Shown: one piece after another, positions 1-64,000 of the stretch
How the letters are laid out: each line of letters starts with the position of its first letter
Numbering within the stretch: the stretch's first letter is position 1
Source: a virus
Virus record (IMG/VR): IMGVR_UViG_3300008262_000008
Length of the DNA: 64,000 nucleotides
Direction: 5' to 3' (one strand)
Notes under the pieces: model-generated
What the model saw: only the letters and a program-made list of their open reading frames with translations
What the model was told of the DNA's origin: nothing
The model's database searches: none
Made by a program: the position numbers and the translations under genes

Positions 1-122
1 CAGTCGTTCCAATACTCATCATATTCTTCTTCCGACATAGCAAACACCTTTGCAATCTCTTCACGATCTTCTTCACTAATGTCGAAGATTTCGCCTTGCA
101 TGTCAGCAATTTCGTCCCACAT
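1..122 (-). CDS. small acidic hypothetical protein (truncated by window edge)
   Basis: Hand translation MWDEIADMQGEIFDISEEDREE...; directly downstream of the promoter at 147-175. Confidence 0.6.
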   Translation of the reverse strand, partial: MWDEIADMQGEIFDISEEDREEIAKVFAMSEEEYDEYWND

Positions 123-146
123 GTGCTTTGTTTCGATTACTTTGTA

Positions 147-200
147 ATGATAGAACGGATTGCCCCAAAAGTCAACCCCTGAAAGATCAGTGTTGCTTAT
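147..200 (-). promoter_or_regulatory. sigma70-type early promoter with upstream palindromic operator
   Basis: TTGACT(175-170)-N17-TATCAT(152-147); ATAAG-N5-CTGAT at 186-200. Confidence 0.8.
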
Positions 201-203
201 GGG

Positions 204-1097
204 TCACCATGCCTTTGCCAAGTTAAAGTTATTGAAACTAAAGACTTGACGATTGACTAGTTTGAGCGTACCATAATCGTTCGACATCACATAACCTTCG
301 TGATCCGCAATTTGTCCATCAATATAACAGCAAACTCCGTATTCAGGAATAATCAAGTTCATGAAATCTTGCTTGATAGACATAATCATGCGGTAAAATG
401 CGAACAATGCGACATCATAACCAGTTTCTTCCGCAAGTGCTGCGGGGTCAATATCTTTGCCTTCACGAATATAACGATTGAGCACAATCTTGAGATCTTT
501 TGCTTGCTTTTCAGTCACAAAATCAACAGCAGCAGACAAGAACATTGCACTGCAAACTTTACGTTGCAGTGCAACATTTGCAGTAGGATCTACCTGAGCA
601 CCAAACTTGACAAAATAGACTTTATCATTGCTGATCAGTTCAGGTACATCAAACGATGCAACTACATCACGAAGATTATCACCAGTGTACGAAGTATGGC
701 AAGCAATGATAAACTGTTGCTTGATGATATTGTCAAACTTATAGGTGATAGTATTAGGGCGATAGGTATCATCACCACCGAAACCAATAAAATCACCTTG
801 CACAATACCTTTGATGCGAGGCAGACAATCAAATGCTACATGCAAAATATCAGCAACTTTACCCTCATGGTTAGCATCAATCAACTCATGAGAATAGTTG
901 ATCTTGATTTTCTTTTTATTGAAGACAGATTTAGTACCAACGAAGAACTTTCCAGTTTCAGGATCAGTGCCAAACACAATAGCAGGAGCACCATCCCATT
1001 TGATGCTAACTTTGCCAGAATGAGTGAACCAATCCAGCACTGACATATCGCCAGTGAGAATAAGATCTTCAGGATGTTCGAGATGGGTGTTTTTCAT
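204..1097 (-). CDS. conserved T4-like phage protein with ligase/nucleotidyltransferase-like motif I (KWDG)
   Basis: MKNTHLEHPED start; VSIKWDGAPAIVFG resembles KxDG of ATP-dependent ligases; EGYV and LKLV resemble motifs IV/V. Confidence 0.65.
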   Translation of the reverse strand: MKNTHLEHPEDLILTGDMSVLDWFTHSGKVSIKWDGAPAIVFGTDPETGKFFVGTKSVFNKKKIKINYSHELIDANHEGKVADILHVAFDCLPRIKGIVQGDFIGFGGDDTYRPNTITYKFDNIIKQQFIIACHTSYTGDNLRDVVASFDVPELISNDKVYFVKFGAQVDPTANVALQRKVCSAMFLSAAVDFVTEKQAKDLKIVLNRYIREGKDIDPAALAEETGYDVALFAFYRMIMSIKQDFMNLIIPEYGVCCYIDGQIADHEGYVMSNDYGTLKLVNRQVFSFNNFNLAKAW

Positions 1098-1103
1098 GCT
1101 TTA

Positions 1104-1157
1104 AGTATGGCACACAATCAGGCAAAAGTCAACCCCTGAATGATCAGCGTTGCTTAT
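1104..1157 (-). promoter_or_regulatory. sigma70-type early promoter with upstream palindromic operator
   Basis: TTGACT(1132-1127)-N17-CATACT(1109-1104); operator 1143-1157. Confidence 0.8.
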
Positions 1158-1432
1158 CAGACAGAATAGGTCAACTTATCTTTTAACTTTTGCATCGCAC
1201 TGTAGGGTGTAGTTTTATTCAGATCAACTACACTTCCAACGGTTGTGCTATTCTTTGGTGCGTGGAATTGTTTTGTCTTGGTGTTGTAGAATCCCCAGAT
1301 ACAACGACATTCATCACCCAAATTGTAATCAAACCTACGATCAAAATAAATCCAGATTGCAATAACATTGCTCTTAAAGTCTGTGCGCTCATAGTGATAA
1401 CCTTCGGGTGCTTTATGAAATAATAGTTTCAT
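1157..1432 (-). CDS. hypothetical cyanophage protein
   Basis: ORF track; ATGA overlap with upstream ORF. Confidence 0.7.
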   Translation of the reverse strand: MKLLFHKAPEGYHYERTDFKSNVIAIWIYFDRRFDYNLGDECRCIWGFYNTKTKQFHAPKNSTTVGSVVDLNKTTPYSAMQKLKDKLTYSV

Positions 1433-1572
1433 GTGAATACTGCTGTAACTCCTATCACTTTAGCAGTAGGATTGCGAGCAAGTGCAGTACGCTTAGCATC
1501 AGCATAATCTCGTGCTTCAACTATCTCATCGAACACTTTGCCAGCAACATATAACTGAACTTTGCACTTCAT
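1429..1572 (-). CDS. small hypothetical protein (47 aa)
   Basis: Hand translation MKCKVQLYVAGKVFDEIVEARDYADAKRTALARNPTAKVIGVTAVFT; ATGA overlaps at both ends. Confidence 0.7.
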   Translation of the reverse strand: MKCKVQLYVAGKVFDEIVEARDYADAKRTALARNPTAKVIGVTAVFT

Positions 1573-1751
1573 CGTGTTTGATTACGATACTTTCTCTTGA
1601 CATATTTGCTCACAATATTATCAATCACAGGATACCATGGTTCTTTATTGCTAGGGTATCCAAGTTGCCGTGCTTCAGTGAGCAACATCATGATGCAGTT
1701 CTCTTCTTCTTGAGTGAGATTGAGGTAATTGATAATACTAGTTTCAATCAT
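1569..1751 (-). CDS. hypothetical protein
   Basis: ORF track; part of an overlapping chain. Confidence 0.6.
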   Translation of the reverse strand: MIETSIINYLNLTQEEENCIMMLLTEARQLGYPSNKEPWYPVIDNIVSKYVKRKYRNQTR

Positions 1752-1981
1752 CAGTAGTGTGCTTCAGAGTAATCGAGTTGTGCAGAGTATTCTGCAATTT
1801 TATCGAAACACTTTTTACGCATTTCGGTATCAGCACCTTGCATAAATGAGAAGCAATACTTCATACGCTGTTCAGGATGTGCATTGATGCGAGCAATCTC
1901 TGCCTTCGATTTGTTGTATGCGGCATTATATGCAAACATTTCACGATCTTCGATGCTCATGGTGTGAAACTTGCGGTTCAT
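1751..1981 (-). CDS. hypothetical protein
   Basis: ORF track; first gene after promoter 2004-2032. Confidence 0.65.
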   Translation of the reverse strand: MNRKFHTMSIEDREMFAYNAAYNKSKAEIARINAHPEQRMKYCFSFMQGADTEMRKKCFDKIAEYSAQLDYSEAHY

Positions 1982-2003
1982 GTCGTTTCCTGATTACCTT
2001 GTA

Positions 2004-2057
2004 ATAATAAGGCAAAAGGGGGCAGATGTCAACCCCCTATTGATCAGCGTTACTTAT
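2004..2057 (-). promoter_or_regulatory. early promoter within a terminator-like hairpin, plus operator
   Basis: TTGACA(2032-2027)-N17-TATTAT(2009-2004); GGGGG/CCCCC stem around the -35; operator 2043-2057. Confidence 0.8.
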
Positions 2058-2074
2058 GAGTATGATAAAGTATT

Positions 2075-2197
2075 TTAATATGTCATATTGTCATCAATTC
2101 TATAGTCTTCAGGATCACCGATGGTATCATCTTCCATCACATCATCAATCCAATCACGATTAAGTTCATCGCATTGAATGTCATCAAAAATGTTCAT
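2075..2197 (-). CDS. highly acidic micro-protein (40 aa)
   Basis: Hand translation MNIFDDIQCDELNRDWIDDVMEDDTIGDPEDYRIDDNMTY; 15/40 D+E; ATGA overlap. Confidence 0.6.
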   Translation of the reverse strand: MNIFDDIQCDELNRDWIDDVMEDDTIGDPEDYRIDDNMTY

Positions 2198-2325
2198 GAT
2201 TGTTTCTTTAATTTCTGAATAAATTGGTTACGTTGTTTCTTGAGTTGACGTGTTCGAGCAGAACGTTTAGGAGATTTATCGTTTCTCCCTTGTTTTCTCG
2301 GTGTTTCGTGTGATTTGAGGTGCAT
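2194..2325 (-). CDS. highly basic micro-protein (43 aa)
   Basis: Hand translation MHLKSHETPRKQGRNDKSPKRSARTRQLKKQRNQFIQKLKKQS; 15/43 K+R. Confidence 0.6.
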   Translation of the reverse strand: MHLKSHETPRKQGRNDKSPKRSARTRQLKKQRNQFIQKLKKQS

Positions 2326-2330
2326 TGTTC

Positions 2331-2480
2331 TTACTCATAGTCATAATCTATGATATAATCTATACTATAATCATCATATTCAATTTCATATTCTTCATCT
2401 GTTATGATTGGTTCTCTAAACTCTTTAACCCATTCAGAGAGAGATACTGTTGTAGAATACGGATTGAACTTGTTATACAT
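2331..2480 (-). CDS. micro-protein with acidic Tyr-rich tail (49 aa)
   Basis: Hand translation MYNKFNPYS...DEEYEIEYDDYSIDYIIDYDYE. Confidence 0.55.
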   Translation of the reverse strand: MYNKFNPYSTTVSLSEWVKEFREPIITDEEYEIEYDDYSIDYIIDYDYE

Positions 2481-2490
2481 GAGTTAGTCC

Positions 2491-2667
2491 TCAACGTTGA
2501 TAATCTTCTTCAGAGAACTCATCATAGATCTTTTCTAGTTTTCGTTGGCGATTATTCTGTTTTTTAACATCATAACTGAACTCATCATGGAAACGAAACC
2601 TAGTAGAAACTTTGTTTCGATGTGACTTTGGAGTATAGTCACTGTTACGACGGAAAGTTTTACCCAT
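2491..2667 (-). CDS. basic micro-protein (58 aa)
   Basis: Hand translation MGKTFRRNSDYTPKSHRNKVSTRFRFHDEF... Confidence 0.55.
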   Translation of the reverse strand: MGKTFRRNSDYTPKSHRNKVSTRFRFHDEFSYDVKKQNNRQRKLEKIYDEFSEEDYQR

Positions 2668-2701
2668 GTTTAATGTGATTTAAGCAATGTAAAGTACAAT
2701 T

Positions 2702-2788
2702 TATTTAGACGACATGCAATCATTTTTGATTGCCTAGACATCATAGACCTCTTGCCAGTTGTTGTCAATAGGTCCAGTTTGGAAAGTG
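2702..2788 (-). promoter_or_regulatory. sigma70 promoter, leader hairpin and late-promoter-like CTAAATA
   Basis: TTGACA(2768-2763)-N17-TATGAT(2745-2740); hairpin GCAATCA-AAAA-TGATTGC 2716-2733; CTAAATA 2708-2702; imperfect palindrome TCCACTT-N4-AACTGGA upstream of the -35. Confidence 0.7.
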
Positions 2789-2790
2789 GA

Positions 2791-4038
2791 TCAGCGGGTT
2801 GCCACACTGATAGCAGGCAGACCTTGCACGAAGATGGTGTCAACAACCCCTTGCAATCTCTTGGCAATAGCACTACCATAGTTGGTGAACACTGGCACGA
2901 TCACACTACCAAACTGTTTGCGATACAGATGACATGCACCTGCAGGAATACGACCAGCAGCAATATCCTTGGCATCATCTTTGTCCATACGGATAACACG
3001 ACCGACAGTTTGTGCCATCTCGATGATAGGCATTTGACGCAACATGATGCAGTTGGTGAGACCAGGAACGTTGATACCTTCGGAAAGAATACTATAGTGA
3101 AGGAGCACAAACTTCTTGGATTTGTCTTTGCCCCACTCAGTCAGAGTGTCAAAGAACTTCTCACGATTGACCTTGGTACGATTAACATAGGCACCGTGCT
3201 TAGAAGTGATGTGAAGGATGCCAAATCCACGCTCTTCAAGTTCCCTAAGAATGTCAGAGTTAGTGAGCATGTTCCACATCACTTTGGTGCTGGGAGCAGC
3301 AACGAGCACCTTAGGATTGCCCTCCAGAGTGTCAAGAATGTCAACAATCATGTTACGATCTGCCTCAGCAGCAGTACGCTTATCACGGGTGATGTCTACT
3401 TTGTAGGTATCAACTTGTGGAGGAATGATGCAACCAGTGTCAATCAGTTCTTTAGCAGCAACGTTGTGAATAATGTTGCCGTAGATGCTAACGTTGTTCA
3501 TGCCGTTAGCATTAGGATTGGTATGATGTTTGGGAGTTGCAGTGAAGAAATACTTGCTATCTGCAGACATCGAAGTAGCAGCAACAGCAATAAAGTGAGA
3601 CTTTTGAGTAGAATTGTGTGCCTCGTCGAAGTATGCTACATCAACATTCACACCAGCATCAACAACACGACCCAGAGAATGATAGGTAGTGAAGATGATA
3701 CGATTGGTGCCTGCATGTTGAGTAACCCAATCCGCAATCTTGTCGGATTTGGTAGTAGAATAGTGATGTGTCTCACCACTATGAACGTGCATCACATTTG
3801 CAGAGGTGATAAACTCAAGAAACTCTGCAGAGAGTTGCTCAGCAAGCAGAATACGAGGTGCTACAACAACAGCAACCTGACCAGGATTCTGCACAAAACG
3901 TTGCAGCAAGTTCATGATCATAACAAGAGTTTTCCCACCACCAGTAGGAAAAATAATTTGCCCAATATCGTGCTGGTTCATTGCATCGAGAGCACGAGAT
4001 TGATGTAGACGTAATTTCATAACAAAGTCGATCACCAT
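2791..4038 (-). CDS. superfamily 2 DEAH helicase (ResIII-like)
   Basis: Walker A PTGGGKT, DEAH, motif III TAT, motif V SEGINVP, motif VI QTVGRVIR. Confidence 0.9.
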   Translation of the reverse strand: MVIDFVMKLRLHQSRALDAMNQHDIGQIIFPTGGGKTLVMIMNLLQRFVQNPGQVAVVVAPRILLAEQLSAEFLEFITSANVMHVHSGETHHYSTTKSDKIADWVTQHAGTNRIIFTTYHSLGRVVDAGVNVDVAYFDEAHNSTQKSHFIAVAATSMSADSKYFFTATPKHHTNPNANGMNNVSIYGNIIHNVAAKELIDTGCIIPPQVDTYKVDITRDKRTAAEADRNMIVDILDTLEGNPKVLVAAPSTKVMWNMLTNSDILRELEERGFGILHITSKHGAYVNRTKVNREKFFDTLTEWGKDKSKKFVLLHYSILSEGINVPGLTNCIMLRQMPIIEMAQTVGRVIRMDKDDAKDIAAGRIPAGACHLYRKQFGSVIVPVFTNYGSAIAKRLQGVVDTIFVQGLPAISVATR

Positions 4039-4041
4039 GTA

Positions 4042-4095
4042 AATATCCCATAAAAAAGAGGGTTTGTCAACCCCCTATTGATCAGTAAAACTAAT
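4042..4095 (-). promoter_or_regulatory. early promoter within an intrinsic terminator, plus operator
   Basis: TTGACA(4070-4065)-N17-GATATT(4047-4042); GGGGGTT-GACA-AACCCTC-T6; operator 4081-4095. Confidence 0.8.
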
Positions 4096-4789
4096 CATCA
4101 ACATTAAATATCTTTATCAAATCTTGCTTTTCATCATATTTTCCCATTAATTTATCATTTATGCTACACCATTGTAGCAGTTTATCCTCACAAAAATATG
4201 CTTCTTCTCCATATTTTTGTCTTAGCATTTCTTCGTAACTATCATATGAACTTCGTCTGTACATATAATGACCATACAAATGCGTTTCTAATCTATGGCA
4301 GATTACACACAACTGTTCGCAATTCTTCAACTCTAATTGAAGTTTTTCATATAATTTTTTCTTTTTATTAGGATCGTCTACACGATACCATTCCCTAATA
4401 AGATTTGATACATTATCTGTTTTTTTATTTCTATCAATATGGTTCCACTCAAATAATTTTATAATATATTCATATTGTTCAATTTCAGTTAAATCTTTAA
4501 ACTCTGGATATACTTTAATTGCATCTTCAATAGCAAGAAATCCATTACGATGATACCTACATTTGGGATTTTCACAACCAATGGTTAACCAGTCTTTGTT
4601 AATTTCATACAGTCGTTTAGGTCTTTCAGACCTAATTACTGCACGACGGTTTCTCTCTCGTATTCTTTGTGCAATATACTTATTCCTGTCTATGAGATGA
4701 GAACCTCTCTGACTTGTTTTATATATTTTACCATTAGGAAGTGGATCACCTGCCATACCAGGTTGACCCCAAATATTTAATATTGTCAT
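4091..4789 (-). CDS. HNH-family endonuclease
   Basis: CENPKC...EWNHID...K...NVSNL...CEQLCVICHR zinc/HNH pattern; visibly AT-rich relative to the helicase. Confidence 0.7.
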   Translation of the reverse strand: MTILNIWGQPGMAGDPLPNGKIYKTSQRGSHLIDRNKYIAQRIRERNRRAVIRSERPKRLYEINKDWLTIGCENPKCRYHRNGFLAIEDAIKVYPEFKDLTEIEQYEYIIKLFEWNHIDRNKKTDNVSNLIREWYRVDDPNKKKKLYEKLQLELKNCEQLCVICHRLETHLYGHYMYRRSSYDSYEEMLRQKYGEEAYFCEDKLLQWCSINDKLMGKYDEKQDLIKIFNVDD

Positions 4790-4798
4790 ATGAGTTTA

Positions 4799-5068
4799 TT
4801 ATTTTTTATTTTGTTTTTTTATAATTTCATTAATTTTTTTAATTTCTTCTTTTCCAAAATATTCATGGTGAGTAACTTCATACTCTAATCCATGTTTGCC
4901 AGCATCGAACCATTCAGCATATTCTTCATAAATTGCCTTAGCATTGCCAGAATAATAATCAACTAAAGATTGTCTTTTTAACTTGTGAGAATGTGCCTCA
5001 AGATCAATCATTCGTGCGCCCATCGTCATGAATGTTTCTTTAACAGCATCATAAAGTGCTTTTTCCAT
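4799..5068 (-). CDS. hypothetical protein
   Basis: ORF track. Confidence 0.6.
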   Translation of the reverse strand: MEKALYDAVKETFMTMGARMIDLEAHSHKLKRQSLVDYYSGNAKAIYEEYAEWFDAGKHGLEYEVTHHEYFGKEEIKKINEIIKKQNKK

Positions 5069-5074
5069 AATTAA

Positions 5075-5236
5075 TTACCTACTGAAGTCGTTTTTAAGTT
5101 TTAATGCAATTTCATTTGTCTCATCAATGTGACCTAGGTATGCATTTACTAGATTTAGAATAAAGTTTTGTTCTGGTATTGTAAAATACAAACGACGATT
5201 TGGAACCCAAACATTAGATTGTTTTGTTTCTGGCAT
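5075..5236 (-). CDS. hypothetical protein (53 aa)
   Basis: Hand translation MPETKQSNVWVPNRRLYF...; follows promoter 5258-5286. Confidence 0.55.
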   Translation of the reverse strand: MPETKQSNVWVPNRRLYFTIPEQNFILNLVNAYLGHIDETNEIALKLKNDFSR

Positions 5237-5257
5237 GGTTGATTGAAGATAGTAGGT

Positions 5258-5294
5258 ACAGTAGCATGAAAAAGGGAACTTGTCAACCCCCCTT
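5258..5294 (-). promoter_or_regulatory. sigma70 promoter overlapping a terminator-like hairpin
   Basis: TTGACA(5286-5281)-N17-TACTGT(5263-5258) with extended TG. Confidence 0.65.
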
Positions 5295-5494
5295 CAATAA
5301 ACATCATTGGGGGATGGAAAGTCCGCCATCATAGTATAATTTATGAGTGCATCAATTTGTGCTTGCAATCTGTTCTCCATTTCATAGAGAGCATTAGTTG
5401 TTTCAACATTTTCTTGTTCCAGATATTTGACACGTTCTTCTAATTCATTTACCTTTTCAGTAAGTTGTTTGACTAGTAAATTAAGTGTGTTCAT
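5294..5494 (-). CDS. coiled-coil hypothetical protein
   Basis: ORF track 5294..5518; ATG at 5494 (MNTLNLL) follows the upstream stop at 5496. Confidence 0.65.
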   Translation of the reverse strand: MNTLNLLVKQLTEKVNELEERVKYLEQENVETTNALYEMENRLQAQIDALINYTMMADFPSPNDVY

Positions 5495-5495
5495 A

Positions 5496-5672
5496 TCAAT
5501 AATTTGTTGGTCCATCAAATTGTGTCATGTCACCCTTACCCGCCAAAGATTTAGATAACAACTGTGCATATGTTTCCATATATGCTGGATCAAAGGATTG
5601 CATATTACTTTTTTTAATACAATCTCTCATTTCTTTGAGTTGTTTCCATTCTTGTTCGGTCATGTCTGTCAT
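5496..5672 (-). CDS. hypothetical protein (58 aa)
   Basis: Hand translation MTDMTEQEWKQLKEMRDCIKK... Confidence 0.6.
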   Translation of the reverse strand: MTDMTEQEWKQLKEMRDCIKKSNMQSFDPAYMETYAQLLSKSLAGKGDMTQFDGPTNY

Positions 5673-5737
5673 GAGTTCCGCTTGAGTTACAATAGTATAT
5701 TATCAGGAAAGCAACACAAATCAAGAAATCTTAATGT

Positions 5738-6037
5738 TTAATACAGATTGCTGTAACATTCCGCAACATAATCATTTTTAATAAGTTTATGTCTTTCAAT
5801 GTATTTGTGTACATGTGATTCATGCGAGAACCAGCACACTTTTTTACCCTTTTCTTCTTTATGTTCAATACGATAAGGGAATGTTTCATATGGAAACTTA
5901 TTCAAATCATTCGTAGGTTTGATGATTTGAGTATTCTCTACTTTCTTCACCCTAGTTTTGGGTGTAATTGGTTGTTTTTTTGGTGCTTTCTTCTTTGCTG
6001 CTGGTTTAGTCTCTTCAGTTTTCTTTACTCGGGGCAT
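5738..6037 (-). CDS. Lys-rich hypothetical protein
   Basis: ORF track; TGATG coupling. Confidence 0.65.
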   Translation of the reverse strand: MPRVKKTEETKPAAKKKAPKKQPITPKTRVKKVENTQIIKPTNDLNKFPYETFPYRIEHKEEKGKKVCWFSHESHVHKYIERHKLIKNDYVAECYSNLY

Positions 6038-6432
6038 CAGCGTCCTGTCACATCGGTGTGGTCCTGTATCCTACCATATCTGAAGTGGATTTGCAACCTG
6101 GGCCAGTCTTCCCATGCTCCTTTCCAATTAGCAGGATACACTTCAATATACTTTGTGATGTAGCATGGTTGATACTTACCATGCACACCAGTAGGTATCC
6201 ATTCGTGATTAAAGAACTTCTTGTCTGGATCATACTTAGGATGACCCTCTTCGTATATTTCTAATGAATGTGTGCCATGATAACTTGGATACCACAAAAG
6301 ACCACTGGGATCTAACCAATAGTCTGTCATTGTGCCACCAATACCATCTTCAATATCTTTAGTTTGACACACTACATTTGTGAACTGTTCTCCTATATCA
6401 TACGATGAACGAAAATAGTCAAACATTCCCAT
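6037..6432 (-). CDS. hypothetical protein
   Basis: ORF track. Confidence 0.7.
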   Translation of the reverse strand: MGMFDYFRSSYDIGEQFTNVVCQTKDIEDGIGGTMTDYWLDPSGLLWYPSYHGTHSLEIYEEGHPKYDPDKKFFNHEWIPTGVHGKYQPCYITKYIEVYPANWKGAWEDWPRLQIHFRYGRIQDHTDVTGR

Positions 6433-6434
6433 TA

Positions 6435-6908
6435 TTATTCTCCTAGTGTGTGAATGACAGGTTTTTCATGTGCAAGAATATGATAGAGATCAGGATCTTT
6501 TGCTGCTGATACAGGAATAAACTCAGTTTCAGGATTAAACTCTTCATCGCGGATTGCTTGGTTGATGACAATCGATCCTTCAGCACCAGAGTATGAACGA
6601 TGATATGTCATCTTAGGAATGTATAATGCACCTGATGAACGATTAAGATGTACAATATGATAAGGATACCGCCATTCTGTATTCACTAGTTCAAATGTGC
6701 GAATACCAGACAGAACACGATTATGATCTACCTGATGATAATGAATATAAAATTGTTTTGCTCCTACAATATCATCGGGTGGTGAAATAGCAGCACCAGT
6801 ATGAATTACAAGATCTTGTGCGTTTGAGTTTTCTACAGAGATGTCATAGAATACAACTGCATCTGTTTCCCTGAATACTCTATGTTTTTTAAAGTGAACT
6901 TCGCTCAT
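6435..6908 (-). CDS. cupin/RmlC-like protein of cyanophages and cyanobacteria
   Basis: FRETDAVVFYDI; FYIHYHQVDHNRVLSG and LYIPKMTYHRS cupin-like His motifs. Confidence 0.65.
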   Translation of the reverse strand: MSEVHFKKHRVFRETDAVVFYDISVENSNAQDLVIHTGAAISPPDDIVGAKQFYIHYHQVDHNRVLSGIRTFELVNTEWRYPYHIVHLNRSSGALYIPKMTYHRSYSGAEGSIVINQAIRDEEFNPETEFIPVSAAKDPDLYHILAHEKPVIHTLGE

Positions 6909-6930
6909 AATTTAACTCCATCTTGCATAT

Positions 6931-7113
6931 TTATTCTGCTCGATCAAACTCTTCAATTTGATCTGCAGATACTTCATGTTCACCAGCAACGAGATACCAA
7001 TGGTGTCCTGCACGTTCTCCAAGATATTTCATTTGATCTTCTTGAAAATGATTTTCTCTCATTGCTGCTTGAATCTTCAAGTGAATTAATTCTTCATGTG
7101 TTGGTACTTTCAT
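6931..7113 (-). CDS. hypothetical protein
   Basis: ORF track; ATGA overlap. Confidence 0.65.
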   Translation of the reverse strand: MKVPTHEELIHLKIQAAMRENHFQEDQMKYLGERAGHHWYLVAGEHEVSADQIEEFDRAE

Positions 7114-7310
7114 TCTGATAACCTCAATTTACGTTCGGGTGAAGGGATGTGTATAAGAAAGGGATCATCGTATGGATAGATATATTCATCATACCATCCA
7201 TAACATAATGCTTCCCAAAACTCGGGTGTATTGTAACTATCCCAAGCATACATGAAGTTGTGATATCCTTCAAGGAAGTCTTCCCATTTTGTTTGTTTAA
7301 CAAGTCTCAT
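7110..7310 (-). CDS. hypothetical protein
   Basis: ORF track 7110..7343; start trimmed to MRLVKQ. Confidence 0.6.
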   Translation of the reverse strand: MRLVKQTKWEDFLEGYHNFMYAWDSYNTPEFWEALCYGWYDEYIYPYDDPFLIHIPSPERKLRLSE

Positions 7311-7566
7311 TGGAATAATATATTCTAAGGTTGTCACCACCAATATTCATGTGGTAGATTTTGCCGTCGTTGGTGTAGATACCAATCCACACATGACGAC
7401 CTTCTTCCATAGTTTCGTAGTGAAACATTCTAATATCTTCCAGCACAATTTCGTCTGGGTTCTTTTCAAATCTACTCATTTTGTTCTCCACTCTTTTGTA
7501 TTCTACACCCATAATGGTTGCAGTATCACCTTCTATAAGAACTTTTGATATGTCTATTTCAGTCAT
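7297..7566 (-). CDS. hypothetical protein
   Basis: ORF track. Confidence 0.6.
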   Translation of the reverse strand: MTEIDISKVLIEGDTATIMGVEYKRVENKMSRFEKNPDEIVLEDIRMFHYETMEEGRHVWIGIYTNDGKIYHMNIGGDNLRIYYSNETC

Positions 7567-7909
7567 CTCTCAAACTATCCAATACTTGAAGAAGAAAAGC
7601 AATAGAGTTAGCATACTCTCGTCCATCTTGACCGCCCATTACAATATAGGCAATCTCTTTCTCTGCTAGTTCGATACGTTCATTCCGTGTGAGTTCTTGT
7701 AGTGTGGGGCGATACCAATTACCATCAGCATCTTGTTTGAATCCAGCAGCAAGTTTTTCTTTTTCTTCCCTCTCAATCTTCGCAAGTTGTTTTAGAGCAT
7801 CACCATTCTCTTCATAGAGTTTATCAAGGGCATCTAATGCTTTACGCTCTGCTTCACGACGCTCTGCTTCTTCAAACATTTCGTCGGGATATGGTCCACT
7901 TTCAATCAT
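7559..7909 (-). CDS. hypothetical protein
   Basis: ORF track. Confidence 0.6.
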   Translation of the reverse strand: MIESGPYPDEMFEEAERREAERKALDALDKLYEENGDALKQLAKIEREEKEKLAAGFKQDADGNWYRPTLQELTRNERIELAEKEIAYIVMGGQDGREYANSIAFLLQVLDSLRDD

Positions 7910-8145
7910 TTGTTCTTCTCACAATACAGGAAATACTTGTACTCTGCAACTTGGTGTGGTGCATATCTTACCACATCACACTCTTTGTACTTATCAACCA
8001 CTTCAAATGATGCCTCCAATGGTTTATCACCAGAAGCAAAGTGTGCTAGTACAATCAGAATAATGATGAATACAACAGAGGCACCAAGAAATACACTAAC
8101 ACCACGCAGAAACTCTTTGAGAGCATACTTATCTTCTTCAGTCAT
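7906..8145 (-). CDS. single-TM membrane protein
   Basis: Hydrophobic VSVFLGASVVFIIILIVLAHF; ATGA overlaps. Confidence 0.65.
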   Translation of the reverse strand: MTEEDKYALKEFLRGVSVFLGASVVFIIILIVLAHFASGDKPLEASFEVVDKYKECDVVRYAPHQVAEYKYFLYCEKNK

Positions 8146-8357
8146 TCGTCAATCTCCATGATTTCAATAACAGATTTGATCTTCTCTAGATCTTGCAGTC
8201 GTGCCTCAATTTCATCATACTGTTCGCAGAAGTCATCCATACGCTCTTGGTGTCCATCATCATCATAGTTTGTCTCCTCTCGGATCTCCCATTCTACATC
8301 AGACAGACGAGCACGAGTGTCATCGATGAAGTATTCTAGAGTGTCAATCAATCCCAT
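8142..8357 (-). CDS. acidic coiled-coil hypothetical protein
   Basis: ORF track 8142..8399; start trimmed to MGLIDT. Confidence 0.6.
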   Translation of the reverse strand: MGLIDTLEYFIDDTRARLSDVEWEIREETNYDDDGHQERMDDFCEQYDEIEARLQDLEKIKSVIEIMEIDE

Positions 8358-8725
8358 GCTACATTTTGAACAAGAAACCCAGGCATCACATAAGTCCATG
8401 CGCCAGGATCATTCACACCACCAACTTTATATTCCCACTTATACTCAAACTTATTGTAACTATCCCAAGTCATATAACCTTTCTCTTTATCAAAGCGACC
8501 TTTGATAGTCAGAGCATGTTTGTTAGAATAAATGTTGCGAGTGCGAAGTGCTCCACCTTTTTCACGAGTTTCAATCACCACACATGTGTCAGGATAGGTT
8601 GCAAAACCTTGTTCCAACATACAAGGAGTTTCGTATCGAAATGGACGATAGAATGTTTGAGTTTCGGGTGTTGCATAAGCAGGAGAAATTAGCAACATAG
8701 AAGCAAACAAAAATTTTTTAAACAT
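8348..8725 (-). CDS. secreted hypothetical protein
   Basis: Signal peptide MFKKFLFASMLLISPAYA. Confidence 0.65.
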   Translation of the reverse strand: MFKKFLFASMLLISPAYATPETQTFYRPFRYETPCMLEQGFATYPDTCVVIETREKGGALRTRNIYSNKHALTIKGRFDKEKGYMTWDSYNKFEYKWEYKVGGVNDPGAWTYVMPGFLVQNVAWD

Positions 8726-8807
8726 TAATTGTTCTCCTCAAATCGTTGTGGACCTTGAATAAAATAATTGACAATAAGTGCCAAGATCATAAGTAGAAAA
8801 TAAGTGA

Positions 8808-9122
8808 TCATCCAACTACCCTCCAACATACAGTAGCATTTCCCTTGCGCGTAGAAGCAATATGAGCAAAAGCAGCATAAGAGAGATCCAAATCAGCATG
8901 AGAATATGGACCACGATCATTCACCCTCACGATTACTTGTTTGAGATTGTCTTGATTTGTAACCCTAATCTTAGTTCCCATAGGTAGGTAAGGATGAGCA
9001 GCAGTCCAACGGTAAGCATCAAATCGTTCTCCGTTTGCAGTAGTATTGCCGTGGAACCCATCACCCATTCCATAGAATGTTGCAATTCCACAAGTTAGTC
9101 CAGCAATCAAAGATTCAATCAT
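8808..9122 (-). CDS. RlpA-like (double-psi beta-barrel) lytic transglycosylase
   Basis: ATFYG..FHGNTTANGERFD...TAAHPYLPMGTKIRVTN...VRVNDRGPY...LDLSYAAF. Confidence 0.9.
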   Translation of the reverse strand: MIESLIAGLTCGIATFYGMGDGFHGNTTANGERFDAYRWTAAHPYLPMGTKIRVTNQDNLKQVIVRVNDRGPYSHADLDLSYAAFAHIASTRKGNATVCWRVVG

Positions 9123-9313
9123 TTGTTTTTCAGTAGATTGTGATAGTGTTTTACTTCAGGGTTGTCATAATCAGCGCATCGTGGATAGAATATACCTTCC
9201 ACATAGCATGATTTCTCTGGTTCACGATACACAACTTTGGGAGGTGTGTCTCTCTCGCAGATTATAGTACCTCGGATACATGATGTCAAGACCCAAAATG
9301 CTGCTTCAATCAT
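9119..9313 (-). CDS. hypothetical protein
   Basis: ORF track 9119..9328; start trimmed to MIEAAF. Confidence 0.55.
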   Translation of the reverse strand: MIEAAFWVLTSCIRGTIICERDTPPKVVYREPEKSCYVEGIFYPRCADYDNPEVKHYHNLLKNK

Positions 9314-9488
9314 AAGGCACCTGCACATCTTTTTTCCATGTATCAGTATAGCACAACCACTTTTCTACCTGATGTGACATCTCAGCAGTCCAGTGTTGAC
9401 CATTCTCATCAATCGCATCAAGATAATGAATACGAGTTTTAGGATCAATCGTGCGTGTGATGTGTGTGAATTTAACTCGTTCAATCAT
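9306..9488 (-). CDS. hypothetical protein
   Basis: ORF track. Confidence 0.6.
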   Translation of the reverse strand: MIERVKFTHITRTIDPKTRIHYLDAIDENGQHWTAEMSHQVEKWLCYTDTWKKDVQVPYD

Positions 9489-9684
9489 TTACAAACTCCC
9501 ATTTACTATTGAAGAATACTCGTGTCCAAAATCGTATCCAACGATTAGGAATAAGATTATTCTCTGTAAAATTAATACAAAATTGTCCTCCACCAAAGAA
9601 ATCACAGGTACAAATGTATTTTACTATTGGTTGAATGTTCATTTCACTTAAACGATCCCAATCAAAACGTTTATCGTAACTCAT
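9481..9684 (-). CDS. hypothetical protein
   Basis: ORF track. Confidence 0.55.
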   Translation of the reverse strand: MSYDKRFDWDRLSEMNIQPIVKYICTCDFFGGGQFCINFTENNLIPNRWIRFWTRVFFNSKWEFVND

Positions 9685-9950
9685 CGCAGTTCCTCTTCTT
9701 CTTGTTCAATCTGGAAGATTGCGTTTAGAAAGTTCAAACCATACTTACCGACAACCCAGGCATCTTTATCCTCAAAGAACCTATCACCTATGGTTCTCAT
9801 ATCGTATCCTTCTTTGCCTTTATCAAAGAAAGCAATAACATAACAAGTTGGGTCCTTGAAGAAACTATCCTCTGTTGGAGTATTCCACTTGACGAGTTCA
9901 TACTTGTTGTTGCATTTACTCCAACGGAACTCAACATCACGAAATCTCAT
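9681..9950 (-). CDS. hypothetical cyanophage protein
   Basis: ORF track; ATGA overlaps. Confidence 0.65.
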   Translation of the reverse strand: MRFRDVEFRWSKCNNKYELVKWNTPTEDSFFKDPTCYVIAFFDKGKEGYDMRTIGDRFFEDKDAWVVGKYGLNFLNAIFQIEQEEEELR

Positions 9951-10129
9951 GAATAATCCTCTTCATCAAAGGTAAAGTATTCGTAGATTGAAGACATCAC
10001 AGCATCTTCAATATCCTCAATAATAGCACCTTCAGTAGGATTCTCTACATGTTTGTGTGCCCGTGCATAACCACGACGCACACCTTCTTCGATTGCTTGT
10101 TCTAAAATAACTCGGAACTTAGGTTTCAT
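9947..10129 (-). CDS. hypothetical protein
   Basis: ORF track; ATGA overlaps. Confidence 0.65.
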   Translation of the reverse strand: MKPKFRVILEQAIEEGVRRGYARAHKHVENPTEGAIIEDIEDAVMSSIYEYFTFDEEDYS

Positions 10130-10341
10130 TCAATCACCTCCCAGTGAGAATCAGATTTGTCACCAAAACGATTAGTGCCAGTGCGGGTACTTACCCAGAA
10201 AAAGTATTTACGGTTTTCTGATGCTAAGAATAACTCACCACCAGTATCCTGCTCTACAATACAAACAGGATTTCCTTCCATGATGTTAGCAAAACGGTTC
10301 TTTGCCTTGCTAGATTTAGGTTTTACAATAACCTTTCTCAT
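10126..10341 (-). CDS. hypothetical cyanophage protein
   Basis: ORF track; downstream of promoter 10388-10417. Confidence 0.65.
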   Translation of the reverse strand: MRKVIVKPKSSKAKNRFANIMEGNPVCIVEQDTGGELFLASENRKYFFWVSTRTGTNRFGDKSDSHWEVIE

Positions 10342-10387
10342 GCTTTTAGATGCTTGATCAGTTCAGGGAAGTTTGCTTTACCATGTA

Positions 10388-10417
10388 ATAATACCCCGCC
10401 TACCACGCACATGTCAA
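10388..10417 (-). promoter_or_regulatory. sigma70 early promoter
   Basis: TTGACA(10417-10412)-N18-TATTAT(10393-10388). Confidence 0.75.
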
Positions 10418-10474
10418 GTAGGAAGAGTATTAGTAAAAATAATGTCAGGTATAACTTATCCTTATCAGACGGGT

Positions 10475-10762
10475 TCATGATGTAGTTCTATAATCACCAG
10501 ATTTGTAACGACGATATGATGCTAGATTGCGTGGTTCAAAATCAAAGAAATCACAACGAATTTCAAACCATTTCCATCTAAATGAGAACCCAACATCACG
10601 GGGTCCAATACCAACAATTAGAAATGGAATCCAACTAGGATCAGGATATTGATCCCATTGAACTACTAAATCAACGAGAGCAAATCTAGGATAACATGAG
10701 AGGACTTGGAAGTACCATTCATGTCCATAATCTTCATAGTGACAGTAATCAAGGAGTTTCAC
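10475..10762 (-). CDS. hypothetical protein
   Basis: ORF track. Confidence 0.6.
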   Translation of the reverse strand: MKLLDYCHYEDYGHEWYFQVLSCYPRFALVDLVVQWDQYPDPSWIPFLIVGIGPRDVGFSFRWKWFEIRCDFFDFEPRNLASYRRYKSGDYRTTS

Positions 10763-10962
10763 AGGTTTTCTATCTCTTTGGATAACGTCATCATATCACC
10801 CTTGTCCAGCACTGTCAAGTTATTCATCTTCTGTGCTGTCATGGTTCTCACATGTTCCATAGTTTTACGAATGATAGCAGCAACAAGTTTGTTCTCAGTA
10901 TCTGCCCAAGTATTACGTTCATTCCATATTTCAGTCATTAACTGTTGCGCTCTGTCACTCAC
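10759..10962 (-). CDS. hypothetical protein
   Basis: ORF track. Confidence 0.6.
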   Translation of the reverse strand: MSDRAQQLMTEIWNERNTWADTENKLVAAIIRKTMEHVRTMTAQKMNNLTVLDKGDMMTLSKEIENL

Positions 10963-11170
10963 GATTTACTACCTCAAAACATACTGAATTAAATTTTCCT
11001 TTGATCCCTCTAAGTTCTATCTTAGTATGTTGAGAATGTACATACACATGCTCAACATAATATCGATCACCTATGAATAATAAACCGTTAGGGTCATCAT
11101 TATTACCCCATCGTATCTGTTCTATAGAACATCCTAGAAACTTTACTGTATCTCCTACTTTAATATTCAT
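10955..11170 (-). CDS. hypothetical protein (SH3/KOW-like start)
   Basis: MNIKVGDTVKF. Confidence 0.6.
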   Translation of the reverse strand: MNIKVGDTVKFLGCSIEQIRWGNNDDPNGLLFIGDRYYVEHVYVHSQHTKIELRGIKGKFNSVCFEVVNRE

Positions 11171-11317
11171 ATGATCCCCATATACTTAAGATAGCGTCTG
11201 TATGCAGCATATCGTCCTAAACTAGGTTGATCTTTAACTCCTAATTGATGACATATTTCACAATACATTAACCATTCATACCATGGAGTAGTGGGATCTA
11301 ATACATGATAAGGATAA

Positions 11318-11527
11318 TCAGAGTTTTCCACCTACAATTCCCTCATGTTTGATAGTATTAGTATCATCCCAACCATCTTGCAATCCTTTCAGATAAAATC
11401 GTGTACCAGAGATACATTGATCTTCTGTCATTGCAGTGATCAATGGTTTCCCATCTTTATCAAATGAATGCCAGAGACCATATTTAGTTTCTTCACAGTA
11501 GAAAGCATTATCAATTAAATCTTTCAT
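11318..11527 (-). CDS. hypothetical protein
   Basis: ORF track. Confidence 0.65.
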   Translation of the reverse strand: MKDLIDNAFYCEETKYGLWHSFDKDGKPLITAMTEDQCISGTRFYLKGLQDGWDDTNTIKHEGIVGGKL

Positions 11528-11597
11528 TTTTTAAATGGTTTCTTTACAGTGTATGTATGGTAATTACCAAAGATTTTAACAGTTTTTGTCATAATTT

Positions 11598-12125
11598 TTA
11601 AATCCATTCAGGTTTTCGTTCTGGCATACGAAGATAATTAGATGCAGCCCAAGGTTTGCTGCTAACGTACATCTTGTAAGCAGTAAAAGTGTCAATGCTT
11701 GTGTCAAGTTTAAACTCATCTGGCATTGCTCGTACAAAATTGTCTGCCATACCATAGCATGTTACTGCTTTTCCTGTTTTTCTATGAAACAGTTTCTTTG
11801 CCTCAAACAAAGACTTTCTACAGGCATGTTGTTTACCATATCGATGAGTGTATTCTGTGCAAAGTGCAAGACCATGCACAATTAACCAGGCAGTATTATA
11901 GATATTCTTTGCTGCCCATTGTGTACAGGGATGATTACGAAATGCACCTTTCTCAGTGCTATAATCACATCCATCTTGTTTAGGTACAGTTCCCCAATCA
12001 TAATACCATTTAGAATATACAATCGAAAGCATTTGACAACTTTCTAGAGGCATTTTAACTACATGTTTGTCAGGTAGACAACGTGCTGAGGCATGAGGAT
12101 TGGGATCTGTAACAAAGATGTTCAT
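11598..12125 (-). CDS. pyrimidine-dimer DNA glycosylase/endonuclease V-like family protein
   Basis: MNIFVTD..P..SA..LPDKHVVKMPLESCQMLS; NHPCTQWA. Confidence 0.75.
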   Translation of the reverse strand: MNIFVTDPNPHASARCLPDKHVVKMPLESCQMLSIVYSKWYYDWGTVPKQDGCDYSTEKGAFRNHPCTQWAAKNIYNTAWLIVHGLALCTEYTHRYGKQHACRKSLFEAKKLFHRKTGKAVTCYGMADNFVRAMPDEFKLDTSIDTFTAYKMYVSSKPWAASNYLRMPERKPEWI

Positions 12126-12128
12126 TGT

Positions 12129-12452
12129 TTATTCAAACTCTCCTGTTGAGTTGTTAACTGTTGCTGTGTGATATACGCCCTCAATTCTGGCGTCTCCTCC
12201 CACTCCCATACTGTACCGTCCTTTTGAGTGTAGGACTTCTGAATAAGTTGAATTTTCATAAATCTCAATGTTAATAGTTTGTTCGTCGTTCCAATGTCTA
12301 ATCACGCCTGCCACAATAAAACAGTTAGTGACAAGATATGTAGTAAAGATGAAAGTACGGATGATGGCAACTTTATCTGCTTCATGATCTTTGTTGCTTG
12401 CTTTTTGCCCTAGTGCTTTTGCCCACCAGCGCCAGATCATTCGTTTTTTCAT
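12129..12452 (-). CDS. membrane-associated hypothetical protein
   Basis: WRWWAKALGQKA; TM segment FIFTTYLVTNCFIVAGVI. Confidence 0.65.
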   Translation of the reverse strand: MKKRMIWRWWAKALGQKASNKDHEADKVAIIRTFIFTTYLVTNCFIVAGVIRHWNDEQTINIEIYENSTYSEVLHSKGRYSMGVGGDARIEGVYHTATVNNSTGEFE

Positions 12453-12911
12453 AGTTGTTTTAAGTATTCGTGATATAGTTTGATATATTTTTGATATAGT
12501 AATTCTAGATACTGTGCATCTTCAGTTTGATTGAGTTCTAACATACGATCTCTAGCATCCTGCAGAAGATCACAAATTCGCATAACTCTTAGGTGTTTCA
12601 TTAAGTAGGTTGTTCTCTTGTCTGAGTATAGGCAAGGTCGAACAACTCGTCAAGAATATGTGAGCATTCCCAATAATCTTGACTATCAAGCAATGTTTTC
12701 TCAAATTGATACCGACGTACAGCAGAATAAACAGTCTGCCACTGACGATCAGTTAGATTCGGAATAGTCTGGTTCATGATACTTTAGATACTCACGGAAG
12801 GTCATTTTGATTTCTTTGATTGTCATGCCACAGTGTTTTGCTGCAGCAGGAAGATTCATAGTAGCACGAAAAAGTGCCTCATGTGCTTCTCTCACATTTT
12901 CGGGTGTGGTC

Positions 12912-13106
12912 TTATTTGTCATAATTCATACTTTCAAACTTATCCATCAGACCATCAAACGTTTGAATTTGTTCAATGCGACAGATAGATTCAGAGATTG
13001 CATTGCAAACTACAGGACGTTCGTTTCGTGCTGCAAATGCAAGTGCATTACGCAAAGATGCTTGTGCTTCTTTCAGACTGTCTTCAACTTGTTGAGATAG
13101 TGCCAT
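12912..13106 (-). CDS. hypothetical cyanophage protein
   Basis: ORF track. Confidence 0.65.
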   Translation of the reverse strand: MALSQQVEDSLKEAQASLRNALAFAARNERPVVCNAISESICRIEQIQTFDGLMDKFESMNYDK

Positions 13107-13291
13107 TAGTCAGATGCTCTCCATTGTCTAAGTTTGCATTGTTGTGATTGATATTCTTCCACCATCTCCAGAATACGATGAGCAGTGCATTTTGTCAACT
13201 GATCATCCCAACTCTCACCGTTACATCCGTCTACCCACACATTATATAATTCTGTGCAGATACTATCAATTAGTACATCATACTTCGTCAT
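13106..13291 (-). CDS. hypothetical protein
   Basis: ORF track. Confidence 0.55.
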   Translation of the reverse strand: MTKYDVLIDSICTELYNVWVDGCNGESWDDQLTKCTAHRILEMVEEYQSQQCKLRQWRASD

Positions 13292-13535
13292 CAGTCAACA
13301 CCTTTTTAAGTAGTTCTGTTACAGGTTTATTACGATCATATCCACGAATACTTCCTCGTTTAATAACAGGAGATCCTGCAATAGGTTCTGGTTCATAGAT
13401 CTCATAATCGTAGTTATGTTTTGCTGCAAATCCCTTACCAGTAGTATTCCAGATACGAATTTCAGCAAGTTGTTTACCACCAATCGTCATACCGAATGGT
13501 TCAAGTTCAATTTTTACACGAAGCATAGGTCTCAA
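13278..13535 (-). CDS. hypothetical protein
   Basis: ORF track. Confidence 0.6.
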   Translation of the reverse strand: MRPMLRVKIELEPFGMTIGGKQLAEIRIWNTTGKGFAAKHNYDYEIYEPEPIAGSPVIKRGSIRGYDRNKPVTELLKKVLTDDEV

Positions 13536-13559
13536 GCGGTGAAGGATAGTGTAGGATAA

Positions 13560-14381
13560 TTAAAGCAGGGTGTCAAGAGGTGACACATCATAATTAGTAA
13601 TGTATAGATGACTTACCTTGTTGCCAGAATTATCTCTACCAACAAAGTTCTGAGAATATTTGAAGTCCTTCGTAATCACGTTGTAATCGGCGTAAGCATC
13701 ACGGTAGAACTCATTATCGCAATGGACTACCATCCACTTCGCAGAAGTTGTCTGAAGGCATCCTAGAAGGTCCTGGTGAAGATTTAATCCACCATCTCCC
13801 TCAGTATAACCCAAACGATCTAGATATGGTGGATCAACGAATACAAAATCATTCTCTGTCAATCCATCAAATACTTTCTCAAAACTACCATGATCAATGT
13901 CACACTTGTGCAGAAACTTATGATGCTGTAGTGATAGATTGCAACTGAGTTTTTTATAATGCCCAAATGGCACATTAAACTCACCTTTAGAGTTATATCT
14001 CTCCATACCAGAGAAACACAGTTGCCTTACAATAATATAAGCAATTGCTCGACTATCAAGATCAGTTGTATGTGACCATGGTTGATTAATGATCTCTCTA
14101 GATTTGTAATACAATTTCTCTAGATCATCATGTTCTAGCAGTTTATACTGATCGATCCATGCTTGTACATCAGGATATAGAACTGGACTACCAATAACAC
14201 GATACAAATTAATGACATCACGGTTAATATCATTAAGATGTGCCATAGTTTCTAGACCAAAACTAACTGCAGCACCACCACAGAAAGGTTCAATAATCTT
14301 AGAATAAGTCTTTGGCAGAATAGTTTGAATGAAGGGCAGTTCTTTGCTTTTGCCACCCTGATATTTAATAATTGGTTTCAT
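13560..14381 (-). CDS. dam: DNA adenine methyltransferase, Dam (D12) family
   Basis: KYQGGKS, EPFCGGAAV (motif I), LNDIN, FVDPPY (motif IV). Confidence 0.9.
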   Translation of the reverse strand: MKPIIKYQGGKSKELPFIQTILPKTYSKIIEPFCGGAAVSFGLETMAHLNDINRDVINLYRVIGSPVLYPDVQAWIDQYKLLEHDDLEKLYYKSREIINQPWSHTTDLDSRAIAYIIVRQLCFSGMERYNSKGEFNVPFGHYKKLSCNLSLQHHKFLHKCDIDHGSFEKVFDGLTENDFVFVDPPYLDRLGYTEGDGGLNLHQDLLGCLQTTSAKWMVVHCDNEFYRDAYADYNVITKDFKYSQNFVGRDNSGNKVSHLYITNYDVSPLDTLL

Positions 14382-14713
14382 ACTGTGAGAAGTCTAAATG
14401 CGAGATAAATTGCACCACATGCTAGAAGAATAGGCCAAGCAGTGATAGCGATGTAGATGACAAATAATACCACACAAAAGGCAAGAAATCCCATGATGGC
14501 ATCACCATCTCCATCGCGTACTAGACCAGTATTAGAAGAAGATTTAGCATACATATCTCCTTCATAACGAGAACCTTTAGGGAAACAATTAATTACATCT
14601 CCAGGATTAAGTTGCTGAGCAAGAGCAAGAGCATCCTGATGATTAATTGCTTCTACTTCAGTCCATCGCAACTGTCCTGAAGGTGTTTTGATTAAGCAGC
14701 GCCAAGTGGTCAT
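14378..14713 (-). CDS. membrane protein, hypothetical
   Basis: C-terminal hydrophobic helix; ATGA overlap with dam. Confidence 0.65.
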   Translation of the reverse strand: MTTWRCLIKTPSGQLRWTEVEAINHQDALALAQQLNPGDVINCFPKGSRYEGDMYAKSSSNTGLVRDGDGDAIMGFLAFCVVLFVIYIAITAWPILLACGAIYLAFRLLTV

Positions 14714-14735
14714 TTGTTTTTTCCTTACATGAAAA

Positions 14736-14790
14736 ATTGTACATCAAAAAAGGGGGCGTGTCAACCCCCTGATCAATAAGTAATACTTAT
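14736..14790 (-). promoter_or_regulatory. early promoter embedded in an intrinsic terminator, plus perfect palindromic operator
   Basis: TTGACA(14764-14759)-N17-TACAAT(14741-14736); GGGGG-TTGACACG-CCCCC-T6; ATAAG-N5-CTTAT 14776-14790. Confidence 0.85.
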
Positions 14791-14796
14791 AGGTTA

Positions 14797-15237
14797 TTAG
14801 CAGTCATATTCTTTTACCTCATCGAGTTGATGTTCTAACTCCATGCGTTCTTCGGTTACTTGTTTAAGAGAAGAAACTACACTACGATAATTTGATTGAC
14901 ATTGATCGTAAAGATCTTGGAGTTTATTATACTCATCAATAGCAGCACGATAATTCTTGTAGATCTGCTCTTTATCATTCTCAGTGTAAGCAGGATCATC
15001 AGAATAGAGAGCATCATGCTTCATATCTTGAATGTTTTCTTTACTGGATCGTACTATCTCATTCCATGCCTCTGTAAATGTTCGATCTTGAACATCAACA
15101 TAATGCTCTAGCAGTGTCAATGCTGCATCAATCAATTTAGGTTCATAGTTACTATCTCGCAAAATATCACGAACAGTGAGATAACTGGTGATAGTTTCAC
15201 TCAAATCATTCATTACTTTCCAATAAGGACTGGTCAT
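14797..15237 (-). CDS. coiled-coil hypothetical protein
   Basis: ORF track. Confidence 0.65.
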   Translation of the reverse strand: MTSPYWKVMNDLSETITSYLTVRDILRDSNYEPKLIDAALTLLEHYVDVQDRTFTEAWNEIVRSSKENIQDMKHDALYSDDPAYTENDKEQIYKNYRAAIDEYNKLQDLYDQCQSNYRSVVSSLKQVTEERMELEHQLDEVKEYDC

Positions 15238-15397
15238 AATCTTTTAAGAAGTTTTCTAATGCCATTTCAACCATAGCACCAATTTCCTCCTCTGTCAAGC
15301 CATTTAAATGACTATACTTAACATCATTTGGATCCCAAGATAGTGTAAATGTTCCATCTGTATTTTCAGTTACTTCTAAACTATCATCAGAGTTCAT
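15206..15397 (-). CDS. acidic hypothetical protein
   Basis: ORF track; TFTLSWDPND motif. Confidence 0.6.
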   Translation of the reverse strand: MNSDDSLEVTENTDGTFTLSWDPNDVKYSHLNGLTEEEIGAMVEMALENFLKDYDQSLLESNE

Positions 15398-15584
15398 CAG
15401 AAATTACCTCCCCTTCATCTTTAATATCGTAGAGTTTTACAAATAATTTTTGAACTTCATTATTCATTTGTTCCATAGTTTCACTTTTAGAAGTCTTGAG
15501 AATTTCCTCAAATGACTGTTGTGCTCCGTTTAAACAAATTAAAAGAACTGTAAGTTCTTCATTGCTGAGATTTACTGTTTTCAT
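15387..15584 (-). CDS. hypothetical protein
   Basis: ORF track. Confidence 0.55.
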   Translation of the reverse strand: MKTVNLSNEELTVLLICLNGAQQSFEEILKTSKSETMEQMNNEVQKLFVKLYDIKDEGEVISDEL

Positions 15585-15747
15585 TTTTACTTCCCGAATT
15601 TATAATAATTTGATCATCCAATCCATCATTAAATGATTTAACTAGATAATCTTTGATTAATCCCTCATCCATGCCCTCTAGCATGTTATTAATTTGTGTT
15701 TTAACATCTTTAAATGTTTTAACTACTAAATTGTCCCCATCTTTCAT
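15559..15747 (-). CDS. hypothetical protein
   Basis: ORF track 15559..15768; start trimmed to MKDGD. Confidence 0.5.
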   Translation of the reverse strand: MKDGDNLVVKTFKDVKTQINNMLEGMDEGLIKDYLVKSFNDGLDDQIIINSGSKNENSKSQQ

Positions 15748-16375
15748 GATAAGTTCCTCCAAGATCAAAATTAACTGTGGTTCTTATTCCTTCCCCTTGA
15801 GGAAGAGTACCATGAATTAACCAACTCGGAAAAATTATAATCATGCCTTTTTCTGGGAGAACATGTAATAGTCTTTTCTGAGGGTGATATAAATGACTGT
15901 AATTATCAGAGTGCATTACAAAGTATATTGGTCCTCGATTATCACTCGCACCTACAGTGTCCATTAGTGGAGATGGACCATCTGGCACCTCTGTATATAT
16001 TACACAAGAAACATAATCTCTGCCATGTTCATGAGGGGTATGATAAGAACCTTTATTTCCTGTCACCGTCCATCCAGAAATTATATTTAGTTTACTCCAT
16101 TCAAATGGCAATAAACCATGATAAACTAATCGTCTTTGTATAATATCTTCATATGTTTCTTTTACAGTATTCCAATTTTTAGGTAGTTTAGGAATATAAT
16201 CAGGACTCCATCCAGCAGGTGTAAAATATCTTTGAAATGATCCTCCACTTGCTGTAGTATAATCACTGTAATCTCTTGGATCTGCTTCTGAAACTATTTC
16301 TTCTAAATCTGAAACATTATCTAACTTGTCAATAATAATCCAATTATTACCACAAGTAATCAATTCACCACTCAT
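15719..16375 (-). CDS. 2OG-Fe(II) oxygenase (TIGR02466-like)
   Basis: YHTPHEH...SCVIY...GMIIIFPSWLIHGT...RTTVNFD; ATGA overlap with the halogenase. Confidence 0.85.
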   Translation of the reverse strand: MSGELITCGNNWIIIDKLDNVSDLEEIVSEADPRDYSDYTTASGGSFQRYFTPAGWSPDYIPKLPKNWNTVKETYEDIIQRRLVYHGLLPFEWSKLNIISGWTVTGNKGSYHTPHEHGRDYVSCVIYTEVPDGPSPLMDTVGASDNRGPIYFVMHSDNYSHLYHPQKRLLHVLPEKGMIIIFPSWLIHGTLPQGEGIRTTVNFDLGGTYHERWGQFSS

Positions 16376-17835
16376 ACAGCATACTCCTGCTTATTATCAA
16401 TAATTGCTTGCAATGCTTCTCTATGCGAAACATGTTCTGCTGCATTCATTTCTCTTTTCATAGCATTAAAATTAATTTGTATACTACTTAGAATATGATC
16501 AGGTTCATAATGTAATCTTCGTTGAGCAATTGTTGGTGGTATTAATCCTAATCCATGCATTACTTGGATCCAATTTGCTTCTCTAAACATATTATAATGA
16601 TTTAAGAAATCACCCTTATCAGGATATCTATATTGATACATTTCTAATCGTTGTTCCAATCCTGGTGGAAGAGGTAAACTAGTAGCATACTTCCAAAATG
16701 CAGTATCGTTTCTCTTACAACGATAGTGTAATGCAACAAAATCTAAAATGTTATCTAATAATTCTGCAAAATGATGATTGTAATAATCTTCTGCATATGT
16801 ATTTCGTTTATCATAAGAATGAATAATATTTGTCAACATAAATGCTTGCTGAATACTACATCCAATAGATGTTGCTTCTAATGGTTCAATAAAACTAGCA
16901 GATAATCCGATTGCAACACAATTTTTAGACCATGCTTTATCTAATCTACCAGGATCAAATTTAACATGTTTTGCAATTTCTAATTCTTTACCATAAAGTT
17001 CTTCAACTTCTCTGTGTGCTTCTTCTGCTGTAATAAATCTATCACAAAATACATATCCATTTCCAAATCTATTCTGTGTTGGTATTCTCCATAACCATCC
17101 GCAATCCATTGATCTTGATAGAGTAGTTGAGGGAATATCTTCTAATCTTTCTGTAGGAAATGCGATTGCTGAATTAAGAGGAAGATATTTAGAATAACTA
17201 ATCCATTGAGCACCAAGAGATTTTTGATTAATAATTCTACCAAATCCTGTACTATCAACATAGAAATCATAATAATGATGATATTTACCTAACAAATAAT
17301 CTACACATCCATCTTCATCAAGTTGGACGTGTGCAATATCATCCTCAATAATTCCAATACCTCTCTTCTCGCAGAGTTTATGCAAATATTCATTTAATTT
17401 GAATGTATTAAAATGAAATTGATTTACACCATGATAAGGTTTAATATGCAGATTATTGACTACATGATCTGGAACCAAATTATCAGATGGTTCTCCTCTT
17501 GCAATCATATCAGCAAATAAAAACTTTAATCCCGTCTGACTTTCTACTGTCAATTCTCCAGATAAAGAGTGAATATATCGTTGATTGTCACCATTCCAAT
17601 TTACAAAATCAATTCCATATTTGAAAGTTGCATCAGTTTCTTCAATTAATTCTGCAAGATTAATATTACAATGATGCATAAAGGTAGACCAATGTTCAGT
17701 AGATCCTTCACCTACACCAATAATACCAATTTTTTTAGATTCAATTAAATCGATATGAAATTTTGGATTATCTTGCTTTAAAATTAATGCTGTAACTAAT
17801 CCACTTGTACCACCGCCGACAATCGCAATTTTCAT
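16372..17835 (-). CDS. prnA: flavin-dependent halogenase (tryptophan halogenase family)
   Basis: GGGTSG FAD motif, IGVGEGST, ATFKYGIDF (catalytic Lys), GWLWRIP (WxWxIP), FIEPLEATSI. Confidence 0.93.
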   Translation of the reverse strand: MKIAIVGGGTSGLVTALILKQDNPKFHIDLIESKKIGIIGVGEGSTEHWSTFMHHCNINLAELIEETDATFKYGIDFVNWNGDNQRYIHSLSGELTVESQTGLKFLFADMIARGEPSDNLVPDHVVNNLHIKPYHGVNQFHFNTFKLNEYLHKLCEKRGIGIIEDDIAHVQLDEDGCVDYLLGKYHHYYDFYVDSTGFGRIINQKSLGAQWISYSKYLPLNSAIAFPTERLEDIPSTTLSRSMDCGWLWRIPTQNRFGNGYVFCDRFITAEEAHREVEELYGKELEIAKHVKFDPGRLDKAWSKNCVAIGLSASFIEPLEATSIGCSIQQAFMLTNIIHSYDKRNTYAEDYYNHHFAELLDNILDFVALHYRCKRNDTAFWKYATSLPLPPGLEQRLEMYQYRYPDKGDFLNHYNMFREANWIQVMHGLGLIPPTIAQRRLHYEPDHILSSIQINFNAMKREMNAAEHVSHREALQAIIDNKQEYAV

Positions 17836-18347
17836 TCAACTCCTCCATTTGGTAATCTTTCAATAATAAAGTTTGGATGTGTAGCTTTTTGGCATGTATG
17901 GACTGCTAATTGTGGTGAATATTGTTCATCCAATTCGTCAAAGAAATAAAGATTATTTACATGATCCCACAACCAAGAAAGTTCCCATTCACAACCTGTT
18001 TTAATCCATGCTTTTTTCCATTCCTCTTTAAAGTTTTCACAATAATCATACTTATATTCTAAGATAATAGTTGTATTTGCAATATACCTAACTTTACTTA
18101 AAAATTCTGCAGGATTATCAAGATATTCTACCACTCCAGCAACCAGAGCAATATCAAACTTCTTGTCTCCAAAATCAGGAAACTCTACATTGAGATCACA
18201 TTTTACATCACAACCATCCATAATGTCAACCCCCACATATTCTGTAGGTTGAATTAATTCTTTTAATGATTGATCTCCTGATCCAAAATGAACAACAGAA
18301 GCACCCTTTTCAACATAACGTTGAAAAAATAAATTTGATAATGACAT
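17832..18347 (-). CDS. class I SAM-dependent methyltransferase
   Basis: VVHFGSG, YVGVDI, FDIALVAGVVEYL; start trimmed to MSLSNL; ATGA overlap with the halogenase. Confidence 0.8.
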   Translation of the reverse strand: MSLSNLFFQRYVEKGASVVHFGSGDQSLKELIQPTEYVGVDIMDGCDVKCDLNVEFPDFGDKKFDIALVAGVVEYLDNPAEFLSKVRYIANTTIILEYKYDYCENFKEEWKKAWIKTGCEWELSWLWDHVNNLYFFDELDEQYSPQLAVHTCQKATHPNFIIERLPNGGVE

Positions 18348-18361
18348 AATAATTTTAATAA

Positions 18362-18895
18362 TTAAACGTTTTGTGAAGATTGACCGTATCCAAGTATAAC
18401 TTCTTCTACCATACACATAGAAGGAGTATCAATATTTCTTCCCCCTCCATCCCAATAACCAGTATGATTTATATGAATATTGTGATTTCCTTCAGCATAT
18501 GATCTAATTCTATATCCAATTTGTGATCTTTTTCCTGCACCCCAAGAAGGAACCATGTATTCTCTTTGTCCTTGTCCCTCTTGATGATGATTTGATTGTG
18601 AATGTCTACCATATTCAACATCATCAACATAAAAAATCCAATGACTAATAGAGTGAGCACTGCCATACCATCTCATATGAGCATTCATACTAAATCTAAT
18701 GTGACTATCTGATCTTGAAGGTTGAAACCATAACCAACATCCAGGAGCCCAATAATATGTATTTACAGGTCTATACCATCCATCTCTGTAGTTAACTGTC
18801 TGCCTTTGTACAACTCTAGACACAAGATATGTACCTGTTACAGTACTGCTACCAGATGCATTACCTACGCTATTTACTCTTAAAGTTGCTGACAT
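18362..18895 (-). CDS. tail-fibre-associated beta-rich paralogue A1
   Basis: MSATLRVNSV start; shared AHSISHW.FY / RHS.S.HH.E / PSWG / YWDGGG motifs. Confidence 0.7.
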   Translation of the reverse strand: MSATLRVNSVGNASGSSTVTGTYLVSRVVQRQTVNYRDGWYRPVNTYYWAPGCWLWFQPSRSDSHIRFSMNAHMRWYGSAHSISHWIFYVDDVEYGRHSQSNHHQEGQGQREYMVPSWGAGKRSQIGYRIRSYAEGNHNIHINHTGYWDGGGRNIDTPSMCMVEEVILGYGQSSQNV

Positions 18896-18901
18896 AATAT
18901 T

Positions 18902-19429
18902 TTATAATGGTGATGGTAAATATTCTTCTGCTCTAGCTAATACTGGGACATAAAAAGTATTTCCTCCTCCATCCCAATAATGTCTAGCATTAAAATGTAC
19001 GCAATGTGGACCGTCACTGTATTGTCTTACCCAATATCCCATCGTAATTGGTTGAAGTTGATTACCAAAATCTGATACAGGTATTTGCCATTTTAGATTG
19101 TGACCATGTTCTTGGTGATCATTGCTCTCAGAATGTCTATGATATTCAACATTATTAACGTAAAATCTCCAGTGACTAATTGAGTGAGCATTTCCACCTC
19201 TCCATCCTAAAGCACAATCAAACATATAATCAATTACACTGTTAATTCTTTTTGGTGTAATTGTAATATAACTACCTGGCAAAGGTCTCCATTCATTCTG
19301 TGGATTATAGGCACCCCATTGAGTTCTCTGCTGTATTCTTTGCAAAGTCCTTCTCTGTAGTTGATTGATCGTAAGAGATGTACTACTACTGTTAGTTCTA
19401 ATAGTATCAACAAATAATTGGGATGCCAT
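18902..19429 (-). CDS. tail-fibre-associated paralogue A2
   Basis: Same motif set as A1. Confidence 0.7.
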   Translation of the reverse strand: MASQLFVDTIRTNSSSTSLTINQLQRRTLQRIQQRTQWGAYNPQNEWRPLPGSYITITPKRINSVIDYMFDCALGWRGGNAHSISHWRFYVNNVEYHRHSESNDHQEHGHNLKWQIPVSDFGNQLQPITMGYWVRQYSDGPHCVHFNARHYWDGGGNTFYVPVLARAEEYLPSPL

Positions 19430-19435
19430 TGATTA

Positions 19436-19798
19436 TTACTCTGGTTTTGGAAACTGCTCTTTAATTTCTAATCTTTTTGCTTGAAGTTCATCAGCATATC
19501 CAGGGTTATCTTCCATAATCTTATCCCAGAGAGCAATGATTAGTTCCTCTTTAGATGGATAACGACCTGGGAGTGCTCTTTGCATTCTAACTCTTTCAAG
19601 TGCAACTTCATCTTTAATTTCTTCCCACTTTGCAGCAAGTTCTTCTTTTGATGGTTGAGGACTATCTGCTAACCATGTAATATCCTCATAGTTTGGTCCT
19701 CTAACCCCATAAGGTTGTCCTGCATAAAATCTATGCATGACCTCACCATAATCTACACCATCATCTGCAAGTGGAAAATCCATCATGTTCTCTTCCAT
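19436..19798 (-). CDS. fibre assembly chaperone-like protein (XkdW-like)
   Basis: Y..ITWLADSPQPSKEEL...R...YPS.EELIIALW; own late promoter at 19824-19830. Confidence 0.55.
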   Translation of the reverse strand: MEENMMDFPLADDGVDYGEVMHRFYAGQPYGVRGPNYEDITWLADSPQPSKEELAAKWEEIKDEVALERVRMQRALPGRYPSKEELIIALWDKIMEDNPGYADELQAKRLEIKEQFPKPE

Positions 19799-19826
19799 TT
19801 TAATCTTAACCTCCTTTTTTTATTAT

Positions 19827-20399
19827 TTATCGAATATTAATAGTTCTACCTACTCCACCACGCTCTTCATTGCCAGCAGTTCCCAACCATTCTTCAACTA
19901 AAAGATAACCAAAAGCATTTTGTCTGCTACCTGTTCCATTCCAATAGTTTGTACTATATGCGCGAACTGTATGGTTATTTTGAGAATATGATCTCATTTG
20001 ATAACCAATTCTACCATTTGAAGTTCCCCAGGAAGGAACCGTCCACTTAAAAGTATTCCCTTCTTCTAAATGATTTCCAGATTCACTATGCATAAATGTA
20101 AGAATACCATTAACATAAAATTTCCAATGACTAATTGCATGACTGGCGTTTACCCATGCACGAGGTATTCTTGCCCAGAAAAATAATCTACTATCAGCTC
20201 TTTGTGGTGTAAAATCAACAAAAGCACCAGGTAACCAAGCATAAGAATTACTTGGATTCCAATCTCCACCAGTATAATCTGCACTATATCTTTGAATACA
20301 TCTTGCATTCAATTCTGAAACAGGAATAGTATAATTCTGTAAAGATAATGGAGATTGATTAACAGTACCTAAATTTTTAAGTGTAACTCTAGATGGCAT
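19827..20399 (-). CDS. tail-fibre-associated paralogue A3
   Basis: Same motif set. Confidence 0.7.
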   Translation of the reverse strand: MPSRVTLKNLGTVNQSPLSLQNYTIPVSELNARCIQRYSADYTGGDWNPSNSYAWLPGAFVDFTPQRADSRLFFWARIPRAWVNASHAISHWKFYVNGILTFMHSESGNHLEEGNTFKWTVPSWGTSNGRIGYQMRSYSQNNHTVRAYSTNYWNGTGSRQNAFGYLLVEEWLGTAGNEERGGVGRTINIR

Positions 20400-20911
20400 T
20401 ATGCTACCTCCCCTGAACCAAGAACTTCATCAACCATTAGTTGACCATATGCGTTTTGTCTGCTACCTGTTCCATTCCAATAGTTAGTATCATACCATCT
20501 TAAAGTATGATTATTTGTAGCATATGCTCTAATTTGGCATCCTATTCTAGCATTAAATGTTCCCCATGAAGGAACTTCCCACATATATGTATCTCCATCT
20601 TCCAGATGAGTTCCAGCTGCAGAATGATACTTGAATAATCTACCATTAGCATAAAATTGCAAATGACAAATCGCATTACTAGCATTTACCCAGGCACGAG
20701 GAGCTCTCCAAGCATATTGAATTAAACTATCAGATCTTTGAGGTGTGAAATCTACAAAAGATCCTGGCACCCAAGCATATGATGTACTAGGATTCCAAGA
20801 ACCTCCAGTATAAACAGATTGATATCTTTGCAAATATCGATTATTATACAATTCTTTTACAGGAATTGTAATATTACTAGCAAGATTTGTAATTCTATCT
20901 ACAGAAATCAT
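20399..20911 (-). CDS. tail-fibre-associated paralogue A4
   Basis: Start trimmed to MISVDRI; same motif set. Confidence 0.7.
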   Translation of the reverse strand: MISVDRITNLASNITIPVKELYNNRYLQRYQSVYTGGSWNPSTSYAWVPGSFVDFTPQRSDSLIQYAWRAPRAWVNASNAICHLQFYANGRLFKYHSAAGTHLEDGDTYMWEVPSWGTFNARIGCQIRAYATNNHTLRWYDTNYWNGTGSRQNAYGQLMVDEVLGSGEVA

Positions 20912-20919
20912 GATTACAC

Positions 20920-21429
20920 CTACGATGCTAAGTATTCTTGAATATAAGTTTGACCATAACAATTTTGGTTGCTGCCGCCGCCTTCCCAATACTGAGTAGA
21001 ATAAACTCCTACTTCATGGTTATTTTGAGAATACATTCTCATTTGATAACCAATTCTACCATTTGAAGTTCCCCATGATGCAAAGTCCCACACATATGTA
21101 GCACGATGCTCTTTATGATGTCCACTAATCGAATGCCTGCCTTGTTCTGTGCTTCCATTTGAATAAAATATCCAATGACTAATTGAATGAGCATTTCCTG
21201 CCCATCTTGCAACAGGAAGTGTCCAGTAACATCTTATTCTAGATGATGCTGATAATGGAGTATAATCAACAAATGCTCCAGGAACCCAAGCATAGTTATT
21301 ATTATTTCTCCATCCACCACCAGTATAGGTACTTCTAGTTTCACGAAGAATTCTTCTCCTCAACTGATCCAAAGAAAGAGGATCAAGATTAGGATCTGGA
21401 CTAATAGTATCGGTAACAAGTGTACTCAT
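20920..21429 (-). CDS. tail-fibre-associated paralogue A5
   Basis: MSTLVTDTI; same motif set. Confidence 0.7.
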   Translation of the reverse strand: MSTLVTDTISPDPNLDPLSLDQLRRRILRETRSTYTGGGWRNNNNYAWVPGAFVDYTPLSASSRIRCYWTLPVARWAGNAHSISHWIFYSNGSTEQGRHSISGHHKEHRATYVWDFASWGTSNGRIGYQMRMYSQNNHEVGVYSTQYWEGGGSNQNCYGQTYIQEYLAS

Positions 21430-21935
21430 GTTGGTAAATACTCCTCGATTGTCATTAAAGCTCTACAAAATTGAACAGATCCACCACCATCCCAATATCC
21501 AGTAGAGTGTAGTCGATTACGATTACTATTTCCATACCATCTCATTTGATATCCAATTCTTTGTGTTCCACTGTGCCAAGGAACATCCCACATATAACAA
21601 TGTCTAGTTTCATAGTTTTGAGAAGATATACAATGTCTACCTCTTTCTACAGAACCACCTTGAGTATAGAAAATACAATGCATAATATTATGACCATCAA
21701 TATAACCTACAGAAAAATTACAAGTAACTCTAGCTCTTACGTTCTCAGAAGATGCTCCAAAAAATGCGTAGTCCCACCATAATCCAGGAGCCCATCCGTA
21801 GTTTGTACCAGGATCCCAAGTACCACCAGTATATTCTTGATATACTGTTCTAATAATCCTACCTCGTAATTGTGCTGTAGGAATTGCAACTGTAAGATCT
21901 GAAGTTGCTATTGTATCAACCCTAAGGTTACTCAT
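21426..21935 (-). CDS. tail-fibre-associated paralogue A6
   Basis: MSNLRVDTI; same motif set. Confidence 0.7.
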   Translation of the reverse strand: MSNLRVDTIATSDLTVAIPTAQLRGRIIRTVYQEYTGGTWDPGTNYGWAPGLWWDYAFFGASSENVRARVTCNFSVGYIDGHNIMHCIFYTQGGSVERGRHCISSQNYETRHCYMWDVPWHSGTQRIGYQMRWYGNSNRNRLHSTGYWDGGGSVQFCRALMTIEEYLPT

Positions 21936-21945
21936 ATTTAACCTC

Positions 21946-22452
21946 CTAACCTAAATCAGGTCCAGTAAGATCTTGCCTTTCTCCAGGTTGAGGTGAAGCT
22001 TCAGGTTTTGTTGGCCATGGAACATTTTTTAAAACCCCATCTTGAAGAACAGGATTGATATCCAAATCAGTAATATCTCTAAGAGCCTGCATATAATCTA
22101 CCCATTCTTGAGGAACTGGTTCATTTCTACTCATAGAGCGAATAATAATCCAATCACATTCCTTAAGTTTTGCATTACGAACTCTTCTAACTGCTTGCAT
22201 TGGTGCTAGTTTTTGAAGTCTAACAGCCTCTGCTTCTACTTCTTCTTTTGTTGGTTTTAAAGATGGATCATCATTCCAAGTCAGTCCTTCCCAATCTTCT
22301 CCAACTAAACTCCACGCACAACTTGGACGAAGAGAAATAATAGCTGCAGCAAGATCAGGTTTTGAATATGCGTATTTTGTTTCTTCTAATGTATAATTTG
22401 GAGCAGATGATTTTTCTGCATCTCTTACATCAATTTCTTCCGCCATATACAA
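21946..22452 (-). CDS. phage tail fibre assembly chaperone
   Basis: VRRVRNAKLKECDW...W.DYMQALRDIT...WPTKP, with an N-terminal XkdW-like SLRPSCAWSL.G..W.GLTW domain. Confidence 0.8.
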   Translation of the reverse strand: MYMAEEIDVRDAEKSSAPNYTLEETKYAYSKPDLAAAIISLRPSCAWSLVGEDWEGLTWNDDPSLKPTKEEVEAEAVRLQKLAPMQAVRRVRNAKLKECDWIIIRSMSRNEPVPQEWVDYMQALRDITDLDINPVLQDGVLKNVPWPTKPEASPQPGERQDLTGPDLG

Positions 22453-22470
22453 CTCCAGTTTTATCTTTAT

Positions 22471-23145
22471 TTATGCCTGAGGATATGCCCATTCTTCAAC
22501 TAATCCGAAACTGACACCTTGTTCATAACTATCTCCTCCATTTTGATAGTTTGACCAAGTTGCATTTAAAACAAATCCATCATCTCTGTTATTTGCGTTC
22601 TTAACCCAAGGTGTATAAGTAACAGGATTTAAAGTTTGTGGACGATCCCACCAACCAAAAACTACATTAATTGGTGTACTGTCTGTATTATTATCATAGT
22701 GCAGAACAGCAACACCATTAGAATTCAACCATGTATCATATAATCCTGCTTCTGGAATTTGTTGTAATGCTTGACCTCCAGAAATTGAGTTATTGTTTCT
22801 AGCAACTCCCATAGTATTATCCCAGGATGCTTCGCAAAAAATATTGTATTCAATATAAAACCAACTGTTGATTGATTTTGGCTGCACTACAATTTCTAAT
22901 GGTTCTAGTAATGTAGCTTGTGTTTGTGTGGGTCTAATAATGTTATTTTCTGGTCCTGGTCTTCTATCGTTGTTTTGTACACGATAATATACTCTATCCA
23001 TAGAAACTTTATAACGTACCTGTACAACAGACCCAGGCATGTATAGTGATGATGGAGAATTAATGAATACTGTAGAACTAGTATTCCCTTGAATTGTATT
23101 TACTTTTAATTGGCTCATGATTAGTAATCTGCAGAAATTTCCCAA
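22471..23145 (-). CDS. tail-fibre-associated paralogue B1
   Basis: MSQLKVNTIQ; VQPKSINS, YDNNTDSTP, WDRPQ motifs shared with B2/B3. Confidence 0.65.
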   Translation of the reverse strand: MGNFCRLLIMSQLKVNTIQGNTSSTVFINSPSSLYMPGSVVQVRYKVSMDRVYYRVQNNDRRPGPENNIIRPTQTQATLLEPLEIVVQPKSINSWFYIEYNIFCEASWDNTMGVARNNNSISGGQALQQIPEAGLYDTWLNSNGVAVLHYDNNTDSTPINVVFGWWDRPQTLNPVTYTPWVKNANNRDDGFVLNATWSNYQNGGDSYEQGVSFGLVEEWAYPQA

Positions 23146-23687
23146 GCAAATCCATAACTAATTCCTATTTCATGGTTTCCAGTACCAGTGCTACCAGATG
23201 TTCTATTAAAGAAATAAGTATAGTTGCTACCATTAGATGATCTAACAGCAACATCATAAGTTTGTGCGGATGTTGCTCCAGGACGATCATACCAATCAAC
23301 AGTATGAAGATGAGGTGTGCTATCTACGTTTTGATCATACAAACAAGTTGTAATACAACTATGTCTAGCATTTCCTCTTTGTGTATTATATCCTATAAGA
23401 CCATTATTTCTACGAACAAGAAATACGACATTCTCATTCCCTTCTCCATGAAGCATCCATCTCAATCTAATGGTGCTATTTGAATATTTTGGAGTAATTA
23501 CTAATCTTACATCAGTGAGTGGATTACCATCTCCACTATTACTAGCAGAATATGTAGTTCTATTATCACTTCTAACATACCAATGATTAATATATGTATT
23601 TGGAGCTCTTAATGTGTGCCCTGACTGCATCGAAAGAGTGTTTCCTGTTGCAGGAGCAATAGATCCAACAGTTATTGTTCTTGGCAT
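23121..23687 (-). CDS. tail-fibre-associated paralogue B2
   Basis: ITPKYSNS, YDQNVDSTP, YDRPG. Confidence 0.65.
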   Translation of the reverse strand: MPRTITVGSIAPATGNTLSMQSGHTLRAPNTYINHWYVRSDNRTTYSASNSGDGNPLTDVRLVITPKYSNSTIRLRWMLHGEGNENVVFLVRRNNGLIGYNTQRGNARHSCITTCLYDQNVDSTPHLHTVDWYDRPGATSAQTYDVAVRSSNGSNYTYFFNRTSGSTGTGNHEIGISYGFAWEISADY

Positions 23688-24265
23688 TATCTTGCAATCT
23701 CCCTTAATACAAACATACTGACACCTTTTTCATAATCCCCCCAATAGTTATTCCATGATTTATTTACACGAATACTATCATTACTATTACTTGCATATCT
23801 AGCACCAATACCGTATGTATAAGTAGAAGTTCCACCAGGACGATCTACAAATTTAATATGCAACCAATCTGGTGTACTACTCCTATCTTGATCATAACGT
23901 GCTCCAGTAACTCCACTATATTGAACGTTACCAACGGCCGTATTATATCCTATATATCCAGCTGTATTGGTGATAGATCCATTTCTTAAAATTTGAAATG
24001 TAATATCATTGGAAGATTCATAAAATAAAAATATGTCCATCCATATTTCACTATCACTATATTTTGGTGTGATAGCAGTATTTAATATTGATATTTCTCT
24101 ACTTACGTTGTCAGCATTAGTTGCATATGTAGCAATAACATCCGTCATGTTCCAAACACATTGAATAACTGTGCCTGGAACTTTCATTAGAGTTCCAGCA
24201 GCAACTCCAATAACATAATCGTTTTCTGCTCTTCCGATTAATTCATCAACAATTACTGTACTCAT
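23687..24265 (-). CDS. tail-fibre-associated paralogue B3
   Basis: ITPKYSDS, YDQDRSSTP, VDRPG. Confidence 0.65.
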   Translation of the reverse strand: MSTVIVDELIGRAENDYVIGVAAGTLMKVPGTVIQCVWNMTDVIATYATNADNVSREISILNTAITPKYSDSEIWMDIFLFYESSNDITFQILRNGSITNTAGYIGYNTAVGNVQYSGVTGARYDQDRSSTPDWLHIKFVDRPGGTSTYTYGIGARYASNSNDSIRVNKSWNNYWGDYEKGVSMFVLREIAR

Positions 24266-24858
24266 ACAATACTCCAGTCTCCATTGACCGTAACAGTTTG
24301 TCCACTTGCTATAGTAATTGGTCCAGCTGTCATACCATTGGTTCCAGATGGAATGGTAAGTGAAGTAGAAATTGTAGCACTATTAGTTCTAATAATCGAT
24401 GCTGATCCAAGATAAGGAACTTCATCAATTGTTACTGCCCTGTTTCCAGCAATTGTCAGTTGCGAACCATTAAATGTCAAGTTGGAAGATGAATTCAAAG
24501 CACTAGTACCATTACCATACAACAAATATCCAGAAGTAAAAGATGTTTGCCCTGTTCCACCTTTATTAACAGCAACTGCTGAACTTAAGTTAGCAGGGTT
24601 CAAATAATATGAACCTGCTTGTCCGCCAAGAGTTCCAGCATTTAACAAACTCCAAGCAGTTCCATTATGAAAGTAAATATCATTTACACCAGTGTCATAA
24701 ATCAAATAACCTGCACTAACACCTGTCAATCCAGTTCTAGATGCAGTTGCAAGTGCAGGAAGTCTGAAAAAGCTAGTTGATACGTTATTGAAATTCAACG
24801 TCTGCAACGTTGCCGTTGTAGTCGTATTAATCTGAGTTTCTGTAATCTGCTGGCCCAT
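24262..24858 (-). CDS. short tail-fibre/adaptor protein
   Basis: VAVNKGGTGQT fibre motif; C-terminal TIPSGTNGMTAGPITI..GQTVTVNGDWSIV. Confidence 0.65.
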   Translation of the reverse strand: MGQQITETQINTTTTATLQTLNFNNVSTSFFRLPALATASRTGLTGVSAGYLIYDTGVNDIYFHNGTAWSLLNAGTLGGQAGSYYLNPANLSSAVAVNKGGTGQTSFTSGYLLYGNGTSALNSSSNLTFNGSQLTIAGNRAVTIDEVPYLGSASIIRTNSATISTSLTIPSGTNGMTAGPITIASGQTVTVNGDWSIV

Positions 24859-24888
24859 AAGACTATTACTCCGTTATATTAATATTTA

Positions 24889-27800
24889 TTATAATGGTAG
24901 TTCTCTAATGTGAATTGTATCCCTAGCAGAAGGAATATGAGTACCAGTGAATACAACGTTTGTGCCCGAAACATTATAATGAGTAGCAGGTATTTGAAGA
25001 ACACCATTTAAGAATACAAGAACACTGCTGGAAGTATGTGCTGTTAATGCTGTTAAAGCAAATGTTGTTGTAGTACCATTACCAGTATAGTTACGAGAAA
25101 CATATTTACCACTTAATCCATAAGTACCAGTTACACTTAAATTACCTGTAGCATTTAAGTTACCACCAACATTTAATTTAGCCGTTGATATTGGAGCGGC
25201 GCCAATGCCAACGTTTGTGGTCGTTGATAAAGCATCAGCAGTAATGGCAAAGTTACGAAGATCAAATACTTTAGTATTAGTTAAACCAAACTGATACCAT
25301 GTGGTTCCATAATATAACCAACCCAAGTTTCTGCCATATCCAGTTGTAGTACTAGTTGGATCCCAGCTGGTATTCCAAATAATATCTCCGTTACTTGGAG
25401 TTGTATAATATGTTGGCAATACAGGGTTTCCAGAAGTGTTGGTTGGAGCAATTAAGGTTCCTTTAAGAACTGTACCATCGTTATTAGAATAAGTAATCTT
25501 CTTAGCTTGGAATTCTTGATCTGAAGTAACTTTTGATTGGAAAGTAACAGGACCAGAGAATAATGATTCTAAGGAGTTACTATCACCACCAATAACAGTT
25601 AGTTTATCAGTAAGAACAAGTTCAGAGAATGTCTGAATGGTAGTTCCTTCTTCACCTACAACATTTAACTGTGCAATGTCACTAGAAGTAATTTGACCTG
25701 TAACTGGGTTAATAACTTGGTTACCAATGAATAGGTCACCATTTGAGTTTAGACCAGAATAGAATGAAACTCCAGCTGCCTCCTTCAAACACTGAGCATA
25801 TTTAACTTGATCAAAGGTAAGAACTTCAATCTGTGTTTGTGGGAATGCAGTTGAGTAGTTACCAGGACCAAATCCAACATATTCAAAGGTATGGTTACCA
25901 GAACGTTGAATAGAGTGACGACGAAGTTCAATTAGTAGATCGACTACTGTACTTCCTTGTAATTTAAGTGGAATTTTTCTTGTCTCTGCATCGCCTGCAT
26001 ATGCAGTAACTGTAGTTGTTCCAAGTTTATTTAACGTTGACGTATATCCTAAGGCATTACTTGTCTCTGCAAGGAAAAATTCTACTGCTTCTTTAGTAAT
26101 ACTACGCTTAGAATCAACGGTTGTTCCATCAGATGTAGCACTTACTGCTCCAATAGTTACATTATCAGCAATTGAAATTGCTGCTAATGGATCTGCTTGA
26201 GGATTATCTCTATCAAATGCAGGATAAACTTCATTCACATTTTGTGAAAACTTGTAATCACTATAATTTGATGTTGTTGGAGAAATTGACGCACATAATA
26301 CTGTTAGATAGAAAATACCATCTTGTACATCAGAAATAAAAGGTTGAATTTTTTCAGACTCATAAACGTAAAATACTTTATTATAATCTGAAGCTGTTCC
26401 CTGTCTAGGTTGAATAACATATCCAGTCAAAGGATCTCTAGGCAGTGGTTTAGCACCTTTAGGAATAACATATCTAAATCTATAAATTCTGTCCTTCAGT
26501 GTTCTTGCGTCAGAAATTCTCTTAATGAATGCTGAAGGCGTAAAGTTCAAGTTATTATAAATTGTACTTGTATTCAGTTCAGTATAAATTGTATTTGTAG
26601 CACCTTGAACACACTGAATATACCATCCACCAACAACGTTACCTAGTCCAGAAATATTATAAACTGTACTATCATATTTGATTGGACTATTTGTTTGTCC
26701 TGCTGTAGTTCCTGTTACTAGTCCAGTATTATTGGATGGAGAAATTCTTGCTTCTCGAATAATATTACCTGTCGTTGTCTGAAGATTACAGAATAATCTA
26801 TCAGGTAAAGACTGCGTTGTATCATATCTAGCACCAATTTGATAACCTTGTGCTTTAACAGGAGGAGCAGTTGAAGCATTAGTATATCCATATAGATATA
26901 ATCTTGCACCAGTTCCAGATGCTCCACCTAAAGCACCAACATGTTTTGTTCTCTTAACATCAATATTTACCCAGTTAATAGAAATCTCAGTACCAAATGT
27001 AATATAACCACTTACTGTTGAAGCATTAGCAACTGAAAGAGTAATTACTGTACCATTAATTGCAGATACTGTAGCATTTGTTCCTATTCCATTACCACTA
27101 ACTGCTTGTCCTTGAACAATACCATTATTATTAGCAACAGTAATTGTAAATTGTCCTGATGTACCAGTTGCAGTAGTACTTACAACATCTAATTGTTTTG
27201 GAGGAATGACATGTGTAAATGTTCCTGCTTTATCTTTAGTAAAGGCAGCTGCTTTAAATCCTCTACATCTCAATGCTGTACTACCAAAGTTAGAGTTACT
27301 GTTAGTGATCGACATGTCAGCACCACTATCAGCAAAGAAGTGATCACCATATGCAACAGCGAACACCGAAACGACCTGAATAAAAGCATCATTAGCAGCT
27401 TTAATGTGGCAATGTCGCCACCCCTGTTTATATCGACATGCACCATCTAAGTGAGAACCTGATCCACCGTCATCATATGTTTTAGTAACTGAATTATATC
27501 TTACAAAAGCTCTATCATCTTTCTGCAGAGATAGTCCCGTAAACTGTGCAACAACCATAGATTTAAAACCAGTTGTTCTAAATCCATCAGCATTCATACC
27601 ATTCAATCCCCAAACAGATCGCAATGAACAGTTGAAGATATATGGTGAAGCACTGTCTACAGTATCAATTTCAACCTTTGCAAGAATATTTGTACCAATA
27701 GCATTACCAGACGGTTCAGATGCCATCTGATAAGTGAATAATGAACCTTGTGCCGAAGTAACTTGGAATGATCCATTATACAATGCAGCATCAAGATCTG

Positions 27801-28809
27801 ATTGCGGTCCTGTAGATCCAATAACACCACTGACATTAATTGAAATGCCCACAGAGAAACCATGGTTTACTGGAGTATCATCCTCGTCTACAGTAATAGC
27901 AGTTGCTGTTTGACCGTTCCTGTTAATTGATAGGACACGAAATTCGTCAGAAATTGGACCAACAATTCTGTTTTCTTCAACTCTTGCTTGTAACTGATCT
28001 TGTCCAGGTGCTCCAGAAGTATCAGGAATAGAAGCGTATGCTCTTGAAATCTTTTGATAATAAAGTTCTAGATCAGTTCTATCTGATAAGTTTGGATCTC
28101 CAACTCCACTTGGAATTGTAAGTCTAGATCCACCATCTGCACTTGAAAGGTAACCAAGAGTATTTCTACCATCAGCAAATTCAAATGCTGTCAACTTATG
28201 GTGAGAGAAGCTTGGTTGAATAGTTCTGGGATCACCAGGAAGATAATATACTCCTGTTTCATCACCATCAAAAATGGTGAACTGCCACATATAGCATCCA
28301 CCAGTAACTCTGAATATTGCTGAACTCTTTGGTTCGTTTTCTGAACTAACGCCAATCGAAGATTTTGTTGTTGGATATGGAACATACTTAGGAACAATTT
28401 TTGTTCTTCTGAGGTCAGATCCAATAATTGAACAACCTCTAGGAACAATTACACCACCTTCAACAGAATTAAACTTATATAATACGTTTGATGGATTAGT
28501 AATATCAAAGTTACTGTTACTATCTAATGGTGCAATCTGTGTATAATCAAATTCTCCTGGTCTATTATCAATAATATATTCGGAAGGATACAGATAGATA
28601 CTAAAAGCATCAAATTCGTCGTTTGAAAGTCCTACTCTATACGAAAATCTAGCAACTTCTAAAAATGCTCTTTGTAAAGTTTTAAACGGTCTTAGAGCAG
28701 AGTTGCCCCTATTATCAATCGAATCTGTAGCATCAAAATCGTCTGGGTTGACGTAAATAATACGCCCAGTACGAGAAGTGACAATATTCTTTAATCTTGT
28801 TAATGACAT
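24889..28809 (-). CDS. large tail fibre / virion structural protein
   Basis: 1306 aa; MSLTRLKN..IYVNPDDFDATD...RPFKTLQRA start typical of cyanomyovirus fibres; beta-helix-like core; C-terminal YTGNGTTTTF..VFLNGVLQ repeat. Confidence 0.8.
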   Translation of the reverse strand: MSLTRLKNIVTSRTGRIIYVNPDDFDATDSIDNRGNSALRPFKTLQRAFLEVARFSYRVGLSNDEFDAFSIYLYPSEYIIDNRPGEFDYTQIAPLDSNSNFDITNPSNVLYKFNSVEGGVIVPRGCSIIGSDLRRTKIVPKYVPYPTTKSSIGVSSENEPKSSAIFRVTGGCYMWQFTIFDGDETGVYYLPGDPRTIQPSFSHHKLTAFEFADGRNTLGYLSSADGGSRLTIPSGVGDPNLSDRTDLELYYQKISRAYASIPDTSGAPGQDQLQARVEENRIVGPISDEFRVLSINRNGQTATAITVDEDDTPVNHGFSVGISINVSGVIGSTGPQSDLDAALYNGSFQVTSAQGSLFTYQMASEPSGNAIGTNILAKVEIDTVDSASPYIFNCSLRSVWGLNGMNADGFRTTGFKSMVVAQFTGLSLQKDDRAFVRYNSVTKTYDDGGSGSHLDGACRYKQGWRHCHIKAANDAFIQVVSVFAVAYGDHFFADSGADMSITNSNSNFGSTALRCRGFKAAAFTKDKAGTFTHVIPPKQLDVVSTTATGTSGQFTITVANNNGIVQGQAVSGNGIGTNATVSAINGTVITLSVANASTVSGYITFGTEISINWVNIDVKRTKHVGALGGASGTGARLYLYGYTNASTAPPVKAQGYQIGARYDTTQSLPDRLFCNLQTTTGNIIREARISPSNNTGLVTGTTAGQTNSPIKYDSTVYNISGLGNVVGGWYIQCVQGATNTIYTELNTSTIYNNLNFTPSAFIKRISDARTLKDRIYRFRYVIPKGAKPLPRDPLTGYVIQPRQGTASDYNKVFYVYESEKIQPFISDVQDGIFYLTVLCASISPTTSNYSDYKFSQNVNEVYPAFDRDNPQADPLAAISIADNVTIGAVSATSDGTTVDSKRSITKEAVEFFLAETSNALGYTSTLNKLGTTTVTAYAGDAETRKIPLKLQGSTVVDLLIELRRHSIQRSGNHTFEYVGFGPGNYSTAFPQTQIEVLTFDQVKYAQCLKEAAGVSFYSGLNSNGDLFIGNQVINPVTGQITSSDIAQLNVVGEEGTTIQTFSELVLTDKLTVIGGDSNSLESLFSGPVTFQSKVTSDQEFQAKKITYSNNDGTVLKGTLIAPTNTSGNPVLPTYYTTPSNGDIIWNTSWDPTSTTTGYGRNLGWLYYGTTWYQFGLTNTKVFDLRNFAITADALSTTTNVGIGAAPISTAKLNVGGNLNATGNLSVTGTYGLSGKYVSRNYTGNGTTTTFALTALTAHTSSSVLVFLNGVLQIPATHYNVSGTNVVFTGTHIPSARDTIHIRELPL

Positions 28810-28836
28810 TTCTTATTTCCGTATAGAGGTTAAGAA

Positions 28837-30639
28837 TTATAGCGATTGAGTATACTGAACAACTGCAAAGTCACTAGTGACATCCTCAAATCCATCCAAA
28901 ACATAACTAAGAGTATTAGCAGTTGAATATATAACAATATTTTGTCCAGGTCCAACTACAATTCCAGAATTTTTATCAGTGACATTTCCAGAAATTGCTT
29001 TATCATAAAAAATGTAATCTGCAGTATCATCAACATCAGTATTTGTCGTTACAGCAGAAGGTGTAATTAAAGTTCTAGCAGACCCTGATAACTTAGGAGT
29101 ATCATAAAATGCATTACTTGTAGTAAATACTGCTGATCCCACACCCAGAGAGACTTTCAAACTAGTAGAACTATAACTTTGTACATATCCATAAGGACCA
29201 GTTGTTACTGTTCCTACAGTCTGTGTAGTATTGCCAATAACAATTACGTCAGTCGATATCCAAGTACCTGTAGGATCATATACATAAACCTCACTATAAC
29301 GAGGATCTGGATCTACTGTAACTGCTCCACCAAATCCACTATTAGCATCTTCATAATAGAATAATGAATAAACACCACTAATATTAGAATTGGTAACTAC
29401 AAACTGAGTATATGCACCAGAACTACCTGGTGTACCACTTGTTGTTACACCTTCTGTTGCACCAAAATTTCCATTACCACCTTCTGAAATATCTGCAAAA
29501 CTAAGTACATATCCAGTATTACTGGTATCATTTGTCAAAAATCTATATGTTCTTCCAAGATCTAAAGTTAGAGTTGCATATCTACCATATGTACCCGATC
29601 CCAAATCAAATACATATTGGTTTGAAGAACTATAAGTAGTAGATGTATTAGTTGCTGTAGCCCCACTTGGAGAAGCAGTGAGTGCATCTTGATCTGCAAA
29701 AAATCTAAGAACGAGAGATCCCGAGTTTACATAACGTGTAATCGTTGCTCCGTTTGCCGCAGTAGCAGCAGTTGTACTGAATGATGCCCTAGTAACTGTA
29801 AAATCACTAGCATTTACTGCAGTAATCGTCAATAATTCATTACCAATTTTAATATAATCACCTTGAGAGAAACCTGCAGTACTAGCAACTGGAATAGTGG
29901 TATCACTAGCAGTAATACCTCCTACTTGGTTAATTGTAGTAGTTATTGGACTTGCACTAGCACTCAAAATACTTGCTGTAGTTCCTGCAGTGTGTGCAGC
30001 TGCAGTAGTAGCAAGAGACCCTCTAGTGACATTTAGAGTTCTATTAGTAATACCTGTAACAGTAATCAATTCTGAATCTGCATAAAGATAATCTGTTGCA
30101 ATAACTGTAGATACATCATTAACAATAATTGAAGTTACCCCACTAGTAACAGGAGAAATATTTAAAGTAAGACCATTTGTTGAAGTTGCATACACAGTAG
30201 CAGATAATCCAAATGTATTGCTAACAGAATCACCTACAGCAAAAGTTCCAGAAGGACTGGAAATATTAATATCACCTAAAGAAGCAACTTTAACTCCAAT
30301 ACTGATATTTGATGTTGGAATTACAGCATCGAGTAACTTTGCAGTTTTCTTACCATCAGCACTAGTAATATTAGCACCTGGACTAAATTCACTTAGTTTA
30401 ACTCCAGGAGAAAGTGCTAATTTGTAAGATGATACTGGATTTCCTCTATAGAAATTTTGAGCAGCAGGAACTGTCAAAATTTGATCATAATCTTTTAAGG
30501 CAACTCTATATGAAGTTGCACTAGAACTCTGATTGCAAACATTTAATACAGCACTAGCTGATCCTGTGATTGGACACCTATACAATATCGTATTGGTTGT
30601 TGCTGCTGGTTTTGATGAAGCTAATTTACCTGCGGTCAT
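28837..30639 (-). CDS. virion structural/fibre protein
   Basis: Thr/Ser/Gly-rich; internal repeats ELITVT...VTRG...TTAA. Confidence 0.7.
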   Translation of the reverse strand: MTAGKLASSKPAATTNTILYRCPITGSASAVLNVCNQSSSATSYRVALKDYDQILTVPAAQNFYRGNPVSSYKLALSPGVKLSEFSPGANITSADGKKTAKLLDAVIPTSNISIGVKVASLGDINISSPSGTFAVGDSVSNTFGLSATVYATSTNGLTLNISPVTSGVTSIIVNDVSTVIATDYLYADSELITVTGITNRTLNVTRGSLATTAAAHTAGTTASILSASASPITTTINQVGGITASDTTIPVASTAGFSQGDYIKIGNELLTITAVNASDFTVTRASFSTTAATAANGATITRYVNSGSLVLRFFADQDALTASPSGATATNTSTTYSSSNQYVFDLGSGTYGRYATLTLDLGRTYRFLTNDTSNTGYVLSFADISEGGNGNFGATEGVTTSGTPGSSGAYTQFVVTNSNISGVYSLFYYEDANSGFGGAVTVDPDPRYSEVYVYDPTGTWISTDVIVIGNTTQTVGTVTTGPYGYVQSYSSTSLKVSLGVGSAVFTTSNAFYDTPKLSGSARTLITPSAVTTNTDVDDTADYIFYDKAISGNVTDKNSGIVVGPGQNIVIYSTANTLSYVLDGFEDVTSDFAVVQYTQSL

Positions 30640-30646
30640 TTTCTAA

Positions 30647-31969
30647 TTACCATCCTGCTAAAAAGTGTGATTGAAGTCTTAGTCTGCCTCCGAAACTTGC
30701 TGCTGATAGAGCACCCCCAAATGCAATTCCTTCAACTGCAGTATTATCAGTTGAAAGTAGAGTAGCATTTCCATCAGGAAATTTAATTGTTCTATTAGTA
30801 GTAATATTTGATAAATCAAAATTAATTACTCTAGAACTATCTACACTATCAACAAACTTTGCTTTATCTATACTCTTATTATATAGGATTTGTGTAGCTC
30901 TTTCAGTAACTACAATACTTGGAGTTCCAGTTACATTTAAAGATGCTGCAGGAAATCCAAAATTATAGTTATTTCCTGAAGTTTGATTAGTTAAACTAAA
31001 AGTAATTTTTTTGGTAGGATCAACTGTATCAGCAAATGTAGGTGAAAGATAATTTTTATTGCTAATATTTTGAGCATTTGCTTCACCAACCACAGTAATA
31101 TTTGAGTTTGGAAATGTTACTGTTCTTGGAGAAGATACTCCCTCACAACTAATAATAATTTTACCAGTAGAGGTAGTAGTATCTGCAAATGAAGTAGCGA
31201 TTAAACTTTTATTTGATAAATTTTGAGTTGCTAAAGTATCTGCAAGTTCTACCGAAGTGAATGCATTACCTGGATCTGGAAGAAAATAAGTTCTGGTAGA
31301 AAGAGGAGTACCAGACCAATTAATTCCAAAAGAAGCTCTCTTATTTGTATCATCACCATCTAAAATAACAAGATCACTTTCTGAAATATTAATCTGCTTA
31401 TTACTTAGAGTTTGAATTGTGTCAGTTCCAACCAAAGTCAAAGTTGAACCTTGAATTAATGGAAATGCAACTGTTCTTCCGCTTGTCGGACCAGTTACTC
31501 CAGAAACGATAGAATTTAAATCAAATTTGATCTTTTTGTTACTATCAAGTGCATTGGTAACAACTAAATTAGTATCAGTAACTCTAAATTCTCCACCAAC
31601 TGAAATAAATCCACCAGCTTTTGGAACAAGACGCAAACTAGCATTAGGAGCAGTATCATCTAAAAGAGAACAAGTAATAGTTGCATCAGTACCAGAAACT
31701 GATCTTTGATATAACAGTCCAGCTGGACCAAATGCTACACCTAATTCATTTGCAGCAGACTGATAAAATCCAGTTGATCTATTAAGACTAAACGCAATTC
31801 CTGGAGCTGCCTTACTTCCTGAAGAAGCACAACGAAGTACTTGACTTGTTTTTGCTTGCCTATTAGGAGAAAGTGGGTCAGAAACAACTACTGGTAGAAT
31901 TGCCTCTGAAGTTAGCTCAGCATCAGTAATTGGTTGTAGTTGTGTAATCTTTTTGGTTACTGTTGCCAC
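30647..31969 (-). CDS. fibre-like structural protein with QxLxNK repeats
   Basis: KKITQL start; repeated TV.FP...TL.G....Q.LSNK units. Confidence 0.7.
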   Translation of the reverse strand: MATVTKKITQLQPITDAELTSEAILPVVVSDPLSPNRQAKTSQVLRCASSGSKAAPGIAFSLNRSTGFYQSAANELGVAFGPAGLLYQRSVSGTDATITCSLLDDTAPNASLRLVPKAGGFISVGGEFRVTDTNLVVTNALDSNKKIKFDLNSIVSGVTGPTSGRTVAFPLIQGSTLTLVGTDTIQTLSNKQINISESDLVILDGDDTNKRASFGINWSGTPLSTRTYFLPDPGNAFTSVELADTLATQNLSNKSLIATSFADTTTSTGKIIISCEGVSSPRTVTFPNSNITVVGEANAQNISNKNYLSPTFADTVDPTKKITFSLTNQTSGNNYNFGFPAASLNVTGTPSIVVTERATQILYNKSIDKAKFVDSVDSSRVINFDLSNITTNRTIKFPDGNATLLSTDNTAVEGIAFGGALSAASFGGRLRLQSHFLAGW

Positions 31970-31998
31970 TTAATTATCTCACCTATTATCTACAGTTT

Positions 31999-32006
31999 TA
32001 TTTATA
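31999..32006 (-). promoter_or_regulatory. T4-type late promoter TATAAATA heading the fibre operon
   Basis: Exact gp55 consensus 30 nt before ATG 31969. ATAAATA also occurs at 19824-30, 22468-74, 24883-89, 35724-30, 45473-79, 56004-10 and 61418-24. Confidence 0.75.
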
Positions 32007-32014
32007 ACGTTTAA

Positions 32015-32086
32015 AGCCCCCGACAAGATTCGAACTTGCGACCAGCGGTTTACAAAACCGCTGCTCTACCACTGAGCTACAGAGGC
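32015..32086 (-). tRNA. trnT: tRNA-Thr(UGU)
   Basis: GCCTCTGTAGCTCAGTGGTAGAGC...TTTGTAA...GTTCGAAT cloverleaf; no encoded CCA. Confidence 0.95.
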
Positions 32087-32090
32087 ATAA

Positions 32091-32372
32091 TTATTGATCT
32101 ATCATTAGATCTTGAATTGAAACACTATCTTCAGTGTATTCTAACTCAAATAACAATGGGTGTACACATTCAGCAATAAGATAACTAGATCCTCTTCCAA
32201 TATCTTCGATAGAGATTGGATCTGAATTTCCAACTTCTAAGTAGACTTCAGGATTTATTTTTTCTTCCTGGGTAACATCATCCCAGGAAAAAGGAACACC
32301 ATTTGCATAATATACTTTAACAATACCTCTACTGAATAGAAATTGATACTTAAGATGTATCGTTATTTTCAT
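32091..32372 (-). CDS. hypothetical protein
   Basis: ORF track; ATGA overlap with speD. Confidence 0.6.
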   Translation of the reverse strand: MKITIHLKYQFLFSRGIVKVYYANGVPFSWDDVTQEEKINPEVYLEVGNSDPISIEDIGRGSSYLIAECVHPLLFELEYTEDSVSIQDLMIDQ

Positions 32373-32704
32373 CTATCGAAACAATTTGTTTTATGGTTAG
32401 AAGATTGTAGCTCCATAACCAAATGTAGAATTGCAGGTCTTGGATCGCAATCCCCACAAGTAAAAGCATCTATTGCAGCACACTGACGTTCTGGCCAAGT
32501 ATGAATACTTAAATGACTTTCAGAAAGTAAAGCAACCATAGTAATACCATGAGGATCAAATTGATGATATGAAATATTCAGAAGAGTTGCTTTTGATTTA
32601 TTTATTGCCTCAACAAAGGCACTTTTAAGGAATTCTACATCATTAAGTAATAGTGCAGAACAACCATAGACTTCAGTTACACAATGTTTTCCTAGTTTTT
32701 CCAA
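32369..32704 (-). CDS. speD: S-adenosylmethionine decarboxylase proenzyme
   Basis: GKH...YGC; HQFDPHGIT..ALLSESHLSIHTWPE self-cleavage motif; FTCG. Confidence 0.9.
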   Translation of the reverse strand: MEKLGKHCVTEVYGCSALLLNDVEFLKSAFVEAINKSKATLLNISYHQFDPHGITMVALLSESHLSIHTWPERQCAAIDAFTCGDCDPRPAILHLVMELQSSNHKTNCFDR

Positions 32705-32739
32705 TTACATAAATTCTCCAATTTACTTATGTATACAAG

Positions 32740-32823
32740 TAGGAGCAGGGAGACTTGAACTCCCACGGGCATAAGCCCAACAGATTTTAAGTCTGGTGTG
32801 TCTACCGATTCCACCATGCTCCC
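32740..32823 (-). tRNA. trnL: tRNA-Leu(UAA), intron-less
   Basis: GGGAGCATGGTGGAATCGGTAGAC...CTTAAAA...; long variable arm. Confidence 0.95.
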
Positions 32824-32873
32824 AAGAGGGGAAAGTTTCCTTCCCCCAACACTTCCCTCACACGGACAAGAGT

Positions 32874-32902
32874 AATATAGCAGGGTTCGGGCAGGTTGTC
32901 AA
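32874..32902 (-). promoter_or_regulatory. sigma70 promoter for tRNA-Leu/speD/tRNA-Thr
   Basis: TTGACA-N17-TATATT. Confidence 0.8.
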
Positions 32903-32906
32903 GGGG

Positions 32907-33167
32907 TCAGACAATTTCAGTCGGTTTTAAGAATTCTTGTTCTAGTTCTTTAAGATCTTCCGCAATCGACATTTGATCTACGTCTGGAGTTTCCAATGGA
33001 ATGTTATTAGTTATAAGGTCTTTTAACTCATCATTAATTGGTACGCATAAGACTGCCTTTCCTTGGTTCGTAACGATCTTAATTGTAGTACCTCTTTGTA
33101 CAAGTGTCAAGCAGAAATCAAAGTTTTGTGAGAATTCATCTTCTGCAATTTCTAAAAAATTATTCAT
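32907..33167 (-). CDS. Phd/YefM-like small protein
   Basis: EIAEDEFSQNFDFCLTLVQRGTTIKIVTNQGKAVLCVPI; GGAG before the ATG (alternative start 33179). Confidence 0.5.
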   Translation of the reverse strand: MNNFLEIAEDEFSQNFDFCLTLVQRGTTIKIVTNQGKAVLCVPINDELKDLITNNIPLETPDVDQMSIAEDLKELEQEFLKPTEIV

Positions 33168-33178
33168 AAAAGTCTCCA

Positions 33179-35698
33179 TTAATTTAACATAATTACTGTT
33201 CCCATAATCACAACAGTACCTGCCGCAGCAGTGATTGTGATTGCTCCAGCAGCACATGTAGTGGTAAATGGACCTGCAGCAATACTATTTACCATACCAC
33301 CAGCAGCAACATTATTTACAATACCACCAGCAGCAACATTATTTACAATACCACCAGCAGCAACACTATTTACCATAGGTCCACAACTTGTAGTTGTAAT
33401 AGTTGGGACTGCAGATCCTGGAGCAAGACCAGGAATAGTTGTAGTTAAAATACTACCACTAACAGTTGTTGTAATTCCAGTAATCACCTTTGGTAAAGGT
33501 GAAGGTGGAATATTAATGTTCTGCATTAAATGTGGTGTATTAATTGTTGTTGAACTACCACCAGATAAATTTAAATCATTTGAAGCATTTAAGTTAATTG
33601 ATCCTGCATTAATATTATATGTGTCCGAGATAAGTTTAATGTCTGTTCCACGATGAGCGGCAACAGTAGTAGAAGCAGATGTCATTTGAATTCTACCACT
33701 TCCTCCAATATCAGCTTCTCCCGCAAAATGAATTACACTTTTAACTTGCTTTTTAGCAGTTGAATTCTTTTTACCAGTTTTAATATTTCTAGGTTTGGGA
33801 GCACTAGCAACATTGACAAACATGCCGCCACCTATTTCTAAATGAAAATCACCATTAACTTTTAATCGAAGATCCCCATCAATATTCATAAAGTGATCTC
33901 CACCAACTTTATGCATATGATCTAACGGAATATTTTCTGTTAAAGTACCAGCATAACCCCAATAGTCACCAACAAGACATTTTTTGGGGTCTAAAAGACT
34001 TTTTGCTTTTTCTTCTGGAGTTTGCCCTGCTTGTTTTTGCTTCTCTCCTTTTAAGTATTCTGCATGTGTCTTTGTATCAACCTTAGATTGAGTATGAGTA
34101 GTTCCATTACCTCCACGAGTAATTGTACTTTCTATTCCTGGAGTGGAATTTTGGAGAATATATGCACCGTTAGCAAAAGTTTGAATAGTTGAAAGTAATG
34201 GATTGATATTTTGAAACATAATATCAAAGATACTTTGTTTATCTCCATTACCAACTTCAAAATTAATTAATTCATTGATGTTTTGTTCATCACAAGCAGT
34301 TCCACCTAGAAATGGAACCCATCCATCAGTCTGAGGTTGTGAAGGTTTTTGATTACATCCAGTTTCAAAAAGACTAACTAAATTAACAATAAAATCAACA
34401 ATTTGCTGTACACTTAGTTTTTCAAAGTCTATTTTGAAAATATTTGTTCCTAATGAACCAGTGACTTCATCAACACCTTTAAATGCTTTAGCAATGCCTT
34501 CAATCTGTTTCATTACACTTAAAACTTGCTTTACCATACTTAGAATTTGTCTAAGTTGATTGAAGATATATTCTTTAATACTTTCAACGGTCGTTAAAAT
34601 ACCAGAAGCCAAATCAAATGCTTTATTAACTAATCCTGTAACAAAACTTTCAACAAAACCCATTGGATCACTCAAAAGAGCAAAAATTGTGGCATCTAAT
34701 CCACAAAGAAGTTGCTGTAACACTTGAGCAATCCCTTTCATAACGATAGTAGCTACAAGGGGAACTCCTGTAGATAATGATTTTTTAATAGGATCTAATA
34801 CATCAGCAATTAAATTCATTACTGCCTGCTTAATTGTACCTAAAAATCCAGATAAAATTGTAGTAATTAAATTTTCTACTTTAGCAATAATTCTATCAAC
34901 CTTTTCAACTGCTCCTGTAAGCATATTAACAAATCCACCCTTACCATCAGGAACACTTTCTGAAAGAGTTGCTGCTAATTCTTCTAAAGCAACACAAATA
35001 GAATATTCATATGTTTGCCAAACACCTTTAATACCATCAGCTGCAGGTTGCTTACAACTCGAAAGTTTTGGTTTTGCTGTATTTGCATCACTACCCTGAG
35101 AAAAAGTAGGTGCTTGCTGAGGAATATCTGGTCTAGGAGTTCCACCTTTAGAAGGATCTGTTCCACCAGTAGCAGAAGGATTTGGAGATGGAGATGTATT
35201 TCCTCCACTAATAGTTTGATCACCTCCAGGTGTTTCAATAAAACTATTAGGAGTTCCCTTATGAAGAGCTGTTCCATCTTCAGCAACATCATTTCCTGCT
35301 GCCCATTGAGCAGCAATTCCACCATCTTTACTAATAAATCCTTTATTAATAGTTCTTAAGACACCCATCACAACAGGTAATTGGGCTTCTTCACCATCCA
35401 TGAAAAATCCCATAACAATTGCACCTGGATCCAATTGACCTGCAGAATATCCTAATCCATCAGTTCCTGATTGATTAGTTGGTTGTAATACCAATGCCCA
35501 AGGCAAATTTTTGTTAGGTAAAGCAGTTTTATACTCTTTAGTTGGTCCAGTATACCAACCAAGAACTCTAACTTTAACTCTACCTAGATGTAGTGGATCA
35601 TCCTTATCTTCTACTTCTCCAATCCACCACACATAAGATCCACGACCCATAAAATCGGTCTTATTCTCACCTATAATATTTTCAATACTAGCTGCCAT
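33179..35698 (-). CDS. gp5: baseplate hub/central spike gp5-like protein without lysozyme domain
   Basis: WWIGEVEDKDDPLHLGRVKVRVLG..LPWA...GAIVMGFFMDG OB-fold; beta-helix repeats at the C-terminus. Confidence 0.8.
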   Translation of the reverse strand: MAASIENIIGENKTDFMGRGSYVWWIGEVEDKDDPLHLGRVKVRVLGWYTGPTKEYKTALPNKNLPWALVLQPTNQSGTDGLGYSAGQLDPGAIVMGFFMDGEEAQLPVVMGVLRTINKGFISKDGGIAAQWAAGNDVAEDGTALHKGTPNSFIETPGGDQTISGGNTSPSPNPSATGGTDPSKGGTPRPDIPQQAPTFSQGSDANTAKPKLSSCKQPAADGIKGVWQTYEYSICVALEELAATLSESVPDGKGGFVNMLTGAVEKVDRIIAKVENLITTILSGFLGTIKQAVMNLIADVLDPIKKSLSTGVPLVATIVMKGIAQVLQQLLCGLDATIFALLSDPMGFVESFVTGLVNKAFDLASGILTTVESIKEYIFNQLRQILSMVKQVLSVMKQIEGIAKAFKGVDEVTGSLGTNIFKIDFEKLSVQQIVDFIVNLVSLFETGCNQKPSQPQTDGWVPFLGGTACDEQNINELINFEVGNGDKQSIFDIMFQNINPLLSTIQTFANGAYILQNSTPGIESTITRGGNGTTHTQSKVDTKTHAEYLKGEKQKQAGQTPEEKAKSLLDPKKCLVGDYWGYAGTLTENIPLDHMHKVGGDHFMNIDGDLRLKVNGDFHLEIGGGMFVNVASAPKPRNIKTGKKNSTAKKQVKSVIHFAGEADIGGSGRIQMTSASTTVAAHRGTDIKLISDTYNINAGSINLNASNDLNLSGGSSTTINTPHLMQNINIPPSPLPKVITGITTTVSGSILTTTIPGLAPGSAVPTITTTSCGPMVNSVAAGGIVNNVAAGGIVNNVAAGGMVNSIAAGPFTTTCAAGAITITAAAGTVVIMGTVIMLN
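33294..33374. repeat. 3 x 27-bp coding tandem repeat (V-N-N/S-V-A-A-G-G-I/M)
   Basis: ataccaccagcagcaacattatttaca twice exactly, plus one variant. Confidence 0.9.
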
Positions 35699-35722
35699 GA
35701 ATTTATTGTGGGAATTACTTGA

Positions 35723-36181
35723 TTATTTATTCTCTGTTGGACAATCATTTGCCCAGACTGCACATATTCTCATTTCTCCTCCAAGCAGTTTTGATTCACC
35801 TGTTTGAAGATTTGGATCAATATCTTTTTCTGAATATCTTGGTTTATATTTTTTATCTGCTTCCTCAATAATGCGATTATACTCTGGAGTTACTTGATCG
35901 ATTGCTCTATCTACATCTCGTTTAATTCTACGATCTATAGCATTAGGATCTCTCAATATTAATTCATTAAGAATACCACCTGGAAAAAATTTTCTTTGGG
36001 CTTCATCTAATAAATCCCACAATCCACTTTCAGAAATCCCTGTACATTGTGAAAGTGTTGCTATAATTACTGATAATACAGTTCCAACTATGATTAGTTG
36101 TTTATTATCAGGTTTTTTGTGACCAAAATTAAAATTAAACATAAGAAAGGGGAGGTCTGCAGCTCTCCCCTTATATATCAA
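35723..36181 (-). CDS. membrane-anchored hypothetical protein
   Basis: LIIVGTVLSVIIATLSQC TM segment. Confidence 0.65.
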   Translation of the reverse strand: MIYKGRAADLPFLMFNFNFGHKKPDNKQLIIVGTVLSVIIATLSQCTGISESGLWDLLDEAQRKFFPGGILNELILRDPNAIDRRIKRDVDRAIDQVTPEYNRIIEEADKKYKPRYSEKDIDPNLQTGESKLLGGEMRICAVWANDCPTENK

Positions 36182-36810
36182 ACTTCTACCGTAATCAGTC
36201 GAGAAGCATAATCATGTGCATAAGATGTACGAGCACCATGATGCCCCCAACCAATCCAACTATACGCATAGTCCATGTAACGATTGATAGATTTACCAGG
36301 AACTTTCATCTTATCTTCAATCTCTTTCCATTGGACTTCATTTGTAAGATAACGAAGTTGCGTATGAATATTTGATGGTGAACCACCAAACTTCTTAGCA
36401 AAATCACCCAATCCATAATAACGGTTGGCAGATGTCCATTGGATCAGTCCATAACCGCCGTAGCAGTTATTCCAACTGGTCCTTGCACCACCTTCACAGA
36501 TATTAGGCACGAACATAGATTCTTGCTTAATGTTACCCATGATGGTAGCTAGGGCGTTTCTGTCTTTAATTCCTTGATCTTGGAAAAATTCCAAAGCAAG
36601 GCTTTCATGTTCTGAACACCCTTTACAAATTAACCTTTTCTCCTTAGGCTTTTCAGGTGCAACCTCCTTGGTCGCTGTCGTTTCAAACTCCTTTATAATA
36701 GAAAACGGCACTGGAGGTGTCGTTAAAGGAGGAAATATCGGCATCGTTGCCATATTGGTTGTAACCGTTGCCAAAAGAGGCATGGTTACAGTTGTAAAGT
36801 AATTAAACAT
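36178..36810 (-). CDS. phage tail lysozyme-type cell wall hydrolase
   Basis: LATIMGNIKQES...GYGLIQWT...QLRYL; start trimmed to MFNYF. Confidence 0.8.
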   Translation of the reverse strand: MFNYFTTVTMPLLATVTTNMATMPIFPPLTTPPVPFSIIKEFETTATKEVAPEKPKEKRLICKGCSEHESLALEFFQDQGIKDRNALATIMGNIKQESMFVPNICEGGARTSWNNCYGGYGLIQWTSANRYYGLGDFAKKFGGSPSNIHTQLRYLTNEVQWKEIEDKMKVPGKSINRYMDYAYSWIGWGHHGARTSYAHDYASRLITVEV

Positions 36811-36821
36811 TAACTCCGATT

Positions 36822-36885
36822 GAACTCTACATCCGTATAGAAAGGGGGTACACCCTTTTCTCAAAGGGCACTTTCCACGGCTCTA
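36822..36885 (-). ncRNA. candidate structured leader RNA
   Basis: Nested stems CCGTG/TACGG, GAAAG/CTTTC and CCCTTT-GAGA-AAAGGG. Confidence 0.45.
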
Positions 36886-36928
36886 AAGGCAATACTCAAA
36901 CTCTCATAATAAAAATTGGTACTACCTA

Positions 36929-37000
36929 TGGGAACAGATAGATTTGAACTATCGACCTCTGCGTTATCAGCACATTGCTCTACCACTGAGCTATGCTCCC
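36929..37000 (-). tRNA. trnI: tRNA-Ile(GAU)
   Basis: GGGAGCATAGCTCAGTGGTAGAGC...CTGATAA...GTTCAAAT. Confidence 0.9.
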
Positions 37001-37003
37001 ATA

Positions 37004-37075
37004 TGGGCGATGAGGGATTCGAACCCCCGACCAATTGCGTGTAAAGCAACTGCGCTACCGCTGCGCTAATCGCCC
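37004..37075 (-). tRNA. trnV: tRNA-Val(UAC)
   Basis: GGGCGATTAGCGCAGCGGTAGCGC...TTTACAC...GTTCGAAT. Confidence 0.95.
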
Positions 37076-37087
37076 GATTTGAAATTA

Positions 37088-37116
37088 ATAGTAGCACGAT
37101 ACTACTATTCTGTCAA
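37088..37116 (-). promoter_or_regulatory. sigma70 promoter for tRNA-Val/Ile
   Basis: TTGACA-N17-TACTAT. Confidence 0.8.
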
Positions 37117-37125
37117 CCCCCCCTA

Positions 37126-37338
37126 CTAATCTTCGTAAACTCTACATTCAAGAGCGTCTGGATTGCTGTCACAGAACAATTCCAATGGTGTTGGGTCATG
37201 ATCTTCACCAGGATGATTTTCTTTATATGCTTCTAATGCAGAAAGTTCTTCTTGAGTGTGTCTACGAGCCTGTGGAGATGTCTGCGGATCATCAAGAATT
37301 TTTTTATCCTGATCAATATGCTGTTGGATGTTTTCCAT
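37126..37338 (-). CDS. cp12: CP12 Calvin-cycle inhibitor
   Basis: C-terminal PTPLELFCDSNPDALECRVYED. Confidence 0.93.
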   Translation of the reverse strand: MENIQQHIDQDKKILDDPQTSPQARRHTQEELSALEAYKENHPGEDHDPTPLELFCDSNPDALECRVYED

Positions 37339-37350
37339 GTTACCTCTTTG

Positions 37351-38688
37351 TCATTTTTTAATGCTATCTTTTAATAAGTATAGTTCTGTTGTTGAAGTAT
37401 TTACCGAATAACGATGGCGTACAGAAGCAATCAGATATAAACCACTATACATTAAATCTGGTTCAATTCTACCCGATCCTTTTGCAACCATACTAGGTAT
37501 ATTTATTCTAATTCCACTTCCTGCATATAAACTAGTATTTCCTGGGACAACTATACTTAATTTAATTGCTTCCATACTATTTTTTCTCAAATATGTATAT
37601 GCTGCTCTAGAAACATCTGACTGCAAGGCATTTCCATAGTTAGGATTATTTTCTCCAGAAAAAACATTCTGGGGTAAAACTTTAAACCTAGTTCTTTTAC
37701 TCTTAGTTAAAAGTTGTTTTGTTGCTGGATCATTAATATTAATAGGTATAGATCCATTATCCAAATGTTCCATTTTAGGAAACATATCAATAATATTATA
37801 TCTTTGATTTGCTACATTAATTTGCTTATTAACTGTTGTAAGATTAGACTTATTCATAAACACTGGATTAATACCAGCAACAAATCCAGACCAAGTACCA
37901 TTTCTAACATTTTGTAGACTATTAAACATATCAGGAAAAGTTACAGAAATGATAGAATATTCATCCTTATCCTTTGCTTTCACTGAAATATTTTTTGGTG
38001 AATAACTATATGAAGGATTTTCAGAACTTTTATTAATATCTGAGATCATTTTATCGATTGATGTGAAATGATATCCACTTATACTCTGATAAAAAATAAA
38101 TCCTGATTGATACATTGATCCTTTTTCAACAGATCTAATTGATTTATCCGCAATAAAATTAATTGCATCATATGGTCTCCAGTTTGGTATTACAAAATTC
38201 TTAGGATCTTTTGTTGTTTCAACTTTAATCATAGACTTTTTAAGTCCAAGATATTTGCTGCTAGTCAATATTTCATCAACATAATCAGAACATTTCTTAT
38301 CGGAAAATGCACCAAAAACATTGATAGTTTCATTCTTCAAAAATGTTGGATCAATTAACTGAACAACATATAATTCAGTCTTTTCACTTCTAATTCTAGA
38401 AGAAATAGCATAGGTTTGAAGTTGATATGTATGGATAACTCCCTTCCCAGTTTTAAATTTAAATACCCATACTTCATTACCCATGAGATTTCTATAAAAA
38501 TCTGCAGAATCGTTAATTGTAACTGTACCACGAATTGCAGGAAAATCTATACTTTCTTCTATAACAAGCTCTGAAACCAAAGAAAATAAATTACTACCAG
38601 TACTAACTGAGTTTTTAAAAACTTTTGGTTGACTAGTTTGCGTATCAAGTATATAAACTTGTTCTAATTTTGGAGTTCCTACTTGCAT
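37351..38688 (-). CDS. baseplate hub protein (gp27-like)
   Basis: ELVIEESIDFPAIRGTVTINDS...; GN..L.AG..I.I...SGLYLIASVRH; position in the hub cluster. Confidence 0.6.
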   Translation of the reverse strand: MQVGTPKLEQVYILDTQTSQPKVFKNSVSTGSNLFSLVSELVIEESIDFPAIRGTVTINDSADFYRNLMGNEVWVFKFKTGKGVIHTYQLQTYAISSRIRSEKTELYVVQLIDPTFLKNETINVFGAFSDKKCSDYVDEILTSSKYLGLKKSMIKVETTKDPKNFVIPNWRPYDAINFIADKSIRSVEKGSMYQSGFIFYQSISGYHFTSIDKMISDINKSSENPSYSYSPKNISVKAKDKDEYSIISVTFPDMFNSLQNVRNGTWSGFVAGINPVFMNKSNLTTVNKQINVANQRYNIIDMFPKMEHLDNGSIPININDPATKQLLTKSKRTRFKVLPQNVFSGENNPNYGNALQSDVSRAAYTYLRKNSMEAIKLSIVVPGNTSLYAGSGIRINIPSMVAKGSGRIEPDLMYSGLYLIASVRHRYSVNTSTTELYLLKDSIKK

Positions 38689-38694
38689 ATTATT

Positions 38695-41556
38695 TTACCA
38701 ATTAACTTGAAATAAAGAAAGTGTTGGGGCATAATTGAATATATCACTTGCTTTTGCTACTTCTGCTGTGGGAGGGATTGCAGCTGCAGGAGCAGAAGCT
38801 TGCGATACTGCAGATTTACCAACAACAGGTACTGGATTTAATTTTGCTCTATCAGTTCGAGCTTTATCTTTAGCATCACGTTTTGCCTTATCTCTATTAT
38901 CAGTAGCAGCAGTTGGAGTTGTTGGAGCAACTGGTGCTTTCATTCCATATGTATCAAATACTGCGGATTGTCCTTGACGGATCATATTTAATGCCGCTTC
39001 CAACGACATTTCTTCATCTTGTCCACCCTCACCATCTCCACCAATAATTCCAGATCCACCTAATCTAATTCCAGCAGCAAAATTAAATATTCCACCTTTC
39101 TTTGGAGCACCGCCACTAGTAGATTGATGATAAATTTGTCCATCTCCAGAAGCAATTGAAACATGGGTAATTGCTCCTGCTGGATAATTTCCATAAGTAT
39201 TTTTGTGTAATACAATATCACCACCTTCTAGAGAACTTTGACTTTTAACGACTGTGCCCATATCAGATCCAGCAAAAGATGCTGCCATATTTCTACCCCA
39301 AGTTTTCTTTTCTGGATCCAAATCTCCTGTTGAAGTTACTTTATCTGCTGCTGGATGACCTGCCATACCAAGAACCATTCTTACCCAAGATGCACATGGA
39401 GGAGTTGCTGGTCCTTGTTTTCCTTCAGAAACTGCTTTTTTAGCAGCAGAAACAATTCCACCATCTGCTCTTCCTGGAGCAGTATTTTTAACTATACTAC
39501 CTTTGTGAGTAATTCTATCATTATCTGGAAGACGAGCTCCTAATCGTTTTGCTTGTGAATATCTTTTTGAAGTTAAGGATGGATCTTTACGAGTTGCAGG
39601 AGTATCATATGGTATAACAAAAGCATTTCCTGTTGATCCACCTTTTGCAAATCCTCCTACCCATTCTTTTCCATGACCAATGAATGAAACAGAATTACCA
39701 CCATCTAATGATACTGGGTATCCTGTCATAGGTCCAGTAATCCATCCGCCAACAGATCTATTAGGTTTATCTGTTCCAGTTGAAGATCCTGTATTTGCTT
39801 TTAATTTTGCTGCTGTTAATTCATTATATTTGTCTGCATCTGCTTGATCTGCTGCACTAAGGGTAAATAAATCTGTTCTTCCCATACCGAAGAACCCTTG
39901 AGTTTGCCCATCTTGTTTAGCACGATAAAATCTTCCCTGTTTGTCTCTAAAGAATTGATTATTTGTTCCACCAACATAAGTATAACCTTTATTTTCTAGA
40001 TCTTGTGTTGTTCCTTTTAATGCCTGAACTTTACTATCACCTGCTTTGAAGTTTTTAATTTGAGTACTTCCAGCTTTTGGTGCCGCTGGTTTGGGAGTTG
40101 GAGTAGGAGTAGGAGTTGTAGATGAACTACTACTACCTTTGCCATTAATAAACATCAATGCTGCAAGAATATCACTCAATAATCCTAAGACTGTAGTATC
40201 TCCACTAGGTTTAAATTGTCCTGTTGCTTTTCCTTTTCCCTTGGATCCTTTTCCCTTTCCAAATAAACTTGCAAGATTATCTCCAAATCCTTTCCCACCA
40301 AATATTTTTCCTCCTTTAGCTGCAATCGTCTTCACAAGTGCCGCAGGTAAACCAAAATATCCTGCAATTGGACCCATCAAAGAAGTTATCATCGGTAAAA
40401 GCATTACCCCAAATGGACCCATCATAGACAATGATCCTGCCATGGCAGCAAGTAATCCAGCACCTACAACTTTAAAAGGTAAAAACATTGCTTTACTGAC
40501 CTTATTGGTCATATCAGCTGCAGAAGTTGCTTTAGATGCAGTTTTTCCTGCTACTGGAGAAGATGTAGGGCCACCCTTACCCTTCATTACTGAAGGTAAA
40601 GAACTCAATGGTTTCATTGGAGATCCTTGCTGCTTAATTCCTCCTTCAGCAGCGCCTTCCAACATGGGGCTAGCAGGTACATCACCTACGCCACCTACAC
40701 CTGGAACAGGCAAAGATTTGCCTTGTTGTGCTCTTGCAGCATTTTCAGTTTGCACTTTAGCAGCATCTTGCTGCCCTGTAACTTTATTTGCAAGATATGC
40801 TGTTGCTCCAACCGCTGCAACACCAAGTACTACAGGATTTCTAAGAACATTTAATCCCGCACGAGCAATTAATCTAGCTTTAGCACTTGTCAATCCTTTC
40901 CACAAAGTAGTTAGAACAAACTTAAAATCCTTAACTAAATTCAGAGGATTTTTTAACCATCTAACTCCAAGGAATAATGTTGCTAATCCAGCAATGAATT
41001 GACCAAAACCAACTAATTTTTCAATCCAATTTCCATTGCCAAACATTTTTGATAGTCCATCAAGAGTATTGAATACTCCTGACTTTGCCCAGTTCCATAA
41101 AAAACCTAATATTTTACCTATTCCTTCTACAAGTTTAACTATCTTTTCTCTATTTGAAGGATTTGCCAACCAATTTAATACATTTTTTATAACAAATGCA
41201 CGAAGAAAGAATGTAGCAAGATTAGCAATTCCTCGAAAAAAATTAGGAGTTGATTCTGAAAAGAAATTCTTTACTGCACTCGCTGCACCTTTTTTACCTG
41301 TCCCTTCTTGTTTTGCTTCAGATGCAGCATCTCTAGATTTTCCTAATCTTCTTTCATCTCTTTGCTGTTGTTTAATTCTATCCTGAGTTTGTTTTAAAAC
41401 TGCCTCATATAATTGTTTTGTAATAATAACTGAAGAATTTAACGTCGCTCCAATATTATTAAAAGCTTTTACTAAGGATGTGCCACTTTGCAATTTCTTT
41501 CCTGCCGAAGGAACAGAAACAAATTTATATAGATTTAATTTTGGTTGCCCTGCCAT
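38695..41556 (-). CDS. tape-measure/hub-like protein with C-terminal CHAP/NlpC-like peptidase
   Basis: Helical N-half; PCASWV...GDIVL...ITHVSI; paralogue of 41561-44539. Confidence 0.6.
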   Translation of the reverse strand: MAGQPKLNLYKFVSVPSAGKKLQSGTSLVKAFNNIGATLNSSVIITKQLYEAVLKQTQDRIKQQQRDERRLGKSRDAASEAKQEGTGKKGAASAVKNFFSESTPNFFRGIANLATFFLRAFVIKNVLNWLANPSNREKIVKLVEGIGKILGFLWNWAKSGVFNTLDGLSKMFGNGNWIEKLVGFGQFIAGLATLFLGVRWLKNPLNLVKDFKFVLTTLWKGLTSAKARLIARAGLNVLRNPVVLGVAAVGATAYLANKVTGQQDAAKVQTENAARAQQGKSLPVPGVGGVGDVPASPMLEGAAEGGIKQQGSPMKPLSSLPSVMKGKGGPTSSPVAGKTASKATSAADMTNKVSKAMFLPFKVVGAGLLAAMAGSLSMMGPFGVMLLPMITSLMGPIAGYFGLPAALVKTIAAKGGKIFGGKGFGDNLASLFGKGKGSKGKGKATGQFKPSGDTTVLGLLSDILAALMFINGKGSSSSSTTPTPTPTPKPAAPKAGSTQIKNFKAGDSKVQALKGTTQDLENKGYTYVGGTNNQFFRDKQGRFYRAKQDGQTQGFFGMGRTDLFTLSAADQADADKYNELTAAKLKANTGSSTGTDKPNRSVGGWITGPMTGYPVSLDGGNSVSFIGHGKEWVGGFAKGGSTGNAFVIPYDTPATRKDPSLTSKRYSQAKRLGARLPDNDRITHKGSIVKNTAPGRADGGIVSAAKKAVSEGKQGPATPPCASWVRMVLGMAGHPAADKVTSTGDLDPEKKTWGRNMAASFAGSDMGTVVKSQSSLEGGDIVLHKNTYGNYPAGAITHVSIASGDGQIYHQSTSGGAPKKGGIFNFAAGIRLGGSGIIGGDGEGGQDEEMSLEAALNMIRQGQSAVFDTYGMKAPVAPTTPTAATDNRDKAKRDAKDKARTDRAKLNPVPVVGKSAVSQASAPAAAIPPTAEVAKASDIFNYAPTLSLFQVNW

Positions 41557-41560
41557 TTAA

Positions 41561-44539
41561 TTAACCTCTATATAATGGTTTTTTGCGAAGGACAGCGCCA
41601 GGTGCAGCACTCTGACTATTTATTTGCGTTTCTACAGGGAAAGGAACAATAATAGGTACAGGTATGCTATCTTCCATTTGCTGATTAACCATCATGTTAA
41701 CAGATGGAGTACAACTAGATGCTGAATTTTGCTTTGGTACTGACTGCATTTTTGGTGTTACCACCTTGCCGCCTGCTGCCCTGCCCATCAACTTATCTAT
41801 TAGGTTAGTAAAAATACTACCTTTTTGTTTTTGTTGTGGTTTAGCAACCTTTGGTGATCTAAAATATAAAAGATCTTTTGTGTTTGGCCATCCCTTTCTT
41901 GCCTCAGTAGGTGTCATTCTGTTTACAAATGCTCTTTTACCTGTAGAATTATTAGCAATTCTTAGATCTGGCATTACAATACCAATGTGTCCATATGGAT
42001 CCTTTCCACTACCAGCAGGATAACCAGTATCTTTCCAAACTGTAATATCAGCAGGTTTTCTTGCCTTTTCTGGAACTTTAATAAAATTTGATAATAACCA
42101 CTTAGCAATATCAGGAACCCAATTTTTTCTATTTAAATTATCCCAAGGTAATGGAATTCCTGCCGATTTGTAGACATTTACAATAGCAGGAGCACATCCA
42201 TTTGCAGGATCATCTTTATAACTCCATCTTTCTTTCTGCATCTTAGCAGCTGCATTAACTAATGCGTTTTCTCTAGATCCTCCTGCTGCCATTTCTGGGA
42301 GAATTAATCCACCTGCAGCAGCAGTTTGTGTTCCTTGGAACTTTTTAACATTTGCTTGAAATCTTGATAGGAAAGTTTTACTATGTGTATTTGCTTGAGA
42401 TCCCCCAGGAAGAGATGGCCAAGTTCCTCTAAGTTTGGAAGCAGCGTATAAAGGATCTCGATCAGCATCTTTAACTAATTGTGCTTCTCCGCCAGGATAC
42501 ACACTTGCCATCAGCATTCTGGCAATTTTAGTTTGATTTTCCTTATTAAATTTATCTTTATTTGGATCTAATCCTGCAGATTTTGCTCTGCCAATAATAT
42601 ATTCTGGCATCTGTTGCCATTTACCCATAGCACCAGATCCACCCATTGAATATCCTTTTTGCATTGCAGCTCGACGAGCATCTGCAATCGTCATATCACT
42701 GAGACCAGAAACAGTCGTTCCTGGATTTACAGAATCCCAACTACCTTCACCACCTGCAATTGCTTCAAGCATTGCCTTAACAACAGCTGGTGCATCGCCT
42801 GGAACTTCTCCATCACCACCTGATTTACTGCCAGACCCCGAAGATCCAAATCTTTTAGTTGAAAGAGTAACTAATCCATCTAATACTCCCTTCAATAGTC
42901 CTCTCATACTGTTAGTATCACTTGTGCTATCACCAATTATTTTACTAAGTCCACCATCTAATCCTGTAGCTTTGAAATCTTTTGGTCTTCTTCTAGTAAT
43001 TCTACCTCCACTAACACCTGAAGGTTTTTCTTCCCCAAACTCTGCACCTAACGCCCTAAGATCACCACCAATAAAAGGCATAATAAAATTACCAAGTGAT
43101 CCCATCCTATCTAAGGTAAGAGAGGTAGCACCAAGAATTGAAGGAATGGTTGTCATATTAGAAATCATTCCCAATTTACTCATAGGAATGATTACCTCAG
43201 GTTCCCCACCCTCACCAACTAATGTTAACTGTGGACCAGTAACAATACCACCTGCAGCTGCGCCAGGTTGCAATCCTTCTGTAGCATCAGCTGCTTTACC
43301 TTTGTTCTTGGTTAACCAATCGTAGATGCTACCTGCAACCCAATCGCCTGCAATGCCGCCGAGCAACCCTCCTACCCATGTCCCAGGAGGTCCAAGAACA
43401 GTCCCTACAATCGCTCCCAGACCTGTTCCTAGAGTAGATCCAACTGCTTTAGCAGCTGCTTTTCCTAGAGGTTCTCCCATTAAGAGATTAAAAGCAAAAT
43501 CAATAAGTCCACCAACAAAAGGTATTCTTCCTAGTACTCTACCAATTGCCTTTGTTGCTGTTCTACCAAGTAGTTTTCTAGATCCTTTTATTGCAGATGC
43601 TTGTGTATTTCTTACTGCTGTTTTAACAGCACTTTGAGGTTTTGCTTGAGTAACTCTTTTAGCAGCATCTTTACCATATCTCTGCTCAAGTCTTTTTAAT
43701 GTTTCTTCTTTAACAACTTTTCCACTTTTTGTATCTACATAATCACCAGGTTTAACCCTTCTACCTTTAGTATCAACATCCCCAACTCTAGGTTTATTAT
43801 TAGTCGATCCTTGAGGTTTATTTGGTTCATTCGGTTTTTTAGCATCCAGTTTATCTAATATCTTTAAAATATCATCAATCAAACTAAATGGATTTAATAG
43901 GTAACTAGCTGCTTTAAGAGCACCTATGCCTAGCATAAGTTGCCCAATACCTAATAATCCATCCTTAAGACCACCAAAATCTCCTCTTTTAATTTTATCA
44001 ATACCACCAAATACCTTTACAATTCCATCAAAAGTATTCCCAATACCAAAACTTACAACATTAAATACAATCTTAAGAAACTTCCCTAAAGTTTCTATAC
44101 CATTTTTAATCTTATTTAAATTTGCAGGATTTGCTGCCCAATTTAATATATTTTTAATGACAAAAGCTCTAACAAAAAATGCTATTATATTTTGAAATGG
44201 TTTGAAAAATTCTACTATCTTTTCAATCCATGTTTTAGACTTTTTCTGATCCTCTGGCTTTACATCCGTCTTAGCATCTACTTTTCCTAATCCTTCTTGT
44301 TTTGCTTCAGATGCAGCGTCTCTAGCTTTCTGTGCTTCTCTTTCTTTATCTTTATCTAAATCTGAGAGGAATTTATTTTGAAATTCAAAAAGATCACGCA
44401 GTTTCTCAAGGTATTTTCCCTGTGTATGTACAGTCATACCAATTCTATTCACCGCTAATATTGCTGACGGTGAAGTTCCATCCTTTTTAGCAAAGGATGG
44501 ATTTAGAAACTTATATGGCTTTATTTTTGCAGAATTCAT
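41561..44539 (-). CDS. tape-measure/hub-like protein with lysozyme-like and CHAP/NlpC-like domains
   Basis: MLEAIAGGEG...AMGKWQQMP lysozyme-like; GCAPAI...DITVW...GHIGIV. Confidence 0.65.
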   Translation of the reverse strand: MNSAKIKPYKFLNPSFAKKDGTSPSAILAVNRIGMTVHTQGKYLEKLRDLFEFQNKFLSDLDKDKEREAQKARDAASEAKQEGLGKVDAKTDVKPEDQKKSKTWIEKIVEFFKPFQNIIAFFVRAFVIKNILNWAANPANLNKIKNGIETLGKFLKIVFNVVSFGIGNTFDGIVKVFGGIDKIKRGDFGGLKDGLLGIGQLMLGIGALKAASYLLNPFSLIDDILKILDKLDAKKPNEPNKPQGSTNNKPRVGDVDTKGRRVKPGDYVDTKSGKVVKEETLKRLEQRYGKDAAKRVTQAKPQSAVKTAVRNTQASAIKGSRKLLGRTATKAIGRVLGRIPFVGGLIDFAFNLLMGEPLGKAAAKAVGSTLGTGLGAIVGTVLGPPGTWVGGLLGGIAGDWVAGSIYDWLTKNKGKAADATEGLQPGAAAGGIVTGPQLTLVGEGGEPEVIIPMSKLGMISNMTTIPSILGATSLTLDRMGSLGNFIMPFIGGDLRALGAEFGEEKPSGVSGGRITRRRPKDFKATGLDGGLSKIIGDSTSDTNSMRGLLKGVLDGLVTLSTKRFGSSGSGSKSGGDGEVPGDAPAVVKAMLEAIAGGEGSWDSVNPGTTVSGLSDMTIADARRAAMQKGYSMGGSGAMGKWQQMPEYIIGRAKSAGLDPNKDKFNKENQTKIARMLMASVYPGGEAQLVKDADRDPLYAASKLRGTWPSLPGGSQANTHSKTFLSRFQANVKKFQGTQTAAAGGLILPEMAAGGSRENALVNAAAKMQKERWSYKDDPANGCAPAIVNVYKSAGIPLPWDNLNRKNWVPDIAKWLLSNFIKVPEKARKPADITVWKDTGYPAGSGKDPYGHIGIVMPDLRIANNSTGKRAFVNRMTPTEARKGWPNTKDLLYFRSPKVAKPQQKQKGSIFTNLIDKLMGRAAGGKVVTPKMQSVPKQNSASSCTPSVNMMVNQQMEDSIPVPIIVPFPVETQINSQSAAPGAVLRKKPLYRG

Positions 44540-44721
44540 TATCCCTTCGATTGCTGTTCTTTATAACGACGTTCTTCATCTTGCATTAACTTAATTAATA
44601 GGGTCAAGTAAATTTCCTTTTCCCATGGTATTAAGTTCTCAACCTCAGTTAATGACCATTTATGATGATGCATGAGAGCGAAGTTCGTTTGAAACACATT
44701 CGATAGTGATTCATGCATCAT
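44539..44721 (-). CDS. gp51: baseplate hub assembly catalyst gp51
   Basis: NFALMHHHKWSLTEVENLIPWEKEIY. Confidence 0.85.
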   Translation of the reverse strand: MMHESLSNVFQTNFALMHHHKWSLTEVENLIPWEKEIYLTLLIKLMQDEERRYKEQQSKG

Positions 44722-44723
44722 CG

Positions 44724-45440
44724 CTACGCGAAAAAAGCTCCCAACCCCTCAAGAACCATGGATGATTCAACTTCTGTATTTGGATTTACAATTTTAACTT
44801 CATGAGAAAGTTTTGGCATAGTCTCAAAAAAGTTTTGAACTTTTTGAAACTGCTCTGCAGTCATACTTTCCAGAAATTCTAAGAGTTCTTTCTTAGATTG
44901 CTCTTTTGCTTCCCAAACTTCATCTCCAGAAAAAATCTGATAGATTGAACCAGATGCAATTTCAAATACATTATCAATTTCATTTTGATCCGCAAAATTA
45001 TTCTTGATAAAACTATCAAGACTGGGATACTTCATGATAACACCAACATTTTTATCTTCATCTAAGATAATTTTATTTGTATGACCTTTTGGATATTGAA
45101 CTTCAATATCATCAATAGGAATTTCAATGTCAACTGTTGTTTCTTCATCATCTGGACAAGTCACCTGAAGTTTTACAGATTCCCCTACAGATTTTGCACG
45201 AATTTTTAAAAATAAGTATTCAATATCAAATGTAGGAAGGTCTTCAACTTTTGCCTTTAGATTTGTACAATTCTTAATGATAGTCTTAACTGCATTAATC
45301 ATTGACTTTTCATCACCAGTTTCCATGGCAATTAGAAGAATTTTTTCTTCCTTAACTAAAAATGGCCTATAGACAACTTTACTTTTATTTGAAGGTAGCG
45401 TCAGTTCATATTCAGGCGCAACTAATCTAGGTAATGGCAT
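44724..45440 (-). CDS. gp26: baseplate hub subunit gp26
   Basis: MPLP...PEYELTLPS...YRPFLVKEEKILL; FDIEYLFLKIRAKSVGE. Confidence 0.9.
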   Translation of the reverse strand: MPLPRLVAPEYELTLPSNKSKVVYRPFLVKEEKILLIAMETGDEKSMINAVKTIIKNCTNLKAKVEDLPTFDIEYLFLKIRAKSVGESVKLQVTCPDDEETTVDIEIPIDDIEVQYPKGHTNKIILDEDKNVGVIMKYPSLDSFIKNNFADQNEIDNVFEIASGSIYQIFSGDEVWEAKEQSKKELLEFLESMTAEQFQKVQNFFETMPKLSHEVKIVNPNTEVESSMVLEGLGAFFA

Positions 45441-45485
45441 GATATCTCCGTGATATAAAAATCATATAAAATTATTTATGCATGG

Positions 45486-46337
45486 TTATGCAAGATCATT
45501 TCCATATTGTTGGTTATCTGCAAAATCACCCCATGCACCATTAAGGTTATTGAAACCTCCTTGATTTCCCAATAACGCTGTTCCTGTAAGACCTGCAAAC
45601 TGAGCATTTGCTGCTGCTATAGCTTCATTAGTAGCAGTGCTAAATGTTGGTGGTGCTGGAGGAGTAACACCATCGAGATCAAATGCTCCTGCACCAGGTA
45701 TATTTCCTTGCTTATAAAATCTATACCTTTCATAATAAAATGAAACTTCCATATTAATTATATTAGACTGTGCATTACTCAAACTAAAACTACTAATATT
45801 AAATGGAAATACATTATATAATCTCCATACTGCAGTTACTTGATTATATTGTGCGCCTGGTCTTAATCCTGGTTTAGATACTGGTGCGCCGCCACCTCTT
45901 TCCAATTTCCATATATTTACTTCTGGAACAACACAATCAAAATAAGGAGAAACATATTGATTTGCATCATTACTAATATAATTCATCCATCTTTCAAAGA
46001 AAGTCCTAGTTAGCATATTTCTAGGTAACGTGAATTGCATACTAATTTCACTAAAAGTAGTTGATGTTGGATAACGATACATTGATCCAACTGCTTTTTG
46101 TTCCCCTGTTGTTATCTGTCTACTGGGAATACTAACTTCATTTGCATAATAACTTAAATTTCTAGCTAAAGAACCAGTATCATCTAAAGTAAAATCAGAC
46201 GAAATTGGAGCACCGCCAGGAGATAAAACTTTTGGAAGTGTGTTAAATTGAACATGATAAAGACTACTATATGCAGGAGGATTCTTCTGCATATGAGACA
46301 TAAATTCTTGGATACTATTTTCTCCGAAAGTAGGCAT
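45486..46337 (-). CDS. tail-tube-fold protein (gp54-like baseplate tube initiator)
   Basis: EVSIPSRQI...FFERWMNYI...YNVFP.NI...SFYYERY. Confidence 0.7.
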   Translation of the reverse strand: MPTFGENSIQEFMSHMQKNPPAYSSLYHVQFNTLPKVLSPGGAPISSDFTLDDTGSLARNLSYYANEVSIPSRQITTGEQKAVGSMYRYPTSTTFSEISMQFTLPRNMLTRTFFERWMNYISNDANQYVSPYFDCVVPEVNIWKLERGGGAPVSKPGLRPGAQYNQVTAVWRLYNVFPFNISSFSLSNAQSNIINMEVSFYYERYRFYKQGNIPGAGAFDLDGVTPPAPPTFSTATNEAIAAANAQFAGLTGTALLGNQGGFNNLNGAWGDFADNQQYGNDLA

Positions 46338-46802
46338 TTATAAATTCCAGATAGTTTCTTTCTTTGTTGGTCTGATTGTTTTATTCACTGTCTTATAAAA
46401 TTTTTCAATAGGTAAGATAGACACTCCATCAATTTCATTAACTGGAACTTGTCTTATCGAACCTCTAACATGTGCGTACAAATATTTATGCAGACATTTA
46501 GGAGGAACTTGTGAAATAGTACCTTTTAAAATTCCCGATCTAATTTGAGGATTAACATAATGGCAATTTATGCCAAAAAATCCATCTCCTTGCCTTTCCA
46601 ATACTCTAACTAATGGATATTTGTCCCAATATGGTAAAACAAATTGTCCTTTTGGACTATAGGTAAAAAATAAAACATCACCTTCTTCTATATCATTTGG
46701 TGGTTTTAGATACTTTCTAACTTGTGCTCTATACCAGTCTTCAGACTTTGTAAATCCAAATCCTCTGTTGCTTTCTTTAAGAATATCAGAAAGAATTGTC
46801 AT
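46338..46802 (-). CDS. gp2: DNA end protector gp2
   Basis: FFTYSPK...LPYWDKYPLV...FFGINCHY. Confidence 0.8.
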   Translation of the reverse strand: MTILSDILKESNRGFGFTKSEDWYRAQVRKYLKPPNDIEEGDVLFFTYSPKGQFVLPYWDKYPLVRVLERQGDGFFGINCHYVNPQIRSGILKGTISQVPPKCLHKYLYAHVRGSIRQVPVNEIDGVSILPIEKFYKTVNKTIRPTKKETIWNL

Positions 46803-47233
46803 AGTTTAAGCTCTTTTTCTGTAAGGACTATAAATTGCCAATTTTTATCATCACAGAATTTTCTAGCAGCTTCCCATTTTGCTTGATTTTTAACATAATC
46901 ATTTGCTTCTCTAATAAACTGCTTTGTTATTCTTTTCTTCTTCACTGGTGGTCTAGTATATCGATCAGGTTTTATTTCAACAACATAGTGTGTAATTTGT
47001 CCAGAAGTTTGTCTAACTTTCATATAAAAATCAGGGAAATATCTATGCACTCTACCATCTAAAGGTGACCTGTACGGAACGAAAAATTCTTCACTTGCCC
47101 ATTCAACAATACTAGAATTCATATCACAGTATTTCATAAATTTGAGTTCCCAAGAAGAACGGTAAATAATATCACTGACATCTCCCTTGTATTTTGTTGG
47201 ATTTTTGGGATAAAATTTACCCTTATAGATCAT
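46799..47233 (-). CDS. gp4: head completion nuclease gp4
   Basis: YKGKFYPKNPTKYKGD...YRSSWE...HRYFPDF...VEIKP; start trimmed to MIYKG. Confidence 0.9.
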   Translation of the reverse strand: MIYKGKFYPKNPTKYKGDVSDIIYRSSWELKFMKYCDMNSSIVEWASEEFFVPYRSPLDGRVHRYFPDFYMKVRQTSGQITHYVVEIKPDRYTRPPVKKKRITKQFIREANDYVKNQAKWEAARKFCDDKNWQFIVLTEKELKL

Positions 47234-47265
47234 AAATAGTTTCTGGGATATATTTAAATATTTAG
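47232..47265. promoter_or_regulatory. pair of opposed late promoters for gp48 (+) and gp4 (-)
   Basis: ATAAATA at 47232-38 (+) and CTAAATA at 47265-59 (-), each next to the other gene's start codon. Confidence 0.6.
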
Positions 47266-48300
47266 ATGGCAGGTTCTTTAAGATACCCAAACAAAGTCTT
47301 CTCTGGTGGAGGTGATTCTACTGGAGCAGATTTTCCAGCTGGAGCTGTGGATTATGTTTGCTTTAAAGTAATTTCAACTTATAACTCTCAAGATCCTTCA
47401 CAATCTGGTCAAACACAACAACCTGTTGATACTTGCTATCTGTATATTCCTTCATCCTTACAAGTAAATTATTCTGCATCATATAATAGTGTTCCTCTTG
47501 GAGCAGCAGGAAGGGCAGCTGCTGAAGCTTTAAAATCTTCAAGTAGTTTAGATTTAGCATCTGCAATTCAAGGTTATGCCCAATCCGCTGGTCCAGAATT
47601 TGCCTTTAGTACTGTAGCTACAGGATTAGCAGGAATTAAAGATCTTACAGGGACTGCTGGTGCCAATCTAAATGCTAGTCAATTATCTGCTTTAGCACAA
47701 GGAAAAATATTTAATCCATACATGGAGCAAATATTTGAAGCTCCTGGTTTTAGAGATCACAATTTCTCATTCAAACTAATAGCTCGTGATAAAAAAGAAG
47801 CAACCGATATCTACAATATAATTAGATTTTTCAAAATTAATATGCTTCCTAATTTATCAGGATATACCGCCGCTGAGCAAAAATCAGCTCAACAAACACA
47901 AGCGGAAGCACAAGATCAGGCAAAAAATAAAGATTCTTCAGGTGCAGCAAAACCTGCAGCAGCTGGAACAAATAATACTTTCGCTGACACACTGATGAAT
48001 ACTCCAGGAGTATCAGAAAATCGATGGTTAACTGTACCTAACAAATTTGACATCTCCTTTCAAAGATTTGTAGGAGCAGTTGAAGGAGCAATTAGTTCAA
48101 ATAATAATCAATTAAGTCTATATAAATTCAAACGTTGTGTTCTAAAAAGTTGTCAGGTAAACTATACTCCTGATGGTCAATATACTGCATTTGCTCCTGG
48201 AAAAGGTATCAATGATATGGTAGTTCCAGCAGTCCAAATAGATTTATCATTCTCAGAGACAGAAATTATTACTTCAGCCGACGCAGCAAAGGGTTTCTAA
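47266..48300 (+). CDS. gp48: baseplate tail-tube cap gp48
   Basis: LYIP...NP..EQIF..P.FR..NFSFKLI...KFKRCVL..CQVNYTPDG...L.FSETEII. Confidence 0.85.
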   Translation: MAGSLRYPNKVFSGGGDSTGADFPAGAVDYVCFKVISTYNSQDPSQSGQTQQPVDTCYLYIPSSLQVNYSASYNSVPLGAAGRAAAEALKSSSSLDLASAIQGYAQSAGPEFAFSTVATGLAGIKDLTGTAGANLNASQLSALAQGKIFNPYMEQIFEAPGFRDHNFSFKLIARDKKEATDIYNIIRFFKINMLPNLSGYTAAEQKSAQQTQAEAQDQAKNKDSSGAAKPAAAGTNNTFADTLMNTPGVSENRWLTVPNKFDISFQRFVGAVEGAISSNNNQLSLYKFKRCVLKSCQVNYTPDGQYTAFAPGKGINDMVVPAVQIDLSFSETEIITSADAAKGF

Positions 48301-48301
48301 T

Positions 48302-48970
48302 ATGGCAGGATATTTTTCTTACATTCCAAATATTTACGTTACAAGACTAGAAGATGATAATACTACAAAATCATCAATTCTTGTAAAAAATTTATTTCGT
48401 AAATCAAAAACAAGAACAGATTTATCTAAGTATTATACATTATTCAATCCATACTATGTACCTGATGGAGAACTACCATGGCAAACCGCTACCAGATTAT
48501 ATGGAGATCCAACTTTAGAATGGATTATATTATTACTTAATAATGTTCAAAATGTATATAATGATTGGCCAAAATCAAATGATGAATTAGTAAATTATAT
48601 TAATCAAAAATACTCATATTTAAATGTCACTGCACCTGGAGATGAAATTCATCATTATGAAACTCAACAAGTTTATGAGGATGATATTTTAGTATTAGAA
48701 GGTGGTTTAGAAGTAAATGAAGATTATCAATTCAGAACTCCTAAAGGTATTCTATTAGTGGGATCATCTGTAGTATCAGCAGTAACAAATTATGAATATG
48801 AAGTTCAACAAAATGAAAAGAAACGTTTAATCTATATCCTAAATTCTTCTAATATTGATGCATTTATTGATGAATTCCAAAAAGTTATTTCGTATGAAGA
48901 TAGTGATGAATTAGATATTGAAGGCAATAAGTTTACACCAGTATCTTCTGTAGAAGACTATCTAAACTGA
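48302..48970 (+). CDS. gp53: baseplate wedge gp53
   Basis: YFSYIPN...KNLFR...LYGDP..EWIILLLN...DWP...IHHYET. Confidence 0.88.
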   Translation: MAGYFSYIPNIYVTRLEDDNTTKSSILVKNLFRKSKTRTDLSKYYTLFNPYYVPDGELPWQTATRLYGDPTLEWIILLLNNVQNVYNDWPKSNDELVNYINQKYSYLNVTAPGDEIHHYETQQVYEDDILVLEGGLEVNEDYQFRTPKGILLVGSSVVSAVTNYEYEVQQNEKKRLIYILNSSNIDAFIDEFQKVISYEDSDELDIEGNKFTPVSSVEDYLN

Positions 48971-48990
48971 GGGGCATCTGCCCCTTTTTT
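48970..48990 (+). terminator. intrinsic terminator after gp53
   Basis: AGGGGC-ATCT-GCCCCT-TTTTT. Confidence 0.85.
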
Positions 48991-49033
48991 AATGTTACAT
49001 AAATTGTAACAAAACTTAACATTCTTTTTAAAC

Positions 49034-49064
49034 AAAAAAATTGGGGCGCTTTTGAAGTGCCCCA
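49034..49064 (-). terminator. intrinsic terminator after gp32
   Basis: TGGGGC...GCCCCA followed by a T-run on the minus strand. Confidence 0.8.
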
Positions 49065-49090
49065 GAGGTTTTCAATATGCGATTTTGGTT

Positions 49091-50038
49091 TCAGTCTTCT
49101 TCAGCAAGGCGAGCGAAGTAACTAAGAGTGCTTTCATCATCATCTTCATTGAAGGAAGGTTTAGTAACCTTAGATTGATGAGATTGCTGAGCAGATTTGA
49201 AAGTACTGATTTCCTCTTTCCAAGATGCTGCAGGACCACGATCCTCTTCATCTGCAACCTCTTCATCGAAAGTAGAACGAGAAGGACGAGATTGAGTTTT
49301 ATTCCCAAGAACAAGTTGAAGACGATTTTCAAGTTCTTCAAAGGTCTTGAAGTTTTTCTCATCGGTGAACTCAGTTAGAGAATATTCACGCTTCCAGATC
49401 CCTTCCAGTTCATCATCATCAAGGTTAGCAAGAGTACCAGAACGAGAGAACTCAGACTTATCGTAGTTCCAGTAACCATCAACCTTACGGATCTTCAGTT
49501 TGAAGTTTGCTCCTTCCCAAAAGTCAAAAGGATTGATAGGAGTTTCATCTTTGAACTCAGGTTGCATTGCTGCCATGATTTTGTCAAAGATTTTCTTGCC
49601 AAACTTATAGAGGAAGACTCGTCCTTCATTCTCTGGATGTGCTGGATCTTCCACAACATAGATGTTAGCATAGTAGCTCAGTTTGCGCTTTTGTTTACGA
49701 GCGATTTCCTTATCAGCATCACTACCACTGTTCCAGAGCTCTCGGTTCATTTCACCGACAGGATCCTTCTTATTAAGAGTGGTCAAACTATTTTCAATAT
49801 ACCATCCACCAGGACCTTGGAATGCATGTGACCACACTTTTGCCCAAGGCAAATCCTCACCCTCAGGAGCAGGGAGGAAACGAATAACTGCATAACCATT
49901 ACCCGACTTGTCCATTTCGGGCTTCCAGAAACGCTCATCGGCACCGCTACTAGTTTCTGGATTAGAGATCTTTTCGATCTCGCGGGTAAGTTTATCAAAA
50001 ACAGACCCAGATTGCTTTTTCAAAGAAGCAAAAGACAT
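49091..50038 (-). CDS. gp32: single-stranded DNA-binding protein gp32
   Basis: DERFWKP..DKSGNGYAVIRFLP...GGWYIENSLTT; acidic tail; start trimmed to MSFASL. Confidence 0.95.
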   Translation of the reverse strand: MSFASLKKQSGSVFDKLTREIEKISNPETSSGADERFWKPEMDKSGNGYAVIRFLPAPEGEDLPWAKVWSHAFQGPGGWYIENSLTTLNKKDPVGEMNRELWNSGSDADKEIARKQKRKLSYYANIYVVEDPAHPENEGRVFLYKFGKKIFDKIMAAMQPEFKDETPINPFDFWEGANFKLKIRKVDGYWNYDKSEFSRSGTLANLDDDELEGIWKREYSLTEFTDEKNFKTFEELENRLQLVLGNKTQSRPSRSTFDEEVADEEDRGPAASWKEEISTFKSAQQSHQSKVTKPSFNEDDDESTLSYFARLAEED

Positions 50039-50099
50039 AATTGTATTCTCCGTATTAGTTGTATTTGTTGGATTGTCCGTGTGCCATACCAACAAAGGT

Positions 50100-50128
50100 A
50101 TGGTAGCACTATTTAGGTGGGTTGTCAA
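50100..50128 (-). promoter_or_regulatory. composite early+late promoter for gp32
   Basis: TTGACA-N17-TACCAT with CTAAATA inside the spacer. Confidence 0.75.
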
Positions 50129-50438
50129 GCATGTCATCCATCCTCTTTGCTAGGTGGTCAAGACCATCTTTAATAGAACTAAATCCATAAATTCCTATTA
50201 AAGTATCCACTCTTTCCTTAAAATCTGAAAGTTCAGGATAATCAGGAGCAGATAAAGATATCCTAGCGTAAAACAATTGTTGTTTTTCAATCAACTGTTT
50301 AACTTTTAACATATATTCTCTCCTTTCTAAAGGAGATAGTTCAGGTAATTTATTTGATTTTTTGAGACAGTCTTCGTAAAGTTCCTGCATCTCAATCATT
50401 TCCTTTCTAACAATACCTGATTTAAAGAACTCGTTCAT
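50109..50438 (-). CDS. DUF1825-like helical protein
   Basis: FFKSGIVRKEM...KQQLFYARISLS. Confidence 0.65.
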   Translation of the reverse strand: MNEFFKSGIVRKEMIEMQELYEDCLKKSNKLPELSPLERREYMLKVKQLIEKQQLFYARISLSAPDYPELSDFKERVDTLIGIYGFSSIKDGLDHLAKRMDDMLDNPPK

Positions 50439-51021
50439 TAACCTTTTCCAAAACTATTTTTTTATATTTTTTTATGTCAAGTTTTAAAAAGGGGCTATAT
50501 TTTAAGATTTTATTTTTCAATTCTTGCCATACTGGATCAGATAATACTTTATCAAAGGTTGGCAAATATTTAACACAAAAATTTAGGATTACTAAAGTTT
50601 CAATACTAATTTGATTTGCAAAATATTTTTTCAATATGTGTGGATGTTTTCCTCTTTCACATTTAAATAATTCTTCAAAAGATAATTCATCATTCAGAAG
50701 AATATCTATTTCATTTGCAAAATTATATGCCAAACTTTGATTATACTTTTTCCAATTTAAATAATTTTTCTCAGCATTTGAGGATAAAAGATCTTTAATA
50801 TAAAAACATTGTTCTTTGACAAAATTTGAAATCAAATAAGTTAATGCTGTATCATGATCATATTTTGTAGAAAATTTTTTAAAGAAGTAAGCATCTTTTC
50901 TTTTATCAAAAGATTTTTCTGATGCTTTTACCTTCCCATTAAATTCAAAATAGTCATATCTCTCTGTAGTAAAATGAAGTTTTAATGCAAGATACATTCT
51001 ATAAACTTCAAATCCAGTCAT
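50422..51021 (-). CDS. gp59: helicase loader gp59
   Basis: GFEVYRMYLALKLHF...YDYF.FNGK...KRKD.YFF. Confidence 0.88.
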   Translation of the reverse strand: MTGFEVYRMYLALKLHFTTERYDYFEFNGKVKASEKSFDKRKDAYFFKKFSTKYDHDTALTYLISNFVKEQCFYIKDLLSSNAEKNYLNWKKYNQSLAYNFANEIDILLNDELSFEELFKCERGKHPHILKKYFANQISIETLVILNFCVKYLPTFDKVLSDPVWQELKNKILKYSPFLKLDIKKYKKIVLEKVNERVL

Positions 51022-51272
51022 AATGGCAAGATGCCCCTTGTAGTCTTTTTCATAAAATTAAGATTTTGAGCCTGATATTTCAACTTTTCTTTCAATGGTT
51101 TAGATATAAGTTTAGGCACATTTTCCAACTCAATGTCATTGTCATCACAATAACATATAATAGCATCAATGTAATTAACTAATCCATTACCATCTTTCAC
51201 AATTTCTTCAATATCTGAAGAGAACTTTGCTGCTGTCATAAATTTACTCTCTAATTTTTCACTATTGTTCAT
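51018..51272 (-). CDS. gp33: late transcription co-activator gp33
   Basis: FS..IE.IV...NYIDAII.YC...LISKPLKEKLK..A..LNF. Confidence 0.88.
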   Translation of the reverse strand: MNNSEKLESKFMTAAKFSSDIEEIVKDGNGLVNYIDAIICYCDDNDIELENVPKLISKPLKEKLKYQAQNLNFMKKTTRGILPL

Positions 51273-51934
51273 TTATTAATCCTCTCAAACTCATTGATGT
51301 ATTCTTTAAGTAATACAAAGTAATGATTGAGATCATATTTTTGAAAGATCTGGCAGTGACCCTCTTCCGTTGCAATTATAGTAACAATTTTTACAGGTTG
51401 TATTCCTGTTCTTTCATAAAACATAACTGCATATGCAGTTTCTTGCACGAAATAATTCTCAATCCAGTCTTCTCTCTTTTCTTTATCAGAAGTTTTAAAG
51501 TCAATTACAGCAAGTTCACCATCAAACTCTGCAATACAATCAACACGACCAGCAACTCCCAAATAATCAGAATATAAAGAAGTTTCTAGTGCGTGAATAT
51601 TAGAAATTCTATCAAGAATTGGTTTAGAAGCTTGAAACAAATTGAATGCTAAAATTTTATTCTTGTGTTGATCAACTGGTTCGTTTTTTAAATAAGTTTC
51701 AACAATACTATGATATGAAGTTCCTCTACTAGTTGCTCTAGCAGTTTTCTTATTTGCTGCTTCTTCCCCTACCCGCTTACGCCACTCCATAATCTGAGAA
51801 GATTTCTTAAAAGAAGTCACTGTAGTAATAGAAGGATAAAATTTCCCATTTGGAACAGGATAATATCGTTTACCATTTTTATCTACAGACTCTAATTCTG
51901 GTAGTTGTAGGGGAAGATCAACAAATTTAAACAT
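51269..51934 (-). CDS. PD-(D/E)XK exonuclease
   Basis: YPSITTV...RGT..H...LET.LYS....AGRVDCIAEFDGELAVIDFKTS...Q..AYA. Confidence 0.88.
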   Translation of the reverse strand: MFKFVDLPLQLPELESVDKNGKRYYPVPNGKFYPSITTVTSFKKSSQIMEWRKRVGEEAANKKTARATSRGTSYHSIVETYLKNEPVDQHKNKILAFNLFQASKPILDRISNIHALETSLYSDYLGVAGRVDCIAEFDGELAVIDFKTSDKEKREDWIENYFVQETAYAVMFYERTGIQPVKIVTIIATEEGHCQIFQKYDLNHYFVLLKEYINEFERINK

Positions 51935-52689
51935 CAGAAACCAAGATTAATTTTACTAATAAGATAAGACTTAACTAAACCAGAACGGACAATATCTTCA
52001 ATACCAAATTCAATACAACAGAATTCTTCCATAGTTTGAATGATGCTCATGAAATCTAGCACACCATTCTTTTCATTTGACTTGATAAGATCAGACTGAG
52101 TAACATCTCCAGAGAAAATAATTTTACAGTCTTGACCTACACGAGTAATTATACTATCAAGTTCATGAAAATTCAAGTTGCTAAATTCATCAACAATAAT
52201 AATGCAATTATCCATGGTAACTCCACGAATAAAAGATGTACTCCAGAAACTAATAGTTCCCTGATTTCTAAGATTATCATACAACATTTCAAATGCATTG
52301 TCATCAGGCATTTCAAACATGTACTTTACCATATTCTTGTATGGTATTTGATACAAGTTTGATTTATCTTCATGGTCTCCAGGAAGGAAACCAATTTCTC
52401 TAGTAGGAACTAGAGATCTGACAACATAGATTTTTTCATATGGAGACTCTGCATTTAAAACCTCTCTGAGTGCCAGGAATAAACTAATAAAAGTCTTACC
52501 TGTTCCAGCAGCACCATGTAGAAGAAGATTTTTATCTTTTGCATAGCAATCAAATACTTCTTCTTGATGTGGTGTTAATGGTTTAATATCGACAAGGTGT
52601 TCTAAATTAATAGGCTTCTTGCGCCTCATTTGTTTTGTACTCATTCCCGCAGGTACGACTGAGTTGTTATTCCTTTTTTTGACTGGCAT
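51934..52689 (-). CDS. phoH: PhoH-family ATPase
   Basis: GAAGTGKTF, RSLVPTREIGFLPG, RGVT, IVDE.SN, GD..QSDL, DIVRSGLVK. Confidence 0.93.
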   Translation of the reverse strand: MPVKKRNNNSVVPAGMSTKQMRRKKPINLEHLVDIKPLTPHQEEVFDCYAKDKNLLLHGAAGTGKTFISLFLALREVLNAESPYEKIYVVRSLVPTREIGFLPGDHEDKSNLYQIPYKNMVKYMFEMPDDNAFEMLYDNLRNQGTISFWSTSFIRGVTMDNCIIIVDEFSNLNFHELDSIITRVGQDCKIIFSGDVTQSDLIKSNEKNGVLDFMSIIQTMEEFCCIEFGIEDIVRSGLVKSYLISKINLGF

Positions 52690-52690
52690 A

Positions 52691-52924
52691 TTAGGTAAAT
52701 CTAGATAGGTTTGCTCTTGGATGTGCTTCTTGAATTCGTTTCATATTATCTCTAAATCCTCCTGGCAATTTTTCACCAGTACCAATACCACTTACGGCAT
52801 TGAGAACAGTAGGGACTTGAGTAATATTTGGATTGGCTTCCAGATACGGTTCTCTTTCAGCCATATACATCCATTTATCAAACTCTTCTCCAGTTTCATT
52901 GTTTCTAAATCGATATGTTGGCAC
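52691..52924 (-). CDS. FmdB-like small protein (Cys ligands absent)
   Basis: MPTYRFRNNETGEEF. Confidence 0.65.
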   Translation of the reverse strand: MPTYRFRNNETGEEFDKWMYMAEREPYLEANPNITQVPTVLNAVSGIGTGEKLPGGFRDNMKRIQEAHPRANLSRFT

Positions 52925-52943
52925 TTATACCTCCTATTATCCT

Positions 52944-53087
52944 TTATTTAGATGCAACTTCTTCCTTAGAAGAAAATTCTTTTTTAACTTGAGATCTAAT
53001 TTTTTGATAGAACTCAAGGATATCGTGGTTATTGTTATAGACAAGACCACATTCTTTAGCAATTTGTAAAACTTCTTGGTTGTTCAT
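52944..53087 (-). CDS. small hypothetical protein (47 aa)
   Basis: Hand translation MNNQEVLQIAKECGLVYNNNHDILEFYQKIR... Confidence 0.55.
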   Translation of the reverse strand: MNNQEVLQIAKECGLVYNNNHDILEFYQKIRSQVKKEFSSKEEVASK

Positions 53088-53096
53088 ACAGACCTC

Positions 53097-53783
53097 TTAA
53101 TCAATTCTAATAGATGGAGGAACTAATTCTTTACAATCACACTCCTCACATTTCCAATCTAATGCTTCAGCCACATTTGGAAACACACAAATAAACACTT
53201 TCTTTGCTGCTTCAGCAATATCCATGTGTTCTTTCTGTGTTCCATTAGCAGAACGAAGATTAATATAATGAATCCATGACCTGCATGATCCAGTCATGTA
53301 GATACGGGTTGGAGTTGCAAGAGGAAGTACAAAACGAGCACACTCCTTAGCAACACCAGCGTGAAGCATATCATCATAGAGATCCATGATGTCAGCAAAC
53401 ACATGCTTGATACGACGTTCAAAACTACGCTTCAGTTCAGGATCAAAGTCATCAGTAGAGTTCTGACGGTTCTTAGTATCCTGACGACGTAGATCAGGAA
53501 CAGGAAGTTCTTCACCAAGAAGAGTTGCATCAGCATAGCGTTGCGAAAATTCTTGATATGTAAAGCTCCTATGACGAAGTATCTGAGCAGCGATGCCACG
53601 AGTAGTTTCAATTTCTAGGGTCATAGTAGCCTGTTCAAACACAGACCAATGATTATGCTTAATACAATAAGCAAGTAACCCTGCAAACTTCTCGTTCTCC
53701 TGGTTAGCAGGATTAGAAACTCGCGCAATATATGCCATTGTCTTTTCGGCATCAGGTGTTACACTAATAAGTTTTACTGTCAT
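53097..53783 (-). CDS. thyX: flavin-dependent thymidylate synthase
   Basis: HWSVFE; QILRHRSFTYQEFSQRY; KECARFVLP; Q.EH. Confidence 0.95.
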   Translation of the reverse strand: MTVKLISVTPDAEKTMAYIARVSNPANQENEKFAGLLAYCIKHNHWSVFEQATMTLEIETTRGIAAQILRHRSFTYQEFSQRYADATLLGEELPVPDLRRQDTKNRQNSTDDFDPELKRSFERRIKHVFADIMDLYDDMLHAGVAKECARFVLPLATPTRIYMTGSCRSWIHYINLRSANGTQKEHMDIAEAAKKVFICVFPNVAEALDWKCEECDCKELVPPSIRID

Positions 53784-54061
53784 TTAGTTCTCCTCAACAT
53801 GGTTATCATAACAAAAACTCCAACAGATTGCAAGTAGTTGAAAGGTTTAACTGATGAATATACATTTGGAATAGTTAAGTTCCATATTAACATGAAGATT
53901 AAAGGTTTGAAAATCAAAAGACTGATAGTAGACATTAAAAATGCAACTGCCTTTTCAATTTTTTCTAACTCTTCTTGGTCTTCAGTACTCTCTTCTAAAG
54001 GTTCTTCAATTAATGCTCTAGGATCTAGAAATACTGTAGTCTTTTTATTTTTAGTAGTCAT
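53780..54061 (-). CDS. membrane protein, hypothetical
   Basis: Two hydrophobic segments; ATGA overlaps. Confidence 0.65.
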   Translation of the reverse strand: MTTKNKKTTVFLDPRALIEEPLEESTEDQEELEKIEKAVAFLMSTISLLIFKPLIFMLIWNLTIPNVYSSVKPFNYLQSVGVFVMITMLRRTK

Positions 54062-54357
54062 GAGTTTTTCTTATCTTTAGGTTTATTTTGATAATCCCAA
54101 GACTTTGGAGGAATAGTACCTTTTGTCCAAGAAAAAGATTTTATTACTCCTCCTAGTAAATCATAATATGCATCAAATATTGCAGATCTAGAATAACCTT
54201 TAACAATATCGAACCATATTGTATCATCCATTTCACATTCTACTAAGATTGCATCTCTAGGTAATTGTCTATTTTCGGCATAACTAGGATCACAATTAAT
54301 ATAAATGAGATGAACTCCATATTTTTTAAAATGAGGTGTATCTCTTTCTGTTACCAT
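54058..54357 (-). CDS. hypothetical cyanophage protein
   Basis: ORF track. Confidence 0.65.
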   Translation of the reverse strand: MVTERDTPHFKKYGVHLIYINCDPSYAENRQLPRDAILVECEMDDTIWFDIVKGYSRSAIFDAYYDLLGGVIKSFSWTKGTIPPKSWDYQNKPKDKKNS

Positions 54358-54806
54358 TAACTTCTATTCCCCCACTGAATTTGAGGAAATGCTTCTTGTA
54401 CACATGCTTTTGTAATCTTGTATTTTTTCTGCAAATCTTTATCCTTAACTAGACAAAGGAGTGCTGCTTCATCTTGATGTAATCCTTCAAGCATACGAAT
54501 AAACATATTCTCTCTTTCGATCTGCTTGATCTCATTGTTCCCACCCTTAACAAAGTTATACAAACGTACATATTCTTGATTAAGAGTTGTATGTTCTGTA
54601 CCAATCGGTGCTTCATTAGGGGTATAAGGAACTTCTCCTTCTGGAATTAGACTTTCGACACTATCATCATAGTTCCAGATCAGAATGCTACGAAGAGCTT
54701 GACTACTATGCTTTTGCAAAAGTTCAATCTTTTCTTTTTTAGTTTTTGCATTAGATACTTTTTGCATTACCTCTGAAATAAGAGGTGTATAAGTTTCAAC
54801 GGCCAT
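54357..54806 (-). CDS. conserved T4-like hypothetical protein
   Basis: LISEVMQKV...LPEG.VPY...RE.MFI.MLEGLH.DEA. Confidence 0.7.
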   Translation of the reverse strand: MAVETYTPLISEVMQKVSNAKTKKEKIELLQKHSSQALRSILIWNYDDSVESLIPEGEVPYTPNEAPIGTEHTTLNQEYVRLYNFVKGGNNEIKQIERENMFIRMLEGLHQDEAALLCLVKDKDLQKKYKITKACVQEAFPQIQWGNRS

Positions 54807-54807
54807 T

Positions 54808-55692
54808 TTAAAATTCTCCTATACTATCAAGTAAAATAACAAGTTTGGATTTAATGAAGTAATCATACATCAAAGATCTTGATGCTGGTTGAATACTATC
54901 GAACTCTGCGATAATATTATTTTCTACTTCTATAGGTATATATGTGAAATCAATAAGGTGTAGATTTCGTTCATAGTTCTGTTGCTGCTGAGTTGTAGAA
55001 CAGAATTGTTCTGGTGACATAGTAATCCACTTCTCAATATTCTTTTTAGTAAGTGGTTTTTGCCTTAGTCCTGCAATAAAAGTATCATCAGAAGAAAGAA
55101 AATTAGGAATACCGTCTGAACGATCTCCTTTAATCACATGTTCTTTGATATACATTTTAGGATCCATCCCACTCACATATTTCTTTTGAGTTGGATTATA
55201 CTGTTTCACAAAAGGATACTTTTGTAGTTGTATGAAATCCTTATCTCCAGAAAGAACCAAAACCTTTTCAATTGGTTTATCATCTTTCTGCAATTTGATA
55301 TTTAGAACTGCTTGTCTTTTACACAAGACTGAAATAATATCGTCTGCTTCTGCACCATTAACTTCAACAAGCTTATATGGAAGATAATCTTTAAATTCTA
55401 ATTTAAGTTTGTTCAAAATATCAAAGATATTCGTCCAATCATAACTAGATTTTTCTCTATCTTTTTTCCTAGTTCCTTTATAGAAAGGAAACTTTTCACG
55501 TCTCCAGTAATTTTTGGAATCATAACAAAGGACTAGATCGCCATATTCAGAAAACTTTGACTTATATCCCTTAAGAGAAGTCAAAATCATATGGCGAACT
55601 AGTCCTTCGTCAATAGGTTGTTTTTTACCAATAGAATTCAAGTGCATCATCAGGTTTGAAATACAAACCTGATTCATATCAATCAAAATCAT
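54808..55692 (-). CDS. rnh: T4-type RNase H (5'-3' exonuclease)
   Basis: ILIDMNQ; YWR...FP.YK..RKK; EADDII; SGDKDFIQL; GDRSDGIPN. Confidence 0.92.
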   Translation of the reverse strand: MILIDMNQVCISNLMMHLNSIGKKQPIDEGLVRHMILTSLKGYKSKFSEYGDLVLCYDSKNYWRREKFPFYKGTRKKDREKSSYDWTNIFDILNKLKLEFKDYLPYKLVEVNGAEADDIISVLCKRQAVLNIKLQKDDKPIEKVLVLSGDKDFIQLQKYPFVKQYNPTQKKYVSGMDPKMYIKEHVIKGDRSDGIPNFLSSDDTFIAGLRQKPLTKKNIEKWITMSPEQFCSTTQQQQNYERNLHLIDFTYIPIEVENNIIAEFDSIQPASRSLMYDYFIKSKLVILLDSIGEF

Positions 55693-55701
55693 CTTAGACC
55701 T

Positions 55702-55941
55702 TCATTCGTCTTCGTCATCTATCATATCATCTTCATCTCCAAAAGTCAAGTAGATCAGGTCATCTCTTAACACATGACCGTCTTCGTCTAGCATCTCTGG
55801 ATGAGTAATGCTCTTGGCATAAGAAGCGTTCTCTGCCCAAACAGAGAATACATTATTAGCCATCCATCCTAAAACAAATCCTAACCCAAATCCACCGATG
55901 GTTAGGAATACTGACATGATAATAAACTCTAAATGCTCCAT
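55702..55941 (-). CDS. single-TM hypothetical protein
   Basis: TM helix followed by HPEMLDEDG. Confidence 0.65.
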   Translation of the reverse strand: MEHLEFIIMSVFLTIGGFGLGFVLGWMANNVFSVWAENASYAKSITHPEMLDEDGHVLRDDLIYLTFGDEDDMIDDEDE

Positions 55942-56011
55942 GGGTCCTCCTTAAGTAAGTGAAATTATAAAGACCCAACCTCCCTGGTAACTATAGTTAA
56001 AAGTATTTATT

Positions 56012-56248
56012 TCAAATAATACCTTGTTCGTGGAGGTACTTGATACTATCTGTACATCCACCCAAATTCTTATCGTTCATTAGAACCTGAGGGAATGTAG
56101 ATCCTTGTCCAAATTGTGTATAGAATTGCTCTTTATTAAAATCACGGTTCAATACATACTCCTGAAAATTTAAACCTTTTACTGTTAGAACTTCTTTAAT
56201 TCTATCACAGTATGGGCATCCAGGTCTTGTATAAACAGCAAAATTCAT
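56012..56248 (-). CDS. glutaredoxin
   Basis: CPYC, TFPQV, GGC. Confidence 0.92.
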   Translation of the reverse strand: MNFAVYTRPGCPYCDRIKEVLTVKGLNFQEYVLNRDFNKEQFYTQFGQGSTFPQVLMNDKNLGGCTDSIKYLHEQGII

Positions 56249-56270
56249 TTTAAACTCCTTATTAGTTTAA

Positions 56271-56344
56271 TCGGAGTGGAGGGATTCGAACCCCCGACCC
56301 ACTGCTCCCAAAGCAGTTGCGCTACCAAGCTGCGCTACACCCCG
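56271..56344 (-). tRNA. trnP: tRNA-Pro(UGG)
   Basis: CGGGGTGTAGCGCAGCTTGGTAGCGC...TTTGGGA... Confidence 0.95.
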
Positions 56345-56347
56345 AAA

Positions 56348-56431
56348 CGGAAGAGGTGGGATTCGAACCCACGGTGCTCATCACACGGCAGTTTTCAAGA
56401 CTGCTGCCATCAACCACTCGGCCACCCTTCC
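56348..56431 (-). tRNA. trnS: tRNA-Ser(UGA)
   Basis: GGAAGGGTGGCCGAGTGGTTGATGGC...CTTGAAA...; long variable arm. Confidence 0.93.
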
Positions 56432-56471
56432 AAATTTGAGGGAGTTTCCTCCCCACTCGTATCTATCTATA

Positions 56472-56834
56472 TCAGAAAGAATAACGAACTTTTACTTCAC
56501 CACCCATATCAAAGACTTCAGAGCGACCACCATACTCACCAGTAAGCTTAGCTTTGAGGGAAATCTTATCAGCAAGAGGTGCCTGAACACCAATCTCACC
56601 AACGGTCACATACTCATTGGTGCCACCGTTGTTCCACTCATAACCAGGACCAACTTCACCGTAGAGTTTCACACCGCTTCCAACTGCTTGCTCATAGCCA
56701 GCACGAAGTTCAGTTTGAGTTCCACGATAATCACCGTCAGACATAGCACCAGTAGTTTTAGACTCTACATAAGGGGCTGCCATAGCAGGTGCTGCGAGCA
56801 AAGAAAGAGCAGTAATAGTAATAATATTTTTCAT
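56472..56834 (-). CDS. small outer-membrane beta-barrel-like protein
   Basis: Signal peptide MKNIITITALSLLAAPAMA; amphipathic strands; C-terminal KVRYSF. Confidence 0.7.
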   Translation of the reverse strand: MKNIITITALSLLAAPAMAAPYVESKTTGAMSDGDYRGTQTELRAGYEQAVGSGVKLYGEVGPGYEWNNGGTNEYVTVGEIGVQAPLADKISLKAKLTGEYGGRSEVFDMGGEVKVRYSF

Positions 56835-56876
56835 AGATTTGTTCAACCCAATTTTACAATATGTCCATAAGGACAA

Positions 56877-56964
56877 CGGAAGAGAAGAGATTCGAACTCT
56901 TGGAAGGATTAACTCCTTCGACGGTTTAGCAAACCGCTGCCTTCAACCACTCAGCCACTCTTCC
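56877..56964 (-). tRNA. trnS: tRNA-Ser(GCU)
   Basis: GGAAGAGTGGCTGAGTGGTTGAAGGC...TTGCTAA... Confidence 0.93.
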
Positions 56965-56975
56965 AGTAAGATAGT

Positions 56976-57004
56976 ATCTTACTATGCCTTTTCTCTTTTG
57001 TCAA
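56976..57004 (-). promoter_or_regulatory. sigma70 promoter for tRNA-Ser(GCU)
   Basis: TTGACA-N17-TAAGAT. Confidence 0.75.
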
Positions 57005-57377
57005 GCATTTTGACCTGATGCCAAGCAGATTTATGTTTCCTCTCTACCTTTCTAACTTCTTTGAAAAATCTTTTATCATCCCACTGTTCGGTTGCTCGCT
57101 TCTCATGAAGTTTTGCAAGATCACGAATTTCGGCAAGTTGTCTTTCAATTAAGAAAGATTTATTATCAAATGCTTTATCAATAGCATCGATATTCTCACT
57201 ATTAAATTCTTCAATAAATTCTTTTGGAACTTCTAATTCTTCCAAATTTTCTGGAAGTTCTGGTACAACTTCCTCTGCAACTATTTCTTGTGTTCCTTCA
57301 TGAATAACAAGATCTTCTTCTGTCAGATTTAAATCTTCCAATGCTTCTTTAATAAATTGTTCTTTATCCATAATCAT
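56982..57377 (-). CDS. hypothetical protein, acidic N-half
   Basis: ORF track. Confidence 0.6.
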   Translation of the reverse strand: MIMDKEQFIKEALEDLNLTEEDLVIHEGTQEIVAEEVVPELPENLEELEVPKEFIEEFNSENIDAIDKAFDNKSFLIERQLAEIRDLAKLHEKRATEQWDDKRFFKEVRKVERKHKSAWHQVKMLDKREKA

Positions 57378-57784
57378 TGATTAAAAGTTCCTGATGGTAC
57401 TGCTGTAATAACTGTTTCTCCTGGAATAACAGGATCTGCATAATATCCAGACGCTAATTCATATGCGGGATATGATTTTATATAATTTGTAATGTCAGTT
57501 TTTAACCCTAAAATAAAAGGATCTTCTATGTAATCATTTGCATATACAAAAGTTAATTCTCCCTGAGTATTATACCCATACCCAACAATAGGATTATAAT
57601 AAAGCATATCCAAAAATTGTTTTCTAGAATCTGCATCCTGAGGAAAGGTATCCAGATTAGTATAATCTGTAAGAGTTGTTTTGTCAACTAAATTTGGATC
57701 TGTAGTGACTTTTGGAACAACTACTATATCTGGATCACATACGGGTCCTAAAGTTCCATATGCAGGAATAGCATTTGATGCCAT
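57374..57784 (-). CDS. hypothetical protein
   Basis: ORF track. Confidence 0.6.
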   Translation of the reverse strand: MASNAIPAYGTLGPVCDPDIVVVPKVTTDPNLVDKTTLTDYTNLDTFPQDADSRKQFLDMLYYNPIVGYGYNTQGELTFVYANDYIEDPFILGLKTDITNYIKSYPAYELASGYYADPVIPGETVITAVPSGTFNQ

Positions 57785-57805
57785 AAAAATAAAACTATTG
57801 TTAAA

Positions 57806-57922
57806 TTATTTAGTTGTCTTTCTTTTAGCAGGAGGAACATAGTCTTTGGGAGGTCTATAGAGATTTGGCCATGTATCTCTAATAATTTCTGCAAGTTTGT
57901 ATGGTGTTTCTTTGTCGATCAT
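57806..57922 (-). CDS. small hypothetical protein (38 aa)
   Basis: Hand translation MIDKETPYKLAEIIRDTWPNLYRPPKDYVPPAKRKTTK. Confidence 0.55.
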   Translation of the reverse strand: MIDKETPYKLAEIIRDTWPNLYRPPKDYVPPAKRKTTK

Positions 57923-57928
57923 AAGCAT

Positions 57929-57953
57929 TAAAAAGGGGGTAAAATACCCCCTT
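57929..57953 (-). terminator. psbA intrinsic terminator
   Basis: AAGGGGGTA-TTT-TACCCCCTT-TTT. Confidence 0.85.
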
Positions 57954-57975
57954 AATTTAGTTATATTTTAAAATA

Positions 57976-59055
57976 TCAACCGATTGCAGGTGCAGTCAGA
58001 GCAACAGGAGTGCTAGAAGCAGCAGCAAGATCGAGAGGGAAGTTATGAGCATTACGCTCGTGCATCACTTCAAAACCGAGGTTAGCACGGTTGAGAATGT
58101 CTGCCCAAGTGTTGATAACACGTCCCTCCGACGAAAGGAGAGACTGGTTAAAGTTAAATCCGTTGAGGTTAAATGCCATCGTGGATACACCCAATGCCGC
58201 GAACCAAATTCCCACGACAGGCCATGCTGCGAGGAAGAAGTGTAGCGAGCGAGAATTGTTGAATGATGCATATTGGAAGATAAGACGACCAAAGTAACCA
58301 TGTGCAGCTACGATGTTGTATGTTTCTTCTTCTTGTCCGAACTTGTATCCATAGTTCTGCGATTCGGTTTCAGTTGTTTCACGGACGAGGGAACTAGTGA
58401 CCAAAGATCCATGCATAGCAGAGAAAAGAGAACCACCAAATACACCAGCCACCCCAAGCATGTGGAAAGGGTGCATGAGGATATTATGTTCCGCCTGGAA
58501 AACAAGCATGTAATTAAATGTTCCTGAAATGCCGAGAGGCATAGCATCAGAGAAGGAACCTTGTCCAAATGGATATACGAGGAACACTGCAGAAGCAGCA
58601 GCAACGGGTGCGCTGTAGGCAACACAAATCCAAGGACGCATACCAAGTCGGTAAGAAAGTTCCCATTCACGACCCATGTAGGCATAGATACCAATCAGAA
58701 AGTGGAAGACGACCAGTTGAAATGGTCCACCATTATATAGCCACTCATCGAGAGAGGCAGCTTCCCAGATGGGATAGAAGTGAAGACCAATAGCGTTGCT
58801 TGAAGGAACAACAGCACCAGAAATGATGTTGTTTCCCCACATCAATGAACCAGAAACAGGTTCACGGATGCCATCAATGTCCACTGGGGGAGCACCGATA
58901 AAGGCGATGATGAAACACGTCGCTGCAGCAAGCAGCGTTGGGATCATCAACACACCGAACCAGCCAACATATAGGCGATTGTTCGTTGAAGTAACCCACT
59001 GACAAAACTGTTCCCAGGAGTTAGTAGATTGTCTTTGAGCAATTGTAGCAGTCAT
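57976..59055 (-). CDS. psbA: photosystem II D1 protein
   Basis: Full-length D1 ([22 protein letters not shown]); Gln130; no intron. Confidence 0.99.
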
Positions 59056-59065
59056 AATCGTTAAA

Positions 59066-59170
59066 AGAATAGTAAGACCATCAGGGAAATGGTGGAGATA
59101 CTATGCTCCCTGCACCCTCAGCAGGGATATGAGAGACGTGATTTATACACCCTAGAGGTCTCGGTTTTCG
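59066..59170 (-). ncRNA. PhotoRC-II-like psbA leader RNA
   Basis: TCCCTGC-TGAGGGT-GCAGGGA and ACCAT-TTCCCTG-ATGGT hairpins in the psbA 5' UTR, as recalled for cyanophage PhotoRC-II; boundaries approximate. Confidence 0.75.
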
Positions 59171-59212
59171 GGGTGTTCGGAACGTTAAGAAATGTTTCGT
59201 TTCCTTAACACT

Positions 59213-59246
59213 TATTTATAATACTACGGTTCCCCGTCCCTGTCAA
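59213..59246 (-). promoter_or_regulatory. composite early+late psbA promoter
   Basis: TTGACA(59246-41)-N17-TATTAT(59223-18) overlapping TATAAATA(59220-13). Confidence 0.85.
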
Positions 59247-59251
59247 GCCCC

Positions 59252-61300
59252 CTAGAACCTGAATTTGACCTTTGCTGCCACTGAATTAGTTGTCACACCG
59301 TCCGATACCCCATGGGATCCTTCGACAAATAAGACTTCCTTATAGTCTAATGCTGAGGTAACCCCATAAGAATTATCAGTGCCATAAGCACCATCAACAC
59401 TGACACCAAAAACATCGTTCTTCTTGCCTCCAAATCTAGTTTCTAGTTTGAGACCTGCTTCTCCAACATGTGTAGTCTGATTGAATGCTTCAACAGTTCT
59501 TGCTGACTGTGGATACCACTGTTCAGTATATCCTTCTCTTGTCATATTATGTGCTGTGTGACCTACAAATGGAGAAATCCATTTTGCAACATGCCAGTAC
59601 AAACGATTAGATACCCACCACTCTTTACCTGTTGTTTGACCTCTATTGTAAAAAACATTCTCAACAGTTCTTTGAATATCATATGTGCTATTTGCCATAG
59701 CAGCATTAGTAATCAAAGAGAATGTATTTCCATGGAAGCTATTGAAGATACCATAATGTTCTTTGTTTTGTTTAGAAATACTATCAACACCAACTAAATC
59801 AATTTGAATATTATTATATTGACCCCCAATAGTCCATCCTTTACTGAGATCCAATTCAAATCCACCACCATAAATTTGAGACTTTCCATCATATCCATCA
59901 GCATTATATGATTGAGCAAAGTAATTTTTATTAAATACTCTAAACTTCTGTTTAGTTTGTGATGGTTCATGATTAAGAAGGCTATTAATTCCACCATTAA
60001 TTCCATCAAGAACTTCTAGTTGATCAACACGACCATAAAGATCTCTGTAAGTATGATACTCATCATATCTTGTGGAAGCAACATAAGTATCAACTGGTGT
60101 TCCATTTGTTACAGTATCATTTCCATTTGCATCAGTTGTTGTGATAACAGGAGTAGTTGTAACAGTTGTAAGTAATGGAGTTGTTACTCCAGTTGTAACA
60201 TGAATATTCACTTTTTGGGTTCCACTACTTTCAGTTGCTGTGAAAGTAGGAGTGTTAACAACTGTAGGCGCACCAGATACTACAGTATTGTAAGCATAAG
60301 ATGGTCTAGTAATTGCTGTAGATTGTAAAGCAGAAGCAGTTACAGCAGATGTTCCAGTTCCATCAGAAGATGAAGTAGTAACAACTGCTGTTCCATTTGA
60401 TGTGGTTGTGGAACCATCAGAATATGTGGTGGTTGTAACTGGTGTTGTAGTTGTGGTTGTTGTAGTAACTGGAATTGTAGTAACTACCGTGTCTGTGTAG
60501 GTTCTAACAACAGGATTACCGTCAGCGTCAGTAGAAGCGTCAGTTCTAGTAACATAAGATGTCTCCGTTCTTGTTGAGGATGACGAAGAAGTTGTAACCT
60601 GATTTGTAGTTGAAGTTCCAGTTACAGTTGGAGTTGGATTGCCTGCGGCAGCACCCTGAGCTGGAGTTGCTAATGTAGTAAATCCATAACTAGATGGAAT
60701 AGTACATTGTGCTGGAGCAAGTGTTGTGTCTTGGCAAAGTCCAGCATAAGTTCCTAACTGAATAGACGAGGTATTTGCTGTATTGTTACCAGATACATCA
60801 AACGAAACTGTGTATTGTGTTCCAGCATCTAGATTAACACCCTGATAGATGCCATCAAATGTTCCTACAGCACCGTCATACCACATTCCGTTAGTCCATG
60901 TTCCAGCAGCAGCAGGATAGGTTCCGTTCTGATACCAGACACCCCAGTTAGTTGGCGCTTGAATATTAGATGGTCCGTTGCTGGTTGTGATGCTGAATGC
61001 TCCACCAGTAGTGAAGTCACCATTCGTTAAAAGATTGACCGTAGATCCTGGAGCATACAATCTAACGTTATCAAACGACCAGAATGCTGGGTCTTGGCGG
61101 AAAGCAAAACCTACAAAGTTAGCACCACTAGTAGAGGGAGTGTAATTGTAGGTATAAGTTTGCCATGTGTTTGGAGTGTTGCCAGTAACTGTTCCGATGT
61201 ATCCTGGTGGCAATACTCCTGGTTGAGCGAATGCTGCTGTTGGCACTCCAAAAAAGAGCGCAGACGCTGCAGCGAGCGTCTTTTGCGTGTTAGTAGACAT
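59252..61300 (-). CDS. autotransporter-like surface protein
   Basis: Signal peptide, carbohydrate-binding-like N-domain, Thr-rich stalk, beta-barrel-like C-terminus ending VKFRF. Confidence 0.6.
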   Translation of the reverse strand: MSTNTQKTLAAASALFFGVPTAAFAQPGVLPPGYIGTVTGNTPNTWQTYTYNYTPSTSGANFVGFAFRQDPAFWSFDNVRLYAPGSTVNLLTNGDFTTGGAFSITTSNGPSNIQAPTNWGVWYQNGTYPAAAGTWTNGMWYDGAVGTFDGIYQGVNLDAGTQYTVSFDVSGNNTANTSSIQLGTYAGLCQDTTLAPAQCTIPSSYGFTTLATPAQGAAAGNPTPTVTGTSTTNQVTTSSSSSTRTETSYVTRTDASTDADGNPVVRTYTDTVVTTIPVTTTTTTTTPVTTTTYSDGSTTTSNGTAVVTTSSSDGTGTSAVTASALQSTAITRPSYAYNTVVSGAPTVVNTPTFTATESSGTQKVNIHVTTGVTTPLLTTVTTTPVITTTDANGNDTVTNGTPVDTYVASTRYDEYHTYRDLYGRVDQLEVLDGINGGINSLLNHEPSQTKQKFRVFNKNYFAQSYNADGYDGKSQIYGGGFELDLSKGWTIGGQYNNIQIDLVGVDSISKQNKEHYGIFNSFHGNTFSLITNAAMANSTYDIQRTVENVFYNRGQTTGKEWWVSNRLYWHVAKWISPFVGHTAHNMTREGYTEQWYPQSARTVEAFNQTTHVGEAGLKLETRFGGKKNDVFGVSVDGAYGTDNSYGVTSALDYKEVLFVEGSHGVSDGVTTNSVAAKVKFRF

Positions 61301-61428
61301 AAAAATACTTCGATAATTTGACATTCACAAATCAAACCAAAGTTTAATAAGCAAGCACCAAATTACCGAAGTAATTTGCTATTTAATTCAGACCAAGACC
61401 ATTTTTTAATCCAAGCCTATTTATCTAA

Positions 61429-61548
61429 TCAAAGAATGCCAGGAATAATTTGACCAGTGATCAGATAAGAACCGACGCCAGCAACGAAACCAAGCATTGC
61501 CAGACGTGCGTTGAGGATCTCTGCCTCAGGGGTAAAACCGAATTTCAT
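61429..61548 (-). CDS. hli: high-light-inducible protein
   Basis: AEILNARLAMLGF (ExxNxRxAM). Confidence 0.92.
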   Translation of the reverse strand: MKFGFTPEAEILNARLAMLGFVAGVGSYLITGQIIPGIL

Positions 61549-61549
61549 T

Positions 61550-62074
61550 TTAGTTCTCCTTTGAATAGTTGTTTCTAAGATAATTAAGTACAGTTTCAGG
61601 ATTGCTAACTTCGTAAGGATCAACAGGGCAGTTACCCACCTTGCCAGGCTCCTCGAACATCATTTCAATCTCGCCATCGTTCACCACCATAGCATAACGC
61701 CAGGAACGGAAACCGAAACCTAGGTTCGCCTTAGTGACAGACATACCCATAGCGTAAGTAAACTCACCGCTACCGTCAGGAATGGGTCGAACATTTTTTA
61801 CCTCTTGTTGTTTGAACCAAGCGTTCATAACAAAACTGTCATTGACTGACAGACAATACACTTCATCAATATTATATGATTTGATTTCATCATACCTCAA
61901 ATCATATCCAGGCAATTGAAATGAGCTACAAGTAGGAGTAAATGCTCCAGGAAGTGCAAAAACTACTACACGTTTACCTACAAAGAGATCAGAGGTAGTT
62001 ACATCCTTCCACTCATAATCGTCATCAAACGTGCGAACACGGGTTTTAAAAGTTACTTCAGGTACTCGGGTCAT
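61550..62074 (-). CDS. peroxiredoxin (Prx5-like)
   Basis: ALPGAFTPTCS; SVND.FVM.AW; DGSGEFT; RSWRY. Confidence 0.92.
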   Translation of the reverse strand: MTRVPEVTFKTRVRTFDDDYEWKDVTTSDLFVGKRVVVFALPGAFTPTCSSFQLPGYDLRYDEIKSYNIDEVYCLSVNDSFVMNAWFKQQEVKNVRPIPDGSGEFTYAMGMSVTKANLGFGFRSWRYAMVVNDGEIEMMFEEPGKVGNCPVDPYEVSNPETVLNYLRNNYSKEN

Positions 62075-62267
62075 GTTTTTGTTTCAGTTCAGGATTAAGG
62101 TTACAAATAAGTTTTTCTTTTACAGGTTTGATGACAATAAACTTGTCACTCTTGAGGGTGCCTGCGATCTTGACTTCTAGTTTTGCATCTCGATCCCAGG
62201 CGCCACTCTCAACTAGTTCTTGAAGGGCAAGATTAAATTGCCCTAACATATCACCTGTTGTGATCAC
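62058..62267 (-). CDS. hypothetical cyanophage protein
   Basis: ORF track. Confidence 0.65.
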
Positions 62268-62557
62268 AGGTTTTCTTCCTGTTCGGTAAGGATCACACAG
62301 TCGCTAGTTGGATATGCTACACAGGTTAGCACCCAACCTTCAGCAAGTTGATCATCATCAAGGAATGATTGTTCCTCGTTATCAACAGTGCCGCTGATTA
62401 GTTTACCAGCACATGCAGAGCAGGCACCAGCTTTACATGAAGAGGGAAGGTCAACACCTGCCTCTTCAGCAGCTTCAAGAATATATTGATCGTCAGGACA
62501 TTGAATAGTCGTTTCGGATCCATCGGGAGATTGAAGCGTAATGTTGTAAACAGTCAT
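62264..62557 (-). CDS. petF: plant-type [2Fe-2S] ferredoxin
   Basis: [15 protein letters not shown]...VLTCVAYP. Confidence 0.96.
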
Positions 62558-62643
62558 CAGTAAGTCTCACAAAGTTTTTCTACAGAGATTGCCAGCAATA
62601 CGAAGAAGGCAACGGAAGTCATTGTAAACAAAAGTGAAGTCAT
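62557..62643 (-). CDS. 28-aa single-TM peptide
   Basis: Hand translation [28 protein letters not shown]; TGATG overlap with petF. Confidence 0.55.
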
Positions 62644-62657
62644 TGTCAAGCCCTCAG

Positions 62658-62861
62658 TCAGAAGATCCCGAAGAAGAGTTTACCAGTGCCAACATAAGAA
62701 ACGAGCCCAGCAATAATGCCGACCATAGCCCAACGTCCATTGTACATCTCCGTCATTTGCATAGGGGTCAGAAGACCTTTACGATTGTATTCTTGATAAA
62801 CCATTTCAGGTTCTTTGGCCCACATGTTTTGCTGGCCATACTCATTGGTTGTTACAGTCAT
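62658..62861 (-). CDS. hli: high-light-inducible protein
   Basis: NMWAKEP...EMYNGRWAMVG. Confidence 0.92.
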   Translation of the reverse strand: MTVTTNEYGQQNMWAKEPEMVYQEYNRKGLLTPMQMTEMYNGRWAMVGIIAGLVSYVGTGKLFFGIF

Positions 62862-62888
62862 TGTACATTCATTAAGAATTGTTACAGT

Positions 62889-62923
62889 AGTATATATGAA
62901 AAAGGGGGGCATGTCAACCCCCC
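62889..62923 (-). promoter_or_regulatory. early promoter embedded in an intrinsic terminator
   Basis: TTGACA(62917-12)-N17-TATACT(62894-89); G6-TTGACATG-C6-T5. Confidence 0.85.
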
Positions 62924-62965
62924 AAATGTTTTTGTATCCTGACAAACTAAGTATAAATGCTTACA

Positions 62966-63217
62966 TTAATCGTCTTTAACATAGCATGGAACTGTGTCTG
63001 GATCCAACCATTTAGTATATTCAAAATCTTCTATTGCTGTCATAAGTTGCATTTCATTATCACATAGGTACATGTCACGATATCGACCAGTATACGAACA
63101 CATTTTTTGAATGCGATAGTCTGGCATACCATTGATTTCAAGGGTGCCTACTTGTACATAACGATAAGGAAAACGCTCAACGATTGTCTTCACGAGGTTT
63201 CGGTTTGTTACACTCAT
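62966..63217 (-). CDS. conserved cyanophage hypothetical protein
   Basis: RFPYRYVQVG.LE.NG.PDYRIQK. Confidence 0.7.
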   Translation of the reverse strand: MSVTNRNLVKTIVERFPYRYVQVGTLEINGMPDYRIQKMCSYTGRYRDMYLCDNEMQLMTAIEDFEYTKWLDPDTVPCYVKDD

Positions 63218-63392
63218 TACAATAATAGGAGAACCCAGAACGAAAGTATTTTACCACCTGATAGTGGTCGCTGTCAAGGGGGTATTCAGTGTGACACTTA
63301 GAGCACTGTCTAGTCCCACCACCAGCAGAGGTTTGTGAGCGTGTTGAGGAACTGTTCATGATAGACTGTACGACTTGGATTAGGTTTGCCAT
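63177..63392 (-). CDS. possible zinc-finger (CxxC..CxxC) protein overlapping a promoter
   Basis: CSKC...CNEC; start uncertain; overlaps both neighbours. Confidence 0.4.
   Translation of the reverse strand: MANLIQVVQSIMNSSSTRSQTSAGGGTRQCSKCHTEYPLDSDHYQVVKYFRSGFSYYCNECNKPKPREDNR
63248..63277 (-). promoter_or_regulatory. sigma70 promoter
   Basis: TTGACA-N18-TAAAAT with upstream GACAGT-N6-AGTGTC imperfect palindrome. Confidence 0.65.
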
Positions 63393-63891
63393 CTTTCATG
63401 TCTTGGAGATACTGTATTATACCACGAACTACTGGGGTGTCTTGGAAGTATTCGTGCATTCGATAACAATCAAACTTCTCAATGTATTCTACAAAACCAT
63501 GCAAAGGATCCATGTTGCGACGATACCCATAGATGAATACATCTCCATCTTTGATACCTTCTTTGTTGATGATGTCAAGCTTATAAAACTTTTCACCGTC
63601 TTCATTTACTTCTTCTTTTTCTCTATCAAACTTAAAGTGAAGACCATCGTAATACTTATCATGTAACTCTTCGTCTGGTGCTACACGAACTCTCTCATTC
63701 TCTTTCAGAATGTATTCCATGCGACCTTTCGCATCTTCGTCGGTCAAACGGAATACGATGTTGCCGATGTAGTAATCTACTGGACCACCACACATATTAT
63801 TAGACCTTTTCTTTCTGAATGAGAGATGAGTAATCTCAAATCCAGGGTCTTCATCTTCAGTTTCAACTAATCCTTGTGAAATCATAATCAA
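63310..63891 (-). CDS. hypothetical protein
   Basis: ORF track. Confidence 0.65.
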   Translation of the reverse strand: MIMISQGLVETEDEDPGFEITHLSFRKKRSNNMCGGPVDYYIGNIVFRLTDEDAKGRMEYILKENERVRVAPDEELHDKYYDGLHFKFDREKEEVNEDGEKFYKLDIINKEGIKDGDVFIYGYRRNMDPLHGFVEYIEKFDCYRMHEYFQDTPVVRGIIQYLQDMKDGKPNPSRTVYHEQFLNTLTNLCWWWD

Positions 63892-64000
63892 TAACGCTCA
63901 GGAATTTTATCGTAATCTAATGGATGGTCTTGTTTCTTTTCTTGCTTACGAAACTTTTTGAGATCTTCAAACAATGCTTTGATTTTTTTGTATGCTTCGT
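63888..64000 (-). CDS. hypothetical protein (3' end only)
   Basis: ...KALFEDLKKFRKQEKKQDHPLDYDKIPERY*; ATGA overlap. Confidence 0.5.
   Translation of the reverse strand, partial: EAYKKIKALFEDLKKFRKQEKKQDHPLDYDKIPERY

What the first reader, a model, noticed from the sequence alone, without database searches (positions are those of the whole stretch)
15719..19830. Halogenase + methyltransferase + 2OG-oxygenase cassette fused to a late tail-fibre-tip operon: candidate virion-tailoring system
Seen: a late-promoter motif (19824-30) precedes a chain of chaperone, paralogues A2 and A1, SAM methyltransferase, flavin-dependent halogenase and 2OG-Fe(II) oxygenase. The methyltransferase starts 14 nt after A1 ends, and the three enzymes are joined by ATGA overlaps. 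I see no terminator or sigma70 promoter until about 14750. The six A paralogues each carry 7-9 Trp in about 170-190 aa, plus clustered His/Tyr. Established: cyanophage flavin-dependent halogenases exist (VirX1 of Syn10 halogenates aromatics in vitro) but, as far as I know, the natural substrate is unknown; this enzyme keeps the catalytic Lys and WxWxIP. Inference: the three enzymes halogenate, hydroxylate or methylate residues on the adjacent Trp/His-rich fibre-tip proteins, a RiPP-like post-translational armour for receptor-binding proteins, or build a small molecule for the virion. No flavin reductase is in the window, so FADH2 would come from the host.
Basis: partly seen in the sequence, partly recalled or inferred. 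Interest (0 to 1): 0.88.

Follow-up and report, generated by a model that had tools for sequence, protein, structure and literature searches.

The report
Halogenase cassette inside tail-fibre-tip operon
A cyanophage keeps a halogenase, a 2OG oxygenase and a methyltransferase-fold protein at the end of its tail-fibre-tip operon, and every related phage found does the same, which makes the fibre tips a testable candidate for the unknown natural substrate of phage halogenases.

Summary
On the minus strand of a T4-like cyanomyovirus, a late-promoter motif at 19824-30 heads a chaperone-like gene, tips A2 and A1, an MTase-fold protein, a flavin-dependent halogenase and a PF13759 2OG oxygenase. No further late motif or terminator occurs before 14770-14751.

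New here:
- The block (fibre stub, three B tips, Tfa, four A tips, Tfa-like, two A tips, MT-like, halogenase, oxygenase) recurs in every metagenomic A-family locus long enough to show it.
- That covers 9 lineages (halogenase identity down to 48%), from about 180 kb and 330-354 kb phages, with differing flanks and no counterexample.
- A proteins model as TNF/C1q-like jelly rolls. The same domain ends T7-like tail fibres.

- Those halogenase-less relatives keep the same Trp/His motifs, so Trp richness is not a substrate signature.
- The "SAM methyltransferase" has the fold, but its SAM loop is degenerate in most orthologues.
- 78 of 79 other viral halogenase loci lack the A family.

Verdict: a conserved enzyme cassette co-inherited, and probably co-transcribed, with the tips. 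Modification of the tips is plausible (about 0.4) but unproven. A small-molecule cargo island is nearly as likely.

The parts
24883..24889 (-). late-promoter-like ATAAATA before the fibre stub
   Evidence: 24 nt before the stub gene start
24262..24858 (-). 198-aa fibre stub (P198)
   Evidence: PHROG tail-fibre matches; first gene of the conserved block in all relatives
22471..24265 (-). three B-type tip paralogues (23687-24265, 23121-23687, 22471-23118)
   Evidence: match the C-terminus of tail-fibre family phrog_6942; distantly related to the A family (hhalign E 4e-4)
22468..22474 (-). late-promoter-like ATAAATA before the Tfa gene
21946..22452 (-). tail-fibre assembly chaperone
   Evidence: PF16778 E 1.2e-14
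19827..21935 (-). A6, A5, A4, A3 tip paralogues
   Evidence: alignment
19824..19830 (-). late-promoter-like ATAAATA heading the last sub-operon
   Evidence: no further copy on this strand down to 6934
19436..19798 (-). Tfa-like small protein (CH2)
   Evidence: phrog_9114 E 1.5e-7, weak XkdW match; conserved at this position in all relatives
18362..19429 (-). A2 and A1 tip paralogues
   Evidence: A1 model pLDDT 87.7, TNF/C1q-like jelly roll
17832..18347 (-). class I methyltransferase-fold protein (MT-like), catalytic competence uncertain
   Evidence: Pfam below cut-off; model matches SAM MTases at TM about 0.55; motif I degenerate in orthologues
16372..17835 (-). flavin-dependent halogenase (Trp-halogenase family)
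   Evidence: PF04820 E 4.6e-100; motifs; PDB relatives
15719..16375 (-). 2OG-Fe(II) oxygenase, PF13759
   Evidence: invariant H112, H115, H117, H188, R198 among orthologues
14797..15768 (-). four small ORFs closing the transcription unit (conserved only in close relatives)
14751..14770 (-). terminator-like hairpin with T-run
14736..14790 (-). early promoter (TTGACA-17-TACAAT) with its operator, start of the Dam operon

Best explanation
The MT-like protein, the halogenase and the PF13759 oxygenase form a fixed three-gene cassette. It is the 3' end of a conserved multi-tip tail-fibre module: stub, three B tips, Tfa, four A tips, Tfa-like, two A tips.

The cassette has no promoter motif of its own. 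It is most likely transcribed late from the ATAAATA at 19824-30 together with A2 and A1, and it ends at the hairpin at 14770-14751.

Shown here: the gene order, the enzyme family assignments and catalytic motifs, the tip-domain fold, and linkage without exception in 9 lineages.

Inferred: the enzymes act in the cytoplasm, late in infection, on products of this module. The most direct reading is halogenation or hydroxylation (methylation less certain) of the newly made TNF-like tip proteins or the stub, before or during chaperone-assisted trimerisation. FADH2 would come from a host reductase. Which residues are touched, and which halide is used, is unknown.
For: 1. Every A-family locus that reaches past the last A gene carries MT-like then halogenase (then oxygenase where the contig continues). 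This holds in IMG/VR, JGI, ENA and Logan contigs, with none lacking them.
2. These are 9 lineages at 80-90% halogenase identity, with a minimum of 48%.
3. They come from phages of two size classes: contigs of 176-180 kb, and contigs of 330 and 354 kb.
4. The flanks differ while the block stays. Upstream lie a 1306-aa, a 3507-aa or 1164+1097-aa fibres. Downstream lie Dam and denV, convergent NUDIX and gp15, or a DNA ligase.
5. The module's halogenases form one clade (support 0.999). Its only other member, L029, still abuts B-type tips.
6. The MT-like protein was not found in the other 78 halogenase loci.
7. Gaps are 14-74 nt or overlaps, and no relative has an ATAAATA between the last tip gene and the halogenase start. 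One lineage, L018, is an exception to the spacing: 2.9 kb lies between its last A gene and the MT-like gene.
8. In cultured Syn9, S-CREM1, P-TIM40 and S-WAM1, halogenases also follow the fibre and Tfa genes directly. In Syn10 a halogenase lies about 6 kb downstream of the fibre by match coordinates; its region was not opened.
9. Literature: VirX1 has a large open active site and no known natural substrate (PMC8407142). Flavin-dependent halogenases that act on Trp within peptides exist: MibH, SrpI, ChlH (PMC12615548).
Against: - No modified virion protein is known, and none was tested here.
- The conserved Trp/His motifs of the A family are kept in T7-like fibre tips that have no halogenase nearby.
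- 78 of 79 other viral halogenase loci lack the A family.
- Their usual neighbours are 2OG-type oxygenases, with carbamoyltransferases in some. Such clusters were read in print as a small-molecule or capsule-decoration pathway (PMC7824862).
- Known hyperplastic regions carrying plain metabolic genes also lie inside cyanophage structural modules (PMC2984593), so position alone is weak evidence.
- The closest solved relatives are free-Trp or indole halogenases (PyrH at 1e-66, 6Y1W at 2e-61), not MibH (2e-46).
- Linked lineages are not fully independent samples.
Confidence: 0.4

Rival explanations
1. Cargo island. The three enzymes act on a small molecule: free Trp or an indole-type compound, or an amino-acid or sugar-derived metabolite. 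This matches the published proposal for halogenase/2OG/methylase clusters in jumbo cyanophages. Under this reading they sit at the end of the fibre operon because that site tolerates insertions, and the whole block is inherited as a unit.
For: - The halogenase plus PF13759 pairing is general: 62 of 79 viral halogenase loci, nearly all without the A family.
- Islands hold up to 5 halogenases and about 10 oxygenases, with carbamoyltransferases in 15 loci.
- Iyer et al. read such clusters as a secondary-metabolite or capsule-decoration pathway (PMC7824862).
- The closest solved relatives act on free Trp or indoles.
- Hyperplastic AMG regions occur within cyanophage structural modules (PMC2984593).
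- Distant A-domain tips work without these enzymes.
Against: - Halogenases are sporadic in cyanophages (20 of 153 genomes, PMC10452541), yet none of the 9 module lineages has lost, moved or swapped the cassette while both flanks changed.
- There is no scaffold-building enzyme in or next to the window's cassette.
- The MT-like partner appears only in this module.
Confidence: 0.35
2. Receptor-side function. The enzymes alter a host envelope component or its cytoplasmic precursor, the glycan or protein that the lectin-like tips bind. This would limit re-adsorption of progeny or superinfection. They would be linked to the tips because both track the same receptor.
For: - The A fold resembles TNF-like lectins (BC2L-C N-terminal domain, PLTL).
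- Genes that mask a receptor are known to sit beside receptor-binding genes in other phages (own knowledge, for example T5 llp next to its receptor-binding gene).
- The linkage evidence is the same as for the best explanation.
Against: - Late cytoplasmic enzymes have little time to change an envelope that is already exposed.
- There is no transport or glycosyl-handling gene in the cassette.
- No precedent is known to me for halogenation of envelope glycans.
Confidence: 0.1
3. The cassette makes a small ligand or cofactor that the tips carry or need, rather than modifying the polypeptide covalently.
For: - The linkage evidence only.
- The A family has a conserved His/Glu cluster and Gly-flanked Trp loops that could form a binding site.
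Against: - The same motifs occur in relatives that lack the enzymes.
- Nothing points to a specific ligand.
Confidence: 0.05

Closest known systems
VirX1, the flavin-dependent halogenase of cyanophage Syn10 (PDB 6QGM)
   Same: Both are cyanomyovirus-encoded members of the Trp-halogenase family, with GxGxxG, the catalytic Lys and WxWxIP. The natural substrate is unknown. The Syn9 counterpart lies just downstream of the tail-fibre and Tfa genes; in Syn10 the halogenase match lies about 6 kb downstream of the fibre by coordinates only.
   Different: Identity is only about 30% and the clade differs. The VirX1-type clade is sister to the optional second halogenase of L015, L020 and L026, which the window lacks. 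The tip proteins differ, and no homology was detected between Syn9 gp35-37 or gp40 and the A, B or MT-like families.
Halogenase/2OG-oxygenase/methylase clusters of jumbo cyanophages (S-SSM6a type; Iyer et al. 2021, PMC7824862)
   Same: A phage cluster that combines a halogenase, 2OG-Fe(II) oxygenases and a methylase. The same enzyme families dominate the viral halogenase neighbourhoods surveyed here.
   Different: The window's version is a minimal trio, with no carbamoyltransferase, cupin or HAD phosphatase. It is fixed inside a fibre-tip operon and strictly linked to one tip family.
Peptide-acting flavin-dependent halogenases of RiPP pathways (MibH, SrpI, ChlH)
   Same: The enzyme family is the same. 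They give a precedent for halogenating Trp within a ribosomally made polypeptide encoded beside the enzyme (PMC12615548).
   Different: Their substrates are short peptides, leader-guided or macrocyclised. Here the candidates are folded 170-190 aa tip domains with no evident leader/core layout. The window's enzyme is not closer to MibH than to free-Trp halogenases.
TNF/C1q-like receptor-binding tips of phage fibres (lambda gpJ tip, cyanophage A-1(L) short-fibre CBD, TNF-like lectins)
   Same: The A1 model is an all-beta jelly roll that matches these. The domain also ends T7-like tail fibres.
   Different: Here the tips are stand-alone proteins present as nine paralogues with two chaperones. No cultured phage genome in the collection has them.

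Membership tests
Flavin-dependent halogenase, Trp-halogenase family (PF04820) | Profile match above the curated cut-off | tested here: met
   336 bits against a cut-off of 21; phrog_2928 E 5.7e-102
Flavin-dependent halogenase, Trp-halogenase family (PF04820) | GxGxxG flavin-binding loop, WxWxIP, catalytic Lys and conserved Glu | tested here: met
   G7-G-G-T-S-G12, K72, W247-L-W-R-I-P252 and E317/E320 are invariant across phage halogenases. Equivalence of K72 to PrnA K79 rests on alignment position only.
Flavin-dependent halogenase, Trp-halogenase family (PF04820) | Halogenating activity and substrate | not testable with these tools
   Needs an enzyme assay
VirX1 orthologue | Falls in the VirX1 / Syn9 gp42 clade | tested here: not met
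   About 30% identity. In the tree the window's halogenase lies in a separate clade.
Class I SAM-dependent methyltransferase | Rossmann-like seven-strand MTase fold | tested here: met
   Model pLDDT 78; the top Foldseek matches shown are mostly SAM methyltransferases, TM about 0.55
Class I SAM-dependent methyltransferase | Profile match above the curated cut-off | tested here: not met
   PF13489 at 21.6-21.8 bits against 27; best PDB profile match E 1e-3
Class I SAM-dependent methyltransferase | Conserved glycine-rich SAM-binding motif I | tested here: inconclusive
   The window has GSGD, but most orthologues lack the glycines
2OG-Fe(II) oxygenase (PF13759) | Profile match above cut-off, with conserved metal and 2OG ligands | tested here: met
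   54.3 bits against 27. H112, H115, H117, H188 and R198 are invariant in 9 orthologues. Which of them bind the metal was not determined.
Phage tail-fibre tip (receptor-binding) domain | Tip-type fold, placement at fibre C-termini, chaperone next door | tested here: met
   TNF/C1q-like model. The domain ends proteins beside PF03906 in T7-like phages. PF16778 Tfa lies adjacent. Presence in virions was not tested.
RiPP-like tailoring system | Precursor with leader and core, with enzyme recognition of the leader | tested here: inconclusive
   The shared N-terminal strand of A and B proteins could serve, but it also fits attachment to the stub. No recognition element was looked for. Adjacency of enzymes and candidate substrates is met.
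Jumbo-cyanophage halogenated-metabolite cluster (Iyer et al. 2021) | Carbamoyltransferases, HemK-like methylase, cupin and HAD phosphatase together with halogenase and 2OG oxygenase | tested here: not met
   Only the halogenase, the oxygenase and an MTase-fold protein are present in the window's unit. Carbamoyltransferase occurs in 15 of 79 other halogenase loci.

The most novel reading that the evidence does not exclude
Phage receptor-binding tips are enzymatically halogenated, and perhaps hydroxylated or methylated, before assembly. That would make virion proteins the natural substrates of at least one clade of cyanophage flavin-dependent halogenases, a kind of virion protein chemistry not described so far.
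Probability: 0.3. Interest if true: 0.9.

Novelty: new variant of a known kind. Interest (0 to 1): 0.62.

Why it matters
Cyanophage halogenases have been noted since 2005, and one of them (VirX1) is a studied biocatalyst. Their natural substrate and their role in infection are unknown.

This module gives the clearest genomic lead so far. One halogenase clade has stayed attached to one family of fibre-tip proteins across distant phages, including jumbo phages. That names concrete candidate substrates, which can be tested by co-expression and mass spectrometry.

If the tips are modified, it would be a new layer of host-range determination, and a natural example of protein-level halogenation outside RiPPs. 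If they are not, the result still defines a compact three-gene unit in which to look for the metabolite.

Tried and rejected
- Near-identity DNA search of 14500-24500 against 50,697 phage records: no match.
- tblastn of A2 against the same records: no match.
- Complex prediction with halogenase, A1 and the MT-like protein as partner: no verdict (score 0.23, mark 0.32). It is not used as evidence either way.
- No whole genome is held for the window.
- The Syn9 transcriptome paper and the VirX1 paper are not held. The expression class of the Syn9 halogenases could not be read.
- Profile comparisons of Syn9 gp35, gp36, gp37 and gp40 with the A, B and MT-like families: no relation.
- The 82-sequence A alignment was too diverse for the metagenome scan. 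The 6-sequence alignment was used instead.
- The sigma70-like site at 18229-18200 inside the MT-like gene was considered as a separate early start for the halogenase. It was set aside: it lacks the operator that marks the window's early promoters, and such matches are at chance frequency.
- The argument that Trp and His richness marks a substrate was rejected after aligning halogenase-less relatives.

Full report
**What the window is.**
The window has no near-identical DNA among 50,697 phage records. Its 1306-aa fibre (24889-28809) is 61-68% identical to the fibres of Syn9, S-SM1 and S-CREM1. It is therefore a T4-like cyanomyovirus. Almost all genes lie on the minus strand. Close relatives come from metagenome contigs of 176-180 kb, one of them labelled freshwater.

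**Checking the observation.**
- The gene chain and its junctions are as described.
- Pfam confirms the halogenase (PF04820, E 4.6e-100) and the oxygenase (PF13759, E 1.8e-14). The methyltransferase call rests on matches below the cut-off.
- The halogenase keeps GGGTSG, K72, WxWxIP and the EPLE glutamates.
- GATAAATA at 19831-19824 fits the cyanomyovirus late-promoter consensus NATAAATA (PMC2984593).
- ATAAATA is under-represented in the window (15 against 28 expected). 14 of the 15 copies are on the coding strand. The three copies in the module lie 15-25 nt before the starts of the stub, Tfa and chaperone-like genes.
- No further copy occurs on this strand down to 6934.
- The first terminator-like hairpin after the enzymes is at 14770-14751. 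It overlaps an early promoter that carries the window's operator.
- A sigma70-like match inside the MT-like gene lacks that operator, and such matches are at chance frequency.
- Co-transcription of the cassette with A2 and A1 is thus the simplest reading of the sequence. No RNA data could be obtained.

**What the A proteins are.**
- The six paralogues are 32-36% identical and hold 7-9 Trp each.
- An AlphaFold model of A1 built on 82 homologues has pLDDT 87.7 and is all-beta.
- It matches TNF/C1q-like jelly rolls: the Pgp3 C-terminal domain, the TNF-like lectins BC2L-C and PLTL, the lambda gpJ tip and the cyanophage A-1(L) short-fibre binding domain. It also matches many small uncharacterised phage proteins.
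- A full profile search found 229 relatives. In many of them the domain is the C-terminus of a longer protein.
- Of the three looked up, two sit right after a PF03906 T7-type tail-fibre gene in podovirus-like contigs; the third lies on a short contig without a recognisable context.
- The three B proteins match the C-terminus of a tail-fibre family and are probably distant relatives of A.
- Two Tfa-type chaperone genes are interleaved.
- The 'fibre tip' label is well supported.

**The key new result: linkage.**
The A family is absent from cultured phage genomes but forms 78 clusters in metagenomes. I collected A-family loci through exact-protein look-ups, IMG/VR and JGI metagenomes and annotated them with profiles built from the window.
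- Every locus that extends past the last A gene has the same order: stub, three B, Tfa, four A, Tfa-like, two A, MT-like, halogenase, then PF13759 oxygenase where the contig continues. Four lineages add a second halogenase.
- There is no counterexample.
- The halogenases of these loci fall into 9 lineages at 80-90% identity, with a minimum of 48%. They form one clade with support 0.999.
- The carriers are of two kinds. One kind is 176-180 kb genomes like the window's. The other is contigs of 329,908 and 353,822 bp, in line with CheckV estimates of about 350 kb for the IMG/VR fragments.
- The flanks differ: different upstream fibres, and downstream Dam and denV, or convergent NUDIX and gp15, or a DNA ligase.
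- No relative has an ATAAATA between the last tip gene and the halogenase start. The gaps are 14-74 nt, except in L018, where 2.9 kb intervenes.
- The only non-A member of the halogenase clade, L029, has oxygenase and halogenase converging on three B-type tip genes.

**The other direction.**
- Of the 79 viral contigs whose halogenases most resemble the window's, only one has the A family, and it is the same contig as an A-family locus already collected.
- The common neighbours are PF13759 oxygenases (62 loci), P4H-like PF13640 (50), DUF6445 (35) and an unnamed family (35).
- Less common are a baseplate or fibre-connector family (31), gp15 (15) and carbamoyltransferases (15).
- Many contigs carry islands of up to five halogenases and about ten oxygenase-type genes, placed among tail and fibre genes.
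- In cultured Syn9, S-CREM1, P-TIM40 and S-WAM1 the order is fibre, Tfa genes, a small ORF, halogenase(s), then 2OG oxygenases. In Syn10 only the match coordinates were compared: the halogenase lies about 6 kb downstream of the fibre.
- In S-PM2, P-SSM2 and S-SCSM2R the halogenase lies elsewhere.

**The enzymes.**
- The closest solved relatives of the halogenase are PyrH (1e-66) and 6Y1W (2e-61). MibH (2e-46) and VirX1 (3e-45) are more distant.
- The window's enzyme is not in the VirX1 / Syn9 gp42 clade. The optional second halogenase of some relatives is sister to that clade.
- The MT-like protein models as a class I methyltransferase fold. Its glycine-rich loop is kept in the window and its near relatives and lost in most orthologues, so methyl transfer is uncertain.
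- The MT-like family has 50 clusters. It was not seen in the other halogenase loci.
- The oxygenase orthologues keep four His and one Arg.

**Weighing the readings.**
For a function tied to the tips:
- Halogenases are sporadic in cyanophages (20 of 153 genomes, PMC10452541).
- Yet this trio was never lost, moved or swapped in nine lineages while everything around the block changed.
- The trio also has a partner protein found nowhere else.

Against tip modification in particular:
- Most characterised enzymes of this family act on small molecules.
- Similar phage clusters were read in print as a metabolite or capsule-decoration pathway (PMC7824862).
- Known hyperplastic regions with ordinary metabolic genes also sit inside cyanophage structural modules (PMC2984593).

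I put tip or virion-protein tailoring at about 0.4, an unrelated small-molecule cargo island at about 0.35, a receptor-side role at 0.1 and a ligand for the tips at 0.05. A complex prediction gave no verdict and carries no weight.

**Novelty.**
The enzyme families and cyanophage halogenases are known. In the papers I could search, I found no description of three things: the stand-alone A tip family, the nine-tip module, and its fixed MT-like/halogenase/oxygenase tail. I class the finding as a new variant of a known kind. The first-stage notes on this genome had already listed the paralogue array and the three late-promoter modules. I re-tested both and they hold.

Noticed in passing
L030, L042, L052, L053, L058, L061, L066, L078, L095 (IMG/VR loci): Some cyanomyovirus contigs carry islands of 3-5 tandem, mutually diverged halogenases with about 10 genes of 2OG-oxygenase type (PF13759, PF13640, DUF6445). 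The islands are flanked by gp15, arrays of a baseplate or fibre-connector family, or a fibre of about 1930 aa. No scaffold-building enzyme is evident.
   Followed up: partly
L123 and L124 (JGI contigs of 329,908 and 353,822 bp): Jumbo T4-like phages carry the same nine-tip module and enzyme trio as the window's phage of about 180 kb. There it sits next to gp15, gp13 and the sheath gene, after a fibre of 2556-3496 aa with a weak CBM_5_12 match.
   Followed up: partly
L126:8001-9530 and the ERZ27275810 contig: The A domain occurs as the C-terminal domain of fibre proteins next to PF03906 in T7-like podovirus contigs, sometimes in two or three tandem copies of the gene. The tip domain is therefore shared between myo- and podoviruses.
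   Followed up: partly
window 186-200, 1143-1157, 2043-2057, 4081-4095, 14776-14790, 59329-59343: The 15-nt dyad ATWAG-N5-CTKAT occurs 8 times against 1.4 expected. At 14776-14790 it sits just upstream of a sigma70-like promoter. It is probably an operator of the early promoters.
   Followed up: partly
window, whole: ATAAATA is depleted (15 against 28 expected) and strongly strand-biased (14 of 15 on the coding strand). Several copies lie just upstream of gene starts, as expected if the motif is reserved for late promoters.
   Followed up: partly
L018:5476-14653: In one lineage the A-type genes are much longer (up to 1707 nt), and about 2.9 kb lies between the last A gene and the MT-like gene. 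These may be tips fused to extra domains, or extra genes in the module.
   Followed up: no
window 32369-32704: A 111-aa ORF whose sequence looks like SpeD (S-adenosylmethionine decarboxylase) sits between the fibre genes and the baseplate hub. It was not scanned against any family library.
   Followed up: no
window 18362-24265 (A and B proteins): The tip proteins are almost free of lysine (0-5 per protein) while rich in Trp, Tyr and His. This composition bias remains unexplained.
   Followed up: no
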